A DNA stretch of 64,000 bases. Origin: Minisyncoccota bacterium. Lineage in GTDB: Bacteria; Patescibacteriota; Minisyncoccia; Phycocordibacterales; CSBR16-193. Where the stretch lies: NCBI GenBank assembly GCA_040905715.1, contig JBBDRA010000003.1, positions 263,142 through 327,141 on the forward strand, given 5' to 3'. Of this stretch, positions 1 to 64,000 are shown piece after piece (within the stretch, counting starts at the first letter, position 1; each line of letters starts with the position of its first letter). The notes below the pieces were generated by a model. The model worked only from the letters and a program-made list of their open reading frames with translations, did not search any database and was not told the DNA's origin. Both the position numbers and the translations under genes were made by a program.

Positions 1-1339
1 GCGGGTGTTGTTGAATAAGTTCTTTGCGTGTCGAGAGGCTGGCTTTTTGAGCAAGCACAGTGAGAGCTGCTTCAGTCGGGTCGCCGCTTATAGACCAGAA
101 TTCTTTTTCTGTGTCATATGAAATATTCGCGGTTGAAGCAAGGGTTCCAACAAGTGCTGCACGATGGAGGTGCGGATCGTTCTTTGGGTCAGCGAGGGGA
201 ACACCTTCACGTGTGATATCTCCTTTAGGCTCAAACCCAAATCCATCCACTGTGTAATGTGTGCCATGGCTAAAAACTTCTTGAACAGTAAGTTCGTTCT
301 TGGTGATGGTCCCGGTCTTATCAACCGCGACAACATCTGCTTCGCCAAGTGCTTCAACGGCCTGTAGTTGCTTGACTAGAACGTTACGCTTGCTCATCCT
401 CCAGACACCGGTTGCTAGAACAAGAGTAATAACGATCGGTAACCCTTCGGGAACAGCGGAAACAATAACAGACACACCAAGAGTGAACATATGTTCAAAC
501 TCTTGGCCGACAATAGTACCGTAGGCGACAATACCCGACGCAAGCACAAGAACAATACCAACGATCACATGAGATAGGCGACGGATGTTCGCTTGGAGCG
601 GTATTTCCATATCTATCTTCTCTACTTTTTGAGAGATACGACCTATTTCAGTTGCTGAGCCGGTCGAGGTAACAATGGCCACTGCGTTGCCGGCAACAAT
701 ACTGGTTCCACGATAGACCATGTTGCGCCGGTCACCGAGCGGAAGATCGCTCTCGTCAATCCGGTCACTGTGTTTGCTTATCGCCTCCGATTCACCGGTG
801 AGCGCGGACTCTTTTGCGTGTAGGTTATGACTGGAAATGATCCGTGCATCAGCCGGAACTTTTTCGCCTTCTTTTAAGATAATAATGTCACCCGGAACAA
901 GCTCCTCGTCTTTAATGACCACCTCTTCGCCGTTTCGTTTAACGGTGGCGGAGGTTTCGGCAAATTTCTTAAGCGCAAGAAGCGTGTTTTGTGCCTTATA
1001 TGACTGGATCGTTCCGACGATCGCGTTGAAGAGAAGAATAAAAACGATAATACCACCGTCAATATACTCGCCGAGAGCGAGGACGGTTCCGGCCGCGGCC
1101 ATCAAAAGATAGATGAGCGGGCTTTTGAATTGGCGAATAAATATTGCCAGGAGTGTATCAGTTGCGGCTTCGGGTAGTGTATTGGCACCGTAGAGTTCAC
1201 GGCGCTCTACAACTTCTTTGTCGCTCAGACCGGCCTCTTCCTTTACATCAAGATTTTCGAGAGCGTCACTTGCCTCAAGTTTATACCATGCTGCTTCTCT
1301 TGTATTTTTTCGTTCGTTCGGTTTTTTCGATGAGGTCAT
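1..1339 (-). CDS. P2-type cation-transporting P-type ATPase (Ca2+/Mg2+-type), N-terminal ~445 aa; C-terminus lies beyond window start
   Basis: Manual minus-strand translation (no in-window stop, so absent from the ORF track). The frame is uninterrupted from the ATG (complement of 1337-1339) to nt 1. It shows a cation-ATPase N-terminal domain (GLSDKEVVERRELYGANTL), PEGLP in TM4, and the DKTGTIT phosphorylation motif encoded around nt 300-335. Confidence 0.8.
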   Translation of the reverse strand, partial: MTSSKKPNERKNTREAAWYKLEASDALENLDVKEEAGLSDKEVVERRELYGANTLPEAATDTLLAIFIRQFKSPLIYLLMAAAGTVLALGEYIDGGIIVFILLFNAIVGTIQSYKAQNTLLALKKFAETSATVKRNGEEVVIKDEELVPGDIIILKEGEKVPADARIISSHNLHAKESALTGESEAISKHSDRIDESDLPLGDRRNMVYRGTSIVAGNAVAIVTSTGSATEIGRISQKVEKIDMEIPLQANIRRLSHVIVGIVLVLASGIVAYGTIVGQEFEHMFTLGVSVIVSAVPEGLPIVITLVLATGVWRMSKRNVLVKQLQAVEALGEADVVAVDKTGTITKNELTVQEVFSHGTHYTVDGFGFEPKGDITREGVPLADPKNDPHLHRAALVGTLASTANISYDTEKEFWSISGDPTEAALTVLAQKASLSTRKELIQQHP

Positions 1340-1450
1340 GTAATAAAATGGTTCTATAAAATTCATTTTTCATTATACCTGCTTCACAGCATTCCCGGGT
1401 GTGTATTATTAACATAGGTGAACAAATTAGCGTGATATACTTTTAGTGTT

Positions 1451-3244
1451 ATGTTCGACCCCCAGTTACTTTCCCAGCTTTTTATTTTTGCGGTCCTGGT
1501 GGCCATGATGTCGGAGTTTATAAGAGGAAAGTTACGCTACGATATAGTTTCTCTACTCGCCTTGCTTGCGATCATATTTGCAGGCTTGCTGGCTCCGGAG
1601 GAAGCGTTTGTGAGTTTTGGGCATCCCGCAATTATTATTGTTGCATCGATGTTCATCATTAGTCAGGGGCTTGTGCTCTCCGGCGTGATCGATATTATCG
1701 GTCGTAAGTTCATCTCGATCGGCCATCATCCGATCATTCAACTTTTCTTGCTTATTGTCGTGGTGGCGTTTGTTTCTGCGTTCGTTAATAATATCGGGGC
1801 GCTTGCGTTGTTTTTGCCGATCGCCATTCACGTTGCAAAGGATAATGATATCTCGCCTTCGAAGTTTCTTATACCACTCGCGTTCGCTTCGCACCTTGGA
1901 GGATTTCTTACGTTGATCGGTACGCCAAGGAATATTATTGTTTCAAGTTTTCGAGCTGACGAGTCCGGTTTTGAGCACTTCGGGATGTTTGACTTTGCCC
2001 TGGTCGGATTACCGCTAGCGATCGTTGGTATCATTTTTCTCGCCTTCATTAGCTGGCGCTTGCTCCCAAATCGACGCTGCGGATCGCCGGATAAATGCGA
2101 TCTTTTTGAAGTGAGGAACTATACAACTGAAATAAAAGCAACAGAGGACTCTGAGCTGATCGGTACATATATTAAGGATATACCGGAGCAGACCGGTCTA
2201 GCGTTTGCAATACGAGGTATACAGCGTGGTGAAAGCCACCTCCACCAATTTTCAGGTTTCGAAGTACTCCAAGAAGGGGACGTGCTTATTGTCTCGGCGG
2301 AGCCTGAGGTCCTCACTGAACTGATCGAGTCCGCAAAATTTGAGACACCACAGAGTAAGGCAAAAGAGGCAGGAGTTACGCCGGATGAGGAACAAGGAGA
2401 TGTCGAGGCAGTGGTAACACCTCGATCGGTTCTTGTCGGCAGGTCTTGGGGAAGTATACCGCTTCGTTTGCGATACGGTGTTAATCTCTTGGCGGTGGCT
2501 CGACAAGGAGCAAGGCTTTCAGTTCCGCTCGAAGAGATCACATTCCGTCAAAGTGACATTCTTTTGTTCCAAGGACGTAAGGAGAGTATTAACGACTCCC
2601 TTTCCGCCCTTGGTTGTTATCCGCTTGCTGATAGAGGGCTTTCGTTCGGCAGAAGTCGTCATGTCATCATTTCGTTATCTATTTTTGTTGTCGCTATCGC
2701 GCTCGCAACAATGTCTCTTGTGCCCGTCCATATTGCCTTTCTTGCGGCTGCGCTGGCTATGATACTTACGAATATCATGTCTACCAGACAAGCCTATGAA
2801 AGTATCGAGTGGCCGGTTCTTATTTTACTGGGTTCAATGCTGGCATTCAGCGAAGCCTTTGAATCAAGCGGTAGCGCCGGTGTGATCAGTGACTTTTTGA
2901 TAACTGCGAGTGATACAACTACTCCTCTTGTGCTCCTTGGCATCGTTTTGGTGGCAACGGTAATTGTGTCTGATTTTATTAATTCAACCACAGCAGCTGT
3001 GCTCATGGCGCCGATCGCTATTATTGTCGCGACCGGTATTGGTGCATCGATCGACCCGTTCTTGATGGCTGTTGCGATCGGGTCAGCGGCTGCATTCCTG
3101 ACGCCTGTTGGTCATGAGTCAAACACACTTGTTCTTGGTCCTGGTGGGTATAAGTTTATTGATTATGTAAAAGTTGGTTTGCCGATGGATATTATTATTG
3201 TTGTTGCATCACTTATCCTCCTGCCTATCTTTTGGCCGCTTTAG
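1451..3244 (+). CDS. SLC13/DASS-family permease with two central RCK_C (TrkA-C) domains
   Basis: 597 aa. Multi-TM halves flank a soluble ~200-aa insert with two TrkA-C-like repeats (EVRNYTTEIKATEDSELIG.. and VVTPRSVLVGRSWGSIPLRLRYGVNLLAVAR), the YfbS-like architecture. Confidence 0.65.
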   Translation: MFDPQLLSQLFIFAVLVAMMSEFIRGKLRYDIVSLLALLAIIFAGLLAPEEAFVSFGHPAIIIVASMFIISQGLVLSGVIDIIGRKFISIGHHPIIQLFLLIVVVAFVSAFVNNIGALALFLPIAIHVAKDNDISPSKFLIPLAFASHLGGFLTLIGTPRNIIVSSFRADESGFEHFGMFDFALVGLPLAIVGIIFLAFISWRLLPNRRCGSPDKCDLFEVRNYTTEIKATEDSELIGTYIKDIPEQTGLAFAIRGIQRGESHLHQFSGFEVLQEGDVLIVSAEPEVLTELIESAKFETPQSKAKEAGVTPDEEQGDVEAVVTPRSVLVGRSWGSIPLRLRYGVNLLAVARQGARLSVPLEEITFRQSDILLFQGRKESINDSLSALGCYPLADRGLSFGRSRHVIISLSIFVVAIALATMSLVPVHIAFLAAALAMILTNIMSTRQAYESIEWPVLILLGSMLAFSEAFESSGSAGVISDFLITASDTTTPLVLLGIVLVATVIVSDFINSTTAAVLMAPIAIIVATGIGASIDPFLMAVAIGSAAAFLTPVGHESNTLVLGPGGYKFIDYVKVGLPMDIIIVVASLILLPIFWPL

Positions 3245-3250
3245 AATAGT

Positions 3251-3667
3251 CTATTTCTGCGAAGTATCTTGAGGAGTACGGCACTTATTGCACTTACAGC
3301 CATGTGGTTTGATGTATTCATCAACATACGACTTGCCGTAGTCGTAGGTCAGCTCTTCGCCGGGCTGTATTTTACGCTTAGCGTAGACCTTGATCGTGTG
3401 TTTGATAACGTCGGTCTCGCAGTTCGGCCGACAGGAGTGATTAATGTAACGAGCAATGTTTTCTCGGCCGCTTCCGTCCATGGTCCACTTCGTATTGATC
3501 TCAAAGAGATACTTGTTTGCGCGTCTGTCAGCTTCGTCGTTCGTTATGATCTCGCCGGTGTATTCGATCACAAACTGTCCTTTCTCTATTACTTGATCAG
3601 CAAAAAGACCGAGTCCAGCCTGGGAGCGCTTAACAGAAACGCGTGCTGGTTCTTGTTTTCGATACAT
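3251..3667 (-). CDS. SET-domain protein-lysine N-methyltransferase (minimal SET plus post-SET Cys cluster)
   Basis: 138 aa. N-SET GLGLFA..GQFVIEYTGEII; canonical NHSCRPNC (NHSCxPN) and ELTYDY (ELxxDY) motifs; C-terminal CKCNKC post-SET-like cysteines. Confidence 0.85.
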   Translation of the reverse strand: MYRKQEPARVSVKRSQAGLGLFADQVIEKGQFVIEYTGEIITNDEADRRANKYLFEINTKWTMDGSGRENIARYINHSCRPNCETDVIKHTIKVYAKRKIQPGEELTYDYGKSYVDEYIKPHGCKCNKCRTPQDTSQK

Positions 3668-3742
3668 AGTGGAAATGCATGATACGCATTATTGCTATTC
3701 GATGCAATGTAAAAACCTTATGCTAAATGCTAAAATAGAAAA

Positions 3743-4342
3743 ATGATATCTTCTCGTGCATTTAAATATACGATCATTGGACTGCTTGTTGTTGTGAGTG
3801 TTGCTAGTTGGTATTTCACGATCTCCATTTATCAGAATAATAAGGCGGATATTATTACTGCAGTTGCTGATATTGCTCATGAACTAGCTCTACCGTTCCA
3901 TATGGCCCGAATGGCTGCGCGAGAGCCTGTTACTGAATTGCCGGTGCCGGTCTACGGGGTGGTGCTTGATCAGATCGACGACACGTGGGGTGCGGCACGT
4001 AGCGAGGGTCGGACGCACGACGGGACTGACATTTTTGCCACGCGAGGAACGCCGGTTTTCTCCGCAACTGAGGGATATGTTACTCGAACGAATATTGGTA
4101 CACGTGGTGGTATTAACGTAATGGTGGCCGGTCCGGGCGGGTTGAATTATTACTACGCACATCTAGAGCGGATCGCTGACGGTATTAGACGTGGACAGGC
4201 GGTGACCACTGATACGGTGCTTGGTTTTGTTGGTAACTCCGGCAATGCAACGAATACACCGCCGCATCTTCATTTTGCTCTGTATCCCGAACGATGGGAC
4301 GCGGTTAATCCGTATCCGTTACTCGTTGATCGCTGGGATTAG
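3743..4342 (+). CDS. M23 family (LytM-like) metallo-endopeptidase, membrane anchored
   Basis: N-terminal TM helix. M23 zinc motifs HDGTD (HxxxD) and HLHF (HxH), with GFVGNSGNAT between them. Confidence 0.8.
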   Translation: MISSRAFKYTIIGLLVVVSVASWYFTISIYQNNKADIITAVADIAHELALPFHMARMAAREPVTELPVPVYGVVLDQIDDTWGAARSEGRTHDGTDIFATRGTPVFSATEGYVTRTNIGTRGGINVMVAGPGGLNYYYAHLERIADGIRRGQAVTTDTVLGFVGNSGNATNTPPHLHFALYPERWDAVNPYPLLVDRWD

Positions 4343-4374
4343 TGGCAGGAGGTGAGTATGGTAGGATAGAGCGT

Positions 4375-5058
4375 ATGAATCGTATAACAGTATTTTTTAT
4401 TCTTGTGTTTGTCGTGGCTAGTGCTGCCGGACTCGTGATCTGGATGAGCGCTCAGAGTGAACACGAAGATCTATTGGACCGCTCTCGCTCAGACAGTGTT
4501 GGTTCGGATAGTCTCATTCAAGCATCAGAGGATGATCGCGCAGATACAGAGCACGTTACAACTAATTCAGAACAAGCTACTATGGGAACAAAAAACGTAA
4601 CGCTTACAACATCGAAGGGAGATATTTCAATGGAATTATATGGCGATGATTTTCCAAACACGGTCGGTAACTTCGTAAAACTTGCTAACGAGGAATTTTA
4701 TGACGGCATTATATTTCACCGGGTTATTGAGGGATTTATGATCCAGGGAGGTGATCCGACAGGCACAGGGACCGGCGGACCCGGGTACGCCTTTGAGGAC
4801 GAGCTTAAACCGGAGTCAGAAGCTGCTCAGCGCGGCTATGCCAGAGGAACAGTGGCGATGGCAAACAGTGGTCCGGATACGAACGGAAGTCAGTTCTTCA
4901 TTGTGCACCAAGATGCACCGCTTCCGTATCAATACACGATCTTTGGCCGGGTTACGAGTGGCATGGATGTTGTCGATGCCATAGCAACAAGTGAGACTGA
5001 TGGGGGTGACAAGCCTCTGGAAGACATAGTGATCGAAAAGGCTGTTGTTGAAGAATAA
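4375..5058 (+). CDS. cyclophilin-type peptidyl-prolyl cis-trans isomerase with N-terminal membrane anchor
   Basis: FHRVIEGFMIQGGDPTGTGTGGPGY...TVAMANSGPDTNGSQFFIVH are cyclophilin signatures. Start set at ATG 4375, preceded by AGGA; the track ORF uses a GTG inside the upstream gene. Confidence 0.85.
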   Translation: MNRITVFFILVFVVASAAGLVIWMSAQSEHEDLLDRSRSDSVGSDSLIQASEDDRADTEHVTTNSEQATMGTKNVTLTTSKGDISMELYGDDFPNTVGNFVKLANEEFYDGIIFHRVIEGFMIQGGDPTGTGTGGPGYAFEDELKPESEAAQRGYARGTVAMANSGPDTNGSQFFIVHQDAPLPYQYTIFGRVTSGMDVVDAIATSETDGGDKPLEDIVIEKAVVEE

Positions 5059-5214
5059 GTGGGTGATCACGTGTCACGATACATATGTTTATAAAGTACT
5101 GCCAGAGTACTGCTTGTTTTCTAATTCACTTCGTTCATAAGAAAACAATGGAGCCCAACCACTTTATAAACATACGAACCGCACCACGCTTAGAGTAGGA
5201 GGAAAAGGAAAAAT

Positions 5215-5246
5215 GTCCGAACCCAGGGTTCGGACTTTTTTATTTT
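5215..5246 (+). terminator. rho-independent terminator (gtccgaaccc-agg-gttcggac + T7ATTTT)
   Basis: 7-8 bp GC-containing stem followed by TTTTTTATTTT. Downstream of the cyclophilin gene. Confidence 0.6.
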
Positions 5247-5306
5247 AGCAAGAGGTATTAGTTGCTCTAATCCACACGAGACATGTTCTTCGCCGTGGTA
5301 ATATAA

Positions 5307-6449
5307 ATGTATTACTACGCTAACTACTCAAATGCAATGAAAAATCGTTTTCCGGCCTCGCTTCAGTTATACTTCGGTTTGCTTTTGTTTGGGGTTGCAG
5401 GGTTCTTTCTCACGCTATTTTTGTATCCGCCTACCGGGTTTTACGGCTTCGTTCTATTCGTTGCACTTGGAGGTTTCGGGGTTGCTGCCAATATTTTTAG
5501 GACCAAGCGATCGGGTGAAGAGCTGGTCTGCCCAAGTGGTTCCGATTGTAACGTGGTGGTCAATAGTCGGTTTTCGAAGTTCTTTGGTATCCCGCTTGAG
5601 ATCCTTGGGATGACCTACTTCGCCTTAATTGCGATATCGTACTCAATTCTCCTTTTTATTCCGCAGGCCATTGAAGGAAACCTACTTCTTGTTGTCGCAC
5701 TAGCGACAATGGCGGCAGCACTTTTTTCGCTGTACTTGTTGTTCGTGCAAGCATTCTTGCTCGGCGCATGGTGCATTTGGTGCATTCTTTCTTCTATGTT
5801 CTCGCTGGTGATCTTTGCGATATCGTTTGTTACGCTTGAGCGCGCCGGTGTGCCGGTCTATGATTTTCTCATGAGCATAGAGGGGTTGCTTGAGTTTCTC
5901 AAATTCTTTGGTTATACCTTGGGAGTAGGGGCGTCTACAAGCGCTGTTATGCTCTTCTTTAATTTCTTGAGAGACTTGGACATAAGCGATAAGGAGCTTA
6001 CAACCCTCAAAGGACTCACTGAACTTGTGTGGGCCGGATTTGGCTTTGTGCTTGTGACACTTCTGATATCCTTTATCATGCTGATCTCTGTTGAGGTAGA
6101 GCCTCTGACATCTGTTGCTGCTCCGCTGGTAACTCAGATCGTTGTGCTCCTAACACTCGGCTTTACTCTTGCTGTGTTGATGATCTTGTACGCACCGTTC
6201 CTTGTATTCATGCCGTTCGCTACTAAGAAAGATTCGTGTGCTGAGTGGTTGAACGCACTACGACTTCCGACGTTTATTGTTGGTGGCCTTGTACTTGCAA
6301 GTTGGTACTATGCGTTCACGCTTAATTTCCTCCCGGAGTATTCGCTTTCTCTGCTCCTTGGCGCATACGGTATAATACTTGCCGTTGCCGCTGCTGTTGC
6401 TTGGTTGGTGGAGCGTCGGTTTCGGGCGGTTAAGCAAGGAAATGAGTAG
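5307..6449 (+). CDS. VKOR (vitamin K epoxide reductase) family domain fused to a C-terminal polytopic membrane domain
   Basis: Loop cysteine pair CPSGSDC followed by S..SKFFGIPLEILGMTY, and CIWC (CxxC) in a TM helix, form a VKOR-like core. About 200 further aa of TM helices follow, with no Trx domain. Confidence 0.55.
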   Translation: MYYYANYSNAMKNRFPASLQLYFGLLLFGVAGFFLTLFLYPPTGFYGFVLFVALGGFGVAANIFRTKRSGEELVCPSGSDCNVVVNSRFSKFFGIPLEILGMTYFALIAISYSILLFIPQAIEGNLLLVVALATMAAALFSLYLLFVQAFLLGAWCIWCILSSMFSLVIFAISFVTLERAGVPVYDFLMSIEGLLEFLKFFGYTLGVGASTSAVMLFFNFLRDLDISDKELTTLKGLTELVWAGFGFVLVTLLISFIMLISVEVEPLTSVAAPLVTQIVVLLTLGFTLAVLMILYAPFLVFMPFATKKDSCAEWLNALRLPTFIVGGLVLASWYYAFTLNFLPEYSLSLLLGAYGIILAVAAAVAWLVERRFRAVKQGNE

Positions 6450-6720
6450 TTTGCGTAGATAGAGTGCTAATTCAAGGTGTCGGGGTTGACTTTTACATCT
6501 ATACAAGCTATTATGTTTGCACATCAAATCTCGCGAGTATTTCTCGAGTTCCTCGTTTAGAAACAAGAGTGACTCAGCAGGAAGAAGGAGTCGAACGTAC
6601 AGTGTCTATCACCAGTTCATTCGTCTCAACGCAGCACGCATAAAGCAGTGTTCAACTCCCGGGACGATGAACGGTATGTAAAAGCACCGGCCGTAGTTTA
6701 TTACGGTGCATATTTATTTT

Positions 6721-8004
6721 ATGGAAAGACAGAATCAAAGTCGGTCATATGGCCGAAGTGGCTCATATGGACGAGGAGCTGCAAGTACAGGAAACAGACG
6801 TTCACGACCGTATAACGGTGGAGGAAATAATCGATCACGCTCACGTAACGGTGGTGGTGGTTTTCGAAGTAAAGGACGCGGAGGCGGTCGAAGAGCTGGA
6901 AAGCAGCAGATCGATATCGCACGCTTTATTAACCGAGCAGAACCGGCGGCAGAAGTTAAGGCATACGAGCCACAACACAAATTTGCTGACTTTGCGCTCG
7001 ATGCTCGTCTAAAGAGCAACATTGCTACGAAGGGCTATGTTGACCCAACACCGATTCAGGATCAGATCATCAAACATGTTCTTGAGGGTAAGGATGTGGT
7101 AGGGATCGCTAACACCGGAACCGGTAAGACGGCAGCATTTCTGCTTCCTCTCATTGATAAGGTATTAAATAATCCGAAAGAGCGGGTAATGGTTATTACG
7201 CCGACTCGTGAGCTTGCCCAGCAGATCGAGCAAGAACTTATTTCGTTTACGAAAGGACTACGTATTTTTGCCACATCATGTGTCGGAGGTGCGCCGATCG
7301 GACGACAGATCTCACGCTTGAAACGACACAATCACTTTGTGATCGGAACTCCCGGTCGACTGAAGGACCTGGTAGAGCGACGAGTGCTTTCTCTGAACGG
7401 CTTTAATACGCTTGTTCTGGACGAGGCTGATCGGATGCTTGATATGGGATTTATCGATGACATGAAACAGATCATGGCCGGTATGCCTAAAGAGCGTCAT
7501 ACGCTGTTCTTCTCGGCAACAATGTCGAAGGAGATCACGGCGCTCATCAGCACATTCTTGAAGGAACCGGTAACTGTTTCAGTAAAAACCGGTGACACCT
7601 CAAAGCAGGTGGATCAGGATGTTGTGCGAACGCGAGGTGCGGACAAACTTGATGTTCTTCACGATCTCTTGAATCAATCAGATTTCGAACGTGTACTTGT
7701 TTTTGGTGAGACCAAGCGTGGTGTTGAGAAACTCTCTGCCTTGCTTACCAAACGCGGTATTCGTGCGGAAGCTATTCACGGCAATAAAAGTCAATCTCAA
7801 CGTGAGCGAGCATTGAAGAAATTTAAAGACGGACACGCCAAAGTATTGGTGGCAACTGATGTTGCTGCTCGCGGACTCGATATTAATAACGTCTCGCACG
7901 TTATCAACTACGATACTCCGCAAACCTACGATGACTACGTTCACCGTATCGGCCGAACAGGTCGCGCCGGAAAAACCGGAAAGGCACTGACGTTCATCGG
8001 ATAA
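6721..8004 (+). CDS. DEAD-box ATP-dependent RNA helicase with N-terminal Arg/Gly-rich (RGG-like) tail
   Basis: Motifs ANTGTGKT, PTRELA, VLDEADRML (DEAD), SAT, HRIGRTGRAG. N-terminus is rich in RSR/GGG repeats. ATG 6721 preferred over the GTG at 6706. Confidence 0.9.
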   Translation: MERQNQSRSYGRSGSYGRGAASTGNRRSRPYNGGGNNRSRSRNGGGGFRSKGRGGGRRAGKQQIDIARFINRAEPAAEVKAYEPQHKFADFALDARLKSNIATKGYVDPTPIQDQIIKHVLEGKDVVGIANTGTGKTAAFLLPLIDKVLNNPKERVMVITPTRELAQQIEQELISFTKGLRIFATSCVGGAPIGRQISRLKRHNHFVIGTPGRLKDLVERRVLSLNGFNTLVLDEADRMLDMGFIDDMKQIMAGMPKERHTLFFSATMSKEITALISTFLKEPVTVSVKTGDTSKQVDQDVVRTRGADKLDVLHDLLNQSDFERVLVFGETKRGVEKLSALLTKRGIRAEAIHGNKSQSQRERALKKFKDGHAKVLVATDVAARGLDINNVSHVINYDTPQTYDDYVHRIGRTGRAGKTGKALTFIG

Positions 8005-8031
8005 CGTCGATAGTAGCAGGATGATACAAAA

Positions 8032-8065
8032 ACAGACAGCACGTGCTGTCTGTTTTTGCTTTTGC
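8032..8065 (+). terminator. rho-independent terminator after DEAD-box helicase
   Basis: acagacagcacg/cgtgctgtctgt perfect stem, then TTTTTGCTTTTG. Confidence 0.7.
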
Positions 8066-8154
8066 GCAAATTAATCCTGGCGTACCATCGTGCTTGTAGT
8101 GTATAGTACCTATTAATTATTGGCAGATAGAGTGTGGTCTAAATATAGATATAT

Positions 8155-8712
8155 ATGAAAAAATACAAGAACGGCATAATTATAGTAGTTTTAGCAGTCG
8201 TTGCGATCGGATTTTTTGTTTGGGGCGCAGCAACAACTGATGGGTCAACATGGCGAGACACGAATGTTGCTTGCTTGCCAAACGGTCACACGAACCTTGC
8301 AGTACATATCCACCCAGCGCTTTCAATCACCGTGGATGGTGAGCCTGAATCGATTCCGGCAAATACTGGAGTAAACGCCGGATGTATGGCAGAAGTACAC
8401 ACACATGATACAAGCGGTCTGCTTCACGTTGAGACAGTTGAGCGTAGCCGAATCGATGAACTCACGCTTGCTGATTTCTTTGATGTCTGGGGCAAGGACC
8501 TTGAGCGGGAAGGATACACCCTCACTGCTCGCGTTGACGGTGAGGTGATCGAGGACCCTGCTGGTCTGACATTTGAGGATGAACAGCAGATCGAGCTCGA
8601 ATACGCTAGCTCATCAAACGAAGATGATGCCGAAGAAGGAGAGGCGGAGGATCAGGCAACATCAACATTAGAGCTCGAGGTTGAAAGTGGGGGAAGCAGT
8701 GAGAGTATTTAA
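8155..8712 (+). CDS. hypothetical secreted/membrane-anchored protein with acidic C-terminal tail
   Basis: Signal/TM segment IIIVVLAVVAIGFFVW. His-rich stretches (HIHP, EVHTHD). C-terminal D/E/S-rich tail. Confidence 0.4.
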   Translation: MKKYKNGIIIVVLAVVAIGFFVWGAATTDGSTWRDTNVACLPNGHTNLAVHIHPALSITVDGEPESIPANTGVNAGCMAEVHTHDTSGLLHVETVERSRIDELTLADFFDVWGKDLEREGYTLTARVDGEVIEDPAGLTFEDEQQIELEYASSSNEDDAEEGEAEDQATSTLELEVESGGSSESI

Positions 8713-8750
8713 TCTTTCACCATAGATCGAGTTAGAAGGATAAACGTACA

Positions 8751-8782
8751 AAAGACCGCAGGATATATTCCCGCGGTCTTTT
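8751..8782 (+). terminator. rho-independent terminator
   Basis: aaagaccgc / gcggtcttt 9-bp stem with 13-nt loop, then T-run. Confidence 0.55.
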
Positions 8783-8877
8783 GACATAACGTAAGCTTAT
8801 CTGGATGAGATAGGAGAAAATGATACAATGCGCTGATAATTGAGAAATATCTATAAATCAATAATCTATATAAACTC

Positions 8878-10026
8878 ATGAAGCGGATATTTATATTATT
8901 TATAATTCTGGTGCTCGTTGGCACTGCGGCGTGGTACTTATTTGGAACAGCCCTGACAAACAATGCAGGCTCAAGTGCAACAAGTACGGACCAGCAGCAA
9001 GACGCTAACGGTGATTCAGTCCAGAGGGAAGCAATGCAGGTTATTGCAACAGATCTTGCGGTTCCGTGGGATATTGCCTTCTTGCCCGGCGAGCGAATGC
9101 TGGTAACTGAGCGTGGTGGGAGACTTGTGGAAATGGATCTTGATGGGGAAGATCAAGCACACATCTCAGTCGATGGTGTTGTTCAGAGCGGTGAAGGCGG
9201 ATTGCTTGGTATTGTTCTGCATCCTGAGTTTGAGCAAAATCAACAGATATATCTGTATATGGCCCAGGACACGGATAGAGGAGTGTTCGAGAATAAAGTT
9301 GTGCGCTATCGGTATAATAGTGGGGAGCTTTCTGAAGAGGAAGTGGTCATTGAGGGGATTGAAGGTGCGCAGTATCATGATGGCGGACGAATGGAGTTCG
9401 GCCCGGACGGTCTGCTTTATGTTACTACCGGCGATGCGGGACTGCGTGATCCGGCTCAAGATATAAATTCGCTTTCCGGTAAAACACTGCGTGTGCATCC
9501 GGACGGTTCAATACCGTCGAATAATCCATTTGAGAATGAAGTGTATTCTTACGGTCATCGAAATTCTCAAGGATTGGCCTGGGATGAGAGCGGACGCCTC
9601 TGGAGCACTGAGCACGGTCGTTCCGGTGTACAGAGTGGTATGGACGAGATCAATCTCATCGAGTCAGGCAGTAATTATGGCTGGCCGGAGATAGAGGGAG
9701 ATGAGACCGCAGAGGGGATGATTGCGCCGGCAGAACATTCCGGCCCGGATATTACCTGGGCTCCGGCGAGTGCTACCTACTGGGACGGCAGTATCTTCTT
9801 TGGCGGTCTAAGAGGGGCGGCAGTGTATGAGGCGGTGCTCGATGGTGAGGAGGTAACGGAGATCCGTCAACATTTCTTTGAGGAATTTGGTCGGATTCGC
9901 ACAACCAGACTTGGTCCGGACGGTTATTTCTACTTTACCACTTCAAATCGCGACGGCAGGGGCGAGTCTTCGACAGATGATGACCGCATAATACGTGTTG
10001 ATCCTGAGCAAGTCTTTCGTAACTAA
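8878..10026 (+). CDS. soluble PQQ-dependent glucose/sorbosone dehydrogenase-like beta-propeller (YliI-like aldose sugar dehydrogenase)
   Basis: Signal peptide. Motifs LAVPWDIAFLPGERMLVTERGGRL and GGLLGIVLHPEF, and a ..HGRSG.. propeller blade pattern typical of the GSDH family. Confidence 0.7.
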   Translation: MKRIFILFIILVLVGTAAWYLFGTALTNNAGSSATSTDQQQDANGDSVQREAMQVIATDLAVPWDIAFLPGERMLVTERGGRLVEMDLDGEDQAHISVDGVVQSGEGGLLGIVLHPEFEQNQQIYLYMAQDTDRGVFENKVVRYRYNSGELSEEEVVIEGIEGAQYHDGGRMEFGPDGLLYVTTGDAGLRDPAQDINSLSGKTLRVHPDGSIPSNNPFENEVYSYGHRNSQGLAWDESGRLWSTEHGRSGVQSGMDEINLIESGSNYGWPEIEGDETAEGMIAPAEHSGPDITWAPASATYWDGSIFFGGLRGAAVYEAVLDGEEVTEIRQHFFEEFGRIRTTRLGPDGYFYFTTSNRDGRGESSTDDDRIIRVDPEQVFRN

Positions 10027-10058
10027 CACAACCTGCTTGAACTTGAATAGATAGCAAT

Positions 10059-10088
10059 ACAACACCGGCGGCCATCGCTCGGTGTTGT
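10059..10088 (+). terminator. hairpin after GSDH-like gene (weak terminator candidate)
   Basis: acaacaccg / cggtgttgt 9-bp stem. Only a short T-rich trail. Confidence 0.35.
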
Positions 10089-10180
10089 AACTATTTCTGT
10101 AGCAGAACGTTTGTATTGTAACCAGGTGCATGGGTTTTTGCGCTCCCGCCCAACTGTGCAAATGCGCTAAAAATTTCGGT

Positions 10181-10209
10181 AGATAGTGAAACCCATGAAT
10201 TCACTATCT
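10181..10209. promoter_or_regulatory. 10-bp perfect inverted repeat agatagtgaa-N9-ttcactatct in a 400-nt convergent intergenic region
   Basis: Arms are exact reverse complements. No gene start nearby because both flanking genes converge. Confidence 0.3.
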
Positions 10210-10356
10210 GATCACTAAGCTTTGTGGTAGCAGAGAAGCGTCGGCTTTGAATGAATACGTGTTGTATGCCAGCGTATTTATAACCATCCGCTAATGCTGT
10301 CTGCCTTTATATGAAGACGCAGTGACAGCTGGTTATCTTACAGAGATCGTAACAAT

Positions 10357-10395
10357 AAAATAGAAATAAAAACCGCACAGGGTTAAACCGTGCGG
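10357..10395 (-). terminator. rho-independent terminator for the minus-strand gene ending at 10426
   Basis: ccgcac / gtgcgg stem. On the minus strand it is followed by TTTTTATTTCTATTTT. Confidence 0.55.
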
Positions 10396-10425
10396 CAAGA
10401 TACTCTCCGGTCTGGAAAGATCTGT

Positions 10426-11073
10426 TTATAAACGAATGATCGATGATCGAGAGACAACCCCGTAAGACAGGTCGACGATAAGCTCAAGTCCCTCGCAGGC
10501 TCCGAATTTATGGTCCGTGATCCTGTCGGAGCCAAGTTCCCAGCAGCACCCGCTCCAGGCGATCATTGCCGCCATAAGGATATTATGACCGACAATAAAT
10601 ATGTTGCGTCTCTTGTTTTTTTGAACAGTTTGGAGAAGCCTACTCCAGGCGCTTGTGGCAAGATCCTTGAGTATTTCGCATTCCTTCTCGTGACCACGAA
10701 AACTGTAGGAGTCAAGCGCACTGCTCATGACGCTGTTCATGAAGATCTGCATGCTGTCTCGAATGTACGTATCCGATGCATCCTTGCCTTGAGGGTAGAA
10801 AAGCTCAGGCATTTCTACTCTCCTGATACTGCATTCTTCCATTACCTCCATGATCGTTTTGATTCCTATTGTGGCTTGCGATGTCACGATGAGATCGAAA
10901 ACCTTTGCGCCGTTGTGATTTTGAAAGTATTTCCTCAGCTGCTTGGCGCGGTTCGCTCCTTTTTGAGTGAGTTGCTGTGGCAGGTCCTTGATCTCTGTTG
11001 GGTAGGGTAGTTTGACCTCTTCTGCCGGTAGCACCAAGGTAAAACGTGCCTCATTAGGTCCAAGTGAGCTCAT
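10426..11073 (-). CDS. histidine-phosphatase-superfamily-like protein (phosphoglycerate mutase fold), catalytic RHG motif apparently not conserved
   Basis: Overall pattern follows His-phosphatase branch 1 (..LVLPAEE.. where LVRHGE is expected; C-terminal IFIVGHNILMAAM resembles the VxHG motif). Assignment is tentative. Confidence 0.35.
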   Translation of the reverse strand: MSSLGPNEARFTLVLPAEEVKLPYPTEIKDLPQQLTQKGANRAKQLRKYFQNHNGAKVFDLIVTSQATIGIKTIMEVMEECSIRRVEMPELFYPQGKDASDTYIRDSMQIFMNSVMSSALDSYSFRGHEKECEILKDLATSAWSRLLQTVQKNKRRNIFIVGHNILMAAMIAWSGCCWELGSDRITDHKFGACEGLELIVDLSYGVVSRSSIIRL

Positions 11074-11208
11074 CGGGTGTCCTCCTGATCCGATCTAAAA
11101 AGGTACAACAGACTATACTTTACGGTATAAGGGCGATTCGTCAAATGCTTTTGACGATAGTGTTCTTTTGGTCAGCTGTAGTCGATACGGTATACTACGT
11201 GCATATTT

Positions 11209-12903
11209 ATGAATCAAGATACAGCTCTCGACATCCTCAAGATCGGTGCCAATGTATTTCTCACCGGAGAGCCCGGTTCAGGCAAAACGCACACTATAAA
11301 TCGCTATATTGAGTACCTGGAGCGACACAGCGTAGACCCTGCAGTGACCGCGTCAACCGGTATTGCGGCAACTCACGTGGGAGGTTACACCATCCACTCC
11401 TGGAGCGGGATCGGTGCGCGAACCGAGCTTGATGAGTGGGCACTCGAAGAGCTTACGCAAAAAGAGGCTGTGGTCAAACGAGTGAACAAGACCGATGTGT
11501 TGATCGTTGAGGAGGTCTCGATGCTCGACGCACGGTTTATCGATACGCTCGACGAGGTCCTCCGGGCGCTGCGTCAAAGCGAAGAGCCGTTTGGCGGAAT
11601 GCAGGTCGTGTTCGTCGGTGACTTCTTCCAGTTGCCACCGGTCTCACGTGAGCGGCAGATGCAGTTCGCGTTTCGCTCAAATGCCTGGCGCCAGGCAAAA
11701 CCTGTCGTGTGTTATTTGAGCGAGCAACACCGACAGGAAGATGAGGCATTTCTTTCTCTGCTCACGGCGCTTCGTCGTCGCGATGTGCGAGACGAGCACG
11801 TGGATGCACTTCGGGAACGCAAGATGGATCCGGGTGACCAACTCGATGAACCGGCAACGCAGCTGTACAGTCACAACGCGGACGTCGATCGTATCAACGA
11901 CGAAGAGCTGGGCAAGCTCTCTACAAAGCTCTGTACGTATGAGATGCATTCTGAAGGCACGAAGTCTGTTGTTGAACAGCTTAAACGAGGCTGCCTTTCT
12001 CCGGAGACGCTGACATTAAAGATCGGCGCGGTGGTCATGTTCACCAAGAATAATTTTGAAGAGCGGTATGTGAACGGCACAGTCGGCGAAGTGGTGGATT
12101 TTGACAGTTCTGACAATCCGATCGTCGAGACCACTACCGGCGAGCGTATCACGGTCGGTCCGATGGATTGGGCAGTCGAGCACAACGGCAAGATCCGGGC
12201 CAAGATTAATCAGCTTCCGTTACGTCTTGCCTGGGCGATAACAGTTCACAAGAGTCAGGGAATGAGTATGGACTCGGCGATCGTTGATCTCTCGAAAGCG
12301 TTTGAGTATGGGCAGGGGTATGTGGCGCTCTCACGTGTGCGCACACTTAAAGGTCTTCACTTGATAGGCTTTAACGAGCGTGCGCTTCAGGTGCATCCGG
12401 ATGTAGCTGATCAGGATCAGGAATTTCACAGCCGATCAAAGGCGGCTGAGAAGAGATTTGCTGAATTAGATGCTGCAAAGCTTCAAAAAATGCATGACAA
12501 CTTTTTAACCGCGATCGACGGGACGCTCGGCGAGATAAGCGATGAGGAATTTCATGGGTCAAAGGAAGAAAAGCGAGCCCGCAGCAGTTCCGGCGAGACG
12601 TATGAGAAGACCTTGAACTACCTGAATGAAGGCTGGAAGATCAGTGATATCGCTAAAGAGCGCAGACTAGCGGCATCGACCGTATTTTCACACCTCGAGA
12701 AGTTGGTTAATAACGGTCGGCTTGATCCAAATTCGCTCAAATACCTCTGGGAAGAAACGCAACGCTCGTTCGATGAGTTGGATGATATTCACGGTGCGTT
12801 CAACGAACTCGATACCATAAAACTCACACCTGTGATGAAGCATTTTGATAATGAGTATACGTTTGATGAGTTAAAGTTGGCGAGAATACTGAAATTGGAC
12901 TGA
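11209..12903 (+). CDS. PIF1-family (RecD-like SF1B) helicase with C-terminal helix-turn-helix extension
   Basis: Walker A GEPGSGKT; VTASTGIAAT; IVEEVSMLD; FGGMQVVFVGDFFQLPPV (PIF1 signature); ITVHKSQGM. C-terminal ~80 aa are HTH-like (ISDIAKERRLAASTVFSHLEKL). Confidence 0.8.
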   Translation: MNQDTALDILKIGANVFLTGEPGSGKTHTINRYIEYLERHSVDPAVTASTGIAATHVGGYTIHSWSGIGARTELDEWALEELTQKEAVVKRVNKTDVLIVEEVSMLDARFIDTLDEVLRALRQSEEPFGGMQVVFVGDFFQLPPVSRERQMQFAFRSNAWRQAKPVVCYLSEQHRQEDEAFLSLLTALRRRDVRDEHVDALRERKMDPGDQLDEPATQLYSHNADVDRINDEELGKLSTKLCTYEMHSEGTKSVVEQLKRGCLSPETLTLKIGAVVMFTKNNFEERYVNGTVGEVVDFDSSDNPIVETTTGERITVGPMDWAVEHNGKIRAKINQLPLRLAWAITVHKSQGMSMDSAIVDLSKAFEYGQGYVALSRVRTLKGLHLIGFNERALQVHPDVADQDQEFHSRSKAAEKRFAELDAAKLQKMHDNFLTAIDGTLGEISDEEFHGSKEEKRARSSSGETYEKTLNYLNEGWKISDIAKERRLAASTVFSHLEKLVNNGRLDPNSLKYLWEETQRSFDELDDIHGAFNELDTIKLTPVMKHFDNEYTFDELKLARILKLD

Positions 12904-13072
12904 GTGTGCTTGCTGTTTCTTTATTACTGTATATACTCTGGAAACAATATAGCAAGAAGGATGAGGTGGCCTACGTGAAAGAGGGCGCAGCTCCACTGAA
13001 AGAGTGGAGTATTCTTTGGGTCATATACAGCAGATACATCAATATTATAAATAGAAAAGATAAGCAGGTAGC

Positions 13073-14071
13073 ATGCAGCAGCACAGAAACGTAGTTAAAG
13101 TTGATCAGAAGCCAGCGTTCTCATTTAGTGATCGGGTGGTGAAGCTCCTTAAAAAATATGATCCGGAGAATGTGCACGGGGCACGACGACTTACCTTTGG
13201 AGGCGTCAGTGAAGGAAGGGATGTTTACAACATCACCGCACCGTTTGTATGGAACGGCAAGAAATATTTACTTGGACGAGTAGAAAGCCGTGACTCGGAG
13301 GTGGATACCGAGACGGTGCTTTTTGCAAATGAAGCAACTACAGGGGAATGGATTCGTGAGGAGGCGTTTGCATCACTTTCTCTGCAGGATCCTTTCATCG
13401 CCCAGATTCACGGCCAAGTCGTTATTGGCGGAGTGGAGGTGGCTTTCCGAGAGAAGACCCAGCGACTTACTTACCGGACGGTATTTTACCGAGGAGATAA
13501 CCCGTTTTCTGTAACTCGCTTTGCGCGTGGACCGTGGAAGATGAAGGGTGTGCGCCCGGTTGAGCTAACTGATGGAAGGATCGGTGTCTTTACACGACCG
13601 CAAGGAAGAATAGGTCGACGTGGCCGGATCGGCTTTACGATCATCGGATCACTAAATGAGCTGACTCCTCGACGACTCCTTGCTGCACCTCTACTCTCAA
13701 AGCAGTTTGCTCGCGGCGAGTGGGGCGGGGTGAATGAGGCCACGTGCATGAGCGATGGCAGAATACAAGTACTCGGTCATGTCGCCAGGTTCTCCCAAAG
13801 CGGTCTGCGACATTACTACCCGATCGCGTTTCTGTTTGACCCGTACTCAAGAGGAGTAAGTGATTTTAATATTATTGGATGTCGGAGTGACCTGCCGGCA
13901 GGGGAAACAAAGCGCGAGGATCTACATGATGTAGTGTATCCGGGCGGTATTGTTCGAGACGGGGAAGGGTCCGCGCGCCTGTATGTTGGAGTGAGTGACG
14001 CTGAGGCGGTAGAGGTGGTGATGAACGATCCGTTCACCGGATTAGAATCTCTCGTATTGAATCCAGCGTAA
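13073..14071 (+). CDS. hypothetical protein, possibly DUF1861 / GH43-like beta-propeller fold
   Basis: 332 aa soluble protein with repeated G-rich beta-strand motifs. Only a weak family recollection. Confidence 0.3.
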   Translation: MQQHRNVVKVDQKPAFSFSDRVVKLLKKYDPENVHGARRLTFGGVSEGRDVYNITAPFVWNGKKYLLGRVESRDSEVDTETVLFANEATTGEWIREEAFASLSLQDPFIAQIHGQVVIGGVEVAFREKTQRLTYRTVFYRGDNPFSVTRFARGPWKMKGVRPVELTDGRIGVFTRPQGRIGRRGRIGFTIIGSLNELTPRRLLAAPLLSKQFARGEWGGVNEATCMSDGRIQVLGHVARFSQSGLRHYYPIAFLFDPYSRGVSDFNIIGCRSDLPAGETKREDLHDVVYPGGIVRDGEGSARLYVGVSDAEAVEVVMNDPFTGLESLVLNPA

Positions 14072-14196
14072 CACTCACATCACTGATCAAGCCAAAATAC
14101 TCTGGAAGCACTTCCACACACATTTTCTCTGGACCCGGATAGAACCATATATTTGAAAGGGAAGTTTAGATTAAGAGTGATTAGGGTGTGATTACA

Positions 14197-14229
14197 TAAA
14201 TATAATAAAAAAGAACTCCCGCAGGAGTT
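14197..14229. terminator. bidirectional terminator between convergent genes
   Basis: AAAAAA-gaactcc-cgca-ggagttc-TTTTG. Confidence 0.65.
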
Positions 14230-14260
14230 CTTTTGTGTAATGAATTGAGGAACGCGTGTG

Positions 14261-14803
14261 TCAAACGAGCCGCTTAGCCTCGTTTGGATCGGAAAGATCG
14301 TTTGCAATAACAATCGGATCACTTTCGCCCGATTGCATTCGGTGCAACAGTTCTTCTGTTGGCGAAAGGACGCGGTCTACAACACCTGGAGGAATCCAGA
14401 ATCCAGCACGATCTATTCCGGAATCACCACAGTCCCAACGAAGACAGCCCACGAGCTGCACGGGGTCTTGGTTGTAGACCACTGCATATTCGGGTATCTC
14501 AAAGCTTTTCGTTGGCGTGTAGAGCGTAATCGGCTCAGCAGGGAAGATTGATTTGCCGCACCAGGCGCACTTGATGCAGGCGGCGGCGAGACATTTGGCA
14601 CAGTACTGCTCATGCGGTGGCTGGGTGACGTATACCCATTTACCTGTATCGGGGTCGTGAAATCGTTCCACCCGACGGCACGCTTCTTTACATTTTTTGC
14701 AAAAACATCGCTTCCCGATCATCTTTAATGTCCAGTAGGATCTCCAAAACTTGAAATGCATCTCGAACCCTTTCGTTGGAGTGTTCAGTTTTGACCGGCA
14801 CAA
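14261..14803 (-). CDS. cysteine-rich hypothetical protein (probable zinc-ribbon / metal-binding)
   Basis: CFCKKCKEAC, CAKCLAAACIKCAWCGK and GCLRWDCGD clusters. Divergent neighbour of csoR. Confidence 0.4.
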   Translation of the reverse strand: MCRSKLNTPTKGFEMHFKFWRSYWTLKMIGKRCFCKKCKEACRRVERFHDPDTGKWVYVTQPPHEQYCAKCLAAACIKCAWCGKSIFPAEPITLYTPTKSFEIPEYAVVYNQDPVQLVGCLRWDCGDSGIDRAGFWIPPGVVDRVLSPTEELLHRMQSGESDPIVIANDLSDPNEAKRLV

Positions 14804-14850
14804 CTATACCACGAGATTTTATTAACACAAGTTACCTAACATGTAACGTG

Positions 14851-14880
14851 TTGACCATATACCCCTAGGGGGTATATACT
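14851..14880 (+). promoter_or_regulatory. csoR promoter (TTGACC-N18-TATACT) with embedded perfect palindromic CsoR-type operator TATACCCC-tag-GGGGTATA (14858-14876)
   Basis: -35 TTGACC 14851-14856, -10 TATACT 14875-14880, ATG at 14887 (near-leaderless). 8-bp arms are perfect reverse complements, as in known GC-rich CsoR operators. Confidence 0.65.
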
Positions 14881-14886
14881 GGAAAC

Positions 14887-15156
14887 ATGAAACAAGATAT
14901 TAAAAAACAGCTTCTGAACCGACTTGCTCGGCTTGAGGGGCAGGTGCGCGGTCTGAAGAATATGGTTGAGAATGAAGAGTACTGTGTGGATATTATTACC
15001 CAGTCGCACGCGGTGCGGAGCTCTCTCGGCTCTTTTGAGTCGTTGATGTTGAAGAATCATTTAGAGACGCATGTTCTTGAACAAATAAAGACTGGTGAGG
15101 ACAAGAAGGCGTGCGAAGAGATCATAAAGATCTATAATCTGTCTAATAAAAAATAG
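14887..15156 (+). CDS. csoR: CsoR/RcnR-family metal-sensing transcriptional repressor
   Basis: LNRLARLEGQVRGLKNMVENEEYCVDIITQSHAV is near-identical in pattern to the CsoR signature helix. A palindromic operator overlaps its promoter. A P1B ATPase lies immediately downstream. Confidence 0.85.
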   Translation: MKQDIKKQLLNRLARLEGQVRGLKNMVENEEYCVDIITQSHAVRSSLGSFESLMLKNHLETHVLEQIKTGEDKKACEEIIKIYNLSNKK

Positions 15157-15157
15157 T

Positions 15158-17335
15158 ATGAGCCACGACTGCTGTCAGGGCAATAAACACAGTGAAGCAC
15201 CAAAGAAAGTCGCCGGTGATAGCGGGGAGATGGTTTACACCTGCCCGATGCATCCGGAGATCGAAAAAAGTGCGCCGGGAATGTGTCCGGAGTGCGGGAT
15301 GAGCTTGGTCGCAAAGACGAAAAAGGCAACGAAGCAAGTAACAAAAAAGTCCCTGGGCAAAGGAGTACACGGCAAGCATGCCGGTCACTCGACCAATGTT
15401 TTTTTGAAAAAGTTCTGGATCGCGCTTACGTTGACCGTCCCCCTGGTCCTCTACTCCGATCTCGTTGAGCTTTTTGTTGGACTTGAGATGCCGCGGTTTT
15501 TCGGTTATGAGTATGTGATACTTCTTTTGGGTACGGCGGTCTTCTTCTATGGGGGCTGGGTTTTTCTTGCCGGATCGTACCGCGAGATCCGTGGGCATAT
15601 GCCCGGGATGATGACCTTGATCGCATTGGCTATAGTGGCAGCGTACACCTGGAGTGTGTATGCAACCTTCACGGCGGATATGACGCTTTTCTGGGAGCTG
15701 GGAACTCTTATTACTATAATGCTTTTGGGGCATTGGCTGGAGATGCGCTCGGTTAAAAAAGCGCGCGGGGCATTGAAGGAGCTCTCGGCACTATTGCCTG
15801 ACACGGTGGAGGTAGAGCGTAATGGGAAGATCGAAACGATCTCTGTCGCTGAGCTTAAAAGTGGGGATGTAGTGCATTTGAAACCCGGCGGAAGAGTGCC
15901 GACTGACGGTGAAGTGGTAGAAGGTGTATCTGAGATAGACGAGTCGATCGCTACCGGCGAGTCAAAACCGGTTGCTAAAAAAGAAGGTGATGAGGTTATC
16001 GCCGGTACGATAAATGCCGATGGCTTTCTGAAGATCAAGGTAACCAATGTTGGAGAGGAGACGTTTCTGGCGAACGTCATGCGGCTGGTTGCCGAAGCTG
16101 AGTCTTCAAAGTCGCGTCTGCAGCTCCTCTCTGACAAAGCAGCGTTTGTACTGACACTCGTCGCTGTTTCTGTCGGTGCGATAACGTTCGTGGCCTGGCT
16201 TTCGCTCGGAGGTGAGGTCTCTTTTGCGGTCGCTCGCTTGGTTGCCGTGCTGGTCATTGCCTGTCCGCATGCTCTGGGATTGGCAGTACCGCTGGTTGCC
16301 TCTATCTCAACTGGAATGGCGGCCGAGAACGGCTTTGTGGTCAAGAGTCGTCTGGCGTTGGAGTCGGCTCGATCGGTGGATACGGTCCTGTTCGATAAGA
16401 CCGGCACGCTTACACACGGTGAGTTTTGGCTCGATGAGGTGTTTCCGGCGAACGGGTTCGATACTGCCGATGTTCTAAAGTTTGCCGGTTCAGTCAACAA
16501 AGGCTCGGAGCACGCTATTGCCAAAGCAGTGGTGGAAGGTGTGCGCGAGCAAGGTGTCGAGATTGTGGCCGTTACCGGTTTTGAGCGGGTGCCAGGTAAA
16601 GGGGCAAAGGGTACGGTTGATGGTGCAAAGGTGTTGATCGGAAGCGAGGCTCTTTTGGATGAGGCGGGGTTCGAGATACCTGAGGATATTACAAGCAGTA
16701 TTGATGAGGAGGCCAAGAAGGGGAAGACGGTTGTGCACGCTGTAGTTAATGGCAAATACGCTGGTGCGCTGTCTCTCTCGGACAAGGTGCGTACTGAGTC
16801 AAAGGAGGCAGTTGAAATGCTTCATAAGGAAGGTATTCGGGTGGCTATGGTTACCGGAGATTCAGAGGAGACGGCGGCGTGGGTTTCCAGCAAGCTTGGT
16901 ATAGATGAGTACTTTGCGCGGGTTCTGCCGGAGGAGAAGATAGAAAAGGTTCGCGCGCTCCAGGCGCGCGGAGAACGGGTGGCGATGGTCGGCGATGGGG
17001 TCAACGACGCGCCGGCGTTAGCGCAGGCAGATCTTGGTATTGCTATCGGTGCTGGAACCAATGTGGCCATTGAGTCGGCCGGTATTGTCTTGGTGAGGAA
17101 TGATCTGCGCGATATCGGCAAAATAATTCGCCTGTCGCGTCTAACCTGGAGAAAGATGATTCAGAACCTGTTCTGGGCGACCGGGTATAACATTGTGGCA
17201 CTACCATTGGCGGCGGGCGCTCTGGTTACCTTCGGAGTGCCGGCTATTGATCCGGCGGTTGGGGCGATCTTTATGTCAGCCAGTACGGTGATCGTTGCGT
17301 TCAACGCAGTGTTGATGAGACGGGTGAAATTATAA
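15158..17335 (+). CDS. copB: copper-translocating P1B-type ATPase, CopB-like (CPH motif) with N-terminal CPxCGM heavy-metal-binding domain
   Basis: N-terminus YTCPMHPEIEKSAPGMCPECGMSL (HMBD-type); TM CPH motif (VIACPHALG); DKTGTLT; GDGVNDAPAL; 8-TM P1B topology. Confidence 0.85.
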   Translation: MSHDCCQGNKHSEAPKKVAGDSGEMVYTCPMHPEIEKSAPGMCPECGMSLVAKTKKATKQVTKKSLGKGVHGKHAGHSTNVFLKKFWIALTLTVPLVLYSDLVELFVGLEMPRFFGYEYVILLLGTAVFFYGGWVFLAGSYREIRGHMPGMMTLIALAIVAAYTWSVYATFTADMTLFWELGTLITIMLLGHWLEMRSVKKARGALKELSALLPDTVEVERNGKIETISVAELKSGDVVHLKPGGRVPTDGEVVEGVSEIDESIATGESKPVAKKEGDEVIAGTINADGFLKIKVTNVGEETFLANVMRLVAEAESSKSRLQLLSDKAAFVLTLVAVSVGAITFVAWLSLGGEVSFAVARLVAVLVIACPHALGLAVPLVASISTGMAAENGFVVKSRLALESARSVDTVLFDKTGTLTHGEFWLDEVFPANGFDTADVLKFAGSVNKGSEHAIAKAVVEGVREQGVEIVAVTGFERVPGKGAKGTVDGAKVLIGSEALLDEAGFEIPEDITSSIDEEAKKGKTVVHAVVNGKYAGALSLSDKVRTESKEAVEMLHKEGIRVAMVTGDSEETAAWVSSKLGIDEYFARVLPEEKIEKVRALQARGERVAMVGDGVNDAPALAQADLGIAIGAGTNVAIESAGIVLVRNDLRDIGKIIRLSRLTWRKMIQNLFWATGYNIVALPLAAGALVTFGVPAIDPAVGAIFMSASTVIVAFNAVLMRRVKL

Positions 17336-17348
17336 TTAGATATAAAAT

Positions 17349-17789
17349 ATGCATAAATATAAAAAAAGTATTGGTGCGCTCGCAGGCATTCTAATGTTTG
17401 CTCCCCTGGGCGTTATGGCTCACGGAGGTCCGACGGTTCCTCACGACAGTTCAGCATCTGCGATAATGATGATGCATATGGAAGAAGAGGCTTTAGGTTC
17501 TGATCGGCACGAGGAGATGGAGGTGTTAATGGAAAAGCTTTTTGCCGGTGAGCTTAGTGAAGAAGAGTCAGTGCAACTTGAAAAGCTCTCTCGTGATCAC
17601 TCCGGAGCGTTCAGCATGATGGCAAACCGAATGCATCACCATGATGGACAGCAAGCAATGATCCCCGGAAGCTCGATGTTCTCGAGTGCTACCGGGTGGG
17701 CCGGAGTACTGATGGCTCTGGCGTGGCTGGTGTGGATCGGTGTTGGCGTAGCACTTCTGGCTTTGCTTCTTAAAAAAATAATCAAGTAA
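17349..17789 (+). CDS. Met/His-rich secreted protein with C-terminal TM anchor (putative periplasmic copper-binding protein)
   Basis: Signal peptide. MMMHMEEE and MMANRMHHHD Met/His motifs. C-terminal hydrophobic helix. Sits inside the cop cluster. Confidence 0.5.
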   Translation: MHKYKKSIGALAGILMFAPLGVMAHGGPTVPHDSSASAIMMMHMEEEALGSDRHEEMEVLMEKLFAGELSEEESVQLEKLSRDHSGAFSMMANRMHHHDGQQAMIPGSSMFSSATGWAGVLMALAWLVWIGVGVALLALLLKKIIK

Positions 17790-17792
17790 CAA

Positions 17793-18272
17793 ATGAAAAC
17801 ATCTGCCTCAATCATCGCGGTTGGTATTGGATTAGTAGTTGTGGCTTCCGTAGGCTATGCATTGCTTAGTACGCCTGTTGAAAGCTCCACGCTGCCCCGG
17901 GTCACGGTCCATAAAACTCCTCAGTGTGGTTGTTGCGAAGTATATATCTCGTATCTGAGACAGTACGGCATAGAGGTGGTGGTTAAGGATCACGAAGACC
18001 TCACTCCTCTTAAAAATTCTTTATCTATTCCATCTGAGATGTGGAGTTGCCACACCACCATGATCGGTGAATTTATTGCTGAAGGTCATCTGCCGATCGA
18101 AGCGCTTGAGAAAGGATATGAAGAGCGAAGTGAAATAGCCGGTATTGCCTTGCCGGGTATGCCAAGCGGGTCACCAGGTATGCCGGGACCGAAAGAAGAC
18201 TTCAAGATCAATTCTTTGAGTGAATCGAACGATGAAGGAGTCCGCAACTATCAGCTGTGGTTAACATTGTAA
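17793..18272 (+). CDS. DUF411 (CopG-like) metal-binding protein
   Basis: CGCCEVY, CHTTMIGEFIAEGHLP and GIALPGMPSGSPGMPG motifs match the DUF411 family found in copper-resistance loci. Confidence 0.7.
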   Translation: MKTSASIIAVGIGLVVVASVGYALLSTPVESSTLPRVTVHKTPQCGCCEVYISYLRQYGIEVVVKDHEDLTPLKNSLSIPSEMWSCHTTMIGEFIAEGHLPIEALEKGYEERSEIAGIALPGMPSGSPGMPGPKEDFKINSLSESNDEGVRNYQLWLTL

Positions 18273-18284
18273 CTGTACAAAGGT

Positions 18285-18812
18285 ATGAAGATAAAAAGAA
18301 AATATGTAGCAGGATCTGGCACTGTTGCGATTGCGTTGCTCGCTCCTCGGTTTGCGTTGGCTCACTGTCCGCTATGTACGGCAGGTGCCGGAGTGTTAGC
18401 GGTCGGTGCGTCGTATGTCGGGTTATCTACTGCCGTAGTAGGTGTGTTGATAGGCGCGTTCGCACTCGCGCTTGGGTACTGGTTGGCCGGGATGATCAAG
18501 AATCAGTACGTGTCGTATCAGTACGGGGTAATTGTCACGCTGACATTTCTTTTAACGGTCATCCCTATAATGCCGCTTATTCGGGAGTATCGCCCGGTGT
18601 ACCTCCCGTTCATTGGTGAGTACGGTACAACTTATACTCTGAATATATTTTTGGTTGGATCGATCCTAGGGGCGCTGATCGTGGCGAGCGCGCCGTACGT
18701 AAGTAAGGGTGTTACACAGATGCGAGAAGGAGCGAGGGCACCGTATCAAGGTGTTACGGTCACGATCGCTCTGCTTGTGCTCGTCTCGGTAGTAATCCAG
18801 TTCATTGTGTAG
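18285..18812 (+). CDS. hypothetical polytopic membrane protein with HCPLC motif
   Basis: Five or six predicted TM helices. N-terminal AHCPLCTAG cysteine pair. In the cop cluster. Confidence 0.45.
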   Translation: MKIKRKYVAGSGTVAIALLAPRFALAHCPLCTAGAGVLAVGASYVGLSTAVVGVLIGAFALALGYWLAGMIKNQYVSYQYGVIVTLTFLLTVIPIMPLIREYRPVYLPFIGEYGTTYTLNIFLVGSILGALIVASAPYVSKGVTQMREGARAPYQGVTVTIALLVLVSVVIQFIV

Positions 18813-18820
18813 CAGGCACT

Positions 18821-19264
18821 ATGTTTGAACTATTTATAAGTATTATCGCTTTGTTTCTCGGTGGCTTGGCGGCTAAGAGTCTTTTTCCGGGACTGTGTGC
18901 CTTGTGCTTTGCAACCGCCGGAACATGGCTTCTTGGTTTGAGCGTGTTCGTGTTTAGTCTCGAGGCATCGTTGGGGATACAAGAGATCGATCCGGTCATG
19001 TTGGCGGTGCTTATGGGCGGCAGCGCGGTGGGCTTGCTTTATTACCTTTCTGCACGACTGCCGGAGCAATACGGATTTTTCAAGCTCCCGTTCCTGCTGA
19101 CACTTTTCTGGTTGGTCTATCTCATGCTTGCACATGAGCATATGTTCGGCGCTGCTATCCTGGTTGCGGGTGTGTGGGCTGTGTTCATCGGTATGTTTTC
19201 ACTAAAGGATACCCATACTAGGCAATGGGTTACGAAGATCATTGCCTGTTGTCGGGATTGGTAG
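18821..19264 (+). CDS. hypothetical membrane protein
   Basis: 147 aa, 4-5 hydrophobic helices, directly downstream in the same strand run. Confidence 0.4.
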   Translation: MFELFISIIALFLGGLAAKSLFPGLCALCFATAGTWLLGLSVFVFSLEASLGIQEIDPVMLAVLMGGSAVGLLYYLSARLPEQYGFFKLPFLLTLFWLVYLMLAHEHMFGAAILVAGVWAVFIGMFSLKDTHTRQWVTKIIACCRDW

Positions 19265-19329
19265 CGCAATACACAGGTACATTTTAATAAGGTGGTGATA
19301 GAATTAAACTAAAGTAACAATAACGATTT

Positions 19330-19878
19330 ATGGCCTACGCAATATATAAAAATAATCCGTTCGCTGAGTTTTTATTTGCTAATACAAAGATGGCCGGCTT
19401 CTGGCTCGTGGTTCGCCTATATCTGGGCTGGCAGTGGACTGCTGCCGGGTGGGGGAAGGTGACCAGTGAGAGCTGGACCGGAGCGGAAGCCGGAAGCTCG
19501 GTCGCCGGTTTTGTAAGCGGCGCACTTGAAAAAACATCGGGGTCTCATCCCGACGTAGCCGGCTGGTATGCCTGGTTTCTTGAGAACGTTGTACTACCCA
19601 ATGCCGAGGTGTGGGGATACATGATCGCCTACGGTGAACTTCTGGTGGGCATTGCCCTGATCATCGGTCTTCTGACCGGTATTGCTGCATTCTTTGGACT
19701 GTTCATGAACCTCAATTTCATGCTTGCCGGTACGGTTAGCAGTAATCCGGTATTATTCACACTGGCGATCGGCCTGGTTTTGGCTTGGAAGGTGGCCGGG
19801 CATTGGGGTGTTGATCGATGGCTTTTACCTAAATTAGGCACGCCGTGGCAGCCGGGAGATGTATTTAAACGTTCATAA
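19330..19878 (+). CDS. DoxX-family membrane protein
   Basis: VRLYLGWQWTAAGWGKV and the downstream TM pattern resemble DoxX/DoxD small membrane proteins. Confidence 0.5.
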   Translation: MAYAIYKNNPFAEFLFANTKMAGFWLVVRLYLGWQWTAAGWGKVTSESWTGAEAGSSVAGFVSGALEKTSGSHPDVAGWYAWFLENVVLPNAEVWGYMIAYGELLVGIALIIGLLTGIAAFFGLFMNLNFMLAGTVSSNPVLFTLAIGLVLAWKVAGHWGVDRWLLPKLGTPWQPGDVFKRS

Positions 19879-20193
19879 TTTCACTACACAGTGTATTCTC
19901 CGAAGTTGCAATTTTCTGTCTTGAGGTGACATAAGGATAGTCAGCCTAATTTGACATATTGAAAAAACATTAGGTGCTTTAGTAGGTAATCGGCACGCCA
20001 CCCAATTCTTGTTTTTGGAGTGATCTCAAAAAGGGCCTTCATATATCGCTGTACTGATCATGTCTTGTGTGGTCATATTCCTGTCATTACTGGACCACAT
20101 ATACAACTTTGAATTAGTACGATCAAAATAATTGACATATATGTCCAGCTGATAGAATTGCTTATCGCCCATTACGTATTAAAACTCTAAAAC

Positions 20194-22341
20194 GTGGGCA
20201 TAAAAATGGATCTATATAAGATATCTCAGAAGATTGCATGGGTTAGGACGGTAGCTATTATCAGTCTTCTAGCAATTTCTGGAACTCTTGTGCTTCCAGC
20301 TCACTCGATGCTAGCAGTAGACAACGCTTCAGAAAGTATTCACGTACAGTGGCCTACACAGGGCCGTTCTGATACGCTCGAGCATACATTTCTGGCGGAA
20401 GTTGAAGACATGAATACGGACAGCTACGAGCTGTACTGGTCTGTCGATGGCGGTGATCGTGTCGCTATGAGCGATCGGGATGGATTTGAACAGACTTGGA
20501 TCAATTTCAGTAGCTGGTACTGGAATGAGGACGGACCGTATGAACTACGTTTTATTGCCGTGGATGACGATGGCGATGAAATAGCTCGTACCGGACTGTC
20601 TCTCTATCGTGTTGAAGTTAATGGAAACAAAAGCAACATGGTGACCGATAGTGAGGTTAGTAGTACTAAACGAGAACCGATCGAGGTTGCTGATAGTGAT
20701 GAGGTTGTAGACAGGGAAGAGGAGGAAAGTGTAGACGATGAGAATAAGACAGAGAAAAGGGCCGAGTCAACGGACGATGAGGAAGTGAGTGAGGAAAGTG
20801 AGTTATCTGAAAATACAGATGTGAATGCTGGTGAGGATTCAGGTAGCGAATCTTCTGATGAGGAGTCAGAAGAGCTAACCAGTGAAGAGGCGAGTGCTAA
20901 CAGCGAAGAGAATAATGATGAAGAGAATGAATCACTCAGTGATCTAGAAGAGGAAAGCAATGACAACGAGTCCTCAAGTGACGACTCTGCTGACAAAAAA
21001 TCAGAAGAGTTAGATGAAGAGAGTGAAAATGATTCTGACATTTCTGAGTGGTTTACTATTACCGGTAACGTAGAAGATAGTGGTGTAGGTGATACTACCG
21101 AGGTTTCGTTTACTGTTGTGAACACCGGAGGCCCTGCAGAGGATACTATAGTTGACCTTGAGATCTTTAACGAAGAAGGCTCTCAGGTATACCAAGACTA
21201 TAAGATCGATCAGTCATTTGAAAATGATCAGGATCGAGACTATCAGTTCACATGGAAGCCTGATACCGCCGGCACATACAGTGCCTCAGTCGGTATCTTC
21301 AAGCCGTCATGGTCATCTATCTATAGCTGGCATGATGACATTGCCTCGTTCGAGATAGTTGATAACGGGTCATCGTCATCTGAAGAAAATGATGACGGTT
21401 CTGAATCAGTGGAGTCTAATGACTCAGATCCACAGGATCAGGACGACTTGTTGAACGGCGATAGTAGCGAAATCTCGATGAGCGAAAGTGACTTCTATAA
21501 TGAAGAAGGTCCTGCGGACCGACAGTACGATGAGTGGAAGGACGATCGACCGGAAGATGCTGAGTTGATCAAAAAAATCGTTGATCAGCCGATAGCCAAG
21601 TGGTTCGGTGGCTGGAACAACGATATTAAAAGCGACGTAGACGCGTATGTCTCAAAGGCACACAAGCAAGGAAAGACGCCGGTAATGGTGGCATACAATA
21701 TTCCTGATCGCGACTGTGGCTCGCACTCAGCCGGTGGATTAAGTAGCCTTTCTGAGTATGAGCAATGGATAAATGATTTTGCTGACGGTATTGATGGCCG
21801 TGATTCGATCGTTATCCTTGAGCCCGATGCTGCTGCGTTGACCAACTGTCTGGATGATAACGAACGTGAAGCACGCCTGATCGTTCTTGGTGAGGCGGCA
21901 GCAGTTCTTCGTGACCACGGAGCTAAGGCGTACATCGATGCAAGTCATGCAAACTGGCTTAGCGCTAATGATATGGCCGATCGACTGAAGAGTGCCGGTA
22001 TTGAAAAAGCAAGTGGGTTTGCATTGAATACCTCGAACTTTGTCTCTACCGAAAAGAATCTTCAGTACGGACGAGATATCTCAAAGCAGACAAACGGTGC
22101 GCATTTTGTCATTGACACGTCCCGAAACGGAAATGGTGCAGCGAGTGACAATGAGTGGTGTAATCCGGAAGGTCGCGCATTAGGTCAGAAACCGACCTTT
22201 GTCGACAACGACCCGCTCCTGGACGCATTTATTTGGACGAAGGTTCCGGGTGAGTCGGATGGTAAATGCAACGGAGGACCTGCTGCAGGTGTGTGGTGGC
22301 CAGAGTACGCACTCGGTCTTGCGGAGCGAGCTGATTGGTAA
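20194..22341 (+). CDS. secreted glycoside hydrolase family 6 (cellulase) with Ig-like N-domain and long acidic Ser/Glu/Asp-rich linker
   Basis: Signal peptide. C-terminal catalytic domain carries GH6 hallmarks: VAYNIPDRDCGS (PDRDC), VILEPDAAAL (EPDSL), YIDASHANWL (DAGHAGW), FIWTKVPGESDG. The middle ~250 aa are low-complexity acidic. Confidence 0.85.
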   Translation: MGIKMDLYKISQKIAWVRTVAIISLLAISGTLVLPAHSMLAVDNASESIHVQWPTQGRSDTLEHTFLAEVEDMNTDSYELYWSVDGGDRVAMSDRDGFEQTWINFSSWYWNEDGPYELRFIAVDDDGDEIARTGLSLYRVEVNGNKSNMVTDSEVSSTKREPIEVADSDEVVDREEEESVDDENKTEKRAESTDDEEVSEESELSENTDVNAGEDSGSESSDEESEELTSEEASANSEENNDEENESLSDLEEESNDNESSSDDSADKKSEELDEESENDSDISEWFTITGNVEDSGVGDTTEVSFTVVNTGGPAEDTIVDLEIFNEEGSQVYQDYKIDQSFENDQDRDYQFTWKPDTAGTYSASVGIFKPSWSSIYSWHDDIASFEIVDNGSSSSEENDDGSESVESNDSDPQDQDDLLNGDSSEISMSESDFYNEEGPADRQYDEWKDDRPEDAELIKKIVDQPIAKWFGGWNNDIKSDVDAYVSKAHKQGKTPVMVAYNIPDRDCGSHSAGGLSSLSEYEQWINDFADGIDGRDSIVILEPDAAALTNCLDDNEREARLIVLGEAAAVLRDHGAKAYIDASHANWLSANDMADRLKSAGIEKASGFALNTSNFVSTEKNLQYGRDISKQTNGAHFVIDTSRNGNGAASDNEWCNPEGRALGQKPTFVDNDPLLDAFIWTKVPGESDGKCNGGPAAGVWWPEYALGLAERADW

Positions 22342-22411
22342 GAACTTCCTTGGGCAGATACTGCCAGTAAGTGGAGCTTGCTCCAACTGGGTTAGAAGGA
22401 AGTATTGACGC

Positions 22412-22445
22412 AAAAAACACTTCACCGATCTGGTGAAGTGTTTTC
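22412..22445. terminator. bidirectional terminator between GH6 gene and the glycan operon
   Basis: AAAAAA-acacttcacc-gatct-ggtgaagtgt-TTTT, a 10-bp perfect stem. Confidence 0.75.
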
Positions 22446-22492
22446 GTGTACAGTTTTTGTCTACTCAGTAGCTTACTTTTAAGCAGGAGGAT

Positions 22493-24016
22493 CTAGTTTA
22501 CTACCTGTGCTTCAACTTGTGGCGAATCATCATACCAATCCGGTACCTCGTATACATATAGCTCAAGGCCGGGCGAATACTCTTTACGATATATCTCTGT
22601 AAAATTATTATCAAAGTATCTCTTTACTTCTTCTTGGTATCCCTGATCGTAACTGAGTAGAAGCCAAATGCGCTCATGCCACGGTGCTGATTGGCGCATA
22701 ACAAGATTCATATCTTCTTCTGAAAATGGCGGAAGCTCTTGTCCGCGGTACCTCTCCCACGGGGGAATCATGTAAACGCCGGCATGCCCTTTGTAGTAGT
22801 AGTCAAATGGATATACTGAGAATGAAGCAGACAGAACCACCATATCACGAGCTGTTACTTCTTTATTGATGTCTGCAACTGCTTCACGATAATTTTCTCG
22901 AACCGGGGTTTCAGGATGGTATGCCTGAATAGTGAGGGTTGAAATCATTAGAAAAACAAGGGCAATCTGGACAGTAGTTGAGAGAGGGCGGGCATAATTA
23001 ATAACAATCCAGGCAACGAACAGGAAGATCGGCATGACTGCGAGCACCATGTAACGGGAAAGAAAGATCGGAGTGATCAGGATGCTTACCAAAAACACAA
23101 TCGCAACCGGTAAGATAAAACCAACTAAGAGATAAGAGGTTACCGGTGATGTTGAGCGTTGATTGCGTAGTGCGAAGAATCCGGCCAGAGCAATAAGCGG
23201 CCAAAGTGAGACAATCATTGAGTTTATTGGGTCCGGTTGAAATCCAAAGAAAAAATGGGAAAAAACATTGAAGAGGTTCACCGGTGTCGGCGTAACGAGG
23301 AATGGTTGTGATCCAACACCACCATCTACACCCATAAATACATAAAGGAGCCAGGGAGAAAACGCAAGAACAACGACCAGTGCCGACGCCAGAAAAGACA
23401 AAAATGCTCCTGAATGAAATTGCTTCTGATTGAAGAAGAAATATACTGCTTGAACCAACAGAACAAACGAAAAGAAGTAGTGGGTGTATATGCCGATAAT
23501 AGCGATCAGTGTATAGCATGCCCAAACCCAGACCGGCTGCTTGCGCCACAGTCTCAGATAAAAATAATGACTCAGAGTGGTAAGGAGAGCAAAAAGTGTG
23601 TACATGCGGACCTCGTTACCAAACCAGTTCATGAAAGGGGAGATGGTGAAAAGAGTGGTTGCAAACAAACCAGTTGCCCGATTGTACGCGATCTCTCCCA
23701 GCTTATAGAGTGCCGGTATGGTTAGCAGGAAGAAGAGGAGGGACAAGATTCGTCCGTTAACTACCGTTGGCTCCAGTACGGATTGCCAGACATGTAGAGT
23801 TAGGTGATAGGCGGGAACATGTACATTGTCAGACAGTATTTTGATGATCTCTCGAGGACTTTGGCTCGTTTGCCATAAGCTTTGCGCTTCATCGAGACGT
23901 ATTCCTTCGTATAGAAAGAATATATGTGATACTGCTGCTGCAAACACCACAAGCGTGATAAGCGTAAGGAGTGTTGTTTTTTCTGAAATATGTGATGATC
24001 GGTCGGTCGGTAGCAT
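22493..24016 (-). CDS. GT-C fold membrane glycosyltransferase, ArnT/PMT-like (GT39/GT83, PMT_2 domain)
   Basis: 507 aa polytopic protein. First periplasmic loop has LDEAQSLW (DE motif), followed by a PMT_2-like TM pattern. Last gene of the 5-gene minus-strand operon. Confidence 0.7.
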   Translation of the reverse strand: MLPTDRSSHISEKTTLLTLITLVVFAAAVSHIFFLYEGIRLDEAQSLWQTSQSPREIIKILSDNVHVPAYHLTLHVWQSVLEPTVVNGRILSLLFFLLTIPALYKLGEIAYNRATGLFATTLFTISPFMNWFGNEVRMYTLFALLTTLSHYFYLRLWRKQPVWVWACYTLIAIIGIYTHYFFSFVLLVQAVYFFFNQKQFHSGAFLSFLASALVVVLAFSPWLLYVFMGVDGGVGSQPFLVTPTPVNLFNVFSHFFFGFQPDPINSMIVSLWPLIALAGFFALRNQRSTSPVTSYLLVGFILPVAIVFLVSILITPIFLSRYMVLAVMPIFLFVAWIVINYARPLSTTVQIALVFLMISTLTIQAYHPETPVRENYREAVADINKEVTARDMVVLSASFSVYPFDYYYKGHAGVYMIPPWERYRGQELPPFSEEDMNLVMRQSAPWHERIWLLLSYDQGYQEEVKRYFDNNFTEIYRKEYSPGLELYVYEVPDWYDDSPQVEAQVVN

Positions 24017-24028
24017 ATGATGAGATGA

Positions 24029-25678
24029 TTATGAGTTTGAGTGTGGTCCGCGGCCCCCCTGATCTGTTGATGCAAAAGAAGCAGATGGATTTGGAGCACC
24101 ATGTACTATTTGAATGCGCCGTCGTGGTCTATTGCTCCAGCGACGAAAAGGTTGCTTGAACCAGTTAATCGCGCTTCTCCTCTGGGCCGGTGCGGCAGCG
24201 TATATGAAGGGAATAAATACACTCACATAAATAGTTGTCCAAGCAATGTTGTTCATGATGGATGGCGAAAGACCTTCGCGACTTATTCCGACAACTATTG
24301 CAATAGCCGCCAATGTTATGTACAAGATCTGAGGAAGCGCTAGGTATAAGAAGTTTCCATTGAGTGCTTTTTTTGAGGTGACAGCGAATACACTTTTGTG
24401 TCGTAAGAGGGCTGAGGCTAAAGCTGAGAGATGTATGTTGAACATACTTATTGAGAAAGCAAGCGATCCAAAGGTAAATGAATAGTTGCTCGCGCGTTGG
24501 ATCGTGTAAAGCGTGGTTATGATGTAAGGTAGAAATATTAGTGCGAGGGTCATTGTGGCAACATCGAATGGAACTATTCCAAAAAAGAGGTAGATCAAAG
24601 GTATAAGCGCAAAGGCGATCACGATGATCCCGGATAAGAAGTAAGAGACCGAGGAGAGATACAGTATTCGCTGACGAAAGGTAAGACCGCGACAGAAAAC
24701 AAGATTGTATCGGAAAATAATATCAAGCGCTCCTCGCGCCCAGCGGTGTTGCTGTTTGTAATAGGAGAAAAAATCCTCCGGCGCAAGCCCTTCTGCTAGC
24801 ACTTTCGGCACGTAGATCGATTTCCAACCCTGTTGATGGAGGAACATACCGGTTGCAAGGTCTTCCGCGATACTTTCTTCGCACATTCCTCCGATCTTTT
24901 CGAGTGCGCTACGGCGGATCACCATGTTTGTGCCGCATAGCGTTGTTGCGTTGAGTCGGTCTTTTCCTCGCACGATCGGTCCGTAGAATAATTGTTGTTG
25001 CGCCCAGGCAACTCTGGTAATAAAGCTAAGTCCCGCGTTGTAATAGAATTGCGGTGTCTGAATATACGCTACATTTGGATCGGCACAGTACGGCATGGTT
25101 TGAGTTAAAAAATCGGTGTGTGGTTGGTAGTCGGCATCAAAAACAACAATGAAAGGGGCATGGGTGTGCCTAAGTCCGTTATTAATATTTCCAGCCTTGG
25201 CACCACCTGGCGTTTTTCTAGTAATGCAGGAAATGCCGCATTCGTAGGCAAGACGTTCGATGTCTTGCCAATTATCTTTACCTGCAACGTAGCCGTCATT
25301 TAAAATAGTGATCGAAAAATTCGGATAGACCATTGCCTTGGTCGCAAGAACAGTTCCGCGAACGGTTTCAATCGGTTCTCCGGCTACTGTGATAAATATG
25401 TCTACAGGCGGGGTAAAAGATGCATTTTTATAGTGATGCACTTTTTTCCCATACACTGTGTACAGGAAAGTTAGTGATTGCCATAAGAAATAAAGTTGCC
25501 CGATCACCAGGACCGTGAAAAGCCAACCACTTGAATATGGCAGCCAAAACGCAATAATGACAAAGTAACTGATCGCCAAGAGTGTATTAATGAGTACAAG
25601 CCAGTAGGGTACGTGTGAGTCACGCAGGAATTGCTTGTCGTCTGGTCGAAACGGTTGTGGGGTAGTGGCTGATGTCAT
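24029..25678 (-). CDS. processive family-2 glycosyltransferase, cellulose-synthase-like (BcsA/Csl/HAS superfamily)
   Basis: VDIFITVAGEP (D), KAGNIN, VVFDADYQP (DxD), AEDLATGM (TED-like), QQHRWARG (QxxRW). Two N-terminal and ~4 C-terminal TM helices. No convincing PilZ domain. Confidence 0.8.
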   Translation of the reverse strand: MTSATTPQPFRPDDKQFLRDSHVPYWLVLINTLLAISYFVIIAFWLPYSSGWLFTVLVIGQLYFLWQSLTFLYTVYGKKVHHYKNASFTPPVDIFITVAGEPIETVRGTVLATKAMVYPNFSITILNDGYVAGKDNWQDIERLAYECGISCITRKTPGGAKAGNINNGLRHTHAPFIVVFDADYQPHTDFLTQTMPYCADPNVAYIQTPQFYYNAGLSFITRVAWAQQQLFYGPIVRGKDRLNATTLCGTNMVIRRSALEKIGGMCEESIAEDLATGMFLHQQGWKSIYVPKVLAEGLAPEDFFSYYKQQHRWARGALDIIFRYNLVFCRGLTFRQRILYLSSVSYFLSGIIVIAFALIPLIYLFFGIVPFDVATMTLALIFLPYIITTLYTIQRASNYSFTFGSLAFSISMFNIHLSALASALLRHKSVFAVTSKKALNGNFLYLALPQILYITLAAIAIVVGISREGLSPSIMNNIAWTTIYVSVFIPFIYAAAPAQRRSAINWFKQPFRRWSNRPRRRIQIVHGAPNPSASFASTDQGGRGPHSNS

Positions 25679-26934
25679 GATGAAGAAGGGTACGATGTTA
25701 CGAGTGCTGTGTAATTTGGAAGTAGCTCATTGTAAAGACCGACACTAAACCACCGCCAATTTGTACCGTAGTAGCCAGGATCATCTTTCCAGGCATACCA
25801 TGTTGGGTTATAAAGATTTATCATCTTTTCTGTATATATTTCTTCGGCACTTTCTGGATCGGCGACCATAAAATAGCCCAGTGTTCCCGCGTACATTGAA
25901 GCGGATTCAAAGTTATCAATGATCGTGCCGTCATGACCATAGGAGGCCTGAAGCTTTTTTTCTGATCTCCATTGAGTTCCTAAAAAATCCATTTTTTCCA
26001 GAAGTTCTTTTGATCGCTCGTCCTGAAACCACTGCCAGTCAAGAGCAAGTCGCCACGGTGTTCGAAGAGCTTCAAAACCAAAGTTAGTAGTGAGATCAGG
26101 ATTATCAGATGCTATGATCTCGCCGGTGGTAGTATCTATCTCGATCCAATCAGGGGGAAGAACGGCGCTCGTCTCTGTATTGAGCGGTTGCTCCATTGAT
26201 CTCTCAATAATTTCGTAAGAATGTGAGGCCAGATCGTTCCAGCGGTGTTCCGGATCCTCATCTATCTGCGCAAATATTTTATAGGCGTAGGGAGCTAGGT
26301 ATGACGGGTTCACTATCACTGAGTTTTTCGGTAGCGTTTTTTCAACGTTGTTTGCTAAAAGATACGGGTCGCCATTGATCACGATCACTTCCTTGTTCCA
26401 GATATCAGTTATTACTTGGCGTGCCTCTATAAGGTACTGTTCGTCTTGCCATCTACCATAGGCGAGTGCGAGCGCAAGAGCAATATCCGTGTCGGCATCA
26501 CTAGCTGTATTGTGGCCACCATGCTCATCAAGAACACCGTAGGATCCGTCTTCTCGTTGTCCGAAAAGCCAGCTGAAGAGGTGGTCTTCGCCGTCTCGGC
26601 GTAAGTTATCTTTCGTCCAACGCCAGTTATTGTCAAAGGTTTCTTTATCATCCATCCAGACAGCTCTGAGCATGGTATAGCTTTGACCTTCTGATGTCGT
26701 AATATTTCCACGTTCGCGATCGAGGGTTCGATGAGTTCCTGCTTCTAAGTAGTCGTTCTTGTAGTTTTCCCAGAGACCGTTCATAACATCACGATTAGAG
26801 TAGATAATCGTGTTGTTGTATTGTAAAAAGTCCGTGAGGTTGAATATCGTATTTATGATCACAAAAATACCGATGAGAAACCCGAGCATCGTGATCGTAA
26901 CAGTGAGCTTTTTTTGTTTCGGGGTCATTCCCAT
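25675..26934 (-). CDS. glycoside hydrolase family 8 endoglucanase (BcsZ-like), N-terminal membrane anchor
   Basis: Catalytic TTSEGQSYTMLRAV. GH8 signature ASDADTDIALALALAYGRW. Stop overlaps the start of the downstream GT2 (ATGA). Start set at the ATG complement of 26932-26934. Confidence 0.85.
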   Translation of the reverse strand: MGMTPKQKKLTVTITMLGFLIGIFVIINTIFNLTDFLQYNNTIIYSNRDVMNGLWENYKNDYLEAGTHRTLDRERGNITTSEGQSYTMLRAVWMDDKETFDNNWRWTKDNLRRDGEDHLFSWLFGQREDGSYGVLDEHGGHNTASDADTDIALALALAYGRWQDEQYLIEARQVITDIWNKEVIVINGDPYLLANNVEKTLPKNSVIVNPSYLAPYAYKIFAQIDEDPEHRWNDLASHSYEIIERSMEQPLNTETSAVLPPDWIEIDTTTGEIIASDNPDLTTNFGFEALRTPWRLALDWQWFQDERSKELLEKMDFLGTQWRSEKKLQASYGHDGTIIDNFESASMYAGTLGYFMVADPESAEEIYTEKMINLYNPTWYAWKDDPGYYGTNWRWFSVGLYNELLPNYTALVTSYPSSS

Positions 26935-26944
26935 AGAAGTATGA

Positions 26945-27286
26945 TTAAACAGCTTGATCGTTGCCGGCGATGATACGCCTCTCTGATTCACGGGCGCGCT
27001 CAGCGGCTGCGTAGTAGATAACAAGGTTGCGAACGTAAATTAATAGAGCAAGGCCCTGTCCCGCGATAAACACAATATCAACGCGGTAGATAGCGTAAAC
27101 CAAGATCATAGCCGCTCCGGCGATCGACAGGTACCAAAATGAGAGCGGCACGACAGTTTCCCTGGCTCGTTCGCTGGCGATCCACTGAACAATGAACCGT
27201 AAAAAGAACACGAATTGAGCCCCAAATCCGAAGAGCACCCAGGGATTAGACAGTTCAGAGAGAATGTAGGTAATAATGTTTGACAT
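26945..27286 (-). CDS. LAB_N (lipid-A-biosynthesis N-terminal domain)-like small membrane protein, putative polyprenyl-P-sugar flippase partner of GtrB-like GT2
   Basis: FGAQFVFFLRFIVQWIASERARETVVPLSFWYLSIAGAAMILVYAIYRVDIVFIAGQGLALLIYVRNL matches the LAB_N consensus pattern. It sits 5 nt downstream of the GT2. Confidence 0.7.
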   Translation of the reverse strand: MSNIITYILSELSNPWVLFGFGAQFVFFLRFIVQWIASERARETVVPLSFWYLSIAGAAMILVYAIYRVDIVFIAGQGLALLIYVRNLVIYYAAAERARESERRIIAGNDQAV

Positions 27287-27291
27287 AAGAT

Positions 27292-28242
27292 CTATTGGTG
27301 GACAATGGTACGAATGTGGTAGTTCATCTGATTATTTGTTTTGAAAAAACTTCTAATATTTAGATCTATAAGTAGACCCATCATAAAGAACTGAGCTCCC
27401 ATAAGTATGAGAAAAATACCAAGGAGAGGCCAGATTCGATTAGCTATATCTACTCCAAAAATTATTCGTTCAATCGCCATCCACGCGATAAAAAGTCCCC
27501 CCAGAAAAATAGATAATAAACCAACCACACCGAAAAGATGTAATGGCCGCGCCCCAAACCTATTCCAGAATCCTATGGCAAGCATATCCACAAGACTTTT
27601 AAAACCGCGTCGTAAATTATCGTATTTACTTACACCGTGTATTCGTGGATAGTGATTAACAACAACTTCGGTGACAGCGAATCCTCGAGCTGAGAGTAGT
27701 GCTGGTATGAATCGGTGGGTTTCTCCGTACAGATCAAGATTGGAAAAACATTCACGTCGATATATTTGGAGCGCACATCCTGAGTCATGGATTGTGTCAT
27801 TGAAGATCACTTTACGTAAAGCGTTAGCTGTTCGTGATGTAATTCTTTTAGATAATGTGTCGTTACGTTTCTTGCGCCATCCCACTACCACATCGTAGCC
27901 CTCGTCTATTTTTACAAGAAGTTTTGAAATATCAGCCGGATCATTCTGAAGGTCGCCATCTAAGCTTATAATAAGGTCGCCACGTGAATTCTTGATACCC
28001 GCATCCATAGCAGCGGTTTTACCATAATTACCGCGAAATTGAATAAAGGTGAGCGGTTTTAAATGTTTACAAACTTCAGCGGTTCCATCGGTCGAACCGT
28101 CATCAATAAAGATCAACTCAAAATGTCGATCAAGTTTAGATAATGACTCTATAAGGCGATTGTAGAGATCAATTATGTTATCGCGTTCGTTGTATAACGG
28201 CACAACAACGGAGAGATCTATGTGCTGTATAAGTTGATTCAT
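27292..28242 (-). CDS. polyprenyl-phosphate glycosyltransferase, GT2 (GtrB/ArnC/DPM1-like) with C-terminal TM helices
   Basis: LSVVVPLYNERDNI, IFIDDGSTDGT, GNYGKTAAMDAGI and LDGDLQNDP motifs. Two C-terminal TM segments. Confidence 0.85.
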   Translation of the reverse strand: MNQLIQHIDLSVVVPLYNERDNIIDLYNRLIESLSKLDRHFELIFIDDGSTDGTAEVCKHLKPLTFIQFRGNYGKTAAMDAGIKNSRGDLIISLDGDLQNDPADISKLLVKIDEGYDVVVGWRKKRNDTLSKRITSRTANALRKVIFNDTIHDSGCALQIYRRECFSNLDLYGETHRFIPALLSARGFAVTEVVVNHYPRIHGVSKYDNLRRGFKSLVDMLAIGFWNRFGARPLHLFGVVGLLSIFLGGLFIAWMAIERIIFGVDIANRIWPLLGIFLILMGAQFFMMGLLIDLNIRSFFKTNNQMNYHIRTIVHQ

Positions 28243-28530
28243 GGTGAATAGAGTGTTAAAAATTTGCTTTTTCTGTCTGGTTTGGGAACCAGATTAGCAG
28301 AAGAAATGGCTGATAATACAATGTATGATAGATGCGCACTGTCACTACTAAAACACCGCATATAGGAATGCTCTACTGAACGAGATGTGCCTTTGGATGC
28401 GCGCTGTATCTATCAGTATAGACACCAGGAGTGAGACACTATTACAGGAACATCCGCATATGTCCTTAATGTGCTGACGAAAGGTTCGTATTTCTCATCC
28501 ACAGGCAGGGAGGTGACGGGGGCTTGAGGT

Positions 28531-29130
28531 TTGATAGTATTAAACGAAGTATGGCGTTATTATCTCACCCGACTTTTATATCTATCTATGAATAATCCAT
28601 TCGAATCGCCGGACGTTAACCTATCGAAGGGGCAACAGGAGAACTCTCAGTCCAATGAAGGCGCAGAAGAAGGTGCAGAGAGCCGAGAACAGGTCAAGGA
28701 AGAAGTAAGCTTGCGACTCGTGGGTGAGTATGATGAGCGCGCTAAAAATCAACAAACTGAGATGGAGCAAAACCCAACGCTTCGCTTGAGAGGTGCTGAG
28801 CAAGATGTTGAGGCGGTGTGCGACATGGTAGCGTGTCAGGCAGAGGTTGATCATGGGGTGATGAGGCAGATACTAGAAGAGCTACAGGCAGAGAATGATG
28901 CTAAGGATACAAATCAGATCGACTTTCTCTATGAAGTGGTGGCAGCGAAATTCGAAGAAACCCTACGCCGAAGGGAGGCCTTTGCTGAGATGCTCGCAGA
29001 CGTACAGCATCAGTTTCCTGCACTTGCCGACGAGCTTCGTAAGCGATTTTCAGACATTGACGCTATGTATACCAGAAGCGAGGAGGCGTTTGAGAAAAGT
29101 AACGTTACTACGAATAAGAAGGCAGCATAA
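28531..29130 (+). CDS. hypothetical acidic soluble protein
   Basis: No recognisable motifs. Stop overlaps the start of the GH15-like gene (TAATG). The true start may be the internal MNNPF. Confidence 0.4.
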   Translation: MIVLNEVWRYYLTRLLYLSMNNPFESPDVNLSKGQQENSQSNEGAEEGAESREQVKEEVSLRLVGEYDERAKNQQTEMEQNPTLRLRGAEQDVEAVCDMVACQAEVDHGVMRQILEELQAENDAKDTNQIDFLYEVVAAKFEETLRRREAFAEMLADVQHQFPALADELRKRFSDIDAMYTRSEEAFEKSNVTTNKKAA

Positions 29131-30194
29131 TGACTGACGCACGCACGGAAGCACAACCACATATTGAAAACTTGCATGCACTCAGGGCACCCTCGGGCCT
29201 CTTTTTGGCGTCCGCTCAAGATGTCTCTACCGGTTATGACAAGGCTTGGTTGCGGGATAATTTTTACATGTCACTGGCTTTTGAGCGGATAGGTGACTGG
29301 GAGACAGTTGAGCAAACTTGGCGAGGTATAGTAAGTATTTTTACCAAGCATAAGGATAAGCTCAGTTGGGCTACGAAAAACAAACCGTATGAAAGCTGGC
29401 AGTACATTCACGCACGATATAATCCCGAAACATTTGATGAGTATTGGGAGGAGTGGGGGAACAAGCAGAATGACGCAGTGGGCGCGATACTTTTCGCGCT
29501 GTGTACGTGTAATAAGGCCGGTGTTGATATTTTGAATACAAAGGAAGATCAGGAAGTGGTTCAGTTATTGGTGAATTATCTCAATACAATTGAATACTGG
29601 CATGATCCGGACAACGGTGTCTGGGAAGAGTACGAAGAAGTTCACGCATCCTCGATCGGTCCATGTGTGGCTGCGCTTAAGCTTCTGCGTGAATATGACT
29701 GGATCGAGATCCCCGAGGATCTGATTGAAAAAGGCGAGCAGGCACTTGCTAACCTTCTGCCCCGCGAATCGGAGAGCAAGTACTGCGATCTCGCGCTTCT
29801 TTCTCTTATATATCCTTATGATCTGTTGGATCATGAAATAGTCGATACTATTTTGAATAATTTAGAGTATCAGTTCGACCGAGACAGAGGCGTTATTCGC
29901 TACAAGAGTGACCACTATTACAATAAGAATAAAGATGGCCATGCTGAGGAAGCAGAATGGACTATGGGCTTTCCGTGGCTGTCCATCATTTACAGCAAGC
30001 GAGGAGATCTTGAAAAAGCAAAGCGGTATCTCGATAAAACTCGAGAGGTGATGACTGATGATAAGAAGTTACCGGAACTTTATTATTCGAACTCTTCCAC
30101 GCCCAATGAGAATATTCCGCTTGGTTGGTCGGAAAGCTTGTTCGTTGTTGCTCTTATAGAGTATGAGCAGGCTGCTGGTAAGACTGAAAAATAG
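29130..30194 (+). CDS. GH15-like (glucoamylase/glucodextranase-type) six-hairpin glycoside hydrolase
   Basis: GYDKAWLRDNFY (Y..WxRD), DNGVWEE (GLWEE catalytic motif), GVIRYKSDHYY (GRYxxDxY) and EAEWTMGFPWLS (GxPW). Confidence 0.6.
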   Translation: MTDARTEAQPHIENLHALRAPSGLFLASAQDVSTGYDKAWLRDNFYMSLAFERIGDWETVEQTWRGIVSIFTKHKDKLSWATKNKPYESWQYIHARYNPETFDEYWEEWGNKQNDAVGAILFALCTCNKAGVDILNTKEDQEVVQLLVNYLNTIEYWHDPDNGVWEEYEEVHASSIGPCVAALKLLREYDWIEIPEDLIEKGEQALANLLPRESESKYCDLALLSLIYPYDLLDHEIVDTILNNLEYQFDRDRGVIRYKSDHYYNKNKDGHAEEAEWTMGFPWLSIIYSKRGDLEKAKRYLDKTREVMTDDKKLPELYYSNSSTPNENIPLGWSESLFVVALIEYEQAAGKTEK

Positions 30195-30211
30195 AACATA
30201 TACTATACAGT

Positions 30212-30391
30212 ATGCTAAGACATTTAATACAACCGGGTGAATGGATACTTATTGCTTCCGGGTTGCTTATGCTTGTAAGTGTTGGGCTGATCTATTTTGG
30301 ATTGAATTTTACTGCTTGGCTTGCTGCAAAGGCGCTTTACGGTGTCGGAGTGGTTCTGATCGTTATCAAGCTTTTCTATGATAAGAAATAG
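30212..30391 (+). CDS. small (59 aa) two-TM membrane protein, hypothetical
   Basis: ORF just below the track cutoff. Two clear hydrophobic helices. Fills the gap between the GH15-like gene and the next membrane protein. Confidence 0.35.
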   Translation: MLRHLIQPGEWILIASGLLMLVSVGLIYFGLNFTAWLAAKALYGVGVVLIVIKLFYDKK

Positions 30392-30393
30392 AT

Positions 30394-31395
30394 ATGGAGA
30401 TAGGAATTGAAAATTTCATAGCTTTTTTTCGTCAAGCAGGACTAGCTGCTGCCGGAGCAGGTGCACTCTGGGGCTGTGTTTTCTTGTTCTGTGCCCGAAG
30501 GTCTGAGTCGGAAGCTTCTCAGGTCATTTTTCACTGGATCGCTCGGCGTCTCGAGCTGCTTATGTATGGAGGTATTATTGTTGCTACATCAAGCTGGCTC
30601 GCTCTCTCTTTTCTGTATGAAGCTTTTGCGCACGAGGGTATCACGCTGTACCCCTCGGTAGAGCAGACAGTAGCTGCGTTTCCGATTACTGCTCCGGGGT
30701 ACCTGCTGTTGGTTTTCTTGAGCTGTTTCGGGTTGATCGTACAGCTTATTTGGCCGCGAGTGTTTAACCATATCTCTTTTGGTTATTTTTTAGCTTTATT
30801 CGCCACGCTCCTTTTCTTGACCGGTCTATCGAGCGCTTGGACCGGTGATTTATCGAGCGAAAAGGGGTTCTTTGTGATTCATGGCGTTCATTCTATTTTT
30901 ACCCTTGGGACAGTGGTCGTGTTGGATTTTCTGATACTTACTTCCAAACCTCATCGTATTATTCAGCAGCATGTTTTTCCGCTTTTCCCATGGATAAGTG
31001 CGGTTATCTGGGTAGGGCTTGGGTTTGATTTTCTTAGTGTTGCACTCGTGTTCGACCAGGCGTTTATGGAAACGTCACGGTTCTTCTTCTCCCAAACAGT
31101 TATAGGTATTCTTATTATTAACGGTACGCTGTTATCAGGCCCGATCACGCGCAAGATCCTTGGATCACTTGAGCTCGGGTTTGAATCTATCGGGCGCCGT
31201 TGGATGACGGTAGCCGAGCTAGCAGGGGTGATCTCGATCACGTCTTGGACAGCAATTACTTTTGTTGATTTTTTCCCGGAGGTACCGTTCTCATATCCCC
31301 AGCTTATCGGGCTGTATGTCCTTGTTGTCGTAGTTCTTTTTTCCGGCCACTATCTCTGGGAGAGGCTACATTCGTGCGAATCTAGGGCGGTGTAA
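30394..31395 (+). CDS. hypothetical polytopic membrane protein
   Basis: 333 aa, about 9 hydrophobic helices, no catalytic motifs recognised. Confidence 0.45.
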   Translation: MEIGIENFIAFFRQAGLAAAGAGALWGCVFLFCARRSESEASQVIFHWIARRLELLMYGGIIVATSSWLALSFLYEAFAHEGITLYPSVEQTVAAFPITAPGYLLLVFLSCFGLIVQLIWPRVFNHISFGYFLALFATLLFLTGLSSAWTGDLSSEKGFFVIHGVHSIFTLGTVVVLDFLILTSKPHRIIQQHVFPLFPWISAVIWVGLGFDFLSVALVFDQAFMETSRFFFSQTVIGILIINGTLLSGPITRKILGSLELGFESIGRRWMTVAELAGVISITSWTAITFVDFFPEVPFSYPQLIGLYVLVVVVLFSGHYLWERLHSCESRAV

Positions 31396-31459
31396 GTGTG
31401 GAAAGCGCTTCCTGGACAAATAAATAATCTCTGCTATACTATATCTCTTAGGTACGAAG

Positions 31460-31807
31460 GTGTATTCGTCACAGGTAATTACAACCCATTCAGAAAGGGA
31501 AACGAGAATGGACAGCGGAACTCTTGCGGAAGGGACTCCACCCGCACCTGATCACGTCGAGCAGTATGCTCGCGTAAAGCTTTGGGTGGAAAACGGATCG
31601 ATCAATCTTTGCTTTACGTCAGATCGGTCGACGGTTGAGAAATTGTGGGAGGTTTTCCGCGAACACCTGATTTGTATCGAGAAGTGTAACGTACACGTCG
31701 TTACGTACATGCGACTCCGTCAGGACTCTCTTGATGGAGTCGCTCGACTTCTTCGAGACGAAGGAGTGCCTGTCGAGATCTCAGGTGCTGACGAAGCCAG
31801 TGCCTAA
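31460..31807 (+). CDS. hypothetical small soluble protein
   Basis: 115 aa ORF followed by a hairpin terminator. Start uncertain. Confidence 0.35.
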   Translation: MYSSQVITTHSERETRMDSGTLAEGTPPAPDHVEQYARVKLWVENGSINLCFTSDRSTVEKLWEVFREHLICIEKCNVHVVTYMRLRQDSLDGVARLLRDEGVPVEISGADEASA

Positions 31808-31852
31808 GAACGGCTCTTTATTTGTTTTGCCGCTACTGCGGCTTCACACAGC

Positions 31853-31891
31853 AACCGCGCCACACTTTCAAGTGTGTTGCGGTTTTTTATT
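31853..31891 (+). terminator. terminator-like hairpin with T6 tail
   Basis: aaccgcg..ccacac..gtgtg..tgcggtt, then TTTTTTATT. Confidence 0.45.
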
Positions 31892-31913
31892 AACTGGAGG
31901 TAAAATGGAAAAT

Positions 31914-33749
31914 TTAGTTACACTGTACTCTTTGGAGGTTTAGCTCTTCTGCTATCACGCCGCAGAGTTTCTGAAGACTCGAGTCTTCCCTTAGAATATG
32001 GGATTCATTCGGAAGTTCAACAAGCGTTGTGTTCTTGCCAAGTGTTCGGGCGTACGCATGGTAGTCAATAGATTGAGCAGAGGGTATCGTTGAGTCGTTT
32101 TCGCCATAGAAGAGTAAGATCGGGGTGTTGTCAGGGACTTCTGGCAGGCCGCTGAATACAGAGGCACTAAAGTATTGTTCTAGATTATGAAGGTCGGGAG
32201 CACCGTTAAAGTAGCGAGCAAAAAGGGAGTCGGGAATAGCTGTTAATAAGGTGTACCAGTTGGTGACACCATTGATCGAGATCGCACTGTCAAAAAGATC
32301 AGGCTCCTCAGTTATGGCCCGGAGCGCAAGATAGCCACCGTAGCTGTTACCGATCAAATGCACTTTATCGATATTGTCTCGGCTGGCCTGGGACTGAGTT
32401 GCTTTCACGATGTCATTGACCTCTACTTTACCAATATTGCCAACAAGTCGTTCCTGGTCTTGAGCGGAATATCCTTCGCTGCCTGTGTAGTCGAGACGAA
32501 GAACGCTTGCGCCCGACTCAACGAGCTCTATCAGCACGGCATCATAGACGGCGTAGCTCAGGTAAGGGTGAAAACTGAGGCTTGTCTGGCGCTTGGGGCC
32601 GCCGTGAAGCCAGACAAAGAGGGTGTTGGTAGTATTGCCTTCCTCGGGCTCCCAGAGAACAGCGTTACGGCCGTTATATTCAACCGCGGTTCGGGATATA
32701 GTATCAAGCGCTGATGGGGTGGTTGTATGAGTGAGTTCAGTAAGTGTTTCGGCTTCGGGGTTATAGGCTGTAACAACTGTTTGCGCATCATTATGAGATA
32801 GGAACAAAAGCTTGCCATCTATTTCCCGTATGTACTGACCGTATGAGACGTTCTCTGCAACAAGGGTCCGGTCACCGTTAGTAGAGATACGGAACAGGTC
32901 ATACGAGTAGAATCCATTATTGTTATCGATCAGGTAGAGATCATTTCCGACATAAAGATAGTCTCGCACAGTAGTACCTCGGGTGAGCTCTTTCTCTGCT
33001 GTGTCACTGCTGTAGGGTAGAGGTGCTGTGGTAAGGGTAGTGTGACCGTCTTGTCCTTGTGTCACAAATACGACTTCATCCTCAGTGTCATTGAATTCAA
33101 CGAATGCGGGTTCAGTTGCATCAATAGAGGTCAGTGTTTTGTTGTCTAGGTTCCAGAGGCGGTGCTCCCCGAAGGAGTAGTTGTAGGCGCTTACATAGGT
33201 GCCTCGAGGAGATACCTGAAAGAAGGGGAATGTGCGCTGAGTGGTCGTCATTCGCTCTACAGTGTTGTCAGCTATAGTATAGCGAATAAGATCACCGCTT
33301 ACTGTTGCAGCAAGAAGGTAAGAGCCGTTATTACTGAACCGAAGCCTGGTAGTGTGATCGGTAAATGGCAAGACGCGGCGCAGAACCGGATCCCCGGAAT
33401 CTATTGTGTAGAGAAAATGCAGGGATTTGTCCGCTAGCTTAATGGTGTATACAGCGGTATCCCCATTAGGGCCGGTTTCGTAGGTGTGGTCGCCAAGGAT
33501 TGCAGGGTAGAGGCTAGTGTCCTTATCTACCTGTGTGCATTCGCCGCTGGAGATCGAGCAACGACTAAATTGCTCAACACTTGGACCGTTATGCTCAAGT
33601 AAAACGTCTGATTCTCGTACTTCCTTTATGGATGAATATGACACATCATCGATCGTGCTAGAAAAAACTATGCCGGGGATGCCAAGCAAGCACACAAGAA
33701 TAAAGGGATATAAATAGTATGTGGTAGGTTTCATGATAATTGTAGACAC
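31914..33749 (-). CDS. S9 family serine peptidase (prolyl oligopeptidase / acylaminoacyl-peptidase type) with N-terminal beta-propeller, secreted
   Basis: Signal peptide. Propeller repeats (Y..S.DG..L). C-terminal alpha/beta-hydrolase with nucleophile elbow GNSYGGY (GxSxG), and LFYGENDSTIP..H residues. Confidence 0.8.
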   Translation of the reverse strand: MSTIIMKPTTYYLYPFILVCLLGIPGIVFSSTIDDVSYSSIKEVRESDVLLEHNGPSVEQFSRCSISSGECTQVDKDTSLYPAILGDHTYETGPNGDTAVYTIKLADKSLHFLYTIDSGDPVLRRVLPFTDHTTRLRFSNNGSYLLAATVSGDLIRYTIADNTVERMTTTQRTFPFFQVSPRGTYVSAYNYSFGEHRLWNLDNKTLTSIDATEPAFVEFNDTEDEVVFVTQGQDGHTTLTTAPLPYSSDTAEKELTRGTTVRDYLYVGNDLYLIDNNNGFYSYDLFRISTNGDRTLVAENVSYGQYIREIDGKLLFLSHNDAQTVVTAYNPEAETLTELTHTTTPSALDTISRTAVEYNGRNAVLWEPEEGNTTNTLFVWLHGGPKRQTSLSFHPYLSYAVYDAVLIELVESGASVLRLDYTGSEGYSAQDQERLVGNIGKVEVNDIVKATQSQASRDNIDKVHLIGNSYGGYLALRAITEEPDLFDSAISINGVTNWYTLLTAIPDSLFARYFNGAPDLHNLEQYFSASVFSGLPEVPDNTPILLFYGENDSTIPSAQSIDYHAYARTLGKNTTLVELPNESHILREDSSLQKLCGVIAEELNLQRVQCN

Positions 33750-33869
33750 ATTTGTTGTCCTAAGATGACAAAATGGTAGTAAACATTACTCTTGTACTAA
33801 TGTTATCTAAGATGACGGAAGTAGTATAGGTCTGTACATATCCTATAAATTCTGGTATTATCATTTTCA

Positions 33870-34451
33870 ATGAAAGCACTACTACTTGAACTTCCGCATT
33901 ACCTTATATGGAGCATGGGTATTTTTTCTACGGGGGCTGTGTTCGGGGCGGGCACCTTCTTCATGGCACCTGAATTTACAGCAATAATGCTCATAGATCT
34001 CTCTGAGTTTGCCGGTGACGTATTTGCGGGGTCACAGCGTGAGGCGTTTATGTTCATTTTCTTTAATAACGTAACTAAAGTTTTTGGGGCAATGATGTTG
34101 GGCTCTCTTTTTGCTATTGTGCCGACTTTGTCACTGATCGTTAATGGCTTTGTTCTTGGTCTTGTTTTTTCATATTCTCTTGCTGCTACAGGTGGGCCGC
34201 TTGCATTCATTGCGGCTGTTGTTCCTCACGGTATTTTTGAGTTACCTGCATTCATAGTTGCATCGGCCGTCGGGTTGCTCTTGGGTGTTTGCGTAATTAA
34301 GCGTGTCCGTCATGAGGTTGGCACGTCAATAACAAGCTTGTATATTTGGTCAGGTCAGTTATTTATTATCCTCATTGCTCCGCTTCTTCTTGTTGCGGCG
34401 ATGATAGAGGTGTATGTAACACCTCTTGTTATTCACGCCTTGATAAGTTAA
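33870..34451 (+). CDS. SpoIIM/DUF95-family membrane protein
   Basis: VVPHGIFELPAFIVASAVGLLLG and the preceding TM pattern match DUF95. Confidence 0.5.
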   Translation: MKALLLELPHYLIWSMGIFSTGAVFGAGTFFMAPEFTAIMLIDLSEFAGDVFAGSQREAFMFIFFNNVTKVFGAMMLGSLFAIVPTLSLIVNGFVLGLVFSYSLAATGGPLAFIAAVVPHGIFELPAFIVASAVGLLLGVCVIKRVRHEVGTSITSLYIWSGQLFIILIAPLLLVAAMIEVYVTPLVIHALIS

Positions 34452-34453
34452 CT

Positions 34454-34981
34454 ATGGCATATACAGGCAAATTTATTATCACCGGTCCGATCGGCTCAGG
34501 AAGAACAAGCCTGATCCAACACTTGTCCGGACTTGGTTATTGGTGCGCACAGGACGCATCAGAGGAGGTCTTAAAGAATATAAAAAGCCGGAAAAGTTAT
34601 GCTTTTAATCAGGCAGGGATCGATCTTGGTAAAGAATTGTATTCTTCAGCACCGAGTGAGCAAGCTTGCTTCTTTGACGGCGGAATTCCAGATATAGTTG
34701 CAAATGCTCGCCAGAGTAATGATTCCGGCACCGAAGAGTATGAGGAGGTTGCGCGTATGTATCGGTATAAGAATCCTATCTTTTTTCTCCCGTACTGGAG
34801 AGCTCTTGCCGGAGATGATGTTCACAGTGAGGCAATCGCAACATCGAGGATAATGGAACGGCATCTTTTTGAGGTATATCGGGATCTGGGTTACAACATA
34901 TTTACGCTTCCTCGTGACAGTATTCAGGAGCGTGCCGGACTTGTTTTATCGATCATAGGCGGTCAAAAGGACAATGACTGA
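34454..34981 (+). CDS. P-loop NTPase (AAA-type / nucleoside-kinase-like), hypothetical
   Basis: FIITGPIGSGRTSL Walker A at the N-terminus. Start set at ATG 34454, immediately after the upstream stop. Confidence 0.5.
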   Translation: MAYTGKFIITGPIGSGRTSLIQHLSGLGYWCAQDASEEVLKNIKSRKSYAFNQAGIDLGKELYSSAPSEQACFFDGGIPDIVANARQSNDSGTEEYEEVARMYRYKNPIFFLPYWRALAGDDVHSEAIATSRIMERHLFEVYRDLGYNIFTLPRDSIQERAGLVLSIIGGQKDND

Positions 34982-35018
34982 TTGAGTGGTGCTTGTACGA
35001 AAGATTATCTCCCAATGA

Positions 35019-35975
35019 GTGTCTTACCCTATAAAGGGGCTCTTATGTGATGGCCGTGGCGGTATTACAAAAGCCGTAGCTAAGACGTTGTGTCTAAATT
35101 CCTTCTATTATATGTCCACCACTATTTCCACTTACAGTATTACGAAGAGCATAATCGCCGTTCCTGATCGGATCGCAGCTTTTAGCGTGCATGTTTTGCG
35201 ATCGTATGTAAGGCAGGCACCAGCATTTATGATGGTGGGCTTATTGAAACTTGCCGCCCTAACCATTATTTCTCAGGCTCTGTTGCAGACCATTTACCTT
35301 CCTTACAGCAGCCCCGACCTCGTTACACCGGTAAGTCTCCTTCTATTTCTTGGTGTTGTTATTGTCTATACGTGGAGCCTCTTGGTATTTATTGTTCTTG
35401 TGAAAGGACGTCATACTCACATGGGATTTATTGATGCGGTTAGAGAGAGTATTAGACTGTTGCCGTCGTTTTGGCTGTTAGCTGCGCTTGTGGGAACAGT
35501 TGTTGCTGTCAGCAGTATGTTTCTGGTTCTGCCGGGTATTGTATTAGCTGTTTGGTTCGCGCCTGTATTTTTCGTACTCGTGTATGAGCATCAGCGTGGA
35601 TGGCGAGCACTGGAGACAAGTTTTGAATATGCAGTCGAGCATTTTTGGAGTGTGTTGGTATCTCTGGTCCTCTTTGTCCTCTTTGTTTACAGTATATATA
35701 ACGGTGTGTACATTCTTGTAGCGGATAGCGCTATAGTTCTTAATCAGGGATTCTTAGAGGTATGGCAGATCGATCAGTGGGTGATCATACCGGTCGTCTC
35801 AGTGCTTACCTGGTCTGTTATTTTGCCGCTGGCGGTAACGTTTTCCGCGATAGCCTATGAACGTTTAACAGGTAGAGTTACGATCGAATCATTCCATGTA
35901 TTTCAGCCATATTTTAGCAAGATGTATAGGCTATTGATGTCGTTTAGCCATCGTCATGGCCACCGACACCCGTAA
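35019..35975 (+). CDS. hypothetical polytopic membrane protein
   Basis: Multiple TM helices. C-terminal HRHGHRHP His-rich tail. Start uncertain. Confidence 0.4.
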   Translation: MSYPIKGLLCDGRGGITKAVAKTLCLNSFYYMSTTISTYSITKSIIAVPDRIAAFSVHVLRSYVRQAPAFMMVGLLKLAALTIISQALLQTIYLPYSSPDLVTPVSLLLFLGVVIVYTWSLLVFIVLVKGRHTHMGFIDAVRESIRLLPSFWLLAALVGTVVAVSSMFLVLPGIVLAVWFAPVFFVLVYEHQRGWRALETSFEYAVEHFWSVLVSLVLFVLFVYSIYNGVYILVADSAIVLNQGFLEVWQIDQWVIIPVVSVLTWSVILPLAVTFSAIAYERLTGRVTIESFHVFQPYFSKMYRLLMSFSHRHGHRHP

Positions 35976-35999
35976 GGGCATGCATGATACACTGCAGGT

Positions 36000-37160
36000 A
36001 TGAGCACTGAACCGCTTGCGGCCCGAATTAGGCCCGGATCACTAGATGAATTTATAGGACAGGATCATTTGGTGGGTCTGGACAAGCCTTTGCGTATTGC
36101 CGTAGACAAGCAGCACCGGTTTTCGTTTGTTCTATGGGGGCCACCGGGAGTAGGTAAGACCACCCTGGCCAGGATATATGCCAAGGCTTTGGGCGGAGAA
36201 TTGTTTGAACTTTCAGCGGTTTCTGCCGGTAAAGCAGACGTCAAGAAGGTGCTTGCACATGAGACCGAAGATCCAAAGATACTTTTTCTCGATGAGATAC
36301 ATCGATTTAATAAAGCACAACAAGATTTTCTTTTGCCATATGTAGAGTCTGGTGATCTAACTTTGGTCGGGGCAACAACCGAAAATCCGAGTTTTGAAGT
36401 GATCGGGCCGCTACTTTCACGTTGCCGAGTCTTTACATTAAAACAACTTTCGTATGACGAGTTGAATCAGATCATCGATAGAACAGGTGTTGAAGTCAAG
36501 AAAAAGGCGCGGGACTGGCTGATAGAGCTAGCAAACGGTGATGCACGACAACTTATATCAATGATAGAAAGCGTAGCTGCAATATACACAACAGTCACTT
36601 CTGAGGCTATTGAGAATACTATTCAAGAACGTAAGCTTCGTTATGATAAAGAGGGTGATGAGCATTACAGTACGATCAGTGCATATATAAAATCCATGCG
36701 CGCGAGTCAGCCAAGTGCTGCGTTATACTACCTGGCTCGAATGATCGAGTCAGGAGAGGATCCTTTATTTATCGCTCGTCGAATGGTGATATTCGCAAGC
36801 GAAGACATAGGGATGGCTCAACCAACCGCGCTGGTGGTGGCGAATGAAGTATTTCGAGCAGTTGAGATCATTGGTTTGCCGGAGGCGCAGATCAATCTTG
36901 CCCACGGGACTGTATATATGGCAGAGGCAGCGAAAGATAAAAAAGCGTATGAAGCGTATTTTGAGGCACTGGGTGATGTGAAAGAGTACGGCAATCTTGA
37001 GATTCCGCTTACAATTCGCAATGCTCCCACTGAGCTAATGAAAAACCTTGGCTACGGCAAGGGGTACGAAAAATATACTGAGGAGGATCTCATGCCTGAT
37101 ACGCTTAAAGGGAAAGGGTATTATAAGAAAAGAGACTTAGAAGAAAATAACAATACATAA
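36000..37160 (+). CDS. rarA: replication-associated recombination protein A (RarA/MgsA AAA+ ATPase)
   Basis: FIGQDHLVG.., Walker A GPPGVGKTT, LFLDEIHRFNKAQQD, and MgsA-type C-terminal helical domain (ALYYLARMIESGEDP). Confidence 0.85.
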   Translation: MSTEPLAARIRPGSLDEFIGQDHLVGLDKPLRIAVDKQHRFSFVLWGPPGVGKTTLARIYAKALGGELFELSAVSAGKADVKKVLAHETEDPKILFLDEIHRFNKAQQDFLLPYVESGDLTLVGATTENPSFEVIGPLLSRCRVFTLKQLSYDELNQIIDRTGVEVKKKARDWLIELANGDARQLISMIESVAAIYTTVTSEAIENTIQERKLRYDKEGDEHYSTISAYIKSMRASQPSAALYYLARMIESGEDPLFIARRMVIFASEDIGMAQPTALVVANEVFRAVEIIGLPEAQINLAHGTVYMAEAAKDKKAYEAYFEALGDVKEYGNLEIPLTIRNAPTELMKNLGYGKGYEKYTEEDLMPDTLKGKGYYKKRDLEENNNT

Positions 37161-37162
37161 GC

Positions 37163-37372
37163 ATGCCTTTCGCAACTCCTGGAAGTATTCTTATAGTCGT
37201 AGGAATTATTCTTGTTCTGATCGGGTTAGGTGTTGCAGGCTGGCTTGGCCCCGTTGGTCGACTGCCGGGTGATATTTTAATAGAGCGTGAAGGGTTTCGT
37301 CTGTACTTTCCGATCGCAACGCTCATTTTGATCAGTGTCGTTGTCTCGCTTATACTTTGGATCATAAAATAA
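37163..37372 (+). CDS. DUF2905 small membrane protein
   Basis: 69 aa, two TM helices, LPGDILIEREGFRLYFP motif. Confidence 0.65.
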   Translation: MPFATPGSILIVVGIILVLIGLGVAGWLGPVGRLPGDILIEREGFRLYFPIATLILISVVVSLILWIIK

Positions 37373-37382
37373 CCCCTGGCAC

Positions 37383-37424
37383 TACGGTGTGCCAGGGGGG
37401 TACTTCTCTTTTTTCGTTTCTTCG
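37383..37424 (+). terminator. terminator after DUF2905 gene
   Basis: cccctggcac / gtgccagggg 10-bp stem. T6 tract begins 7 nt after the stem. Confidence 0.5.
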
Positions 37425-37539
37425 TCTTATTTTTCGCGTCGGGCAGCCTCCTTTCTTTTTACTGTCTGCCGTGTGAGATGGTAGCGAAAATACTAGCCAG
37501 ATGCAAACGTTCTCAACGTACAGCTCTCAGTCACTGGAG

Positions 37540-38721
37540 TTAGTGCTGAGTTATTTCCATGAGTCTCTTGAATTTTTCATCGCTTTCTTGTGTGCCCGGG
37601 GAGCCTGGTTTTATGCCGTAGCAACCACATCCTACGGCAAGATCGGCAATAAAATCTTCTGTTGTTTCAATGTAGTTATGATCTATGATACAGCGAAGGG
37701 ATGCATTGTGAGCGGATCGAATAACAGCCAACATGTCCGAAAGTGTGGGTGAATTATTTGGTGAAATAGAAACAGCGGAAATACCTTGCTCCTCCTGAGC
37801 TACTTGTAAAATATCACTATTACTTTCTAACACCTCTCCGCCTACGATATCGAGGTCTTCGTGTCGCTGTTTCATAATATGAAATTCATTGAATTCATCG
37901 GCAGTGAACGGATCCTCGACGGAGCTAACGTGAAATCTTTCAATTAGATGGTCGTAGTAGTCGTGTAATTGCTGTGCGGATAGACTCTGTTGGTCGAGAT
38001 GATACTTTCCGTCTTTGAAGAATTTGTTTGCATTAGCGTTAAGAGCGAGCTGTATTTTTACCTCGGGAAAGGCTTCTGCAACACCTTCCAAAATTAACTC
38101 TAACGCTTCCTGGTTGAATTCGATAGAGTGCGGTGAGTATGCGCCGTCGCTTCCGATAGGAAGGTCGTTTTCTTGAGTTTTGAGTCTGAGTACAGTTCCG
38201 AGGGCTGTTTTTATGTCACGTATAACTTTGTGTGAGCGTCTGACGTTATCTGTTTGTGGGATAATATAAAATGATTGAAAGGCGAGTGGAGATGCACCCT
38301 TACTACCCCCTGACACAAGACTTGAGTAGAGTAAGGGTATCGGTGATCCACCATTCGTTACTGAAATATTCCTGAGATGCTCATAAAGTGGAACATCGAG
38401 TACCTGGGCTGCGGTTTTTGCGGCCGCAATACTGATGCTGCTAAGGGCGGCGACAGTATCTGCAGAATTGTCTGTGGTACTTAAGACCTGCTTTAAAATA
38501 TCGTCCACTTCTTGTTGATGTGCAGCATCGATACCGGCGAGTGCGTTTGTTAGTTGTTCTTGGAGCTTGTTAGTTGTTTCGTTGTTGCTCGGAATGTCTT
38601 CTGCAGCTGCGGTCTGGTACATATTTGAACCTTCAGTCGTATGTATTGTCGCAGCAAGAATAGAAGATCCGTTGCTCGAGGTTTTTTGTAACTCAATTGT
38701 ATTTATGATGGCATTGCTCAT
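37540..38721 (-). CDS. enolase-superfamily protein, divergent; catalytic/metal residues appear substituted (possible pseudo-enolase)
   Basis: Clear enolase blocks: VPLYEHL, SVEDPF (SIEDPF), ..TEDFIADLAVG.. (ETEDxTIADLAVG), FFKDGKYHL. By-eye alignment places Ser/Lys at the GGEHA Glu, Asn at the AMDxAASE Asp, and SPNN in place of KxNQIG. Confidence 0.55.
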   Translation of the reverse strand: MSNAIINTIELQKTSSNGSSILAATIHTTEGSNMYQTAAAEDIPSNNETTNKLQEQLTNALAGIDAAHQQEVDDILKQVLSTTDNSADTVAALSSISIAAAKTAAQVLDVPLYEHLRNISVTNGGSPIPLLYSSLVSGGSKGASPLAFQSFYIIPQTDNVRRSHKVIRDIKTALGTVLRLKTQENDLPIGSDGAYSPHSIEFNQEALELILEGVAEAFPEVKIQLALNANANKFFKDGKYHLDQQSLSAQQLHDYYDHLIERFHVSSVEDPFTADEFNEFHIMKQRHEDLDIVGGEVLESNSDILQVAQEEQGISAVSISPNNSPTLSDMLAVIRSAHNASLRCIIDHNYIETTEDFIADLAVGCGCYGIKPGSPGTQESDEKFKRLMEITQH

Positions 38722-38833
38722 GATGTGTACATAGTATCACAGCAAAGACGTATCGGAATGAAGACTTGTTCACATATGGGTAATTTATTTAACCCTTTCG
38801 TGTCTTACAATAGAGTGAGATAAGAGTGACAAT

Positions 38834-39739
38834 ATGATTGATACTCACCCGGTACTTATTTTTGGAGGAGGTGAGATGGGGCAGGCGCTCACTCATCTTG
38901 TTAATGTGAACGAATCGCCAGACCAGGCGATCGTTTTTGATGTAAATAAAAATAGGTCAAAATGCAGTGCTGACGAATTGCGGGAGGTGCTGCCTAAAAG
39001 TCGGATCATTTTTATTTCGGTTCCGTCTCATGCGATCGAACATGTAACATCAGTAATAAATGAATTACGTAGCACTGATCAGCCGGTAGTGGCTCTTACG
39101 AAAGGAATGACCCGTGAAAGTGATCGATTCACCGGTGAGGTTCTTCGTGAGGAACTTGGCGAGAGCGTGGCGGTTCTTACGGGACCAATGCTCGCTGAAG
39201 AGATCAGCGGTGGCCTACCGACTCAGGCGCTGTGTGCCGGAAGCAAAGACGCGTATCAAGAGCTGAGAGATGTTTTGCCTTTGTCTCAATTTGAACTTGA
39301 ATACACTCCGGACATTATTGGTGCTTCTGTATGTGGTTTGCTTAAAAATATATACAGTATCGGATTCGGTATTGCTGACGGACTTGAGCTGGGCGGTAAT
39401 TTTCGAGGCTTGCTAGCGACGACGGCGTTGTCTGAGATGATGAGTATTGTGGAGCGTTTTGGAGGTGAGCGAGCGACCGCACTTACAGCTGCCGGAATCG
39501 GTGATCTGATCGCGACCGTATCGAGTTCATACTCAAACAATTATGCTGCCGGTCTTATGTTGGCACGCCGTGGGCATACTGACATTGTCAGTGAAGGTCG
39601 TTGTTCAATGAAGTCGTTTGCGCGTCGTTTTCCTGAGGAATCTTCTTTTGCCCTGCTTTCAAATGTAAAACGGATCATCCTAGAAGAGCAGTCAGTCGAT
39701 CACTTTCGTGACTATCTTATGCGTACTGCTCATGTCTGA
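38834..39739 (+). CDS. gpsA: NAD(P)H-dependent glycerol-3-phosphate dehydrogenase
   Basis: LIFGGGEMGQAL Rossmann motif, SVPSHAIEHV, LTKGM, LTGPMLAEEISGGLPT, and GLLKNIYSIGFGIADGLELGGN, closely parallel to GpsA blocks. Confidence 0.85.
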   Translation: MIDTHPVLIFGGGEMGQALTHLVNVNESPDQAIVFDVNKNRSKCSADELREVLPKSRIIFISVPSHAIEHVTSVINELRSTDQPVVALTKGMTRESDRFTGEVLREELGESVAVLTGPMLAEEISGGLPTQALCAGSKDAYQELRDVLPLSQFELEYTPDIIGASVCGLLKNIYSIGFGIADGLELGGNFRGLLATTALSEMMSIVERFGGERATALTAAGIGDLIATVSSSYSNNYAAGLMLARRGHTDIVSEGRCSMKSFARRFPEESSFALLSNVKRIILEEQSVDHFRDYLMRTAHV

Positions 39740-40913
39740 TCATATATTTCTTGTTCTTGATAGTGGGGTGAGCGAGGCTAAGGCGTATGTGTTCGATGCA
39801 CATGATTCGGTGTTGGGACGTGCGTATCAGCCCATCTCAAAGACACGACCGAACAGTGGGTGGGTTGAGCAAGATCCGGACGAATTGATCAGCGCGGCTC
39901 GTGCAGCGCTTTCTGTCGCTGTCGATCAAAGCAACGTGTCCCCGAATACCATTATTTCTATGGGTATAGCAAATCAACGGGAGACTGTTGTAGCGTGGGA
40001 CCTTGCTACAGGCGAGGCTTTAGCCCCGGCAATATTGGGGGATGACTCCCGTACGCAAGGGTGGTGTGAACAATTCTATGGGGATGTGGCGGATAGAATA
40101 CGAGAAAAAACAGGTCTGCTTGTACGCGCCACGTTTTCAGCATCAAAAATACGCTGGTTGCTGGATATGAACAGCGACGTTGTTAAAGCCGAAGAGGAAG
40201 GGAAATTGGCGGTCGGTACGGTTGATTCGTGGTTGCTGTTTAAACTTTCAGAGGAAGGTATGCATATGTGTGACATGACCAACGCTTCGCGCACCCTTCT
40301 GTACAATATTCATGGTCTTACTTGGGACCGTGAGCTTCTGGAATTATTCGGTATCGATCCGGAAATACTCCCATCGGTTCGATCATCTCGAGCACTGTAC
40401 GGCACTCTGAGATCTGATATATGTGGCTGTCCGGCTCCGATAGAAGTTATGTGTGGTGATCAACAGGCGAGCATGGCGGCAGCTGGTTTTACCTCGCATA
40501 TGACCAAGGTCTCCTATGGCTCAAAGACACATGTAATGCAGACGCTCGGGGATGAGTTTTTACTTGAAGACTCTTTTCTTACGACACTGACCCCGGATGC
40601 ACCGATCGGTTCAGTGCAGTATGCGCTTGAAGCAAGCATCTGTGACACTGGTGAAAAAGTAACAGACGCTCTTGGTCATGAAGAACAACTTAAAAAAGTG
40701 CTGGATGATATCGTACGGCAAGTAGATTCTTCTCTGTCAGACCTGCCGTACCCAACAGACACGCTGATCGTTGACGGCGGCATTACTCAGAATGATCATT
40801 TAATACGATTACAAGCAGATGTAACGGGCGCCGAGGTCGTTCGACAGCCGATCTATGACGGAGCTGCGCTTGGAGTAATGAGACTTCTTTCATCTATTCA
40901 CCATGGCGCTTGA
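39732..40913 (+). CDS. FGGY-family carbohydrate kinase, glycerol-kinase-like (shortened)
   Basis: LVLDSG...GWVEQDPDEL, GIANQRETVVAWD, VGTVDSWLLFKL, CDMTNASRTLLYNIHGLTWD, GDQQASM, VDGGITQND all match GlpK blocks. It is about 110 aa shorter than canonical GlpK. Overlaps the gpsA stop. Confidence 0.7.
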   Translation: MSDHIFLVLDSGVSEAKAYVFDAHDSVLGRAYQPISKTRPNSGWVEQDPDELISAARAALSVAVDQSNVSPNTIISMGIANQRETVVAWDLATGEALAPAILGDDSRTQGWCEQFYGDVADRIREKTGLLVRATFSASKIRWLLDMNSDVVKAEEEGKLAVGTVDSWLLFKLSEEGMHMCDMTNASRTLLYNIHGLTWDRELLELFGIDPEILPSVRSSRALYGTLRSDICGCPAPIEVMCGDQQASMAAAGFTSHMTKVSYGSKTHVMQTLGDEFLLEDSFLTTLTPDAPIGSVQYALEASICDTGEKVTDALGHEEQLKKVLDDIVRQVDSSLSDLPYPTDTLIVDGGITQNDHLIRLQADVTGAEVVRQPIYDGAALGVMRLLSSIHHGA

Positions 40914-41145
40914 ATGTAATTACAGCTATAAAGACCTCTACAAGGCTGCGTTTGGTAAAGAGCCAACGTTCGCTGATTTAAAAGTACTGAAGAATCTACC
41001 TTACCCGACTCGAGAGAGAGTGGTTCAAAACTGGATCGAGCGGGCTGGATGGATCAGTAAAACGGTGCACAGTGATGACGGCAAGTCCTATCGTATGTTC
41101 AAGCCACCAAGTGCTCTTGATGCTGATGATGAAGAGGTGTTGTAA
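40903..41145 (+). CDS. hypothetical small protein
   Basis: 80 aa ORF overlapping the glpK-like stop. No motifs. Confidence 0.3.
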   Translation: MALECNYSYKDLYKAAFGKEPTFADLKVLKNLPYPTRERVVQNWIERAGWISKTVHSDDGKSYRMFKPPSALDADDEEVL

Positions 41146-41382
41146 GAGATCGTGTTTGAAAGGGAATATATATAAAAACCCGCCGAGCTCTACCGTAATG
41201 GTGGCTCAAGGCGGGGTTAAAAGGGGATGTATTGCTACAGAATGGCAAGATCGTTTAGGTGATCTCAAACCGCTCTGCGTGTATCCCAAATGTGTGTGTT
41301 CAACTGATAGTAGTGTAGCAAATTGACAGCTTTTGTCAACTACTACTGACACAATATTTGGGTGCTTTCTTCTGTCTTTGAA

Positions 41383-41423
41383 TATAAAACCCCGATACGA
41401 GCTGGGCGTTGCTCGTATCGGGG
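41383..41423 (-). terminator. rho-independent terminator for minus-strand gene ending at 41444
   Basis: Perfect 13-bp stem ccccgatacgagc / gctcgtatcgggg. On the minus strand it is followed by TTTTATATT. Confidence 0.7.
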
Positions 41424-41443
41424 CGGAGGGGAAGAAACAGCCA

Positions 41444-41899
41444 CTAGTTAACAGTAGCTTGTGTGTGACGGTGCCGACGAGTGTTCTCAAAGACGACCGT
41501 TGCGTTGAGGGGGAGCTCGTAACGAATCGGCTCTTGGCCGGTTTGCAGTCGGCTGTTGTCGGTGCTTGCCACTTCAAGATAGAGGTCTTCATCGAAGTTA
41601 ATGCACACAACATTCGGGTGAGCGTTGATGTCTGCCCTCATTCGCTTTAGCGCATTGAGGCTGACAGTGCAGGCCGCGATCCCACCCTTGGCGCACTGAT
41701 CGATGAAGGCGGTAGTGAATGAAGTGCCGATGATGGCGATAACTCGTTTTTTTTGAAGTTTTTCGATGACATTCGACCATTCCTGGGGGGATCCGGAAGG
41801 TGGGAGTAGTAGGACCACTTCTTTCTCGTCCGTGTCCGGCAACTCCTCCTCAAGGCCATGATGCACATTAAAACCCAGTCCGCCGCATAGCGCACACAT
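41444..41899 (-). CDS. hypothetical protein with N-terminal CxxC
   Basis: 151 aa, MCALCGG N-terminus. Followed by a perfect 13-bp stem terminator. No family recognised. Confidence 0.4.
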   Translation of the reverse strand: MCALCGGLGFNVHHGLEEELPDTDEKEVVLLLPPSGSPQEWSNVIEKLQKKRVIAIIGTSFTTAFIDQCAKGGIAACTVSLNALKRMRADINAHPNVVCINFDEDLYLEVASTDNSRLQTGQEPIRYELPLNATVVFENTRRHRHTQATVN

Positions 41900-42016
41900 C
41901 TGCTTCTCCTTTGCGTAAGAACCATATAAATCCGTTTCTGTCTATACAATAGACCTTTGTGCATAAATTGCAAGCTGTGGACAATATATTTTGACACTAC
42001 AACAGCAGGTAACATA

Positions 42017-43342
42017 CTAGCCCCAAAACCACGAAAGAAGAACGAGAGCAAGCGCGATGAGCGGCAGGTAGCGAACTGACGTAATGACCCACCAAGCAGT
42101 TTTACGCCACGGAGTACCTAGATTATCAACAAGAGTTGCTCGTGGAAGTAGCCACGTAATAAGCGCCCCACCGACGATCGCTGAGGCAACCACGATCTGG
42201 TTAGCGGCAAAGAGATCAAGAACTTGTAGAAATGGTGTGCCGCCGACAGTTAGCTCAAGCGGTGAAAAACTTAGGGCTGCGAGTGTGCCAAGAGGGAACA
42301 CCAGAAGAAAAGAAATAAATACAGCTTTCCAATCGCTTAGGCGCCACTCCTCTTTGAACGCTGTCTTTACAACCTCCATCCCCGCAACACATGAACTAAA
42401 GGCGGCTAAGAAAAATAACCAGAAAAATAGAATAGCCAAAGTTGCTCCGTACGGCACAAAATCAAATGCATAAGGCAGCGCCTCAAATGCGAGGCGTGTT
42501 CCTTCGTCGGGATTGAGACCAACAGTGAATACCAGCGGAAAGAGCATTAGACCGGCCACGATCGCAAAGGAGGTCTCGACGATGGTGACAAAAAAGGTGG
42601 CCCGTGGAATGTTCGTCTTTTGAGGAAGGAAACTTCCGTACGTGATCAAGTATCCTTGACCGACAGCAAGAGAGTAAAAAGCTTGCCCGAACGCAAGCAG
42701 CCAAAGCGATGGCTGTGCGAATGAGGCAAGGTCAGGATTAAATAAAAATAAAACTGCTTCGCCGGCTCCCGGTAGGGTTAAACTGTACGCTGTGAGTACG
42801 AATACAATGATCGCTAAAAGCGGCATAAGAAGCTTTGCAAAGATCTCGATCGCTCGTACACCCACAATAACAATGAGAGCAGTCAGACCCGAAACGATCA
42901 TAAAGTAATGCAGAGAGTCGTAGCCTGAGAGAAATTCAGAGAACGGTTTAATGCCGGTTGTTGAGCTCCCGATCGCGTAAGCGAGTGTCCAGCCGGTAAT
43001 TACGATGTAGTAGCTCATAATGATAATAGTCAGACCTACAACGAGCCATCCAAACCAGCCAGCCGGCCGTAGGATCCTGCGAAAAGTACGCACCGGAGAT
43101 CCGCGCTGAAGCCGACCGGCCGAAAGCTCCAGCATCATAAGAGGCGTTCCAAGAAAAATAACCGCAATAAGGTATGCGATAACAAAGGCAGCGCCGCCGT
43201 TCTCACCTGCTAGGTAGGGGAAGCGCCAGATGTTACCCAGTCCAACAGCGGCAGCAATGGTGGCGTACACAAATGCACGCTCAGAACTCCACTGCACTCG
43301 GTGTTCACCAAACACATTTCGTAAGGATTGAAATAGATTCAT
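42017..43342 (-). CDS. neurotransmitter:sodium symporter (NSS/SLC6, LeuT-like) family transporter
   Basis: GLGNIWRFPYLAGENGGAAFVIAYL in TM1 is the NSS signature. 11-12 TM helices. Confidence 0.85.
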   Translation of the reverse strand: MNLFQSLRNVFGEHRVQWSSERAFVYATIAAAVGLGNIWRFPYLAGENGGAAFVIAYLIAVIFLGTPLMMLELSAGRLQRGSPVRTFRRILRPAGWFGWLVVGLTIIIMSYYIVITGWTLAYAIGSSTTGIKPFSEFLSGYDSLHYFMIVSGLTALIVIVGVRAIEIFAKLLMPLLAIIVFVLTAYSLTLPGAGEAVLFLFNPDLASFAQPSLWLLAFGQAFYSLAVGQGYLITYGSFLPQKTNIPRATFFVTIVETSFAIVAGLMLFPLVFTVGLNPDEGTRLAFEALPYAFDFVPYGATLAILFFWLFFLAAFSSCVAGMEVVKTAFKEEWRLSDWKAVFISFLLVFPLGTLAALSFSPLELTVGGTPFLQVLDLFAANQIVVASAIVGGALITWLLPRATLVDNLGTPWRKTAWWVITSVRYLPLIALALVLLSWFWG

Positions 43343-43458
43343 GAAGTGTTGGCTAACTATACGTTAGTTAAAAAAGTATATCACGATGAATTATATGAGT
43401 GTTTACTCATATCTTATTTATCCACACATTGTTATTGTAATAAAAGTAATGTGTTGCG

Positions 43459-43467
43459 TGTTATAAT
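43459..43467 (+). promoter_or_regulatory. extended -10 element TGtTATAAT upstream of the H1-like gene
   Basis: TG at 43459-43460, TATAAT at 43462-43467. No good -35. The leader to ATG 43632 would be ~160 nt. Confidence 0.3.
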
Positions 43468-43631
43468 TAGTAGCAAGAAAACGCCACAAGAGAAGACGAC
43501 GTTTTCGGGCCATTACGAATCTTCTGCTGCCAGCACACTCATGGATACAACGAAGTGCGGTCGACTGCAGAAGAACGCGCACCTGTTTGTCCGATTGTGG
43601 GCAGGCACGGCGCAATTAACCACAGTTCCTT

Positions 43632-43868
43632 ATGCCAGCAAAAAAGAAATCAACTTCAAAGCGCAAGAGCGCTGCTCGAAAGTCGAGCGCGCGTAAGACG
43701 TCGGCAAAACGAAAGCCGGCAAAGAAGAAGTCAACGGCACGAAAAACAACAGCGAAGCGAAAGCCTGCAAAGAAGAAAGCAGCTGCAAAACGAAAACCAG
43801 CTAAGAAAAAGTCGACCGCAAAAAGAAAAACAGCTCGCAAGAAGACAAGTACACGAAGAAAGCGATAG
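43632..43868 (+). CDS. lysine/alanine-rich histone H1-like nucleoid protein (Hc2/AlgP-type tail) built from AKRKPAKKK repeats
   Basis: 78 aa, about 45 percent Lys/Arg. Three tandem AKRKPAKKK(S/A)(T/A) units. An extended -10 (TGtTATAAT) lies upstream and a hairpin terminator downstream. Confidence 0.7.
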   Translation: MPAKKKSTSKRKSAARKSSARKTSAKRKPAKKKSTARKTTAKRKPAKKKAAAKRKPAKKKSTAKRKTARKKTSTRRKR

Positions 43869-43887
43869 GTGACATTTTCTCACGCTT

Positions 43888-43923
43888 AGAAAAATCACTC
43901 ACAGTACTGTGGGTGATTTTTCT
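43888..43923. terminator. bidirectional terminator between H1-like gene and ATP-grasp gene
   Basis: AAAAA-atcactcacag-ta-ctgtgggtgat-TTTTT (one G-U pair). Confidence 0.65.
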
Positions 43924-43998
43924 GTATTGACTCTCACACTACCTTCAGCTTAGATGTGTTGTGTGGTTGGGGTTGTAGGTCGTAGCAGGTGGTGTAAA

Positions 43999-44904
43999 TT
44001 AGTTTTCAGAACCTGAGACATGTGACAGCGAAGCATTCGCAGCTGTTTTTGATACGGCGTACTCTAATAGTAACTTTGCTATATTTTTGTTGGTATATGT
44101 TTCAAACATGTGAAATTGGGGAGAAGTGTTCACTTCAAGAACATACCATGTTCCGTTGTAATGCGTAAGGTCTATTCCTGCTATTTCTATGTTTTGGTAC
44201 TGTGCTGCGCGCTCACAGATGCTGATCGCTTCATCAGGAAGAGGAAGATGGTCTTTGTGATTACCCGGTCGATTCATTCTGAATTCTCCGTCATCTCTCG
44301 TGCGCCGGTATGAGTCTATGTACTGACCGTTAATAACGATGGCACGAATATCGTGGTCTACCGGGAGATATTCTTGGAGAATAACTCGTGGCCCGAGTTT
44401 GTCATATGCTTGACAGAGTGACGCAGCATTTTCTACTAAAATAACGTTGCGCCCCATGCTTCCGATCGTGGATTTCATAACCACAGGAAAGACAAGGGTA
44501 GGCGTGACGCTCTCGAGTGCTTGTGCGTTCTGGATCATAAGATAATTCGGCATCGGTATCGTGTGGTCAGCCGCACGTAAGAATAGCTTGTCCATGCTAA
44601 TCGATCCGTTCGCTGTGTTTTCCTCTATGATAGTCGCGCCGTGTCGCTGTAGATATTTTGCGATAACCATAACCTCGTTGTCAGCATCGCCGATCCCTCT
44701 AAAAATATAACAGTCGCTGTTAGTAACGTTTCGTCCGTTAGCATCAAAGAGACCGAACACATTGTTCTGTTCGCTCAGTATCAAAGACGAAACGGAAACA
44801 GCTTCAAATGTCACGCCAAGTTTCTCTGCCTCTTCTGCTAGTCGCTGTACGTCGTGTCCGGTAGGGTTGCCGATCAAGGTAATGTTCATAGTGTCATTAT
44901 ACAA
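43999..44904 (-). CDS. ATP-grasp ligase, RimK/GshB-like
   Basis: VILQEYLPVDHDIRAIVINGQ.., FRMNRPGNHKDHLP, WYVLEVNTSPQF are ATP-grasp motifs. Confidence 0.7.
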   Translation of the reverse strand: MYNDTMNITLIGNPTGHDVQRLAEEAEKLGVTFEAVSVSSLILSEQNNVFGLFDANGRNVTNSDCYIFRGIGDADNEVMVIAKYLQRHGATIIEENTANGSISMDKLFLRAADHTIPMPNYLMIQNAQALESVTPTLVFPVVMKSTIGSMGRNVILVENAASLCQAYDKLGPRVILQEYLPVDHDIRAIVINGQYIDSYRRTRDDGEFRMNRPGNHKDHLPLPDEAISICERAAQYQNIEIAGIDLTHYNGTWYVLEVNTSPQFHMFETYTNKNIAKLLLEYAVSKTAANASLSHVSGSEN

Positions 44905-44962
44905 ATCATATACAGTTAGGCGAATACAAAGGCGGTATATGTCAGTATGCTAGTATTAGGAT

Positions 44963-45376
44963 GTGAATAAGAGAGAATACATAGCACGCGGAATTATCTG
45001 TAGAAGAGATGAGATACTTTTGTGTAAAAATGTAGATCACGGACATCTTTACTTACCCGGTGGTCATGTTGAAGATGGTGAGTCCTCACAAGAGGCGTTG
45101 AAAAGGGAGATGCGAGAGGAGTCCGGCCGGGAAGTTATCGCAACAAGATTTGTGACAACCTTTGAAAACGAGTTCACGCAAAACGGCAGAGAGATACAGG
45201 AGCGGTGTGATGTATATTTGGCGCAGCTTGATATCGTTGAGGCTGTTCATAGTAAAGAGAAGCATATTGGCTTTCAGTGGATCTCTTTGGACCAGCTACA
45301 AACAGTACGTTTTTTGCCCGAGAAGATCTTGCTGACAGTTTTAGATATAATTCAAGCGAATAGATCTTTTTGGTAG
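44963..45376 (+). CDS. NUDIX hydrolase
   Basis: Nudix box GGHVEDGESSQEALKREMREESG. Confidence 0.85.
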   Translation: MNKREYIARGIICRRDEILLCKNVDHGHLYLPGGHVEDGESSQEALKREMREESGREVIATRFVTTFENEFTQNGREIQERCDVYLAQLDIVEAVHSKEKHIGFQWISLDQLQTVRFLPEKILLTVLDIIQANRSFW

Positions 45377-45457
45377 TGCAGTATCTTCTCTGGTATTTGT
45401 GTTAGAATATTGCTTAATTGTCAGGTTCTTTATTAATTACTTAATTCCTTATATATA

Positions 45458-46372
45458 ATGAAACAATTTATCGTAATACTAGTGATCGTTCTGATAGCTT
45501 TGGGTGTATTCGGTTGGACGCAGGGTTGGTTTAACAGTGATCTCACTACTGAACCTGATACCGAGCAAGATGGTGAAAATGATGAGAACTCAACAGGCAC
45601 AACAACCGATAAGGAAGATGGAGTTGGACTGGATGAAGATGGTGGAGTCATCGGTTCGTCTGCGGGTGATCGTGACATTATGGCGTATCAGTACGGCGAT
45701 GGTTCTACGGAACTACTCTTTGTGGGTGGTGTTCATGGTGGATATAGCGCAAATACCGCACTGGTCGCGTTCGAGGTAATGGATTGGCTGGAAGAGAATC
45801 CGAATGTTATTCCGGAGAATGTGAAGGTAACTGTTATCCCTGTCTTGAATCCGGACGGACTGAACGAAGTTGTTGGTACAACGGGTCGGTTCTCAGTGTC
45901 TGATATTCCGTCTGGAGATCGATCAGCCGGTCGGTTTAACGCAAACAATGTAGATTTGAATCGTAACTTCGATTGTAACTGGCAGTCTACCGGCACATGG
46001 CAAAGTCAGGAAGTTGATGCCGGAGACAGCGTATTCTCTGAACCGGAAAGTCAGGCACTTCGAGACTATATTCGTTCAAACGAACCTGACGCAGCGGTCG
46101 TATTCTTTAGTGCGGCGGGTGAGGTAGTTGCTTCAAGCTGTAACAACGATTCACTCCCGGAAACACAGCAGATGGTCAGTACCTACGCTAATGCGTCCGG
46201 GTACACCGCACAGGAAACGTTCGGATACTATGACATTACCGGAGACGCGGTTGATTGGATGGCTAAGCAAGGTATCCCGGCTATTAGTGTAGTGCTTGGA
46301 TCACATAATTCAGCTGAATGGAGCAAGAATAGAGCGGGTATTGAGGCATTGTTTGAGCGGTACGAAAACTAG
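45458..46372 (+). CDS. M14-like zinc carboxypeptidase / gamma-D-glutamyl peptidase-like, membrane anchored (paralog 1)
   Basis: N-terminal TM. GGVHGGY.., NPDGLN, and the M14 block GRFNANNVDLNRNFDCNW. Tandem paralog of the next gene. Confidence 0.6.
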   Translation: MKQFIVILVIVLIALGVFGWTQGWFNSDLTTEPDTEQDGENDENSTGTTTDKEDGVGLDEDGGVIGSSAGDRDIMAYQYGDGSTELLFVGGVHGGYSANTALVAFEVMDWLEENPNVIPENVKVTVIPVLNPDGLNEVVGTTGRFSVSDIPSGDRSAGRFNANNVDLNRNFDCNWQSTGTWQSQEVDAGDSVFSEPESQALRDYIRSNEPDAAVVFFSAAGEVVASSCNNDSLPETQQMVSTYANASGYTAQETFGYYDITGDAVDWMAKQGIPAISVVLGSHNSAEWSKNRAGIEALFERYEN

Positions 46373-46415
46373 CAACGCACTGTAAGCCATAAGAAATAAA
46401 TCGGAATCTATAAAA

Positions 46416-47294
46416 ATGGATAAAAAAACATGGGTCATTATTAGCGTTGTTGCCTGTGTCGGACTCGGTCTTATTATTTTGTTTCTCCTTCTTCCCGGAG
46501 ATTCAGAGCCGGCCAAAACTGCAACGTCAACACCGGAGATAACAAGGGACGAGCCGGTGCGTAGCGTGATCGGTACATCGGTAGAAGGCCGTGAGATAGA
46601 GGCGTATACGTTTGGAAACAGTGAAAAACATGTTGCGTTTGTCGGAGGTATTCACGGTGGATATGAATGGAACAGCATTCTTCTGGCGTATCAAATGATG
46701 GATCATCTGGAGGAGTACCCCGAGGTGATACCAGATGATGTGCGTGTTACTATTATTCCATCGGCGAATCCTGACGGGCTGGCACGTGTTATGGGTACAA
46801 CAACCGGACGATTTGCTGCAGCTGATGCGCCGCCTACGGAGCAGACGACAGAAGGTCGGTTTAATGCGAATGGGGTTGACCTCAATCGGAACTTTGATTG
46901 TAACTGGGCGCCTGAGAGTAGTTGGCGTGGCGAGACTGTGAGCGCAGGTACCGAAGCGTTCTCAGAGCCGGAAGCTATTGCGATCCGCACCTTTGTTCAA
47001 AATACAGATCCTGATGCGGTGATCTTCTGGCACAGTGCGGCCGGGGCGGTTTACGGATCCGAGTGTAATGACGGAATCCTTCCGGGAACGCTCGAGATCA
47101 TGAATACGTACGCTGACGCTGCCGGCTATGCCGCAGTGCCGTCGTTCGATGCGTATCCTATTACCGGCGATGTGGAGGGCTGGCTGGCTTCTATCGGTGT
47201 TCCATCGATTACGGTTGAACTCAGTACGCATGAAGATCTGGAGTGGGAAAAGAACAAAGCCGGGGTAGAAGCGATCCTTCGAAGTGTTGAGTAA
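46416..47294 (+). CDS. M14-like zinc carboxypeptidase-like, membrane anchored (paralog 2)
   Basis: GGIHGGYEWNS, NPDGLA, GRFNANGVDLNRNFDCNW. Collinear with paralog 1 over the whole length. Confidence 0.6.
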   Translation: MDKKTWVIISVVACVGLGLIILFLLLPGDSEPAKTATSTPEITRDEPVRSVIGTSVEGREIEAYTFGNSEKHVAFVGGIHGGYEWNSILLAYQMMDHLEEYPEVIPDDVRVTIIPSANPDGLARVMGTTTGRFAAADAPPTEQTTEGRFNANGVDLNRNFDCNWAPESSWRGETVSAGTEAFSEPEAIAIRTFVQNTDPDAVIFWHSAAGAVYGSECNDGILPGTLEIMNTYADAAGYAAVPSFDAYPITGDVEGWLASIGVPSITVELSTHEDLEWEKNKAGVEAILRSVE

Positions 47295-47353
47295 GGGTCG
47301 GAATTAGATAGTGGGGGTGTGTATCCGTCACCGTTATCTAACGTAAAGTTCTT

Positions 47354-47596
47354 ATGGAAATACCAAAAATACCTCCCGGATATACCGGACCTGAAAATTC
47401 AAGTGACCGGGTACAGCCCGTTTCTCCGGTGCCGGAAAAACAGAAGACGAGCGCAAACCCGGAACAGAAACACCACGAACGACAGGGAAGAAGGGGGAGA
47501 GATGAGGTAATCGAAGAGGATAATAGCAATAGCTCGAAAGCAGACAGCGGACCATCGGACAACGGGCTTGGCGGAACACTTGACGTAACCGGTTAA
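47354..47596 (+). CDS. hypothetical small basic/acidic protein
   Basis: 80 aa ORF ending just before a strong bidirectional terminator. Composition is low complexity. Confidence 0.25.
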   Translation: MEIPKIPPGYTGPENSSDRVQPVSPVPEKQKTSANPEQKHHERQGRRGRDEVIEEDNSNSSKADSGPSDNGLGGTLDVTG

Positions 47597-47604
47597 CGAT
47601 CAAC

Positions 47605-47646
47605 AAAAAACTGCTTGACTCCAGATCAATGGTCAAGCAGTTTTTT
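47605..47646. terminator. bidirectional terminator
   Basis: AAAAAA-ctgcttgac-N12-gtcaagcag-TTTTTT. Confidence 0.7.
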
Positions 47647-47685
47647 AATATTCTCGGTCTAGAAAGGTAGATAGAAGATCTCGGT

Positions 47686-48021
47686 CTATTCGAACTCTTC
47701 GTCGATAGCATTAAGGTCTTCGTAAATTTCATCATCGTTGGTGCCTCTAAGTTCTTCTTCCAGGTCTTCTGTAGAATCAAGGGATGTTTCTCCTGAAGAC
47801 AACCAAAAGTAAAATCCACCAAGGCCAATGAGAAGAATAACAACTACAATAATGCCGATAACAGATCTTCCCTTGCTATTGCTCTCAGGTTCTGGATCGT
47901 GGGCCAGTAGTTGCTCGTCGATCTGATCTTGTTTCGGTGCTCTATTTTGCTCAGGTCTCTCAGAGATCGGTTGATCGTCCTGCATTTCATTGTTTTGTGG
48001 CTGATTGTCCGTCTGGTCCAT
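47686..48021 (-). CDS. hypothetical small membrane-anchored acidic protein
   Basis: 111 aa, single TM (VIGIIVVVILLIGLGGFYFW), acidic flanks. Confidence 0.4.
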   Translation of the reverse strand: MDQTDNQPQNNEMQDDQPISERPEQNRAPKQDQIDEQLLAHDPEPESNSKGRSVIGIIVVVILLIGLGGFYFWLSSGETSLDSTEDLEEELRGTNDDEIYEDLNAIDEEFE

Positions 48022-48053
48022 GATTTGTGTGCTTACTTATATGTAGATAATAA

Positions 48054-48797
48054 TTAATTTTCTTTGTTCTCTTCATCACTGGGCAAGATGTCTTTCGTGT
48101 ATGTATTCAGAGCTCTCACAACTTCTTCTTTGGATAGATGAACACTGTCCCTGGCCTCAAGCACGAACGCACGAATGCTGAGGTTTGATGCGGTACCATC
48201 AAGTTCATCTTGTATTGCAGTAAGGGTCACCTCGATGTCGTTGTGTGCGGTATCGATCGCGTCCCGTGCATCGGCTAGAGCGGCCTCACTTGAAGTTGTG
48301 TCGCTTGCGTTTTCTTCTGCTCTCGCCAGCCTCTCTTCAAGTTTATCAAGTATGTTGCTGTGGTTATCAAGTATGTTTCGTAAATTCCCGCTCAAGCGCT
48401 CAAGGATCAGAAGGACTCTATCCTTTGCTTGATGATCAAGGTCAGCTCGGCGTTCCTCACGTTCCTGAAGCAACATTTCTCGTCGCTTTGTAACCCGGTC
48501 CTGGATAGACTTGCGGCGTTCCTTGGCAAGCTCTCTCATTTCTACGCCTCGAGTGCCGGTAGCTGTCTTCATTTCGTCACGAACTTCTCGAGCTTCTTCA
48601 CGACTAGAAGTGGCTTGAGTGCCGGGTCGTTCGCGAGCGTGCTCTGCTTGCATTTCCTGTGCGTTTGCTCTTCTTTCGGTTGGCGTGGCTTTAGTAGGCT
48701 GAGCTGTTGCGATCGAAGGTGCGAGCACTGCAAGACCGAGGAGTGCACATAACACTGTCTGTGTTGGTTTCTCTGGGTGTGTCATGTATGTTGGCAT
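48054..48797 (-). CDS. secreted coiled-coil protein, hypothetical
   Basis: Start reassigned to MPTYMTHPEK.. with signal peptide LCALLGLAVLAPSIATA. The rest is Arg/Glu-rich coiled coil. The track ORF extends upstream through a palindrome and is probably too long. Confidence 0.45.
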   Translation of the reverse strand: MPTYMTHPEKPTQTVLCALLGLAVLAPSIATAQPTKATPTERRANAQEMQAEHARERPGTQATSSREEAREVRDEMKTATGTRGVEMRELAKERRKSIQDRVTKRREMLLQEREERRADLDHQAKDRVLLILERLSGNLRNILDNHSNILDKLEERLARAEENASDTTSSEAALADARDAIDTAHNDIEVTLTAIQDELDGTASNLSIRAFVLEARDSVHLSKEEVVRALNTYTKDILPSDEENKEN

Positions 48798-48930
48798 CTT
48801 ATTATTTGATAATTCTATGTTGCGTGTACAAGAATACGTACTGTCGCTTGGGCAATTATTGCATAGTTCCGTTAGGTTTTCTGTGTGGATAGTCAGTCTC
48901 GTGTAAAAAAACACGTAAAAAACCGTAAAG

Positions 48931-48986
48931 AAAACACGTATCAGTTTATCCGATACGTGTTTTCTGTGTACCTTGTGCACAAGGTA
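48931..48986. promoter_or_regulatory. two adjacent perfect palindromes (aaaacacgtatc-N9-gatacgtgtttt and gtaccttgtgcacaaggtac) in a divergent promoter region; operator candidates
   Basis: The 12-bp arms and the 20-bp palindrome are exact. A direct repeat aaaacacgta also occurs at 48907-48916. Confidence 0.4.
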
Positions 48987-49412
48987 CACGCGCTTTGCTC
49001 CATTATGCCTCGGGGCAGGGGTGAGAGTTCTCAGCTTTCACTTCTGCCATACAGACCGGAGGTTTTAGGCGGCTGTCGATGAAGCTATTTCATCAAGCTT
49101 TTCATTAAATTTGGGGAGTTTTCTCTTCCAAGGTCGTCTGAGTAGGCGGCCCTGGAGCAAGAGCGCAGAATGGATAAGATCACACCTTCACCGATCAGGT
49201 TTTTGCCCTTACAGAGTCGGTCTGATCGCACCGTTCTATCATTCATCCTCATCCAACAATTCATTCATCACGTCGGTAGTTGCCCCTCTCATGGTGACAA
49301 CTGTCGTCTATTATATCGAAGGGAATTAGGCAATTCAAAATAAAAGATGTGGATAAGGTAGTGAGAAGACACGCAGTCAGTTACGTATATTAGCTCATGT
49401 TACAATAGACGA

Positions 49413-49967
49413 ATGAGTGAATCTCTTACGTATACTATTCGCCGTGTGCGACGAGCGAAACGAATGAGAATTATCATTCATCAAGACGGTACTGTTGTGG
49501 TGACCAAACCGTGGTGGGCACGGAAGAAAACAGCTGAGGCGTTCCTTTTGAAAAATCAAGAATGGGTTCTTGAAAAAGTTCGGGCGATAACAACAGGTGC
49601 CGATCCGGACCTTACTTCTACAGACGAACATCATTACGAGGAACATAAAGAGGCGGCCCGGGCACTCGTTCATGCAAAACTCGAGCAATGGAATCGCTTG
49701 TATGCGTTCACGTATCATCGCGTTTCAATTCGCAACCAAAAAACGAGATGGGGGAGCTGTAGCGCCTCCGGTAATTTGAATTTTAGCTACAAGATATTGT
49801 TTTTGCCGGAGCGGCTGCAAGACTATCTTGTTGTTCATGAACTGTGTCATCTTAAAGAGATGAATCACTCACAACGTTTCTGGGCGCTGGTCGGACAGGC
49901 ATTACCGGGATATCGAACGCTGTATAAAGAACTTCATCTTCAAGGCGATACAGTTGATCAGGAGTAA
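49413..49967 (+). CDS. DUF45/YgjP-like (SprT/WLM-type) zinc metallopeptidase
   Basis: HEXXH in VVHELCHLKEMNH, and KTRWGSCS upstream, typical of the M48-like YgjP family. Confidence 0.7.
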   Translation: MSESLTYTIRRVRRAKRMRIIIHQDGTVVVTKPWWARKKTAEAFLLKNQEWVLEKVRAITTGADPDLTSTDEHHYEEHKEAARALVHAKLEQWNRLYAFTYHRVSIRNQKTRWGSCSASGNLNFSYKILFLPERLQDYLVVHELCHLKEMNHSQRFWALVGQALPGYRTLYKELHLQGDTVDQE

Positions 49968-50002
49968 CAAAATGCATACCCATATAGTAAAATATAGTAC
50001 GT

Positions 50003-51124
50003 ATGGCAACATTTATTTTCGATACAACACAGAATGCGGATCTCTATTATGCCATCCGACGATCAATGGATGATCCGGTATTTTTTCTTGAGCAGGACAG
50101 CGGGAAGCAGTTTGTTTTTTTGAATAAGATTGAATATGGCGCTTTTACTGAGCAGAACTCTGTGCCGAGCTTAACCGCGATCGAGCTTGAACCTTTTATC
50201 GATCGAGCAAAGGGAATTGAAGGAGATGATCCTCTACGCTTAAAAGTGGCTCTGATTATTTTAAAAGAGTACGGATTGGAGGAACAAGCTATAACTGTGC
50301 CGGCGAGCTTCCCGGTTCAGATGGCGGACTATCTTAGGAAGAACTCTATTGCGCTTAAGCCTGACTCATCGCTATTCCCGGGTCGAGCTTGTAAGAAAGA
50401 TGGTGAGATCAACGCTCTGCGCAAGAGTTTGACAAATACCGCTGATGCGTTTGCCTTTGTCGAGGGCATGCTACAGGAGGCATCGATCAGAAATAGCGAG
50501 CTTATGCTTGCCGGAGAAGTGTTGACGAGCGAGCGTGTTAAACGAGAGGTTGCAAAGTTCCTGTTTGATCGAGACATGGTGAGCGATTCTGGCATTATTG
50601 TCGCGAGCGGTGCGCAGACCGCGATGCCTCACCATGGTGGTGCCGGGGCGCTTTTGGCGAACGAGCCGATCATTGTTGATATATTTCCCCGAGATCAGCA
50701 TACCGGTTATTACGGTGATATGACCAGGACATATATTAGAGGAGAGCCATCAGAGCGTGTTAGAGTGATGTACCAGGCCGTACATGAAGCGCATCAGGTC
50801 GCGTTTGGCATGTTGGCTTCCGGGGTACCTGCTCGTGAGGTGCACAAAGCGGCCGCTGCAGTGTTCGAGCGACACGGTTTTATAACAGATGAAGATTCCG
50901 GATTTATTCATGCGACCGGACACGGTCTTGGTGTTGCTGTGCATGAGGCACCCGCGGTCTCAGCAAGCAGTGAGGACACCCTTGAGGCGGGTAATGTTAT
51001 AACCATTGAACCGGGTCTATATTATTCTGAAAGCGGTGGCGTTCGGATCGAAGACGTTGCTCTCATTACGGATGACGGGTACGTAACACTTTGTGACGAT
51101 CAGGTTGATGAATGGGTCATCTAA
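50003..51124 (+). CDS. M24 family metallopeptidase (Xaa-Pro aminopeptidase / prolidase type)
   Basis: Creatinase-like N-domain. C-terminal pita-bread domain with DMTRTY, HATGHGLGVAVHEAP, VITIEPGLY, GVRIEDV. Confidence 0.8.
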   Translation: MATFIFDTTQNADLYYAIRRSMDDPVFFLEQDSGKQFVFLNKIEYGAFTEQNSVPSLTAIELEPFIDRAKGIEGDDPLRLKVALIILKEYGLEEQAITVPASFPVQMADYLRKNSIALKPDSSLFPGRACKKDGEINALRKSLTNTADAFAFVEGMLQEASIRNSELMLAGEVLTSERVKREVAKFLFDRDMVSDSGIIVASGAQTAMPHHGGAGALLANEPIIVDIFPRDQHTGYYGDMTRTYIRGEPSERVRVMYQAVHEAHQVAFGMLASGVPAREVHKAAAAVFERHGFITDEDSGFIHATGHGLGVAVHEAPAVSASSEDTLEAGNVITIEPGLYYSESGGVRIEDVALITDDGYVTLCDDQVDEWVI

Positions 51125-51131
51125 AACCTAT

Positions 51132-51509
51132 ATGAAACACAACAAAACAGATGCCGAGTGGCACAATTTGCTTACTCCACAACAGTATCGGGTGATGCGT
51201 GAGCAGGGGACCGAACCACCTTTCTCAGGGAAACTCATTGAAAAAAATGAGGGAGGTGTGTATACGTGCAGCGCATGCGGCAGCGAGTTGTTTTCCGTTG
51301 ACGCAAAATTCGAGAGTGGAAGCGGCTGGCCGAGTTTCGATAAAGCCATCAAGGGAGCAGTGATCTTCAATGAAGACGATTCCGGCCTCGAGAAGCGAGT
51401 CGAAGTGCAGTGTGCGGATTGCGGCTCTCATTTGGGTCACGTGTTTAATGACGGGCCGGAAGAGTCAACCGGTAAGCGTTACTGTATTAATGCAGTTTGC
51501 TTGAAGTAA
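51132..51509 (+). CDS. msrB: peptide-methionine (R)-S-oxide reductase
   Basis: CSACGSELF...GSGWPSF...RVEVQCADCGSHLGHVFNDGP is the SelR/MsrB signature with the zinc CxxC pairs. Confidence 0.9.
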   Translation: MKHNKTDAEWHNLLTPQQYRVMREQGTEPPFSGKLIEKNEGGVYTCSACGSELFSVDAKFESGSGWPSFDKAIKGAVIFNEDDSGLEKRVEVQCADCGSHLGHVFNDGPEESTGKRYCINAVCLK

Positions 51510-51566
51510 AAAATAGATAAATAGTTAGAATAGGAGTTACGTACAAGAAGGCCGCCCATTTCTGGT

Positions 51567-52739
51567 ATGATAGGAAGTATTATGTTCAAACGTCTACGAC
51601 AATCACTCGGCCTACGATTTAAACGACGTTTGACCCGTTGGCAGGCGTGGTTTGAGCGCAATGAAAGAGTAATCGTCCCGCTCGCTCTTTTAGGGGGTTT
51701 TATATTTGATTTCCTCACCTTGACCAGGATCGATCAGCTGTACGAGAACCTTGTTTTGTTAGCGTACCTTGTGTTGGCAGCAGCAGGTATTACGTTCGTT
51801 CACTTCTACGAAAGCTGGACCTATCATCGTATGGTCCGAGAGAACGGCTTTGTCGATCGCATGCTTGGCTATCTGCATGCGCCAACGCCGTTTATTATAC
51901 AGTTCGCATTCGGTGCGTTGTTCAGCGGTTTTTCAGTTTTCTATATGCGAAGCGGCGCCTTCACCGCCAGTTGGCCGTGGTTTTTGGTGTTGGTCGGTCT
52001 CATGGTCGGTAACGAGTTTTTCCGTAAACAGTATATACGACTGTCGTTTCAAGTAGCTGTTTTCTTCTTTGCACTATATTCATACGCTATCTTCTCCGTG
52101 CCAATGCTGGTCGGTGCGATCGGGTGGTGGGTGTTTCTCCTAAGTGGCATCGTTTCGTTTGTTTTGATCTTTGGATTTCTATACTTCTTGAGATCAATTA
52201 TCCCGACAAGATTTAATCAAAGCAAAAACGGCCTCTTGGCAGCAATTATCGGCATTTTTGCTGTTGTTAATGTTTTCTACTTTACGAACATTCTTCCTCC
52301 GATCCCGCTGTCATTGAAAGATATCGGTGTGCATCATCATATCACTCGTGCTGATGGTGGTGGGTACAACGTAATTACCGAACCGCGTCCCTGGTATAAC
52401 TTCTTTTCATTCTCAGATGACCATCATGTGATAGAGGGAGATGACGCGTATGTTTTTAGTGCCGTCTTTGCTCCAACCGGTCTTCAAACCGAGGTGGCCC
52501 ATCACTGGTACTTTTATAACGAGAAGACGTCGCGCTGGATTAGTCAGAACCGGGTGTCGTTTGCAGTTATCGGCGGACGAGATGGCGGTTTCCGTGGTTA
52601 TTCTCGCAAAGACAGTATATCGCCTGGTAGTTGGCGGGTAGACGTAGAGACGCCAAGCGGACAGTTGATCGGGCGGATCAGGTTCAATGCCATTCGAGTT
52701 GCCGGTACTCCTGATCTTGAGACAAGGATTATTGAGTAG
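51567..52739 (+). CDS. hypothetical polytopic membrane protein with C-terminal soluble domain
   Basis: About 7 TM helices then a ~120-aa beta-rich domain. No motifs. Confidence 0.4.
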   Translation: MIGSIMFKRLRQSLGLRFKRRLTRWQAWFERNERVIVPLALLGGFIFDFLTLTRIDQLYENLVLLAYLVLAAAGITFVHFYESWTYHRMVRENGFVDRMLGYLHAPTPFIIQFAFGALFSGFSVFYMRSGAFTASWPWFLVLVGLMVGNEFFRKQYIRLSFQVAVFFFALYSYAIFSVPMLVGAIGWWVFLLSGIVSFVLIFGFLYFLRSIIPTRFNQSKNGLLAAIIGIFAVVNVFYFTNILPPIPLSLKDIGVHHHITRADGGGYNVITEPRPWYNFFSFSDDHHVIEGDDAYVFSAVFAPTGLQTEVAHHWYFYNEKTSRWISQNRVSFAVIGGRDGGFRGYSRKDSISPGSWRVDVETPSGQLIGRIRFNAIRVAGTPDLETRIIE

Positions 52740-52759
52740 AGGTGTGCTGTGCTTACAAA

Positions 52760-52797
52760 TATATAATGAAAAACCCCTGCGAGCGTGTCGCAGGGGG
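52760..52797 (-). terminator. terminator for the RD-rich protein gene (minus strand)
   Basis: cccctgcga / tcgcagggg 9-bp stem. The minus strand reads TTTTTCATTATATATTT after it. Confidence 0.6.
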
Positions 52798-52824
52798 AGA
52801 GGGAGAAGGCGATGAGGTCGCTGC

Positions 52825-53307
52825 TTAGTGCCGGTATCGACGATCACGTCGATCACGTCGACGATAATCTCGATCATCGTCGTAGCTTATCCGGTTACGG
52901 TCTCGTCGGTCACCGTAGTCGCGCCGACCAGAGTCCCAGCGGGAATCACGATCGTGACTTTCCCAAACGCAGTTCCGGTTATCACGACGGTCACTAAATC
53001 TTCCAGTGTGGCGTTCACGACCAAAGCGTCGATCAGTCCGCACTTCGATCGGGTATAAACTTCGTTCTGGTCTCACGGTAATCGTGCTGCGTGGTTGGCG
53101 AACTCGTCGATCGTTCCGATCACTGTGCTGACCTCGCTCGAGATACTCAATGCGCTCCTTCAGGACAGCAGTTTCTCGTTCAAGCTGTTGGACGCGGTCT
53201 TCGAGATCGTTGACCTTCTGGTCGTTGCCTGTCTGACCGTACGCCATTGTATGGAGTCCCAGTAGGAACATCAGTGTCGCCACGGTAGCAGGGACAAGAA
53301 TTCTCAT
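52825..53307 (-). CDS. secreted protein with coiled coil and Arg/Asp-rich (RD-repeat) C-terminal tail
   Basis: Signal peptide MRILVPATVATLMFLLGLHTMAYG, coiled coil (LEDRVQQLERETAVLKERIEYLE), then an RDRRDR-type low-complexity tail. Confidence 0.5.
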   Translation of the reverse strand: MRILVPATVATLMFLLGLHTMAYGQTGNDQKVNDLEDRVQQLERETAVLKERIEYLERGQHSDRNDRRVRQPRSTITVRPERSLYPIEVRTDRRFGRERHTGRFSDRRDNRNCVWESHDRDSRWDSGRRDYGDRRDRNRISYDDDRDYRRRDRRDRRYRH

Positions 53308-53432
53308 CTTTATTCTCCCGTGTAAAATGTGCAAAAGTACAAATCAAACGTGTTTAGTTATACATTACCTATAAAAACGTGTTGTGTCAATAGGGCTTGC
53401 CGGAGGATGTATATGCTACACTTACTGGTACT

Positions 53433-54296
53433 ATGCTACGAATCGGAGCACATAAATCCAGTTCGGGTGGTTACACGACAGGCGTTGCGGAGGTACATGA
53501 AATAGGCGGTAACTGTCTTCAGATCTTTTCGTCTGCGCCACGAAATTGGCGACCGGGTAATCCTACTGAGGAGGATAAGCAAACATTCCTAGAACTTCGT
53601 AAAGAATATGATATCGATCCGGTATATTTTCACGCCTCGTACATGATCAATCTAGCTGGAAGTCCGGAAAACCGAGAGAAATCTATTAACGCGCTGGTAG
53701 CTGAACTTGTTATAGCTCATAAGTTCAATGTGCGCGGAAGCGTGATCCATCTTGGTTCATTTAAAAACGGCGTACGAGAAACAAATGATCAGGGATTATT
53801 CGCAGAAGAAGCAGCGTATGACGTTCTGTTCAAAAGTATTGAGCGAATACTTACAGAGACGCCTGACGACATCTTGTTCATTATTGAGAACATGGGCATG
53901 CGCAAGATAGGCATGTCGCTTGAGGAGATCGGTTATATTGTGAAGAAACTCAATTCTCCACGAGTGAAGATTTGCCTTGATACTTGTCATTTGCACGCTG
54001 CGGGGTACGACATCTCTTCGCCGGAAAAGCTCGATGCTTTTTTGGACAAGTTCGATCAACTGATCGGACTGGATCTGCTTGAGCTGTGGCATGTAAACGA
54101 TAGTCGCGATACATTCGGCGCCTTGCGTGATCGTCACGAGAACATTGGTGAAGGTAGTGTGGGAAGTGGTGTTTTTGAGGCACTGATAAACAGCACTCGT
54201 GTTAATGATAGACCGTTTATAATTGAGACACCAGGCTTTAGCGGCGGTGGACCTGACAAAGAAAATCTAGATCGACTTAAAGCTTTTGTCCACTGA
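53433..54296 (+). CDS. nfo: endonuclease IV (AP endonuclease, TIM-barrel)
   Basis: MLRIGAH.S..GG start, HASYMINL, ICLDTCHLHAAGYD, WHVNDS are Endo IV zinc-ligand blocks. Confidence 0.85.
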   Translation: MLRIGAHKSSSGGYTTGVAEVHEIGGNCLQIFSSAPRNWRPGNPTEEDKQTFLELRKEYDIDPVYFHASYMINLAGSPENREKSINALVAELVIAHKFNVRGSVIHLGSFKNGVRETNDQGLFAEEAAYDVLFKSIERILTETPDDILFIIENMGMRKIGMSLEEIGYIVKKLNSPRVKICLDTCHLHAAGYDISSPEKLDAFLDKFDQLIGLDLLELWHVNDSRDTFGALRDRHENIGEGSVGSGVFEALINSTRVNDRPFIIETPGFSGGGPDKENLDRLKAFVH

Positions 54297-54400
54297 GATG
54301 TGAGACGACACTGAATAAAATAGTTATCCACTTATACCTTCGGCAATATTGACAAAAAGGTTATATAATGAGGAAAGAAGAGATTATTATATAATGTACA

Positions 54401-54805
54401 TTGCTTGTGGAATTTTCAACAGAATTACTCGGAAAAATAGCCAGCGTTTATTTACTCATCGTTGGTATTTCGTTGTTGGTGAGACAGAAGAGCTGGATGT
54501 CGATCGTGAGAAAGATCCAGACAAGGCCGGGTACGCTTATGCTCGTTGCGTTTGCTGAGCTTGCGCTTGGTCTGCTTATTGTTATTACCCACAACGTATG
54601 GGTCACTGATTGGGCGGTGGTTGTAACTATTATCGGATGGTTAATGGTGGTAGAAGGTATCATGAATATGGTCCTTCCCCACGGTGTTATCGAGCGAATG
54701 ATCAAGTACTTTAACAAACCTAAATGGTATGTTGTTGGAGGCATCTTCTCGATCATGGTCGGTGTGTATCTGGCATCATTCTCATTTGGACTTGCTTTGT
54801 TCTAA
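54401..54805 (+). CDS. hypothetical small membrane protein
   Basis: 134 aa, 4 TM helices. Confidence 0.4.
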   Translation: MLVEFSTELLGKIASVYLLIVGISLLVRQKSWMSIVRKIQTRPGTLMLVAFAELALGLLIVITHNVWVTDWAVVVTIIGWLMVVEGIMNMVLPHGVIERMIKYFNKPKWYVVGGIFSIMVGVYLASFSFGLALF

Positions 54806-54943
54806 CCACTGACTCGGTCATTGAGCAAAGATGTAAAAACCGTTCGCTAGTGGGCGGTTTTTGCTATTGTCTAGCGCATGTTCTCTTGATGTGTGTGAGG
54901 TTGTATTGAGTTAGTGGAGTGGGTGATATGGTATGATGCTTCT

Positions 54944-55789
54944 ATGAGTCAAGATAAATACAGTGCGGTGTGGGTATCGTATTCAGGATTAAGTACGTTC
55001 CTGAAATGTCCGCGAGCCTATTACCTACAGTATATGTATAAAGATCCGCAAACGCGACGCAAGATCTCTGAGATGACCCCGCACCTTGCACTTGGTCAGG
55101 TTGTGCACAATACGATCGAGCCGTTGGCGAACGTCCCGGCTGAAAAACGATTCGATCAGCCGATCATGGATATTTTTGAGCGCCACTGGTCTACGATCAG
55201 TGGCGAGAAAGGTGGGTTTATAAGCATTGAGGAGGAAGTAGAAATGAAAGAACGAGGTAGATCTATGATCAAACGAGTTGTTGAGCATCCGGGCGCATTA
55301 AAACGAAAAGCAACTCGCATTCCTCCGACGCCGAGTGGTATGCCACCAAACTTTTATCTTTCTGAGGAGGATAACATTATTCTATGCGGAAGTATCGACT
55401 GGCTCGAGTATCTTGAGGACACAGACAGCGTCCACATAATTGATTTTAAAACCGGTAAACGAGAAGAAGAGGGCAGATCGTTGCAGCTGCCGATGTATTT
55501 ATTGCTTGCACGTAATTTACAAAAACGTTCGGTAGCAAAGGCGAGTTACTGGTATCTCGATCGATCAGATACTCTTGATGAAAAAGAGTTGCCGACATAC
55601 GAGGATGCATTTGAGCAAGTTTTAACTGAGTCAAGAAAGTTAAAAAAAGCACGAGAAGCAAAGGATCTTTCTTGCCCGCAGGGCGGCAGCTGTTTTGCCT
55701 GTAGTTCATTTGAGAAAATTATTGTGGGCGAAGCGACCTGTATTGGTTCAAATGAGATGAATAAAGACGTGTATGTCGTATCTCGCTAA
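54944..55789 (+). CDS. PD-(D/E)XK nuclease, Cas4/RecB-like with Fe-S cysteines
   Basis: N-terminal KCPRAYY Cys; GSIDWLEY / HIIDFKTGK (D, D/ExK); QLPMYLLL (QhxxY); C-terminal CPQGGSCFAC (C-x5-C-x2-C). Confidence 0.7.
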   Translation: MSQDKYSAVWVSYSGLSTFLKCPRAYYLQYMYKDPQTRRKISEMTPHLALGQVVHNTIEPLANVPAEKRFDQPIMDIFERHWSTISGEKGGFISIEEEVEMKERGRSMIKRVVEHPGALKRKATRIPPTPSGMPPNFYLSEEDNIILCGSIDWLEYLEDTDSVHIIDFKTGKREEEGRSLQLPMYLLLARNLQKRSVAKASYWYLDRSDTLDEKELPTYEDAFEQVLTESRKLKKAREAKDLSCPQGGSCFACSSFEKIIVGEATCIGSNEMNKDVYVVSR

Positions 55790-56735
55790 ATGTGTGACAG
55801 GACGAGTGAAAAGCAAGGTGGTGCTTGCGGTGATGATCGCGAGTATTTTTGTAGGTGTAGTAGTCGCGATCGGATTTCTTGCCTTCACGGTAGATGAACT
55901 CACCGATCAACAAGCGAGTATTGAGCAGGATTTGGCAGACATTACAGGGGAGTTGCAAACTACTAGCGTATCACTTGAGCAGGCCCAATTAGCGCTCGAT
56001 ACGATCATTGAAAATAATCAAGAACTTCAAGAGAAGCTAGCTCTTGCTCAGGAAAATCGAGAAAATACTGAACGTGTGCTGAGTCAGACCAGAGAGCAGG
56101 TCGGTGAACTCGAAGTTGAGTTGGATGGAAAGATAGGCGAGGAGCAGCTTAGTGCGCTTGTTCAGGAGTGGGAGCCCCGTATCGCCCGAATAGAATGCGT
56201 GTTTCGTAATAATGATGGGGGCACCTCGCGTTCAAATGCCTCTGCGGTCTCCGTGCTTCGGCAGGGAGAAGTGCAATTCATAACAAATAAGCATGTGTTG
56301 GTCCAGAAGGGTCATTCACTGGTAAATTGCGAATTGGCTGTGCCGGGAATCGGTGATGGCTTGCGTGTAGAACCTGAGTCAGCCGAATTTTCAGGCACAC
56401 TCGATATCGCCTATGTTACCTTGTCTGATCAGCCGGCTGAGCTTGTGGCAGAGGCGTCGGGCGTTAGAGTCTGTAGTGAGCCGCCGTCATTTGGCTCAAG
56501 AGTGCTTATACTCGGCTATCCAGCGACCGGTTCCAAAAGCGGGATAACCGCAACAGACGGGATACTATCCGGGTTTGAAGAAAATTACTATATTACGTCC
56601 GCCAAGATAGAGCGCGGTAATTCCGGCGGGGCGGCAGTTCTTGTAAAAGAAGGTTGCTTTATCGGCTTGCCGACATTGGTGGTGGTTGGTCAGGTGGAAT
56701 CTTTGGCGCGAATTCTGCCTGTTACGTCTCTCTAG
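55773..56735 (+). CDS. membrane-anchored coiled-coil protein with C-terminal trypsin-like (S1) serine protease domain
   Basis: N-terminal TM, about 90-aa coiled coil, then ITNKHVL (His), LDIAYV (Asp), GNSGGA (Ser) triad. Start overlaps the upstream nuclease by 17 nt. Confidence 0.65.
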   Translation: MSYLAKCVTGRVKSKVVLAVMIASIFVGVVVAIGFLAFTVDELTDQQASIEQDLADITGELQTTSVSLEQAQLALDTIIENNQELQEKLALAQENRENTERVLSQTREQVGELEVELDGKIGEEQLSALVQEWEPRIARIECVFRNNDGGTSRSNASAVSVLRQGEVQFITNKHVLVQKGHSLVNCELAVPGIGDGLRVEPESAEFSGTLDIAYVTLSDQPAELVAEASGVRVCSEPPSFGSRVLILGYPATGSKSGITATDGILSGFEENYYITSAKIERGNSGGAAVLVKEGCFIGLPTLVVVGQVESLARILPVTSL

Positions 56736-56742
56736 AATCTAG

Positions 56743-56767
56743 AATAACTAAACGAAAGTTAGTTATT
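56743..56767. terminator. AT-rich hairpin between convergent protease and PPC genes
   Basis: aataactaa-acgaaag-ttagttatt. Weak because it is all A/T. Confidence 0.3.
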
Positions 56768-57190
56768 TGGAAGGTCGAGGAGCGGTAGGCATGAGCGTTC
56801 ATCGTAGGTTCTTTGAAGAGGGTCATGGGTAAACAGTGTTATCTCACACGTTGGCTCCGCAATAGCTTCTTTGAGGTGTCCGCCACATGCTTGATGATCT
56901 GCTCCGGCAAGTGTGATGTGCGCATGTATCAGTAGCGTCTCGTCATAGAGAGCTACATTTCCTGTGAGGTTAGTGATCTCGTGAGGTTTTGTGATATCAG
57001 AATACGTATACTCAAAATTATTTATGTGATACATGCCGATCGTTGCTGAGCGGACGGCACCGATACCAAAGAACGATCCGCCATTGATTTTTTGATCTGC
57101 ACAAAATTCTTCAAGTGTTTGTTTGATCCCGTCGCCCTGAGGGATGCGAATAATATAACCAAATGTAGTGTGTTGGTACGACATGTTCAA
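56759..57190 (-). CDS. PPC/DUF296 domain protein (PD1-like predicted DNA-binding)
   Basis: GYIIRIPQGDGIKQTLEEFC..GSFFGIGAV..IGMYH....HAHITLAGADHQACGGHL pattern of the PPC domain. Confidence 0.65.
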   Translation of the reverse strand: MNMSYQHTTFGYIIRIPQGDGIKQTLEEFCADQKINGGSFFGIGAVRSATIGMYHINNFEYTYSDITKPHEITNLTGNVALYDETLLIHAHITLAGADHQACGGHLKEAIAEPTCEITLFTHDPLQRTYDERSCLPLLDLPNN

Positions 57191-57262
57191 AAGTATTGGG
57201 ATAGAGACTAGTAATAAGTGTAAAAAGCTAGGTTAAGTATATCGTAAAAAACAAGAGATATT

Positions 57263-57295
57263 AAAAAACCACCATACGCTCAGGGCGTATGGTGG
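57263..57295 (-). terminator. rho-independent terminator after csrA
   Basis: ccaccatacgc / gcgtatggtgg 11-bp stem. The minus strand is followed by TTTTTTAATATC. Confidence 0.7.
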
Positions 57296-57318
57296 GTCAC
57301 TGGTTTGAGTTGCCTTAG

Positions 57319-57519
57319 CTACAGCAGGTCCTCGATCGCAACGCCTTCTCTTCTTTTTGCTTCAGCAAGCTCTCGGCGGTTTATCTCGACATCCTTTGGA
57401 AAGTCAAACCCCAGGCGAACTTTATCGCCATGAACTTCAACCACTCGGATAACGCCGATCGGATTTCTCGGGTCACCAACCACAATTTCCTCTCCCACTC
57501 TTCTGGTAAGGGCCAGCAT
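57319..57519 (-). CDS. csrA: carbon storage regulator CsrA
   Basis: MLALTRRVGEEIVVGD...IRVVEVHGDKVRLGFDFPKDVEINRRE matches CsrA throughout. Strong SD AAGGAGG 5 nt upstream of this ATG. Hairpin terminator downstream. Confidence 0.85.
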   Translation of the reverse strand: MLALTRRVGEEIVVGDPRNPIGVIRVVEVHGDKVRLGFDFPKDVEINRRELAEAKRREGVAIEDLL

Positions 57520-57598
57520 AACTCCCTCCTTGTAAAAGGTACATCGTCCGTGTAAATCACTCGGCAAAGGTAAATAACTATACTGATTTTTCCTAAAT

Positions 57599-58402
57599 AT
57601 GCAAGAAACAGGTATACTGGACTCTATGCAGGACCGCTCGGAAAAAAATAAAAGTAGACAAGGAAAGACGGAGACCGAGCCTGATAGGGAAGAGTTTCCG
57701 GATCAGCGACTCTTTGAGCCGGACCCGGAATTAGAAGGAAGGCCGCCGGGTTTTTGGGAGCAGGTCTGGCCGTTTATTCGCTTTGTGGGTGCTGGCCTTG
57801 CTGTCGGTGGTTTGTTGTACGTTTCCGGAGCGTATCAAGCCTTTCTTTTGCGCGAGACTCCACAAAGTGTTCGCCAGGAACCTATACCCTCGAAAGTAGA
57901 ATCGGAACTAGTAACAGTGCCGGTACACGTTTTCCTGGTAACAACTAATACCAGTAATTTTGGCACACAAAGAGATATAGAAAACGCCGAACGATTGGTC
58001 GAGAATGCCGGTAACATCTGGGCGCAGGCTAATATACGCTTTTCCCTGTCCGGTGTTCAGCGTCTTGAAGTGAGTCCGTTTGACATAGATCAGTTTCATC
58101 GAGATCCACAAGCGTTCGTCTCAAGCGTCTTTCAATATAATGACCGACAGATAAATATATTTTTAACAGGTACACTTTCGGGTCTGAACGGCGTTGCTTT
58201 CGGTGGAACGGAGGGTCTCGCTGTTGCCGACAGAGTTAGTCATTTTGACTTTCGAACACTGGCGCACGAGATCGGTCATCTTTTTGGTTTAGGCCATACA
58301 CAACGATCAAAATGGCTTATGTCTCAAGGGGCATACGGCAATGAGCTGTCTCTGGAGGAGATCCAAATCGCTCGAACACATGCTAAGCGGCTTGTGGATT
58401 AA
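57599..58402 (+). CDS. metzincin-type zinc metalloprotease (HEIGHLFGLGH, matrixin/M10-like) with N-terminal TM anchor
   Basis: HExxHxxGxxH motif HEIGHLFGLGH followed by LMS (Met-turn). Single TM near the N-terminus. Confidence 0.7.
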   Translation: MQETGILDSMQDRSEKNKSRQGKTETEPDREEFPDQRLFEPDPELEGRPPGFWEQVWPFIRFVGAGLAVGGLLYVSGAYQAFLLRETPQSVRQEPIPSKVESELVTVPVHVFLVTTNTSNFGTQRDIENAERLVENAGNIWAQANIRFSLSGVQRLEVSPFDIDQFHRDPQAFVSSVFQYNDRQINIFLTGTLSGLNGVAFGGTEGLAVADRVSHFDFRTLAHEIGHLFGLGHTQRSKWLMSQGAYGNELSLEEIQIARTHAKRLVD

Positions 58403-58498
58403 TCGGTTTTTTTCTCACTATTACGTGATATGATAGTGTACCAGTAGTCAGTAGGTTGGTTACCGCTAAGATTTATTTATAAAATAGAGATCATAAAC

Positions 58499-59257
58499 AT
58501 GGAAATGGAAAACGAAACACAACAAGATGTAACACAAGACAAACAGTCGAGTGAGCAACAGAGCGCTCCGACAAACTCAGGCGGCGCAAATAAAATGTTG
58601 ATCGGGGGGATCGTTGTCGTAGTTATAGCTGCTATCATCGGTGCTGCTATGTGGTTCCTTGGCGGCGATATGTCTACAAACGCTGACCCATCTGCCGCTG
58701 TTGCGGTGGTAAATGGTGAGGAGATCACCCGGGCCGAGTATGATGCACAGCTACAGAATGTAGAGCAGTCATTTCAGGCACAGGGCCAAACGGTTACTGA
58801 TGAAATAAGACAGCAGCTACTTAATAGCCTTATTGAACGAGAGCTTATAGTTCAGTACGCACAAGAGAACAACATTACTGCCTCTTCTGAAGATGTAGAC
58901 GAACAGTACGAGCGGTTCTCATCTCAGTTTGGTGACGAGGAGGAATTTAATAGTTTTCTCGAGAGTCAGTCTGTAACAGAAGCAGAGGTACGAGAAGATA
59001 TTGAGAAGCAACTTGTTGTTCAGGCGGTACTTGAAGCACAAGCAGAAGGAGCAGGGCTTGGTGAAGTGTCTGATGAGGATGTGCAGGCTCGCTATGATGA
59101 GCTTGTTGCCGGAACAGGAGAAGGACAGGAGGCTCCAGAGCTTTCTGAAGTAGAGCCACAGGTACGAGCTCAGTTAGAACAAGAGCAGCAAGGAGAGGTG
59201 TACGAAGCATTTGTTGCTGAATTGCGACAGGATGCTGATATAGAAGTGCTCCTCTAG
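58499..59257 (+). CDS. membrane-anchored SurA N-terminal-domain chaperone-like protein (no PPIase domain)
   Basis: TM anchor, then AVAVVNGEEITRAEYDAQLQN... and NSLIERELIVQYAQENNI, typical of SurA_N / PpiD N-domains. Confidence 0.55.
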   Translation: MEMENETQQDVTQDKQSSEQQSAPTNSGGANKMLIGGIVVVVIAAIIGAAMWFLGGDMSTNADPSAAVAVVNGEEITRAEYDAQLQNVEQSFQAQGQTVTDEIRQQLLNSLIERELIVQYAQENNITASSEDVDEQYERFSSQFGDEEEFNSFLESQSVTEAEVREDIEKQLVVQAVLEAQAEGAGLGEVSDEDVQARYDELVAGTGEGQEAPELSEVEPQVRAQLEQEQQGEVYEAFVAELRQDADIEVLL

Positions 59258-59283
59258 TACTTTTACTTTAAAAGACAGAATAG

Positions 59284-59322
59284 CCAAAGCAAAACGCCGT
59301 AACAAACGGCGTTTTGCTTTGG
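59284..59322 (+). terminator. long GC hairpin after SurA-N-like gene
   Basis: ccaaagcaaaacgccg / cggcgttttgctttgg 16-bp perfect stem. U-rich descending arm but no separate T tract. Confidence 0.5.
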
Positions 59323-59412
59323 TGGCTGTATTGAAAGAGGGTATACTGAATCAACTCACACGATGTGTGGCCAATTATTTAAAAGTACTCGTTCACATTA
59401 ATTTGATCTACC

Positions 59413-60225
59413 ATGTTCATTACCGCAATAACTGACTGTCAGGACGATAATGCGATCAACCGCATGATGACACGTGCTTTGTCACTTTTGGATACCGGCA
59501 CATTCTCTGGCGTTACTCGGCTTACAAGCGGTCTAAATAGACGAGCAGAACTCGAAGCTGCTGGTAATCTTGTTGATATACTAGACGCGTCTGAGGGTCG
59601 TCCGGGTATTGTTATGGGCAATGTTGCTCCCCGGAATGGTGATGCGCACGACCGGTGGGATAATGGAACACCTTTTGGCTACTTTCGTTACCGGGAAACA
59701 CTGGTTGTAACAACAATCGATGGAGCCATGCTATCGCTTGTTAAAAAGCTGGGTATTGTAGATACGATCAATAGTATCGATATGGAAAAAGTGGTTACGG
59801 ATGAACTTGACCATACAACCATTTCATACGCTCCCGGGAAAATTCTGGGGTCACAGTTTCGAAGTTTTGATTTTCTTCCACGTGTTGCTGTGCACTTGTA
59901 TCAACACGGGGATGTTACCTCTATACCTAAGTCACTTGAAGGTGTTCCGGATGTGAACAACGTCATCTGGTGGATCGACAGTTTTGGTAACTGTAAGACA
60001 ACTCTGACACCGGAAGATATACAGCATCGACCAGATGAGCCGATAGAGACGGAGTTCGGACCGATCGGATATAGGTACTCGCTCAAGAGCGTGCCGGACG
60101 GTGAGACTGCGCTTATTGTCGGCAGCTCCGGTTTTAAAGAGACTCGTTTTCTAGAGATCGCAACCCAGGGCGGGAACGCTGCTAAGGAGATATCAGCGAA
60201 CGTAGGTGATTCAGTGCTTCTGTAG
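59413..60225 (+). CDS. DUF62 / SAM hydroxide adenosyltransferase (SAM hydrolase, fluorinase-like) family protein, tentative
   Basis: Block similarity to fluorinase: ITAITDCQDDNA vs AFMSDLGTTDDS; IDSFGNCKTTL vs IDHPFGNVWTNI. Overall length and order are consistent. Confidence 0.4.
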   Translation: MFITAITDCQDDNAINRMMTRALSLLDTGTFSGVTRLTSGLNRRAELEAAGNLVDILDASEGRPGIVMGNVAPRNGDAHDRWDNGTPFGYFRYRETLVVTTIDGAMLSLVKKLGIVDTINSIDMEKVVTDELDHTTISYAPGKILGSQFRSFDFLPRVAVHLYQHGDVTSIPKSLEGVPDVNNVIWWIDSFGNCKTTLTPEDIQHRPDEPIETEFGPIGYRYSLKSVPDGETALIVGSSGFKETRFLEIATQGGNAAKEISANVGDSVLL

Positions 60226-60243
60226 CGCACACAGGGAGTAGTT

Positions 60244-60277
60244 CTAAACAGCTCAACCGTCGGTTGAGCTGTTTAGT
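60244..60277. terminator. bidirectional hairpin between convergent DUF62-like and MFS genes
   Basis: ctaaacagctcaacc-gtcg-ggttgagctgtttag, a 15-bp perfect stem. Confidence 0.6.
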
Positions 60278-60306
60278 GGGTGTTGAGCGTCCCCGGATCG
60301 GTTTGG

Positions 60307-61518
60307 TTAACCGAGAATGGCATCAAAATCCTCGCTGTCGGCGGTCATAAAGTAGAAGTTAACTGCTGCCAGTATCAACAGTGCGGCGATAGTTATGACG
60401 AAGGCGATCTCGAAGACGTTCGCAAAAAGAAAAATGCCGGCAAAGAGGAAAAGCTTCACGCTCATCGCGGTCACGTTTTTGAGTACAGCTGTTTTGAGCG
60501 GATCAATACGTCGAGCGCGAATAAATAGGTTACTGTCGAGCGGAATACTGACGAAGAGCGCAAAGATACCGACAAGTACGATACTGATGTAGTAAAACGG
60601 ACTCCAGTCAATGGTCATGCGAATAACCCAGATCAAGGCAAGCGCCAGAGCGCCGGTCATGATAAGTTTTTCCCGGGTTCGGGCATTTATACGGCGGGTA
60701 AAGAGAGAAAAAATAATTGTCGTAGCAGCGATCAGTACCGGTATTACCGCTACGGATTCGATAGATTGAAAGATCAGGAAAATAAAGATCGGCCAGAGAA
60801 CTAATTCTGAAAAGTTATGGATCGAATACAATCCATTGGTAATGAAATTGTTCTTCTCAACAGGACTTTTGAAAAAATTCAAAAAGGAAGAGAAACGGTC
60901 CCATTGGGTTGGCTTGTCAGAAAATGTGTTCACATAGATAAGCGGTATGATCGAAGCGAAGAACAACGTGATACTTGCTGCCAGTAGCATTGTTTGACTA
61001 CCAAAGGCAAGAATGATCGCGCCGGCGATCGGCCCCATCATGGTGGCAACTTGCTTGGCACTGTAGAGGGCGCCGGTTTTGCCGTTGGTCTGTTTCGGGT
61101 CATCGTTACTTTTGATAAACAGATAAAGGTGGGCAACCCAGTACAGTGCGTCGTAGAGAGCGCCGAGAAAGGCGAGGGCAATAAGGATCACGAAGCTGTC
61201 TACTGTTAGAAAGTCAAATGCAATAAAATATCCAATGATCGCAAAATTTGATAAGACAATGACCCAGCGAGCGCCAATACGACGAATAAGGTCACCGGCA
61301 AGAAAGTTAAGGGGGACGTTTATTAAGTGGAAGAGGAAGTAGTAGCCGATAATGGCATTAAGTGAGTAGCCCATCTGATACATCAGGATCGGAATAAAAA
61401 TGGTGATCAGTGAACGGGCGATAACATGCAGCCAGATGGAGAGTTCAAACAACCAGAAATCATCTTTCAGCAAATTTCTGATCGCGTGGTGATGATGGTA
61501 GAAATGAAATAACTGCAT
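60307..61518 (-). CDS. MFS transporter
   Basis: 403 aa, 12 TM helices in 6+6 arrangement, with a basic loop (TRRINARTREK) between TM2 and TM3. Confidence 0.7.
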   Translation of the reverse strand: MQLFHFYHHHHAIRNLLKDDFWLFELSIWLHVIARSLITIFIPILMYQMGYSLNAIIGYYFLFHLINVPLNFLAGDLIRRIGARWVIVLSNFAIIGYFIAFDFLTVDSFVILIALAFLGALYDALYWVAHLYLFIKSNDDPKQTNGKTGALYSAKQVATMMGPIAGAIILAFGSQTMLLAASITLFFASIIPLIYVNTFSDKPTQWDRFSSFLNFFKSPVEKNNFITNGLYSIHNFSELVLWPIFIFLIFQSIESVAVIPVLIAATTIIFSLFTRRINARTREKLIMTGALALALIWVIRMTIDWSPFYYISIVLVGIFALFVSIPLDSNLFIRARRIDPLKTAVLKNVTAMSVKLFLFAGIFLFANVFEIAFVITIAALLILAAVNFYFMTADSEDFDAILG

Positions 61519-61682
61519 ATTTTTGATAGAGTGCCGTAGCCGACGCTTTTAGAGAAAGAATATCACAAGACTCTGATTTGAAAACGTATTGCTTTGTATC
61601 AACGAGTTCAGGCGGTGGAGCACGTATCAAAAAGTGTTTCAGTATTTGATGCCGGGACATGTTACTATTTGGATATACTCGT

Positions 61683-62705
61683 ATGGAACTATTTACACGC
61701 TCAGATCAAAATCCGATCCTTGCTCCGGATCCTTCTCATTCGTGGGAGTCGCGCGCAGTGTTCAATCCGGCTGTTACTGAATTGAACGGTACGATCTATA
61801 TGCTCTACCGAGCGATCGGAGATGATGAAAATTATATTTCTCGACTCGGACTCGCGACAAGTACAGACGGCATCTCGTTTAAGCGCTCAAGCGAGCCCTG
61901 GCTCGCGCCGTCAACCGCGGACGATCGTTGGGGCACAGAAGATCCGCGTATGACTCGTATTGACGACACGGTCTTTATAACCTACACCGCGATCTCTCAG
62001 CCGGTAAAAGAAACAGAAAGCGCAATGCGCACAGATCCGCTTCTGGCACAGGTTAACCTGGTCTCTACAACAGACTTTTCGTATTACTCGCACCAAGGTC
62101 TTATAACGCCGGACTACTCGGATAACAAAGACACACTTCTTTTTCCGGAAAAAATAAACGATTGTTATGTATTGCTTCATCGTCCGCATCGTTGGTCAAA
62201 AGAATGGTACCGGGAGTCCGGTCAAAATGCCGCGGCCAACGTACCGGTGCCAATAGATGGTCTTCCGGAAAAACCAAGTATCTGGATCTCATATTCAAAA
62301 GATCTGATCACGTGGTTCGATCACTCGGTGGTTATGGAGCCAACGCATGACACAGATGAGAAGATCGGTGCCGGTGCTCCGCCGATCAGAACTGAGCAGG
62401 GCTGGCTGCTTCTGTACCACCATGTGACAAATCATTCCGGAGTCAAACGTATGTACGCGGCAAAAGCCGCATTGCTTGATATCAACGATCCCTCTCAGAT
62501 CATATCGCGAACTCGGGAGCATGTTCTCGAACCGCGGGAAGCATATGAGACGACCGGTGATGTTGCTGACGTTGTATTTCCGACCGGTGCGTTTATTCGC
62601 GGCGGTGATCTGTATATGTACTACGGCGCCGCGGATACGTATTGCGCACTTGCCACCGCACCGATCACTGCCGTTCTTGATGCGCTTGAAATACACACGT
62701 CCTGA
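61683..62705 (+). CDS. GH130 / DUF377 glycosidase (beta-mannoside phosphorylase-like 5-bladed propeller)
   Basis: DQNPILAPDPSHSWESRAVFNPAVTELNGTIYMLYRAIG, GLATSTDGISF, WGTEDPRMT are GH130 hallmark blocks. Confidence 0.75.
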   Translation: MELFTRSDQNPILAPDPSHSWESRAVFNPAVTELNGTIYMLYRAIGDDENYISRLGLATSTDGISFKRSSEPWLAPSTADDRWGTEDPRMTRIDDTVFITYTAISQPVKETESAMRTDPLLAQVNLVSTTDFSYYSHQGLITPDYSDNKDTLLFPEKINDCYVLLHRPHRWSKEWYRESGQNAAANVPVPIDGLPEKPSIWISYSKDLITWFDHSVVMEPTHDTDEKIGAGAPPIRTEQGWLLLYHHVTNHSGVKRMYAAKAALLDINDPSQIISRTREHVLEPREAYETTGDVADVVFPTGAFIRGGDLYMYYGAADTYCALATAPITAVLDALEIHTS

Positions 62706-62743
62706 TCTAAAAAGCCATAGATGCCGTGTGCTATAATGAACGT

Positions 62744-63334
62744 ATGATATTTACCTCAAAGATAAAATTGGCTTTAGAGCGTGCGACAACCCTTCACGAC
62801 GGTCAGTATCGCAAGGATGGAAGTACTCCATATATTGCCCATCCGGTCGCGGTCGCAATGATCCTGGCGCAGTACACGAGTGATGAAGATATTATCTGCG
62901 CTGGTCTACTGCACGATGTACTCGAAGATGTTGCTGGCTATTTTGAGCAAGACATGAGAGTGGAGTTTGGTGATACGATAACCGACATTGTCAAAGGAGT
63001 GACGGAACCCAAAGATCCAAACAAAGATGTCTCTGAGCAATTGCCGTGGCGTGAGATCAAGGAGAAGTACATGGAGAACCTGAGAACAGCTCCGAGTGGT
63101 TCGGTTATGGTTGCTGCCGCCGACAAGATCCACAATCTCGAGTCATTTATATCACTCATCGAGAGAGAGGGTAAAAATACATGGAAGATATTCAATTCTG
63201 CGCCGGAAGAGCGTATTTGGTATTTTGATCAAGTGCTTGCCATTGTTGCGGATAGGGTCGAGAACGAACTTGTCGACAAATTCAGAGAGTTAAATATTCA
63301 ATTTCAAGAAGCAATAGCGACGAGAAGCTTATAG
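62744..63334 (+). CDS. HD-domain (p)ppGpp hydrolase-like protein (small alarmone hydrolase, RelA/SpoT HD type)
   Basis: HDGQYRKDGSTPYIAHPVAVAMIL...AGLLHDVLED is the RelA/SpoT HD signature. Confidence 0.75.
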   Translation: MIFTSKIKLALERATTLHDGQYRKDGSTPYIAHPVAVAMILAQYTSDEDIICAGLLHDVLEDVAGYFEQDMRVEFGDTITDIVKGVTEPKDPNKDVSEQLPWREIKEKYMENLRTAPSGSVMVAAADKIHNLESFISLIEREGKNTWKIFNSAPEERIWYFDQVLAIVADRVENELVDKFRELNIQFQEAIATRSL

Positions 63335-63340
63335 GTTTCT

Positions 63341-64000
63341 ATGGAGAGAACTAAGAAAAAAGTTGCGGTGTTTGATATCGACGGGACTATTTTTCGTTCG
63401 AGTTTATTGATAGAGCTTGTTGAGAATTTGATCGATCGCGGACTGTTTCCACAGGAAGCGCGCGAGCTGTATCGTAAAGAGCGGGCCGGTTGGCTCGATC
63501 GAACGAGTGGGTATGAAGCGTACATCAACGCTGTTGTGCGTTCTTTTTTAAAGCACATTAAGGGTGTTCCATTCCTTGAGTTTGATGAGATCGCAAGTGA
63601 CATGGTCGATCGGCATCGTTCTCGAGTGTATCGCTTTACCCGTGATCTTATTGCCCAGCTTAAAAGTGAGGACTTTTATTTATTAGCGATCTCACAATCT
63701 CCCAAAGGGGTGCTAGACAAGTTTTGTGACAGTTTCGGTTTCGACAAAGTCTACGGTCGATTTTACGAGCTTGGCCCGGGTGATCGGTTTACCGGCAAAG
63801 TGGTCGATGAACATCTGATAGCGAACAAGGCAAATATTGTGAAGCGGGCAGTTGAGAAAGAAGGGTTGACCCTGGAAGGTTCCTACGGTGTCGGCGATAC
63901 AGAAGACGACATGCCATTTCTTGAACTCGTGACTCACCCGATCGCTTTCAATCCTAATAGCGGTTTGTACCGATATGCGAAGATAAACGATTGGCGAGTG
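63341..64000 (+). CDS. HAD-superfamily hydrolase (HAD-IB/phosphoserine-phosphatase-like), C-terminus beyond window end
   Basis: VAVFDIDGTIF (DxDGT motif I), LLAISQSPK (motif II-like), VGDTEDDMPFL (motif IV). Confidence 0.65.
   Translation, partial: MERTKKKVAVFDIDGTIFRSSLLIELVENLIDRGLFPQEARELYRKERAGWLDRTSGYEAYINAVVRSFLKHIKGVPFLEFDEIASDMVDRHRSRVYRFTRDLIAQLKSEDFYLLAISQSPKGVLDKFCDSFGFDKVYGRFYELGPGDRFTGKVVDEHLIANKANIVKRAVEKEGLTLEGSYGVGDTEDDMPFLELVTHPIAFNPNSGLYRYAKINDWRV

Follow-up and report, generated by a model that had tools for sequence, protein, structure and literature searches.

The window, as we call the 64,000-nucleotide stretch of Candidatus Paceibacterota DNA that was analysed, contains a gene for a small stand-alone SET-domain protein that is predicted to be an active lysine methyltransferase, and that belongs to a SET family which is common in Patescibacteria. 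SET-domain proteins of bacteria were first recognized over twenty years ago, and within the paper library that was searched no paper joins SET domains with Patescibacteria. We give about even chances to the reading that the protein is an active cytoplasmic enzyme which would methylate an endogenous basic, nucleic-acid-associated protein. We infer enzymatic activity, zinc binding, product state and cellular location of the protein from its sequence, and the identity of its substrate most weakly of all.

The predicted gene is an ATG-started open reading frame (ORF) on the minus strand (3251..3667, including the stop codon), and encodes a protein of 138 amino acids and 16 kDa, whose pI is predicted to be 8.9. 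A Pfam search, the check proposed in the first-pass annotation of this DNA, matched the SET family (PF00856) far above its cut-off (98.8 bits, E-value 2.8e-28, where 22.4 bits is the gathering score), over residues 18-111, and the family model was covered in full (1-105). In this search no domain besides SET exceeded the threshold, the related PR domain being a sub-threshold match, and the earlier description of a minimal, single-domain SET protein therefore holds. The SET domain proper (residues 18-111, 3335..3616, minus strand), as delimited by the Pfam envelope, the alignments and an AlphaFold2 (AF2) model, contains GLGLF with the SAM-binding GxG, Y36, Y53/F55, the NHSC pseudoknot motif (76-79) and ELTYDY (105-110). 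The motifs that had been read from the sequence before, GLGLFA (18-23), NHSCRPNC (76-83) and ELTYDY, are thus all in place, on a strand which had not been given, and with them the complete set of cofactor and catalytic motifs (G18-L-G20, N76-H77-S78-C79 and E105-L-T-Y-D-Y110). By inspection, the N-terminus (MYRKQEPARVSVKRSQ) is hydrophilic and has no hydrophobic stretch, indicating that the protein lacks a signal peptide, as was also noted before. An identical protein is present in NCBI under four accessions, including MEX0672744.1, from Candidatus Paceibacterota, and this entry is annotated as a SET-domain protein-lysine N-methyltransferase. The protein is already correctly annotated, and is an ordinary member of a large known bacterial SET family. 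Public data contain not only this very protein but also hundreds of relatives at 55-85% identity, so that the ORF is far beyond chance. A plus-strand ORF at 3269..3682 was discarded as an antisense shadow of the SET gene, and similar shadows lie opposite SET in 65 related loci.

Compared with solved SET domains, the protein matched those of KMT2A/MLL1, KMT2D, KMT2C and EZH2 with E-values of about 1e-20, and its GxG, NHSC and ELTYDY motifs aligned residue by residue with those of MLL1 and EZH2. The protein lacks 8 residues of the SET-I insert of MLL1, and another 4-5 residues ahead of the last strands. An AF2 model built from a 40-sequence family alignment was confident (mean pLDDT 84.2, pTM 0.75), with disorder confined to residues 1-3 and 134-138, and showed the SET beta-fold with SET-N, a short SET-I, and SET-C with its pseudoknot. 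In an overlay on known SET folds, a check which the first-pass annotation had proposed, Foldseek retrieved the SET domains of MLL1, EZH2, G9a and NSD with TM values of 0.72-0.78 and 34-41% identity. The values tabulated beside this fold comparison were 15.7 for yeast Set1, 15.3 for MLL1, 14.5 for SET8, 14.4 for EZH2, 11.3 for Legionella LegAS4, and 4.3 for the NMR model of viral vSET. Based on the MLL1 alignment and on structural work on MLL1, we take G18, G20, Y36, Y53, F55, N76, H77, Y108 and Y110 to be the cofactor and lysine-channel positions. These nine predicted positions are invariant in the 40-sequence alignment and 87-100% conserved among 196 members of the sub-family. Since the predicted cofactor and channel residues, together with four cysteines described below, are either invariant or conserved to at least 87%, catalysis appears to be under purifying selection, and this conservation pattern, being what would be expected for an active enzyme, argues for one. 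Y108 occupies the Phe/Tyr-switch position, equivalent to Y3942 of MLL1. Purely by analogy, a tyrosine at this position suggests that the product of the enzyme would be mono- or di-methyl lysine rather than the tri-methylated form.

Behind the SET domain lies a post-SET-like cysteine cluster, C124-x-C126-x-x-C129 (3281..3298, minus strand), recognized by its motif position and its conservation. The first-pass annotation had reported a post-SET-like CxCxxC, and this motif is indeed found at residues 124-129 (CKCNKC), with a spacing (CxCx2C) that is shorter than the CxCx4C of the canonical post-SET segment. Among the 196 sub-family members, C79, C124, C126 and C129 reach 99-100% conservation; for C83 the figure is 59%, and for H122 only 19%. 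The protein thus has four conserved cysteines that would be able to bind one zinc, and C79 together with C124/C126/C129 probably forms a Cys4 zinc site. The CxCx2C spacing occurs in 215 of the 270 collected relatives and is a hallmark of the sub-family. When species-representative genomes were compared, loci of the Patescibacteria type showed CxCx2C, a large Acidobacteriota group CxCx3C, and others CxCx4C. In the Acidobacteriota clade (loci L039-L080), the SET proteins are approximately 138 amino acids long and have the consensus CRCRPGC; after it comes a conserved tail of four residues, the last of which is L or I.

The family is large. In a word-indexed search with the SET protein, 961 relatives passed E<=1e-5, with identities of 55-100% among the first 120, and a scan of one genome per prokaryotic species gave at least 572 confirmed SET relatives. 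The best 38 of these came almost all from Patescibacteria lineages, with labels that included Paceibacteria, Saccharibacteria, Kaiserbacteria, Moranbacteria, Peribacteria and Woesebacteria, at 47-65% identity; after Patescibacteria, the matches listed came from Acidobacteriota, Verrucomicrobiota, Myxococcota and others, at 38-48% identity. An exhaustive library of representatives, in which eukaryotic SET proteins were included, contained 14,048 matching clusters at E<=1e-3, 2,931 at E<=1e-10, and 60 at E<=1e-30. The first-pass annotation had called prokaryotic SET proteins rare, and in view of the number of relatives in prokaryotic genomes this is inaccurate in absolute terms. A recent transfer from eukaryotes was considered too. 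Eukaryotic SET cores are approximately 35-43% identical to the protein, and the nearest relatives, which number in the hundreds and are 45-85% identical, are bacterial. Since the eukaryotic cores are the more distant ones, these pairwise identities do not favour a recent eukaryote-to-bacterium transfer, in agreement with the view summarised in PMC3980110. One relative from a metagenome-assembled genome (MAG) labelled Bradyrhizobiaceae (P0044) is 64% identical to the Paceibacterota SET protein, which suggests either inter-phylum transfer or a binning error. IMG/VR viral contigs, searched with family patterns, yielded no SET relatives. Some relatives have more than the minimal architecture: P0121, P0123 and P0197 are of the tandem SET-SET type, each chain having two catalytic cores that are both complete, and P0122 has 4,152 residues and five matching stretches.

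The SET gene stands by itself on the minus strand. Its convergent neighbour is a CitMHS/TrkA-C transporter gene (1451-3244), the two stop codons being 6 bp apart, and on the other side an M23 peptidase gene (3743-4342, plus strand) is divergent from SET, followed by genes for cyclophilin, a VKOR-family protein and a DEAD-box helicase. The latter (6706-8004, plus strand) carries an N-terminal low-complexity stretch of approximately 60 residues of the RGG/RS type (GRSGSYGRG...NRSRSRNGGGGFRSKGRGGGRR), which is unusual for bacterial helicases; a DEAD-box helicase gene also lies about 700 bp from SET in one related locus (L087), which could be coincidence. Both promoters presumably lie in the divergent intergenic region between SET and the peptidase gene, a spacer of 75 bp (3668..3742), a placement that we infer from the gene arrangement, as a consensus promoter scan near SET and near the K-rich ORF discussed below returned nothing informative; a terminator scan around these two genes was equally unrevealing. 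No Shine-Dalgarno sequence precedes the SET gene, and the same is true for most genes in the window, as judged from the upstream regions of 40 genes; for this reason, its absence is uninformative and was rejected as evidence against either SET or the K-rich ORF. Many starts in the window are found 5-15 nt after TATAAT-like boxes, for example upstream of 11209, 15158, 45458 and 50003, which suggests leaderless mRNAs, or mRNAs with very short leaders, in the Paceibacterota source genome. SET is located among housekeeping genes. The GC content is flat at approximately 47% across the window, so there is no island signal that would indicate a foreign origin of the gene within this genome.

When the ORFs within 5 kb on either side of SET were clustered for 81 loci, no neighbour recurred besides SET itself and the antisense shadow ORFs, and a conserved operon partner was therefore rejected. 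The annotated neighbourhoods of six SET homologues were also all different. Since these 81 loci contain neither a conserved neighbour nor a nearby K-rich ORF, genomic context does not name a substrate. In two related Patescibacteria genomes, SET lies 10-20 bp downstream of a gene for SMC (720 aa) on the same strand (L084 3829-6441 and L085 3818-6435), in a conserved block composed of L32, NusB-NUDIX, RNase III, two unknown genes, SMC and SET. This arrangement was found in no other locus, nor in the window, and was set aside as a general clue because it is clade-specific. In the genome of relative P0005 (L082 832-9755), SET is found amid genes for a Dam-type DNA methyltransferase, an HTH protein, a PD-(D/E)XK nuclease and a tyrosine integrase, a setting which suggests that SET may ride on an integrated mobile element there.

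Several relatives of the protein carry basic extensions, which we defined as at least 20 residues holding a 20-residue window with at least 40% K+R. Such an extension is present at the C-terminus in 47 of the 270 relatives (~17%), and at the N-terminus, by the equivalent criterion, in five. When only the last 60 residues were considered, 29% of the SET relatives had a basic tail, compared to 7% of the long non-overlapping ORFs from the same loci, a baseline that is crude and too high, because high-GC loci contribute spurious R-rich ORFs to it. Some of the extensions are K/A-rich, H1-like tails of 60-130 residues, as in P0127 (about 100 residues), P0136 (KAAKAGKAKAKSANTKSAKTKSAKSKSAKSKS), P0152, P0254, and L058 from the cultured Citreicoccus inhibens. 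In P0254, the N-terminal sequence KKATKSATKATKRRTTATKKATKSTKAAPKK closely resembles the K-rich ORF of the window. Most of the tail-bearing relatives appear to be proteobacterial and not Patescibacterial. Such fusions would agree with an enzyme whose partners are basic and bound to nucleic acid, or with one that methylates its own tail, and they suit association with RNA or ribosomes equally well.

The window itself offers one candidate for a basic partner or substrate, a plus-strand ORF of 78 codons at 43632..43868, recognized by its lysine- and alanine-rich composition. Its product would contain 28 K, 12 R and 15 A, with K, A, R, P, S and T making up 99% of the residues, and has a predicted pI of approximately 12. 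The ORF is located 40 kb from the SET gene, in a 650-bp gap between a convergent gene for a RimK-like ATP-grasp protein and a divergent SNF-family transporter gene. In a related strain it is intact: 15 nt are inserted in frame there, giving an additional repeat-like unit (GAKRS), and a single substitution, GCG to GCA, is synonymous in the frame of the ORF. An exact match to the K-rich sequence was absent from a collection of 15 billion proteins, and the ORF was left uncalled on the Logan contig that contains it. Being intact in two strains, absent from protein collections and uncalled by the gene finder, it is probably a missed low-complexity gene. RNA folding detected, 19 nt past its stop codon, a perfect hairpin of 17 bp with an A-run on one side and a U-run on the other (43887..43924; -24.4 kcal/mol, z = -6.1 versus shuffles), which a simple terminator scan had missed. 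This hairpin is a probable bidirectional terminator and consistent with transcription of the ORF, although it is not specific evidence for it, as it could also terminate the convergent RimK-like gene, behind which it lies too. This RimK-like gene (43999-44904, minus strand) is the direct neighbour of the ORF on this side; the RimK family adds glutamates to ribosomal protein S6.

The first-pass annotation had described this ORF as encoding a lysine-rich, H1-like protein and an obvious candidate substrate. The ORF is real and intact; its likeness to H1, however, is one of composition only, because all matches to H1-like families were below threshold, with 20 bits against 40 for HC2 (PF07382), 16.8 against 135 for NF038052, and 17.5 against 80 for NF038053. 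Among 8,000 word candidates for homologues, none was significant after the composition correction of HMMER. A filter for K-rich ORFs, which in the window picks out 43632-43868 only, found none within 8 kb on either side of SET in the 81 loci. As a substrate the ORF product is a reasonable hypothesis, in line with the fused basic tails and with the precedent of chlamydial cpnSET and its substrate Hc1, but it is hardly an obvious one, being encoded 40 kb away by an uncalled ORF and without linkage to SET in 81 loci, and on balance we think it doubtful that it is the substrate.

Taken together, we favour the following scenario. The SET protein would be a stand-alone, SAM-dependent protein lysine N-methyltransferase that is catalytically competent and stays in the cytoplasm of the Paceibacterota (Patescibacteria/CPR) cell. 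Its target would be a strongly basic, endogenous nucleic-acid-associated protein, most probably one of the nucleoid, for which the K-rich ORF product is one candidate. By homology, G18-x-G20, Y53, N76-H77 and Y110 would make up the SAM pocket, a narrow aromatic channel lined by Y36, F55, Y108 and Y110 would admit the target lysine, and the Cys4 zinc cluster (C79 with C124/C126/C129) would fold the post-SET segment over this channel. The link with basic partners is drawn from the fused basic tails, the SMC adjacency in one clade, and the precedents of cpnSET and the archaeal Go1-SET. It is in keeping with the only endogenous prokaryotic SET substrates that have been documented, the chromatin and nucleoid proteins Hc1 and MC1-alpha (PMC3980110), and this record also speaks against a substrate in the translation apparatus. 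That the active cytoplasmic enzyme would instead methylate the translation apparatus, or another conserved housekeeping protein, is a possibility to be taken seriously, although we regard it as rather unlikely. In yeast, ribosomal proteins are methylated by SET enzymes of the Rkm family, and among the matches listed, the 47-65% identity across distant Patescibacteria is easier to reconcile with a universally conserved substrate than with one of low complexity that evolves fast. Basic tails would target RNA or ribosomes as well, and in some loci the genes for RRF and L27, for IF3/L35/L20, or for S15 are located near SET. However, none of these neighbours recurs, and in tiny genomes such proximity arises by chance, while the SMC adjacency and the H1-like nature of the longest fused tails point to DNA.

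Patescibacteria are known as episymbionts of prokaryotes, and by analogy with NUE, LegAS4/RomA, BtSET and BaSET the protein might be delivered to the host of the episymbiont, where it would methylate host proteins such as archaeal histones or bacterial nucleoid proteins. This we consider improbable, as the protein has no signal peptide, no accessory domain of the effector type and no feature resembling a nuclear localisation signal, no secretion genes adjoin SET, and close relatives are widespread in phyla labelled as free-living (Acidobacteriota, Verrucomicrobia and Myxococcota). In addition, the match to the AnkI/LegAS4 family model reached 39.4 bits, far below the cut-off of 550, and covered the SET core only. 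With its hydrophilic N-terminus and lack of extra domains, the protein does not belong to the secreted SET nucleomodulins, and host histones, which the first-pass annotation had named as a usual target of prokaryotic SET proteins, are not evident as its target. A still smaller probability, in our estimate a very slight one, is left for a SET fold that serves the methylation of histidine or small molecules, as in SETD3 and BurB, or a non-catalytic binding function like that of many PR domains.

The preferred reading, a cytoplasmic enzyme acting on a basic nucleic-acid-associated protein of the same cell, can be taken one step further, to a chromatin-like lysine-methylation system run by the CxCx2C SET sub-family in Patescibacteria and other bacteria, the substrates of which would be H1-like or other basic nucleoid proteins, encoded separately as in the window's genome, or fused to SET as in some relatives. 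We put this forward as a speculative extension that is unlikely to hold. If true, such a system would serve to tune gene expression or the compaction of the nucleoid where conventional regulators are almost absent, and bacteria would have their own counterpart to histone methylation, independent of a eukaryotic host. How protein modification affects the nucleoid proteins of bacteria was described as an open question in a 2022 review (PMC10117894). What makes the sub-family of interest here is that Patescibacteria, whose reduced genomes retain few dispensable genes, strongly conserve a very compact SET enzyme, that its zinc-cluster motif is shortened in a distinctive way, and that relatives are repeatedly fused to H1-like basic tails. 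The family therefore lends itself to testing whether bacteria methylate nucleoid proteins of their own.

Among known systems, the catalytic core of the window protein is most like that of the Set1/MLL enzymes (KMT2, H3K4). The resemblance is limited to this core, and as a single 138-aa domain in a bacterial genome the protein is not a member of this group. Unlike Set1/MLL, it has no flanking domains and there is no sign of partners of the WDR5/RbBP5/Ash2L type; its SET-I insert is approximately 8 residues shorter, a further 4-5 residues are deleted, the cysteine spacing is CxCx2C instead of CxCx4C, and the organism is a bacterium with no nucleosomal histone in evidence. The H3K27 methyltransferase vSET of chlorovirus PBCV-1 (119 aa, PDB 1n3j) likewise has little beyond the catalytic core, and is 30% identical to the window protein over the aligned part. 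LegAS4/RomA, NUE, BtSET and BaSET are larger, multi-domain effectors secreted by pathogens of eukaryotes, which share with it the catalytic core alone.

The closest parallels to the proposed function are found in two prokaryotic systems that are likened to the window protein by what they do and not by sequence. The work on cpnSET of Chlamydia pneumoniae is that of Murata et al. 2007, and according to its summaries in PMC3980110 and PMC10117894, cpnSET binds the H1-like proteins Hc1 and Hc2 and methylates Hc1. As with cpnSET, the window holds a bacterial SET gene in a genome that also encodes a lysine-rich protein, the relationship which the first-pass annotation had proposed; the two genes are both in the window, 40 kb apart, with the K-rich ORF uncalled. 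Unlike Hc1 and Hc2, the product of this ORF has no demonstrable homology to these proteins or to a defined H1-like family (20 bits against 40 for HC2; 16.8 against 135), and unlike the chlamydial homologue NUE, which is a type III-secreted effector, there is no evidence of secretion for the window protein. The MC1 family was not detected in the window; it is to this family that the substrate of the other system belongs, as Go1-SET of Methanosarcina methylates the chromatin protein MC1-alpha (PMC3980110, PMC10117894). Go1-SET is archaeal and is likened to the window protein by function alone, but it too is a small stand-alone prokaryotic SET enzyme, its substrate is an endogenous small basic DNA-binding protein, and it is thus the functional analogue of what we propose for the Paceibacterota protein.

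Follow-up and report, generated by a model that had tools for sequence, protein, structure and literature searches.

A probable CsoR operator within the promoter of a csoR-copB operon in Patescibacteria

Described CsoR-family switches and the patescibacterial locus

Streptomycete CsoR recognizes the consensus ATATACCCCTNAGGGGTATAT, which contains a TAC-X9-GTA dyad and is bound by two tetramers, its G tracts being A-form-like (PMC3902906). In Streptomyces lividans, binding needs the RLXR motif (R54 and R57) and Q81 of the repressor (PMC3902906), and the operator is found 5' of csoR, an autoregulatory arrangement, and of a copper ATPase gene. For Mesorhizobium NreA, a CsoR/RcnR-family repressor encoded by the first cistron of nreAXY, the dyad operator lies inside the -35/-10 spacer and the transcript is leaderless by 5'-RACE (PMC12724321). 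The Mycobacterium tuberculosis cso operon, which begins with csoR and ends in a copper ATPase gene, is autoregulated through an operator overlapping the -10 and -35 elements, according to the original work as it is cited in PMC10318464. Finally, Thermus thermophilus CsoR (TTHA1719, PDB 3AAI) is encoded in a copper ATPase operon and uses the operator CCCCACCCCACCTGGGGTGGGG, which has no TAC/GTA dyad (PMC10318464). As for metal ligands, x-C-H-C, the C36/H61/C65 pattern of M. tuberculosis CsoR, is the fingerprint of the canonical Cu(I) CsoR, and x-C-H-H, a probable Cu(I) sensor, is that of the TtCsoR type (PMC11672702).

Here we analyze a csoR-copB locus in a 64-kb stretch of patescibacterial DNA (the window; Table 1). 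From sequence comparison, we consider it very probable that the 21-bp palindrome upstream of the csoR-like gene is the operator of the adjacent CsoR-family repressor, set in the only promoter of csoR-copB and its accessory genes. Only one of the 21 positions of the window 21-mer ATATACCCCTAGGGGGTATAT, in the non-conserved center, departs from the streptomycete consensus (20/21 shared), so the site is nearly identical to the operator type seen at csoR-4375, copZA1, and copZA2 in S. lividans. It has the features of a type-2 operator: TAC and GTA 9 bp apart, C and G tracts, and AT-rich flanks. Thus the consensus match, the dyad, and a PF02583 repressor next door bear out the initial annotation, which had called the site a CsoR-type operator.

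The locus differs from each described system in some respect. S. lividans CsoR shares the RLXR motif and the conserved Gln with the window repressor, but the proteins are distant (E 1.5e-11), the S. lividans sensor is x-C-H-C whereas ours is x-C-H-H, and an actinobacterial host is replaced by a patescibacterial one, with a CopB-type (CPH) pump and an operon that lacks a CopZ gene. NreA is close in design, down to the compactness of the cis-region (39 bp in nreAXY and ~37 bp in the window; PMC12724321), although its leaderless transcript has a counterpart here only as predicted from sequence; it differs in responding to nickel, in its type 1 operator (TATCC-N9-GGATA), and in controlling nreXY efflux instead of a P-type ATPase. 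T. thermophilus CsoR resembles the window protein in its x-C-H-H fingerprint, its second-shell Tyr/Glu, and its copper ATPase operon containing csoR, but its pump is CopA, accompanied by a CopZ chaperone, and its similarity to the window protein is lower than that of C-H-C CsoRs. M. tuberculosis CsoR (PDB 2HH7) is the best PDB match (E 3.5e-12) and differs in having a C-H-C fingerprint and a longer operator with an inverted GTA...TAC arrangement. Because of the M. tuberculosis cso (PMC10318464) and NreA (PMC12724321) precedents, the promoter/operator design is not new; this is a known kind of switch, and no new mechanism is revealed. What the locus offers is a precise cis-element and a clear copper-efflux logic in Paceibacterota, a lineage with essentially no experimental genetics; in the literature searched we found no description of CsoR or leaderless mRNAs in Patescibacteria, or of the csoR module there.

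Table 1. Features of the csoR-copB locus, in window coordinates
Feature	Position	Strand	Remarks
Divergent upstream gene, Cys-rich protein	14261-14803	-	no Pfam or NCBIfam match
-35 hexamer TTGACC	14851..14856	+	sigma-70-like match
Putative CsoR-type operator ATATACCCC-TAG-GGGGTATAT	14857..14877	.	21-bp perfect palindrome, matches streptomycete consensus
-10 hexamer TATACT	14875..14880	+	alternative register TATATA 14873-14878; overlaps operator right arm
Predicted transcription start	14885..14887	+	inferred from 6-8 nt between either candidate -10 and ATG
csoR-like repressor gene, 89 aa	14887..15156	+	PF02583, E 5e-26
CopB-type (P1B-3) copper ATPase, 725 aa, N-terminal HMBD	15158..17335	+	E1-E2_ATPase, Hydrolase, HMBD (Pfam)
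Met/His-rich protein, 146 aa	17349-17789	+	no Pfam match; C-terminal hydrophobic segment
DUF411 protein, C-x-C-C motif (CGCC)	17793-18272	+	DUF411 E 1.2e-17
Membrane protein	18285-18812	+	
Membrane protein	18821-19264	+	

The promoter, its palindrome, and their conservation

The full promoter/operator sequence reads gTTGACCaTATACCCCTAGGGGGTATATACTggaaacATG. As first described, a perfect palindrome, TATACCCC-TAG-GGGGTATA (14858-14876, centered on A14867), is enclosed in TTGACC-N18-TATACT, and both elements are read at these coordinates. The arms extend 1 bp further on each side, giving 9-bp arms ATATACCCC (14857-65) and GGGGTATAT (14869-77), and the dyad TAC(14860-62)-CCCTAGGGG-GTA(14872-74) spans 14860-14874. 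The description of the operator as lying between the hexamers needs a small correction: it is inside the promoter but not strictly between them, the right arm overlapping the -10 element by 2 nt, or by 3 nt when the extended arm to 14877 is counted. With its spacer of 18 nt, TTGACC/TATACT is the top sigma-70-like match in the range scanned (10/12 positions; 13800-19500). The alternative -10 register would have a spacer of 16 nt and leave 8 nt before the ATG. The ATG at 14887 indeed follows TATACT (ending at 14880) after 6 nt, GGAAAC. This start codon is forced, because the palindrome contains an in-frame TAG stop (14866-68) and no ATG, GTG, or TTG occurs from there to 14887. Either -10 register would leave a leader of 0-2 nt.

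Neither element is remarkable on its own. Promoter-like matches are not above chance by themselves (3 observed versus 5.7 expected in 13800-19500), and perfect palindromes with arms of at least 9 are not rare, about 10 distinct ones occurring in the window versus ~1.3 in shuffles. The case for an operator therefore rests on context and conservation. Additional copies, with which the initial annotation had proposed to define a regulon, did not turn up in a mismatch-tolerant scan of the 64-kb window: the 19-mer occurs once even with 3 mismatches (0 expected, 100 shuffles), and the looser TACCCC-N3-GGGGTA with 2 mismatches gave two intragenic matches (30687 and 46716) at chance level (0.73 expected).

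Querying one genome per species with the protein family gave 80 loci, every one of them patescibacterial, and in all of them the palindrome lies 5' of the csoR orthologue. The module of -35, palindrome, -10 fused to the right arm, and ATG 6-10 nt further on is present in 78 of these 80 species genomes. Hence the arrangement singled out at the start as a near-ideal autoregulated design does recur, although it is not unusual, NreA being built the same way (PMC12724321). When the sites were aligned on the palindrome center (76 unique sites, positions counted from the center), A-T-A-C-C-C at -8 to -3 and G-G-G-T-A-T at +3 to +8 were invariant or nearly so, and the TAC-N9-GTA dyad was invariant. 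In 640 kb of loci there are 79 matches to the strict motif ATACCC-N5-GGGTAT, all but three of them (76) at the canonical position, and motif and csoR gene are found together in 81/81 loci. The two closest relatives (82% and 75% protein identity) have operator and -10 intact next to an upstream flank that can no longer be aligned.

The promoter elements are conserved along with the palindrome. TTGnnn is at the same place in 77/80 sites, starting at -17 in 38, -18 in 17, -16 in 16, and -15 in 6, and the spacer from it to the -10 is 15-18 nt across loci (mode 17). Most loci have a -10 beginning at +6, the first T of GTAT, and most read TATTAT, TATAAT, or TATACT from +6 to +11; eight other loci share with the window a better hexamer at +8. 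Where TATATA is read at +6, the ATG is shifted downstream as well, which supports TATACT as the -10 in the window. At +11, T is kept in 88% of sites without conservation of the mirror position, so we assign this constraint to the promoter (-10) and not to the operator. Between the best -10 and the ATG there are 6 nt in 42 of the 80 loci, 7 nt in 7, 8 nt in 20, 9 nt in 8, and 10 nt in 1; in the remaining two, L031 and L074, the module lies 38-41 nt 5' of the ATG. ATG is the start codon in 81/81 loci. Covariation between the half-sites was seen at ±9 and ±10, a signal that is only suggestive because the shuffle test ignores phylogeny; past ±10, mirror covariation was not significant among the 76 unique sites.

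Through this comparison a single site becomes a motif of the whole phylum, ATAC-N9-GTAT merging into the -10 and followed 6-10 nt later by an ATG. It can be used to define CsoR regulons in CPR metagenome-assembled genomes and offers a compact metal-inducible promoter. The motif can also be used to correct csoR start-codon calls, since some public models read through the operator. Such calls, public and mechanical, occur in P0003 (L086:1501-1899) and at L068:2918-3229, where the ORFs run upstream through the operator and carry N-terminal extensions with YTPRGY or TPRGY, the translated palindrome; these extensions are mis-called starts.

Two loci contain further copies of the module. L068 has two csoR paralogues and an extra operator/promoter before a small minus-strand secreted or membrane protein (L068:2918-4270, L068:3880-3896). 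In L036, a second TTGACT-operator-TATACT module lies 4.1 kb 3' of csoR (L036:8111-8140).

The repressor, the pump, and the inducing metal

The repressor scores 91 bits against PF02583 (Trns_repr_metal; cutoff 22.8), with residues 6-82 covered, and matches PDB chains of CsoR, InrS, CstR, and FrmR. An identical protein is annotated in a Candidatus Paceibacterota metagenome-assembled genome, which places the window in CPR/Patescibacteria, and the assemblies SRR27977661-63 and GCA_040876875.1 contain the identical gene. We aligned it to the CsoR structures of M. tuberculosis (2HH7), Geobacillus (4M1P), and S. lividans (4ADZ). In the structure alignment, C33, H58, and H62 correspond to M. tuberculosis C36, H61, and C65, and the second-shell residues Y32 and E78 to Y35 and E81. 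The canonical x-C-H-C fingerprint is therefore replaced by x-C-H-H, with H62 in the Z position. This C-H-H fingerprint is found in 81/81 orthologues, in which C33/H58/H62, Y32, and E78 are invariant and the first 10 residues contain no His in 79 of 81. The protein thus has the marks of the TtCsoR type: x-C-H-H, no N-terminal W ligand, the Tyr/Glu pair, and a copper ATPase as neighbor. Fingerprint and clade need not coincide, because sequence relatedness to TtCsoR is not close: the repressor matches Thermus CsoR with E 3.5e-8 and C-H-C CsoRs with E ~4e-12, and is no closer to Thermus.

The DNA-binding surface is that of S. lividans CsoR, with RLXR as R12-L13-A14-R15 and Q39 equivalent to Q81 (4ADZ alignment, numbering offset 3). 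R12 and Q39 are present in 81/81 orthologues. R15 is present in 17 of the 81, and the R15 contact is not universal in the clade because 56 have Ile at that site. Whether the fourth RLXR position is Arg or Ile showed no clear association among loci with the flanking bases at ±9/10. The orthologues contribute many naturally occurring pairs of an x-C-H-H sensor with a Streptomyces/Bacillus-type operator.

The ATPase ORF begins 1 nt past the csoR stop codon. Its product scores 566 bits against the copper-translocating ATPase model TIGR01511 (cutoff 397) and contains ACPHA, GYNIVALP, and MSAST, in agreement with the P1B-3/CopB signature of CPH in TM6, GYN(x)4P in TM7, and MSxST in TM8 (PMC5552934). 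Both results justify the copB in the name csoR-copB given to the promoter at the outset. The His-rich N-terminus of the CopB type is missing (3 His in the first 60 residues), and an HMBD (PF19335, E 2.3e-10, residues 26-53) stands in its place; some orthologous loci do have His-rich ATPase N-termini, with up to 13 His. The four genes at 17349-19264 are probably co-transcribed with csoR-copB, being on the same strand with gaps of 3-13 nt. Homologues of the DUF411 protein and the two membrane proteins occur in 12-15 of 81 csoR loci, a recurrence that suggests an accessory module for copper, conserved within CPR bacteria. On the other side of the promoter, the divergent Cys-rich gene (166 aa with a start at window 14761 in the NCBI model) has a putative -10 of its own, TATAGT near 14804-14809; it is not a conserved csoR partner, because homologues were found in only 2 of 81 loci.

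A downstream ORF on the same strand matches the window ATPase in 73 of 81 loci, and in at least 61 of 81 a transmembrane CPx is recognizable: 39 are CPH (CopB type) and 22 CPC (CopA type), most of the CPC ATPases having an N-terminal CxxC motif. That one repressor/operator module drives both classes of copper pump is our main argument for copper as the inducer despite the C-H-H fingerprint. In the window, the DUF411 and Met/His-rich proteins encoded after the pump also speak for copper. Judged by the linked ATPases, the sensor would be specific for Cu(I).

A broader reading goes further: Patescibacteria would share a single, near-invariant promoter/operator/leaderless-start cassette of ~37 bp, operated by a distinct x-C-H-H CsoR clade whose metal range possibly exceeds Cu(I), with the ±9/10 half-site covariation as possible lineage-specific tuning of recognition. 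We regard this as an unlikely proposal. If true, it would provide the first well-defined inducible promoter for CPR bacteria and a marker of general leaderless or short-leader, Shine-Dalgarno-poor expression in them.

Also unlikely is an inducer other than, or additional to, Cu(I) with the architecture unchanged: the sensor would respond to Ni(II), Co(II), or Zn(II), or to more than one metal. RcnR, with the fingerprint H-C-H-H, has C-H-H at X-Y-Z as well, and its ligands include His3 (the W ligand) and the N-terminal amine; but the 81 orthologues essentially all lack the W-position His, position 3 being Gln in the window protein and His in 1 of the 81. His at Z may enhance promiscuity, and according to a review the Cu(I) specificity of the x-C-H-H type has yet to be evaluated unequivocally (PMC11672702); against this, the Tyr/Glu pair found in the second shell of Cu(I) sensors never varies among the orthologues. 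The same promoter design serves a nickel sensor in the case of NreA (PMC12724321), but the transporters linked to our module are of the copper types P1B-3 or P1B-1 in 61 of 81 loci, and the operator is of the CsoR TAC-N9-GTA type and not the RcnR type, TACT-G6-N-AGTA (PMC3902906), its C and G tracts being split where RcnR sites have a single G6 tract. In favor of another inducer, matches to the RicR, RcnR, and FrmR models of NCBIfam are alike in falling below threshold; for RcnR (NF011613), the score is 37.8 bits against a cutoff of 138. We conclude that Cu(I) is the most plausible inducer.

Proposed mechanism, the leader, and other readings of the palindrome

What we see directly are the sequence elements, the families of the encoded proteins, their metal-ligand and DNA-contacting residues, and a module conserved as a whole; from these we infer how binding, its stoichiometry, induction by copper, and the start of transcription would fit together. 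Metal-free repressor would bind the TAC-N9-GTA dyad and the G/C tracts; if it behaves like Streptomyces CsoR, two tetramers would sit on opposite DNA faces. Because the spacer between -35 and -10 is filled by the site and the -10 is partly covered by it, we propose that RNA polymerase is denied access to the promoter while repressor is bound. Cu(I) at a subunit-bridging Cys33/His58'/His62' site would lower the affinity for DNA, and the released operon would be transcribed to give efflux pump and more repressor, closing a loop of negative autoregulation. Transcription would start at the ATG or within ~2 nt of it, and for this reason we propose leaderless translation of the first cistron.

Three features point to a leaderless csoR transcript: the conserved spacing, the obligatory ATG, and the lack of a Shine-Dalgarno site. 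An AUG start with no Shine-Dalgarno site is a recognized criterion for leaderless mRNA, and csoR has both; the second half of it is weak evidence alone, because the genome is generally Shine-Dalgarno-poor. Shine-Dalgarno-like words, even of 4 nt (-20 to -4), precede only ~8 of the 62 naive gene calls in the window, and in 16 of the 62 genes -10-like hexamers (at least 5/6 to TATAAT) cluster 9-14 nt 5' of the start codon. These counts suggest that very short leaders are common in the Paceibacterota genome from which the window comes. For the same reason, a leaderless csoR would not be exceptional, and we see in it no special adaptation of the sensor.

There is a slim chance that the promoter is correctly placed and the mRNA is nonetheless leadered, the main start lying further upstream and the palindrome forming a hairpin in the 5'-UTR. 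The palindrome does fold as a single strand (-10.2 kcal/mol, z = -4.0), and L031 and L074, with the module 38-41 nt before the ATG, indicate that leadered versions exist, albeit in 2 of 80 loci. However, -35 and -10 flank the palindrome at the canonical 15-18 nt spacing in nearly all loci, the T at +11 is conserved asymmetrically, like a -10 element, and no second plus-strand promoter-like site lies upstream in the 13800-19500 scan. Nor does a Shine-Dalgarno site follow the hairpin, and scans of the whole window, at Rfam gathering thresholds and for tRNAs, found no Rfam family match and no tRNA. A leader of at most ~2 nt is thus the reading we prefer for csoR.

MerR-family operators are also located in promoter spacers and, with TATACT taken as the -10, the window spacer has 18 nt. 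We nonetheless give almost no credence to two further readings, and reject both: that the palindrome serves another regulator, either a MerR-type activator (the spacer then being over-long) or a repressor like CopY, and that it is a structural repeat or a terminator, as other perfect palindromes in the window appear to be. There is no adjacent MerR or CopY gene, the spacer mode across loci is 17 nt and not 19-20, and the CopY box TACAnnTGTA does not occur in the operator. Nor is the palindrome followed by a T-run, and with a divergent gene upstream there is nothing to terminate. The motif co-occurs with csoR in 81/81 loci.

Most of the other palindromes in the window with arms of at least 9 are terminator-like, several being intergenic with A-run/T-run flanks; that at 14858-76 sits between promoter hexamers. 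Long perfect intergenic hairpins lie at 8027-8058, 14209-14234, 22414-22444, 59284-59322, and 60244-60276, and several have both an A-run and a T-run flank; these five look like bidirectional intrinsic terminators. A further perfect palindrome, GTCCGAACCCAGGGTTCGGAC, occupies 5215-5235, between the ORFs 4342-5058 and 5307-6449. Finally, a perfect 24-bp palindrome, GTGTACCTTGTGCACAAGGTACAC (48966-48989), lies without a T-run at the 5' end of the minus-strand ORF 48054-48989 and is possibly the operator of another regulator.

Follow-up and report, generated by a model that had tools for sequence, protein, structure and literature searches.

Which metal does the gene island at positions 14887–19878 serve, given that its CsoR/RcnR-family repressor carries a Cys-His-His ligand set? 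A preliminary description of the island, which lies in a 64-kb stretch of DNA (the whole of the stretch analysed here, referred to as the window), considered its metal specificity not obvious. This assessment can be revised, as the operator, the second ligand shell of the sensor, the missing W-position His, CopG and a Met/His-rich protein all indicate copper. We consider it likely (probability about 0.8) that the island, from a Candidatus Paceibacterota (Patescibacteria/CPR) bacterium, is an operon for the export and handling of copper that CsoR represses and copper induces. The host is an uncultured ultra-small bacterium. The Cys-His-His metal site is that of a copper-sensor class known from earlier work, so that most of the island is ordinary, with the exception of two unnamed membrane proteins that accompany CopG.

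Island layout and predicted operator

ORF calls combined with Pfam profile matches identified seven colinear ORFs on the plus strand of 14887–19878, separated, in order, by gaps of 1, 13, 3, 12, 8 and 65 nt; the eight genes reported initially were a miscount. The gene descriptions given at that stage, with a Z-position Cys-to-His exchange in the sensor, a CPH pump and copper-type accessory genes, were correct. The gaps of 1–13 nt suggest a single transcript. The same gene set is also present in the related loci L003, L005, L007, L010 and L011. No CopZ chaperone was found in the 64-kb window, unlike in published neighbourhoods of copper-sensor clusters.

A sigma-70-like promoter is located on the plus strand at 14851–14880 (−35 TTGACC, 14851–14856; −10 TATACT, 14875–14880; 18-nt spacer) and, with 10 of 12 hexamer matches, is the best promoter-like site between 14200 and 20400. 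Its −35/−10 spacer is occupied by a predicted CsoR operator, ATATACCCC-tag-GGGGTATAT (14857–14877, unstranded), with perfect 9-nt inverted arms and a 3-nt spacer. The perfect TACCCCNNGGGGGTA occurs once in the window, at this very operator, which fits the C. glutamicum CsoR box, ATACCCCnnnGGGGTAT, in the form in which PMC5057107 quotes it. Equivalent boxes lie 8–21 nt upstream of 28 of the 36 related csoR genes. The promoter of this copper-efflux operon is thus overlapped by a GC-tract pseudo-palindrome of the ATACCCCnnnGGGGTAT type, as in classical CsoR systems.

Ligand set and metal specificity of the sensor

The csoR gene (14887–15156, plus strand) encodes an 89-residue repressor that matches PF02583 (Trns_repr_metal; E 5e-26; 91.3 bits, cutoff 22.8) and is thereby placed in the CsoR/RcnR superfamily. 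By alignment, its metal ligands are Cys33, His58 and His62 (codon CAT, 15070–15072). HMMER aligned NHLETHV of the window protein with NHLETCF of M. tuberculosis CsoR (2hh7) without a gap, with Y32/C33/H58/H62/E78 corresponding to Y35/C36/H61/C65/E81, and the x-C-H-H fingerprint is therefore real. The preliminary description, which had placed a His (ETHV) at the second Cys of the C-H-C triad and had named a canonical triad as the refuting outcome, is borne out here: the alignment yields Cys-His-His instead of the classical x-C-H-C set.

In other respects the protein resembles classical Cu(I) sensors. Tyr32 and Glu78 form the second shell of a classical Cu(I)-CsoR; among 29 close homologues, Y32, C33, H58 and E78 never vary, and at least 90% keep H62. 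The N-terminus (MKQDIKK) contains neither His nor Cys, and the clade consensus has no His within its first 40 residues, so that the W-position ligand is missing. The best matches among solved structures are Cu(I) CsoRs (2hh7, 3.5e-12; 4m1p, 3.7e-12), and the model of the copper sensor RicR gives a higher score (57.9 bits) than those of RcnR (37.8 bits) and FrmR (33.3 bits). Classical Cu(I) CsoRs (M. tuberculosis 2hh7, Geobacillus 4m1p, S. lividans 4adz, C. glutamicum, S. aureus) thus provide the best sequence matches and share with the window system the second-shell Tyr/Glu, the autoregulated csoR-ATPase arrangement and the promoter-overlapping operator consensus, but have a Cys at the Z position, where the window protein has His.

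This ligand set, initially called unusual, corresponds to a published CsoR subclass and is the norm among the relatives. The x-C-H-H subclass of the T. thermophilus CsoR type forms SSN cluster 17, which has been assigned to copper sensing (PMC8643695), and it is likewise treated as copper-sensing in PMC11672702. The window CsoR shows the features of this subclass, Cys-His-His without a conserved W-position ligand, as do 27 of its 29 close homologues; C-H-H is also found in 33 of 36 CsoRs of related loci and in 41 of the nearest 150 cluster representatives.

The type member, CsoR of T. thermophilus HB8 (TTHA1719, 3aai), has C41/H66/H70 where the window protein has C33/H58/H62. Both share the Cys followed by H-L-x-x-H-V, a Tyr preceding the Cys, a conserved Glu in the last helix and an adjoining copper P1B ATPase. 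However, the two are distant (36.8 bits, compared with 49.5 bits for M. tuberculosis CsoR); T. thermophilus CsoR has N-terminal H3, H5 and H7, which the window protein lacks, and is partnered by a CPC CopA and CopZ rather than by a CPH pump without CopZ. In a crude neighbour-joining tree of 139 short sequences, it falls just outside the 46-leaf clade around the window CsoR, which takes in 33 of 34 non-RcnR C-H-H sequences. In 51 bootstrap resamplings, it never joined the window's C-H-H clade (at least 90% C-H-H); as this clade mostly comprised very few leaves (median 3), the support is weak. Since the window CsoR and T. thermophilus CsoR lie apart in this crude tree, the properties of the latter can be carried over by analogy only. 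T. thermophilus CsoR is reported to release DNA in vitro with several metals, and PMC5057107 summarises it as coordinating Cu(I), Cu(II), Zn(II) and Cd(II). Reviewers consider it not unequivocally established that C-H-H sensors, T. thermophilus CsoR among them, are strictly specific for Cu(I), and note that a Z-position His may raise promiscuity (PMC11672702). The window sensor may retain some metal promiscuity.

Carried further, these properties would make the repressor a broad-range sensor, whose harder S-N-N site admits Cu(I)/Ag(I) as well as Cu(II), Zn, Cd and Ni in vivo, with the pump and its partners likewise acting beyond Cu(I). The sensor/pump pairings across 80 genomes (C-H-H with CPH, 26; C-H-H with CPC, 3; C-H-C with CPC, 2) fit the copper operon, and could also be taken to mean that both proteins moved towards harder ligands together. 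We nevertheless find the broad-range reading unlikely, as Cu(I) sensors have the same Tyr/Glu second shell, operator type and neighbours, and CPH pumps have been shown to be Cu(I)-specific (Purohit 2018, in the form cited in PMC7558416). The co-occurrence of C-H-H and CPH may also be plain inheritance of one operon. In addition, metalloregulators that are promiscuous in vitro are usually not so in their in vivo response.

That the X-Y-Z ligands (C-H-H) equal those of RcnR could alternatively point to a Ni(II)/Co(II) sensor. This is very improbable: the protein, starting with MKQDIKK, has neither a His3 at the W position nor the short N-terminus that the six-coordinate RcnR site requires, its residue 6 pairs with model position 8, and its RcnR score (NF011613 equivalog, 37.8 bits) stays below the cutoff of 138 bits. 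The operator is of the split G/C-tract CsoR type, and the neighbours are a copper-subfamily ATPase and CopG rather than an RcnA-type exporter. Tyr32 before the Cys is also CsoR-like; RcnR has Glu there. We regard as even less probable a sensor of a non-metal signal, be it persulfide (CstR) or aldehyde (FrmR). While the family includes such sensors (PMC8643695), and while DoxX and the two membrane proteins with Cys motifs might hint at thiol or sulfur chemistry, CstR requires two Cys (x-C-x-C), of which the window repressor has one at the sensing positions, and the N-terminal Pro required in FrmR is absent; furthermore, the entire neighbourhood is copper-related.

Returning to the copper-inducible operon, we propose the following course, in which gene identities, motifs, synteny and the position and conservation of the operator are observed, while the metal, its coordination geometry, the allosteric route and the direction of transport are inferred. 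Without copper, a CsoR oligomer on the operator in the −35/−10 spacer would block the operon and with it csoR. Rising cytoplasmic Cu(I) would be bound at the CsoR subunit interface by Cys33, His58 and His62, an S-N-N site that would replace the S-N-S site of classical CsoR, and Tyr32 and Glu78 of the second shell may link binding at His58 to the loss of DNA affinity. Derepression would then supply a CPH-type P1B ATPase, predicted to export Cu(I) across the single membrane, and putative membrane-tethered, extracytoplasmic copper handlers, i.e. the Met/His-rich protein, CopG with its CxCC/Met cluster site, and g5 and g6, the two Cys-motif membrane proteins that accompany CopG.

The pump and its copper-type partners

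The second gene (15158–17335, plus strand) encodes a CopB-type (formerly P1B-3) copper P-type ATPase of 725 residues with E1-E2_ATPase and Hydrolase Pfam domains. Like CopB/P1B-3 pumps of A. fulgidus and S. aureus, it bears CPH in TM4 (C369-P370-H371, nt 16262–16270, confirming the motif noted before), YN in TM5 (G676-Y677-N678) and MSxST in TM6 (M706-S-A-S-T710), and it matches the nucleotide-binding domain of A. fulgidus CopB (3skx) at 2.6e-70. It scores 566 bits against TIGR01511, the copper-translocating subfamily. The original label of the CPH pump as "Cu(II)-type" does not hold, as P1B-3 (CPH) pumps have been reclassified as Cu(I) transporters and merged into P1B-1 (Purohit 2018, as cited in PMC7558416). 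In S. aureus, a CPH copB is also under CsoR control.

The N-terminus differs from that of CopB/P1B-3 pumps. It contains a Cys pair (MSHDCC) and a zinc-ribbon-like HMBD (PF19335, residues 26–53; CPMHP…CPxCGM), as in L. pneumophila CopA (3rfu), the best solved match (7.8e-134); the alignment begins at residue 14 of the window ATPase and thus takes in the HMBD region. The window ATPase has no long His-rich N-terminal domain, only a short HGKHAGH (H-x-x-H-x-x-H) stretch; ATPases with His-rich N-termini are found in the relatives L001 and L007.

The Met/His-rich protein (17349–17789, plus strand; 146 residues, 15 Met, 9 His) has no Pfam match. It has a signal-peptide-like N-terminus (…VMA/HGG, the slash marking the apparent cleavage point) and a C-terminal hydrophobic anchor. 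Its earlier description as Met/His-rich stands, while "periplasmic" is imprecise for Patescibacteria; it is better called anchored and extracytoplasmic. L003 has a weakly similar counterpart (33% identity) at the corresponding place, and L013, L021 and L025 contain related ORFs; overall, conservation is poor.

At the far end of the island, a DoxX/DoxD-family membrane protein (19330–19878, plus strand; 182 residues) matches PF07681 (40.2 bits, cutoff 23.6) and PF04173 (33.6 bits, cutoff 22.7); its scores against the equivalog models TQO DoxD and HvfX are far below the cutoffs. Its attachment to the operon is loose. The gene follows a 65-nt gap that contains no CsoR box, and no terminator-like site was found on the plus strand between g6 and DoxX (19264–19330). 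DoxX follows g6 in the closest relative, L011, and a DoxX relative is present in one of 80 scanned loci, where it does not adjoin g6. Any role of DoxX, as of g5 and g6, would be conjectural.

CopG and two accompanying membrane proteins

CopG (DUF411, PF04214; 17793–18272, plus strand) has an N-terminal membrane anchor and retains C45-G-C-C48 (nt 17925–17936), SCHT, EGHLP and PGMPSGSPGMPG, all invariant in its relatives. It thus combines PF04214 with two features of the tetranuclear copper cluster described in PMC7558416, the CxCC motif and the Met ligands next to it. Its motifs align with those of P. aeruginosa CopG (6wis; E 2.4e-20), a copper-resistance protein whose tetranuclear copper cluster is bridged by Cys, and with which it shares CxCC, SCHT, EGHxP and a Met-rich PGMPxGSPGM. 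Unlike P. aeruginosa CopG, the window protein is tethered by an N-terminal hydrophobic segment, in a host presumed to have no outer membrane. Of 80 scanned loci, 73 have g5 downstream of CopG, and in about 62 g6 comes directly after g5.

The unannotated membrane protein g5 (18285–18812, plus strand; 175 residues) starts with a signal-peptide-like segment ending at A-L-A/H27, continues with H27-C-P-L-C31 (nt 18363–18377) and then has about five helices. H27, C28, P29, L30 and C31 are invariant among 556 homologues, none of which is named; g5 has no Pfam match, and a fold search with its AF2 model (pLDDT 82.7) gave no informative match. It occurs in 161 genomes. Due to the invariant, apparent A-x-A/H processing site, the mature protein would begin with His-Cys-Pro-Leu-Cys at the membrane surface; judging from these residues, its N-terminus could bind copper through His and Cys or act as a CPxC redox centre.

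The next gene, g6 (18821–19264, plus strand), encodes an unannotated membrane protein of 147 residues without a Pfam match, bearing C26-A-L-C29 and a C-terminal IAC143C144RDW. C26, C29, C143, C144 and W147 are invariant in its homologues. In a low-confidence AF2 model (pLDDT 64), predicted helix 2 spans residues 27–48, and C26-A-L-C29 is located where it begins.

The novelty of the island sits in the CopG-g5-g6 triad and not in the sensor. Tentatively, and at somewhat below even odds, we suggest that the triad is an undescribed extracytoplasmic copper-handling or redox module. Going further, and more speculatively, the parallel Cys-to-His changes of sensor (C-H-H) and pump (CPH) may mark a co-adapted pair.

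CopG, the "A-x-A/HCPLC" protein and the "CxxC…CC" protein form a conserved, unannotated triad. It is distributed over Patescibacteria (CPR), DPANN-type archaea (MAGs labelled as small archaea such as Woesearchaeota, Nanoarchaeota and similar) and some MAGs labelled Gammaproteobacteria, and in Patescibacteria the CsoR and the pump linked to it are usually of the C-H-H and CPH types.

Composition and conservation of the island

The segment at 14887–19878 contains seven plus-strand ORFs, one fewer than the eight genes counted in the preliminary description, separated by intergenic gaps of 1, 13, 3, 12, 8 and 65 nt. Going by Pfam and NCBIfam matches where there are any, they encode, in order, an 89-residue repressor of the CsoR/RcnR family (PF02583), a P1B heavy-metal ATPase that belongs to the copper subfamily and carries an HMBD domain (PF19335) at its N-terminus, a Met/His-rich protein of 146 residues (15 Met and 9 His), a DUF411 protein (CopG), two membrane proteins referred to here as g5 (18285–18812) and g6 (18821–19264), and a DoxX/DoxD protein. 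Identical copies of CsoR, g5 and g6 are present in a metagenome-assembled genome of Candidatus Paceibacterota (Patescibacteria/CPR). The Met/His-rich protein, g5 and g6 had no family matches in Pfam (at E-values up to 10) or NCBIfam. While published neighborhoods of Cu-sensing CsoR clusters usually contain CopZ, no HMA/CopZ-type ORF (a CopZ-like chaperone with an M-x-C-x-x-C motif) was found in the whole 64-kb window. In these reduced genomes the operon is devoid of a CopZ chaperone.

Among related loci of other genomes, the order csoR, CPH ATPase, small secreted or anchored protein, DUF411, g5 and g6 is kept in L003 and L005, and the closest relative (L011) shows the island order together with a downstream DoxX gene and an upstream PIF1-like helicase gene. 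Two loci contain rearranged versions of the island (L007 and L010), and two others have only csoR and a His-rich CPH pump (L001 and L002). The G+C content is slightly raised over the ATPase gene (0.527 vs about 0.47). Horizontal acquisition of the island was also considered; the PIF1-like gene that flanks the island is syntenic in L011, which lends this reading no support.

Ligand site of the sensor

In an ungapped HMMER alignment, residues Y32, C33, H58, H62 and E78 of the window CsoR lie opposite Y35, C36, H61, C65 and E81 of Mycobacterium tuberculosis CsoR (2hh7), with the stretch "NHLETHV" facing "NHLETCF". Since the second Cys of the triad (the Z position) is a His and the N-terminal His/Cys is absent, the W-X-Y-Z ligand fingerprint is x-C-H-H, exactly as read in the preliminary description. 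That this ligand set is unusual, as had also been proposed, is contradicted by the same C-H-H set in Thermus thermophilus CsoR (3aai; C41/H66/H70 within "AHLKDHV"), in a published sequence cluster and in most close relatives. The cluster, SSN cluster 17 of Fakhoury et al., is grouped with bona fide copper sensors (PMC8643695); a 2024 review uses the same classing, with the caution that an unequivocal evaluation of Cu(I) specificity is lacking and that the His may make such sensors more promiscuous (PMC11672702).

C-H-H sites are present in 27 of 29 close homologues of the window CsoR, in 33 of the 36 CsoRs adjoining relatives of the island operon and in 41 of the 150 nearest cluster representatives (clustering at 50% identity), among them most of the top 30. 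Classical C-H-C sequences rank directly after the C-H-H ones, and the Tyr/Glu second shell is common to both. In a crude neighbor-joining tree computed without the Z column, a single 46-leaf clade containing the window CsoR holds 33 of 34 C-H-H sequences; its other 13 leaves are almost all C-H-C, and T. thermophilus CsoR is placed one node outside it, alongside M. tuberculosis CsoR. The tree suggests that the Z residue toggles between Cys and His among copper-type CsoRs, and that the window CsoR clade may be separate from the Thermus cluster. As the clades are small, the bootstrap is a weak measure, and it is therefore not claimed that C-H-H arose here independently of the Thermus group. At 2118–4088 of another related locus (L012), P0028, one of the few C-H-C members near the clade, is followed by a 565-residue fusion protein with HMA, DsbD_2 and Cupredoxin_1 domains rather than by an ATPase.

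The window sensor is a known, less studied C-H-H variety of CsoR, and its metal site is predicted to be a three-coordinate S-N-N one. In Patescibacteria, C-H-H is the standard CsoR, almost always accompanied by a pump of the CPH type and by a canonical CsoR box, and these proteins constitute a large natural sample set for asking whether the Cys-to-His exchange alters metal selectivity.

Copper as the probable cognate metal

A candidate CsoR operator with perfect 9-nt arms, ATATACCCC-tag-GGGGTATAT, is located at 14857–14877, where it takes up exactly the interval between TTGACC and TATACT, which together make the region's best promoter-like site. The perfect TACCCCNNGGGGGTA occurs a single time in 64 kb. 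The operator agrees with the C. glutamicum CsoR box ATACCCCnnnGGGGTAT (PMC5057107) and resembles S. aureus CsoR sites (PMC10233261), and comparable boxes, ending 8–21 nt upstream of the start codon, are found at 28 of 36 related csoR genes. A putative second box at 46716 was discarded, as it contains two mismatches and is at chance level.

The Tyr and Glu residues through which Cu(I) binding is coupled to DNA release are invariant in the 29 close homologues, and the RcnR-specific N-terminal His is absent from the window protein, which scores far under the cutoffs of the RcnR and FrmR equivalog models and lower with these than with the copper RicR model. The ATPase bears CPH, YN and MSxST motifs. 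Its CPH motif had been taken as the mark of a Cu(II)-type pump, a premise that is outdated because the members of the former P1B-3 group, at one time termed Cu(II) pumps, proved to be Cu(I) transporters and now form part of P1B-1 (Purohit 2018, cited in PMC7558416). The best solved match to the window ATPase is the Cu(I) exporter CopA of L. pneumophila, in an alignment that spans the HMBD motif region, and S. aureus provides an established precedent for a CPH-type copB under CsoR control. Finally, the DUF411 protein aligns to P. aeruginosa CopG (6wis; E-value 2.4e-20) and keeps its CxCC, SCHT, EGHxP and PGMPxGSPGM motifs.

The operator, the second shell and missing RcnR features, the pump, CopG and the S. 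aureus precedent all point to copper, and we consider it probable (about 0.8) that the island is an operon for copper export and handling that is derepressed by Cu(I). The initial interpretation is only partly supported: apart from the gene count, its observations stand, but its conclusion that the metal specificity is not obvious does not, given several independent features that indicate copper. As originally posed, the finding is of small weight, since the island can be recognised as a copper export operon under CsoR control and its C-H-H site is a documented variant. Strict Cu(I) specificity of this variety is a genuine question, albeit one already recognised.

A conserved vicinal Cys pair lies within the first six residues of the CPH ATPases of the window, L001, L005 and L007, ahead of the HMBD or His-rich segment (MSHDCC at 15158–15175 of the window; MSHCC, MDCC and MDCC in the others). 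At 5112–7067 of L011, gene calling splits the pump into an 83-residue HMBD piece and a 535-residue ATPase, suggesting a frameshift, pseudogene or assembly error.

Membrane proteins linked to CopG

The more original material of the island is the CopG-g5-g6 triad rather than the sensor. A profile scan with g5, taking one genome per species, retrieved 161 genomes labelled Patescibacteria, DPANN-type archaea (Woesearchaeota, Nanoarchaeota and Pacearchaeota) or Gammaproteobacteria. Of the best 80 loci, 73 have a DUF411 ORF just ahead of g5 and about 62 have g6 just behind it; 47 contain a P1B ATPase within 7 kb, and csoR is present in 35. Sensor and pump are paired as C-H-H/CPH in 26 of these loci, C-H-H/CPC in three, C-H-C/CPC in two and C-H-C/CPH in none, counts that are not corrected for shared ancestry, so that the covariation of the sensor Z residue with the TM4 motif of the pump may reflect operon inheritance only. 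A relative of the window DoxX occurs in one of the 80 loci, where it does not adjoin g6, making the case for DoxX as a member of the functional unit weak.

All 556 g5 homologues are annotated as hypothetical and lack Pfam domains, and H27-C-P-L-C31 is invariant among g5 sequences. We inspected 43 sequences from the best 80 loci (all 16 labelled Gammaproteobacteria, all 15 of DPANN type and 12 of the others), and in every one HCPLCT directly follows a signal-peptide-like segment, in which basic residues precede a hydrophobic stretch, position −1 holds a small residue (nearly always Ala) and a Pro usually stands near −6. As this segment ends directly before the motif, the mature N-terminus of g5 is predicted to be His-Cys-Pro-Leu-Cys. 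Predicted cleavage would expose an N-terminal His in both the Met/His-rich protein (…VMA|HGG, 17349–17423) and g5 (…ALA|HCPLC, 18285–18365), presumably reminiscent of the N-terminal-His copper sites of CopC/YcnI-type proteins. The AF2 model of g5 is confident (pLDDT 82.7), and structure comparison with it gave no informative neighbors. In g6, an invariant CxxC opens a predicted helix and the C-terminus bears CC-x-x-W; the g6 model (pLDDT 64) was too poor for a structure search. A word-index search returned seven g6 homologues, and profile searches of the related loci many more.

The tight linkage of g5 and g6 to CopG suggests that they cooperate with it, either by accepting or donating copper or in redox reactions. 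In at least 161 species-level genomes, two unannotated Cys-motif membrane proteins nearly always come after CopG, which provides a concrete lead to its missing partners; a literature search returned nothing on DUF411 in connection with Patescibacteria, or on CPR in connection with CsoR.

Just upstream of the island, a DUF1861 protein (PF08950, E-value 8e-102) is encoded at 13073–14071. A 180-residue Cys-rich ORF on the minus strand (14261–14803), divergent from the operon promoter, has several CxxC pairs, no Pfam or NCBIfam matches and a terminator-like hairpin after it (14234–14209). Beyond the island, the ORF at 20194–22341 encodes a cellulase-type domain of glycoside hydrolase family 6, which is noteworthy for a Patescibacteria genome of reduced size; ahead of this domain lie a very long acidic linker rich in Ser, Asp and Glu and a weak Wzt_C-like domain.

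Follow-up and report, generated by a model that had tools for sequence, protein, structure and literature searches.

Why should genes for lipid-linked sugar transfer share one tightly packed operon with genes for a cellulose-like synthase? The question was raised by five minus-strand ORFs that fill positions 22493-28242 of the window (the whole 64,000-nt stretch of DNA that was analysed), just as the original prediction had described them, with gaps of 5, 10, -4 (an ATGA overlap) and 12 nt between successive genes, as read from the sequence (Table 1). The answer that we favour, with modest confidence, is that this monoderm member of the CPR (Candidatus Paceibacterota) would encode a synthase-dependent machine for a glucan, probably beta-1,4, in which a GT-C enzyme glycosylates the emerging chain and GH8 and GH6 glucanases trim it.

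Table 1. Features of the five-gene operon and its flanks, in window coordinates.
Feature	Position	Strand	Size or description
Gene 1, ArnC/GtrB-like GT2	27292-28242	minus	316 aa
Gene 2, LAB_N	26945-27286	minus	113 aa
Gene 3, GH8	25675-26934 (from ATG)	minus	419 aa; NCBI start 2 codons later, 417 aa
Gene 4, BcsA-like GT2	24029-25678	minus	549 aa
Gene 5, GT-C	22493-24016	minus	507 aa
GH6, convergent neighbour	20194-22341	plus	Pfam PF01341
Upstream non-coding region	28243-28530	minus	288 nt; precedes gene 1
Intrinsic-terminator-like hairpin	22412-22444	minus	9-bp GC-rich stem, 5-nt loop, U6

All five family assignments made earlier (GT2, LAB_N, GH8, synthase and PMT_2) were upheld by a Pfam search, and the motifs quoted with them (TSEGQS, ASDADTDIA, DAD, AED and QQHRW) were all found in the translations. 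NCBI names for the five proteins were generic only, and the curated NCBIfam equivalog cut-offs were missed in every case. The upstream non-coding region was shared with a divergent ORF (28531-29130, plus strand) and is the sole possible site of the operon promoter; no promoter was assigned there, as a consensus scan gave no more sites than shuffled sequence. A strong terminator was found after gene 5 only. As RNA, the hairpin folded at -19.5 kcal/mol (z = -5.8), with none of 200 shuffles folding equally well; this terminator-like element is predicted to end the operon, and the A-tract beside it may allow it to serve the convergent GH6 gene too. The gaps, the terminator and the synthase-to-GT-C spacing in related loci (median -4 nt; 30 nt or less in 55 of 61) indicated that genes 1-5 form a single predicted transcription unit.

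At the centre of the operon, gene 4 matched Glyco_trans_2_3 and Cellulose_synt in Pfam, and NCBIfam TIGR03030 (CelA) at 1.2e-80, under the cut-off. The family profile aligned to BcsA (4hg6/5ej1) with E about 5e-75, query residues 14-501 falling on BcsA 47-570; this alignment stopped short of the PilZ domain, and Pfam detected no PilZ in the protein, in keeping with the original prediction of a BcsA-like enzyme without PilZ. Gene 4 would therefore be without a c-di-GMP switch; Streptomyces CslA, likewise, is not known to have a PilZ domain. The motifs NDG, GAKAGN, FDAD, QxPQ, CGTN, ED, QQxRW and FxxTxK were invariant in 20 orthologues, and the gating loop, whose loss had been considered possible, was present by sequence as FAVTSK, an FxVTxK motif. 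With all catalytic and gating motifs present and a basic C-terminal tail, gene 4 is, on sequence and comparative evidence, a BcsA-type processive synthase with its channel. The product is probably a beta-glucan, and beta-1,4 linkage was considered most likely because the nearest solved relative is BcsA and GH8 and GH6 cellulases accompany the synthase. BcsA-like enzymes are known to make beta-1,3 and mixed-linkage glucans as well. BcsB was missing, as had been proposed: none was found in the operon or among the annotated neighbours.

Gene 3 was assigned to Glyco_hydro_8 (PF01270, 2e-40), matched NCBIfam BcsZ (NF008305) at 4e-38, under the cut-off, and resembled CelA (1cem, 1.6e-26) and E. coli BcsZ (3qxf, 8e-20) in the PDB. 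One N-terminal TM segment, residues 12-30, agrees with the membrane-anchored GH8 proposed earlier, and the protein is best described as a putative BcsZ/CelA-like endoglucanase held outside the membrane. Of 73 orthologues, 70 keep the catalytic Glu and 66 have Asp as the base residue, for which the window protein has Glu. The convergent neighbour, also anticipated as a GH6, reached 2.6e-57 in Pfam with a weak Wzt_C-like module, and matched M. tuberculosis Cel6 (1up0, 2.9e-63) and T. fusca E2 (1tml, 1e-53). It also carries a signal or anchor, a pair of small modules rich in beta structure, and linkers that are long and acidic.

The assignment of gene 5 as an ArnT/PMT-like GT-C rested originally on the sequence and was strengthened by a structural model. 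Pfam gave PMT_2 at 3e-8 and the NCBI label was 'family 39', and an AF2 model (pLDDT 83.9, pTM 0.85) matched STT3/PglB in Foldseek with E about 1e-8, with ArnT (5f15) giving the best TM-score, 0.60/0.57; Pmt4 and Pmt1/2 were among the fold matches, with a PMT TM-score of about 0.5. The model has the GT-C_A fold, and gene 5 is read as an ArnT/PMT-like enzyme whose C-terminal alpha/beta domain lies outside the cytoplasm. In the first outer loop, RLDEAQS (D42, E43) was invariant in 36 orthologues, as were about 60 further positions, and on account of this conservation and the GT-C_A fold of the model we read the protein as catalytic.

Donor supply would fall to genes 1 and 2. Gene 1 carried Glycos_transf_2 (PF00535, 1.1e-31) and matched NCBIfam ArnC at 3.6e-50 over residues 9-315, under the equivalog cut-off, and PgfS at 1.3e-36. 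Its GtrB/ArnC likeness, claimed from the outset, was confirmed by full-length alignment to both solved proteins, ArnC (9bhc, 1.5e-41, residues 10-314) and GtrB (5ekp, 1.6e-29), with DPMS (5mlz) at 4e-17. Hydrophobic segments lie at about 239-257 and 274-292, and the protein is a predicted polyprenyl-phosphate sugar synthase with a cytoplasmic GT-A domain and two C-terminal TM helices. Gene 2 is a LAB_N protein (PF07578, 4.6e-28). The family profile matched SemiSWEETs in the PDB (4qnc, E 0.0096; 4x5m, E 0.02), which were also the leading Foldseek matches (prob 0.93) of an AF2 model with pLDDT 81, pointing to a three-helix membrane protein of SemiSWEET-like fold. LAB_N belongs to the Pfam MtN3-like clan alongside PQ-loop and SWEET (PMC4499210), and the family of eukaryotic MPDU1 is in the same clan. 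Gene 2 could act on the polyprenyl-P-sugar as a flippase or chaperone, or serve as a partner of gene 1. Its placement where a GtrA-type flippase sits was seen by comparison with related loci: LAB_N occupies the GtrA slot in the window and in L033, L042, L093 and L112, and it adjoins a GT2 of roughly 310 aa in 21 of 45 metagenomic loci. GtrB-LAB_N pairs also occur without any synthase, as in L085, with DUF2079.

All 49 related loci with 4.5 kb or more of sequence on either side had GH8, synthase and GT-C grouped on the same strand, and GH6 adjoined this core in 25 of them. Carriers included Paceibacteria, Saccharimonadia, Gracilibacteria, Doudna-, Levyi-, Dojka- and Blackburnbacteria and WWE3, as well as the cultured actinobacteria Geodermatophilus and Klenkia (Geodermatophilaceae) and Quadrisphaera; the cassette is thus widespread in the CPR, extends to a few cultured Actinobacteria and is not peculiar to the window genome. 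The five-gene order recurred in full in L093 and L112 (36-64% amino-acid identity per gene), was also found in L033 and L042 and was partial in L092 and L094, and the arrangement is not due to chance. Synthase and GT-C were fused in five 50%-identity clusters of roughly 1000 aa (P0365, P0382, P0384, P0477 and P0491); P0365 shared 53% identity with the window synthase and 44% with its GT-C, P0477 is a distant high-GC case, and in a further cluster, P0392, GT-C was fused to GH6. These fusions fit the expected topology, in which the basic synthase tail and the N-terminus of the GT-C would both lie on the inner side and its C-terminal domain on the outer. The 49/49 adjacency and the five synthase-GT-C fusion clusters argue that GH8, synthase and GT-C form one machine, and they greatly strengthen the original prediction of one system uniting the two halves; its division into a Gtr triad and a Bcs pair did not stand. 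The conserved unit is GH8, synthase and GT-C, and GtrB and flippase are variable accessories.

Supply genes for the lipid-linked sugar, enriched beside the core, differed between loci, GT2 with GtrA being commonest and GtrB with LAB_N being found in the window. A GT2 resembling polyprenyl-P-sugar synthases lay within about 6 kb of the core in 27 of 49 loci, with best matches to ArnC, PgfS, AglJ, Dol-P-hexose transferase and PpgS, and GtrA_DPMS_TM was present in 19 of 42 accessory proteins. About 45% of loci had no GT2 nearby; linkage to the donor pathway is therefore not obligatory.

In the mechanism that we propose, gene 4 would polymerise UDP-glucose to a beta-glucan, most likely beta-1,4, threading the chain through the membrane so that it surfaces beside the GT-C, which would add single sugars to give a cellulose-like polymer that is branched or capped. 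The donor would be a polyprenyl-phosphate sugar made at the cytoplasmic face by gene 1 and helped to the outer face by the SemiSWEET-like LAB_N protein, in place of the GtrA domain of most relatives. Anchored GH8 and secreted GH6 may cut or release the chain so that it can cross the wall or be built into it, a role also ascribed to BcsZ and CslZ. The product, its linkage type, the donor sugar and the acceptor are all inferred.

Other explanations were weighed against this one. The highest ranked of them, which we consider unlikely, gives the GT-C a mainly structural or activating role as an indispensable partner of the synthase, in place of BcsB or GlxA, or else has it anchor or prime the chain on a lipid or a wall component instead of adding sugars along its length. 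Such a role would suit the lack of BcsB, the invariant co-occurrence with the synthase, the fusions and the many loci without a nearby donor synthase, and it has a parallel in Streptomyces, where CslA requires the membrane-anchored GlxA for cellulose according to a preprint (bioRxiv 10.1101/2023.11.20.567928); however, a purely structural role does not demand the invariant DE loop and so many conserved residues, and enrichment of donor-supply genes beside the core also speaks against it. Ranked below it, and improbable, is a PMT-like protein O-glycosyltransferase acting on GH8, on the GH6 linkers and on a P/T/S-rich protein of relatives, leaving the glucan unmodified. The PMT_2 and 'family 39' labels and the Pmt fold matches favour it, as does the protein with a signal, a P/T/S-rich region and a C-terminal TM segment encoded just upstream of GH8 in at least 24 related loci, a kind of protein that is O-mannosylated in Actinobacteria. 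Yet the fold is no nearer to PMTs than to ArnT, the window is without a P/T/S-rich protein, the GH6 linkers are not P/T-rich but acidic, and a general protein glycosylase needs no fusion to a glucan synthase.

That the operon houses two systems unrelated to each other, one a Gtr-type modifier acting on a different surface glycan and the other a glucan synthase plus hydrolase, is strongly disfavoured and appears very improbable: each half is complete as a known logic and GtrB-LAB_N pairs do occur away from synthases, but the constant GT-C-synthase adjacency, the stop/start overlaps and the five independent fusion clusters oppose such a separation. Scarcely credible is a catabolic locus for plant or host cellulose, with digestive GH8 and GH6 and a GT2 that is no polymer synthase. 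Although both are classic cellulase families and the GH6 is similar to secreted endoglucanases, the GT2 retains all BcsA catalytic, channel and gating motifs, the GH8 has a membrane anchor and is coupled in translation to the synthase, and the operon contains no sugar-uptake genes. Against the glucan-modifying machine that we favour stand the missed NCBIfam cut-offs, the Glu at the usually Asp base position of GH8, the loci without a nearby GT2 and the absence from the window of the fourth small anchored protein of many relatives.

No published account of the operon or its core cassette was found in the literature within reach of our search, which to that extent supports the original view of the system as undescribed. 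Three-component glycosylation systems (GtrA/B/C, ArnC/ArnEF/ArnT, CsbB/GtcA/YfhO and GacI/J/K/L) similarly bring together a GT-C, a small membrane protein and a polyprenyl-P-sugar synthase of GT2 type that bears two C-terminal TM helices, and relatives have a true GtrA domain. Here, in contrast, LAB_N takes the place of GtrA, EamA or Wzx as the small protein, the GT-C is linked and at times fused to a processive GT2, and sugars would presumably go to a synthase-made glucan, where the known systems modify O-antigen, lipid A, teichoic acid or rhamnan. Eukaryotic DPM1/ALG5 with MPDU1 and a GT-C (PMT/ALG) also join a GT2 lipid-P-sugar synthase to a GT-C user, and MPDU1 is a PQ-loop protein required for all Dol-P-monosaccharide-dependent transfers (PMC3281891); MPDU1 has 7 TM helices, whereas LAB_N has one 3-TM unit and presumably dimerises, and the likeness is one of Pfam clan membership.

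Among synthase systems, BcsA-BcsB-BcsZ of Rhodobacter and E. coli shares the processive GT2 with DxD, ED, QxxRW, FxVTxK and a TM channel, and a GH8 gene directly beside the synthase gene; unlike it, the operon has no PilZ, BcsB or BcsC, the constant partner is a GT-C, the host is monoderm and the window proteins fall under the curated BcsA and BcsZ cut-offs. Modification of cellulose by synthase-tied envelope enzymes has been reviewed (PMC8892547), with no mention of a GT-C in that review. An envelope-embedded, synthase-tied modification of the emerging chain would be shared with pEtN-cellulose (BcsG) and acetylated cellulose (Wss, clostridial Ccs), but the modifier here would be a GT-C predicted to use a polyprenyl-P-sugar, so that a sugar would be added in place of pEtN or acetyl. 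Streptomyces CslA-GlxA-CslZ(-LpmP) likewise belongs to a monoderm host and sets a BcsA-like synthase beside a GH6 glucanase, CslZ (PMC9040799). It differs in that the window has GH8 and GT-C and neither the GlxA copper oxidase nor an LPMO, and the Geodermatophilus, Klenkia and Quadrisphaera cassettes also carry GH8 and GT-C, not GlxA.

The five minus-strand genes lay head to tail with successive spacers of 5, 10, -4 and 12 nt, the negative value being an ATGA overlap of the GH8 and BcsA-like genes, in agreement with the original prediction of gaps of 12 nt or less and one ATGA pair. The first gene, the ArnC/GtrB-like GT2, was preceded by a 288-nt non-coding stretch, and a strong hairpin with a U-tract (22412-22444; -19.5 kcal/mol, z = -5.8) was located 3' of the GT-C gene. 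This hairpin was spotted by reading the sequence and then folded; a consensus-based scan for promoters and terminators between 19 and 31.5 kb missed it, and its counts did not differ from those of shuffles. An Rfam scan of the entire window gave no match. Judged from the sequence, the five genes are arranged as one transcription unit would be. The five proteins were identical to NCBI entries MEX0672720-24 from a 'Candidatus Paceibacterota' MAG, where they carry generic names only. Identical LAB_N and GH8 proteins were present on four independent contigs, which makes a frameshift artefact at their junction unlikely.

Features of the five-gene operon and of its surroundings in the window
Feature	Position	Strand	Length	Remark
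GT2 (ArnC/GtrB-like)	27292-28242	minus	316 aa	
LAB_N	26945-27286	minus	113 aa	
GH8	25675-26934	minus	419 aa	
BcsA-like GT2	24029-25678	minus	549 aa	
GT-C	22493-24016	minus	507 aa	
P-type ATPase with heavy-metal-binding domain	15158-17335			metal cluster
DUF411	17793-18272			metal cluster
DoxX	19330-19878			after metal cluster
GH15-like protein	29130-30194			overlaps 199-aa ORF
Family-less 8-TM protein	30394-31395			
DUF1861	13073-14071			

Each of the family calls made for these genes was backed by Pfam, with matches to GT2 (first gene, 1e-31), LAB_N (4.6e-28), GH8 (PF01270, 2e-40), GT2/Cellulose_synt without PilZ (fourth gene) and PMT_2 (GT-C, 3e-8), and the predicted convergent GH6 was likewise recovered as a PF01341-type GH6 at 20194-22341 (2.6e-57). 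The NCBIfam equivalog cut-offs were missed by all five proteins, and none of them is curated into a characterised family. The first GT2 matched the solved ArnC (1.5e-41) and GtrB (1.6e-29) structures over its full length, scored below the ArnC equivalog cut-off and ended in two hydrophobic helices; it is predicted to be a polyprenyl-phosphate sugar synthase GT2 with a C-terminal TM hairpin. The profile of the fourth gene and its orthologues matched BcsA (4hg6/5ej1) over residues 47-570 at an E-value of about 5e-75, ending before PilZ, and the motifs NDG, KAGN, DAD, ED, QQxRW and FxxTxK were invariant in 20 orthologues. The expectation of a BcsA-like synthase lacking PilZ was thus borne out, with the FxxTxK gating loop retained. 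This protein scored 271 bits against TIGR03030, under the 699-bit cut-off, and its tail consisted of about 50 basic, low-complexity residues.

The GH8, membrane-anchored as predicted, was nearest to C. thermocellum CelA and BcsZ enzymes (E. coli BcsZ 3qxf, 8e-20), reaching 131 bits against the 299-bit cut-off of the BcsZ equivalog. Its catalytic Glu was conserved. At the base position the window protein had Glu, and 66 of 73 orthologues had Asp. For the GT-C, single-sequence and profile searches against the PDB gave no match, and a fold search was needed. The predicted model (pLDDT 84, pTM 0.85) had a GT-C_A fold and superposed best on ArnT (TM 0.60), and the RLDEAQS loop after TM1 (D42/E43) was invariant in 36 orthologues, which together point to a GT-C transferase whose catalytic acidic loop follows TM1.

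Homologues of the synthase at E <= 1e-20 numbered over 1500, and the best 120 shared 51-78% identity with the window protein; among these 120, those with a named source were from Parcubacteria lineages or Saccharibacteria. A scan for related loci, taking one genome per species, yielded 80 loci, and 49, the window included, had flanks of 4.5 kb or longer on each side. In all 49, the synthase was flanked by GH8 and GT-C on the same strand, mostly in the order GH8-synthase-GT-C and in a few loci GH8-GT-C-synthase, with a median synthase-to-GT-C spacing of -4 nt in related loci. Near this core, 25 of the 49 loci had a GH6 and 27 a lipid-sugar-synthase-type GT2; 16 had a GtrA domain and 3 had LAB_N. 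The taxa carrying the core included Paceibacteria, Saccharimonadia, Gracili-, Doudna-, Levyi-, Dojka- and Blackburnbacteria and WWE3, as well as, at ca. 48-51% identity, a strain labelled Streptomyces sp. NP160 and the cultured genera Geodermatophilus, Klenkia and Quadrisphaera. A neighbourhood search for the predicted five-gene order recovered it in full in two metagenome contigs (L093, L112; L numbers denote related loci) and in part in L092 and L094, and it also recurred in L033 and L042.

The original prediction had also placed two known halves, a glucan synthase unit and a lipid-sugar glycosylation unit, in one system, and the search of the GT-C profile against 1.84 billion cluster representatives (P numbers; 50%-identity clusters) strengthened this view. 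In five clusters (P0365, P0382, P0384, P0477, P0491), synthase and GT-C were joined in a single chain of about 1000 aa. In P0365, the top match overall, residues 10-497 shared 53% identity with the window synthase and residues 530-993 shared 44% with the window GT-C, with a short charged linker between the parts. P0477 was a distant fusion (34% identity) whose sequence looks high-GC. A further representative, P0392, was a GT-C carrying a C-terminal GH6; several other GT-C relatives, e.g., P0433 and P0471, had extensions of about 300 aa. From the published BcsA and ArnT structures, we take the synthase C-terminus and the GT-C N-terminus to be inside and the GT-C C-terminal domain outside, a topology with which the synthase-GT-C fusions would fit. 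That the genes are merely co-located, as two systems sharing one operon, is very unlikely because of these fusions and the 49/49 synthase-GT-C adjacency.

The gene content, motifs, folds, conserved linkage and fusions observed here allow a mechanism to be proposed. The synthase would make a beta-glucan, probably beta-1,4-linked because of its BcsA similarity and its two cellulase-family companions (GH8 and GH6). The emerging chain would be glycosylated by the GT-C from a polyprenyl-P-sugar donor, made by the first GT2 and delivered with the help of LAB_N, and GH8 and GH6 would trim or release it. In its fullest form, the proposal is that the cassette, sometimes with synthase and GT-C as one polypeptide, makes an unrecognised glycosylated cellulose-like wall polymer, an envelope component common across Patescibacteria/CPR and a few Actinobacteria, and that LAB_N is the bacterial equivalent of eukaryotic MPDU1, the missing factor presenting polyprenyl-phosphate monosaccharides to a far-side GT-C; we offer this as a tentative idea that is unlikely to hold in its entirety. 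Rival readings start from the same genes: the GT-C may act on proteins, or may be an activating or anchoring partner in place of BcsB or GlxA, or the locus may be catabolic.

The proposed donor branch varied among relatives. Accessory GT2s of related loci had ArnC, PgfS, AglJ, Dol-P-hexose transferase and PpgS as best matches, and GtrA_DPMS_TM was found, fused or separate, in 19 of 42 accessory proteins. No dedicated GtrA or ArnE/F (EamA) flippase was found in the window, where the second gene matched LAB_N only (Pfam); as predicted, LAB_N filled the position of GtrA in the window and its closest relatives. For a putative transport or flipping activity of LAB_N, the evidence considered was gene neighbourhood. 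In 45 distinct metagenomic loci with enough flank around LAB_N, a GT2 of about 310 aa adjoined it in 21 (immediately upstream in 17, immediately downstream in 4). A GT-C was near LAB_N in L085/86, L089/90 and L091, and further LAB_N genes adjoined PMT_2 or DUF2079 membrane proteins. The conserved L085/L086 operon (1624-4273, Patescibacteria contig), in which a DUF2079 membrane protein, a 308-aa ArnC-like GT2 and LAB_N follow each other with overlapping starts, shows that the GtrB-LAB_N pair serves other membrane enzymes too. In L033 (8406-9959) and L042 (5027-6580), an in-frame fusion of LAB_N with a TM-anchored GH8 gave a 517-aa protein; the window has them as separate genes with a 10-nt gap.

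LAB_N may form a three-TM helix bundle with sequence kinship to SemiSWEETs. It has been grouped with SWEET and PQ-loop in the MtN3-like Pfam clan (PMC4499210), and MPDU1 is a PQ-loop protein required by all mammalian Dol-P-monosaccharide-dependent transfers (PMC3281891). Because a PQ-loop protein has this function, LAB_N may, by analogy, have a role equivalent to that of MPDU1. Another precedent is GacJ, which activates the GT2 GacI, and a GacJ-like activation of the GT2 by LAB_N would be an equally simple alternative to the MPDU1-like role.

Among known systems, the window locus works like the core of Bcs, sharing the BcsA GT2 motifs (D, DxD, (T)ED, QxxRW, FxVTxK loop), the TM channel and a BcsZ-type GH8 in the operon, but it is without two defining features, the C-terminal c-di-GMP-binding PilZ and BcsB. 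No BcsB was found among the 19 window ORFs scanned (11.2-37.2 kb) or the conserved families of 83 related loci. The main Bcs review does not mention a GT-C (PMC8892547). The modified-cellulose systems BcsG and Wss resemble the locus in logic only. With the Streptomyces CslA-GlxA-CslZ system, the locus shares a GH6 beside the synthase and differs by the absence of GlxA, as no GlxA radical copper oxidase domain was found in the operon, its neighbours or the conserved neighbour families of related loci. The donor branch is the same type of module as Gtr/Arn, with a non-canonical small protein (LAB_N). The claim that this is not a described system stood in that no paper on the cassette was found in partial literature coverage (non-subscription journals and current lineage names, including work on cellulose synthase in Patescibacteria, CPR, Saccharibacteria or Geodermatophilus or with a GT-C, a Saccharibacteria genetics paper and the main Bcs review); its novelty extends as far as that coverage, and the assignment is drawn from comparison of sequences and predicted structures.

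Much of bacterial diversity is accounted for by CPR/Patescibacteria, which have tiny genomes and little-known envelopes and are almost uncultured. As the cassette has been kept in so many of their lineages, it likely builds something important for the CPR surface or host attachment. If the proposed mechanism is true, the hard-wired pair of processive synthase and GT-C would open a new route to decorated polysaccharide, and 'glycosyl' would be added to the few natural modifications of cellulose (pEtN, acetyl). The tight GtrB-LAB_N pairing would offer a simple bacterial model for an old question, namely the passage of lipid-phosphate monosaccharides through membranes and the function of MPDU1-type proteins. 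The presence of the cassette in culturable Geodermatophilus, Klenkia and Quadrisphaera makes it directly testable.

These actinobacterial cassettes (L041, L047 and L050, Geodermatophilus; L049 and L053, Klenkia; L043, Quadrisphaera; and L051) had the order GH8-synthase-GT-C(-GH6), with an additional GT4 and a second GH8 in the cultured strains; a Geodermatophilus locus read GT2-GT4-GH8-synthase-GT-C with GH6 convergent. Their identity to CPR copies (ca. 48-51%) is compatible with old gene transfer between the two groups, and Actinobacteria are known hosts of Saccharibacteria.

In at least 24 related loci, a gene for a 130-250-aa protein was located just upstream of GH8 (e.g., L003:6184-6729, L028:8163-8729, L075:8201-8839); no such protein was found in the window. 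Between an N-terminal signal or TM segment and a C-terminal TM anchor, this protein had an extended low-complexity stretch rich in Pro/Thr/Ser and a 'Y..(L/I)S...T' patch that is loosely conserved. It is a candidate fourth component that could serve as a minimal BcsB-like anchor or be a target of glycosylation. Genes with a CTP_transf_like domain (TagD-type cytidylyltransferase-like) were near the cassette in five loci (L015:6902-8476, L011:514-1074, L021:16636-17169, L023:5921-6574, L059:10147-10704), fused in one of them with GT2-GtrA into a 525-aa protein, which hints at a further non-sugar modification, e.g., glycerol-phosphate, in some lineages.

Other carbohydrate-related genes near the operon were the GH15-like gene, the unassigned 199-aa ORF, the 8-TM gene and the DUF1861 gene. 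None of the genes at 28531-31395 and 13073-14071 was conserved beside the cassette in other genomes, and, for want of counterparts near other cassettes, three of them (the GH15-like gene and the ORFs 28531-29130 and 30394-31395) were not counted as parts of it. A copper or heavy-metal handling cluster (14261-19264), which also holds several family-less small membrane proteins, was just upstream of the GH6. In the window GH6 itself, unusually long, extremely acidic Glu/Asp/Ser linkers separated the catalytic domain, a Wzt_C-like beta-sandwich and a conserved N-terminal module that was also present in the GH6 of L033 and L042.
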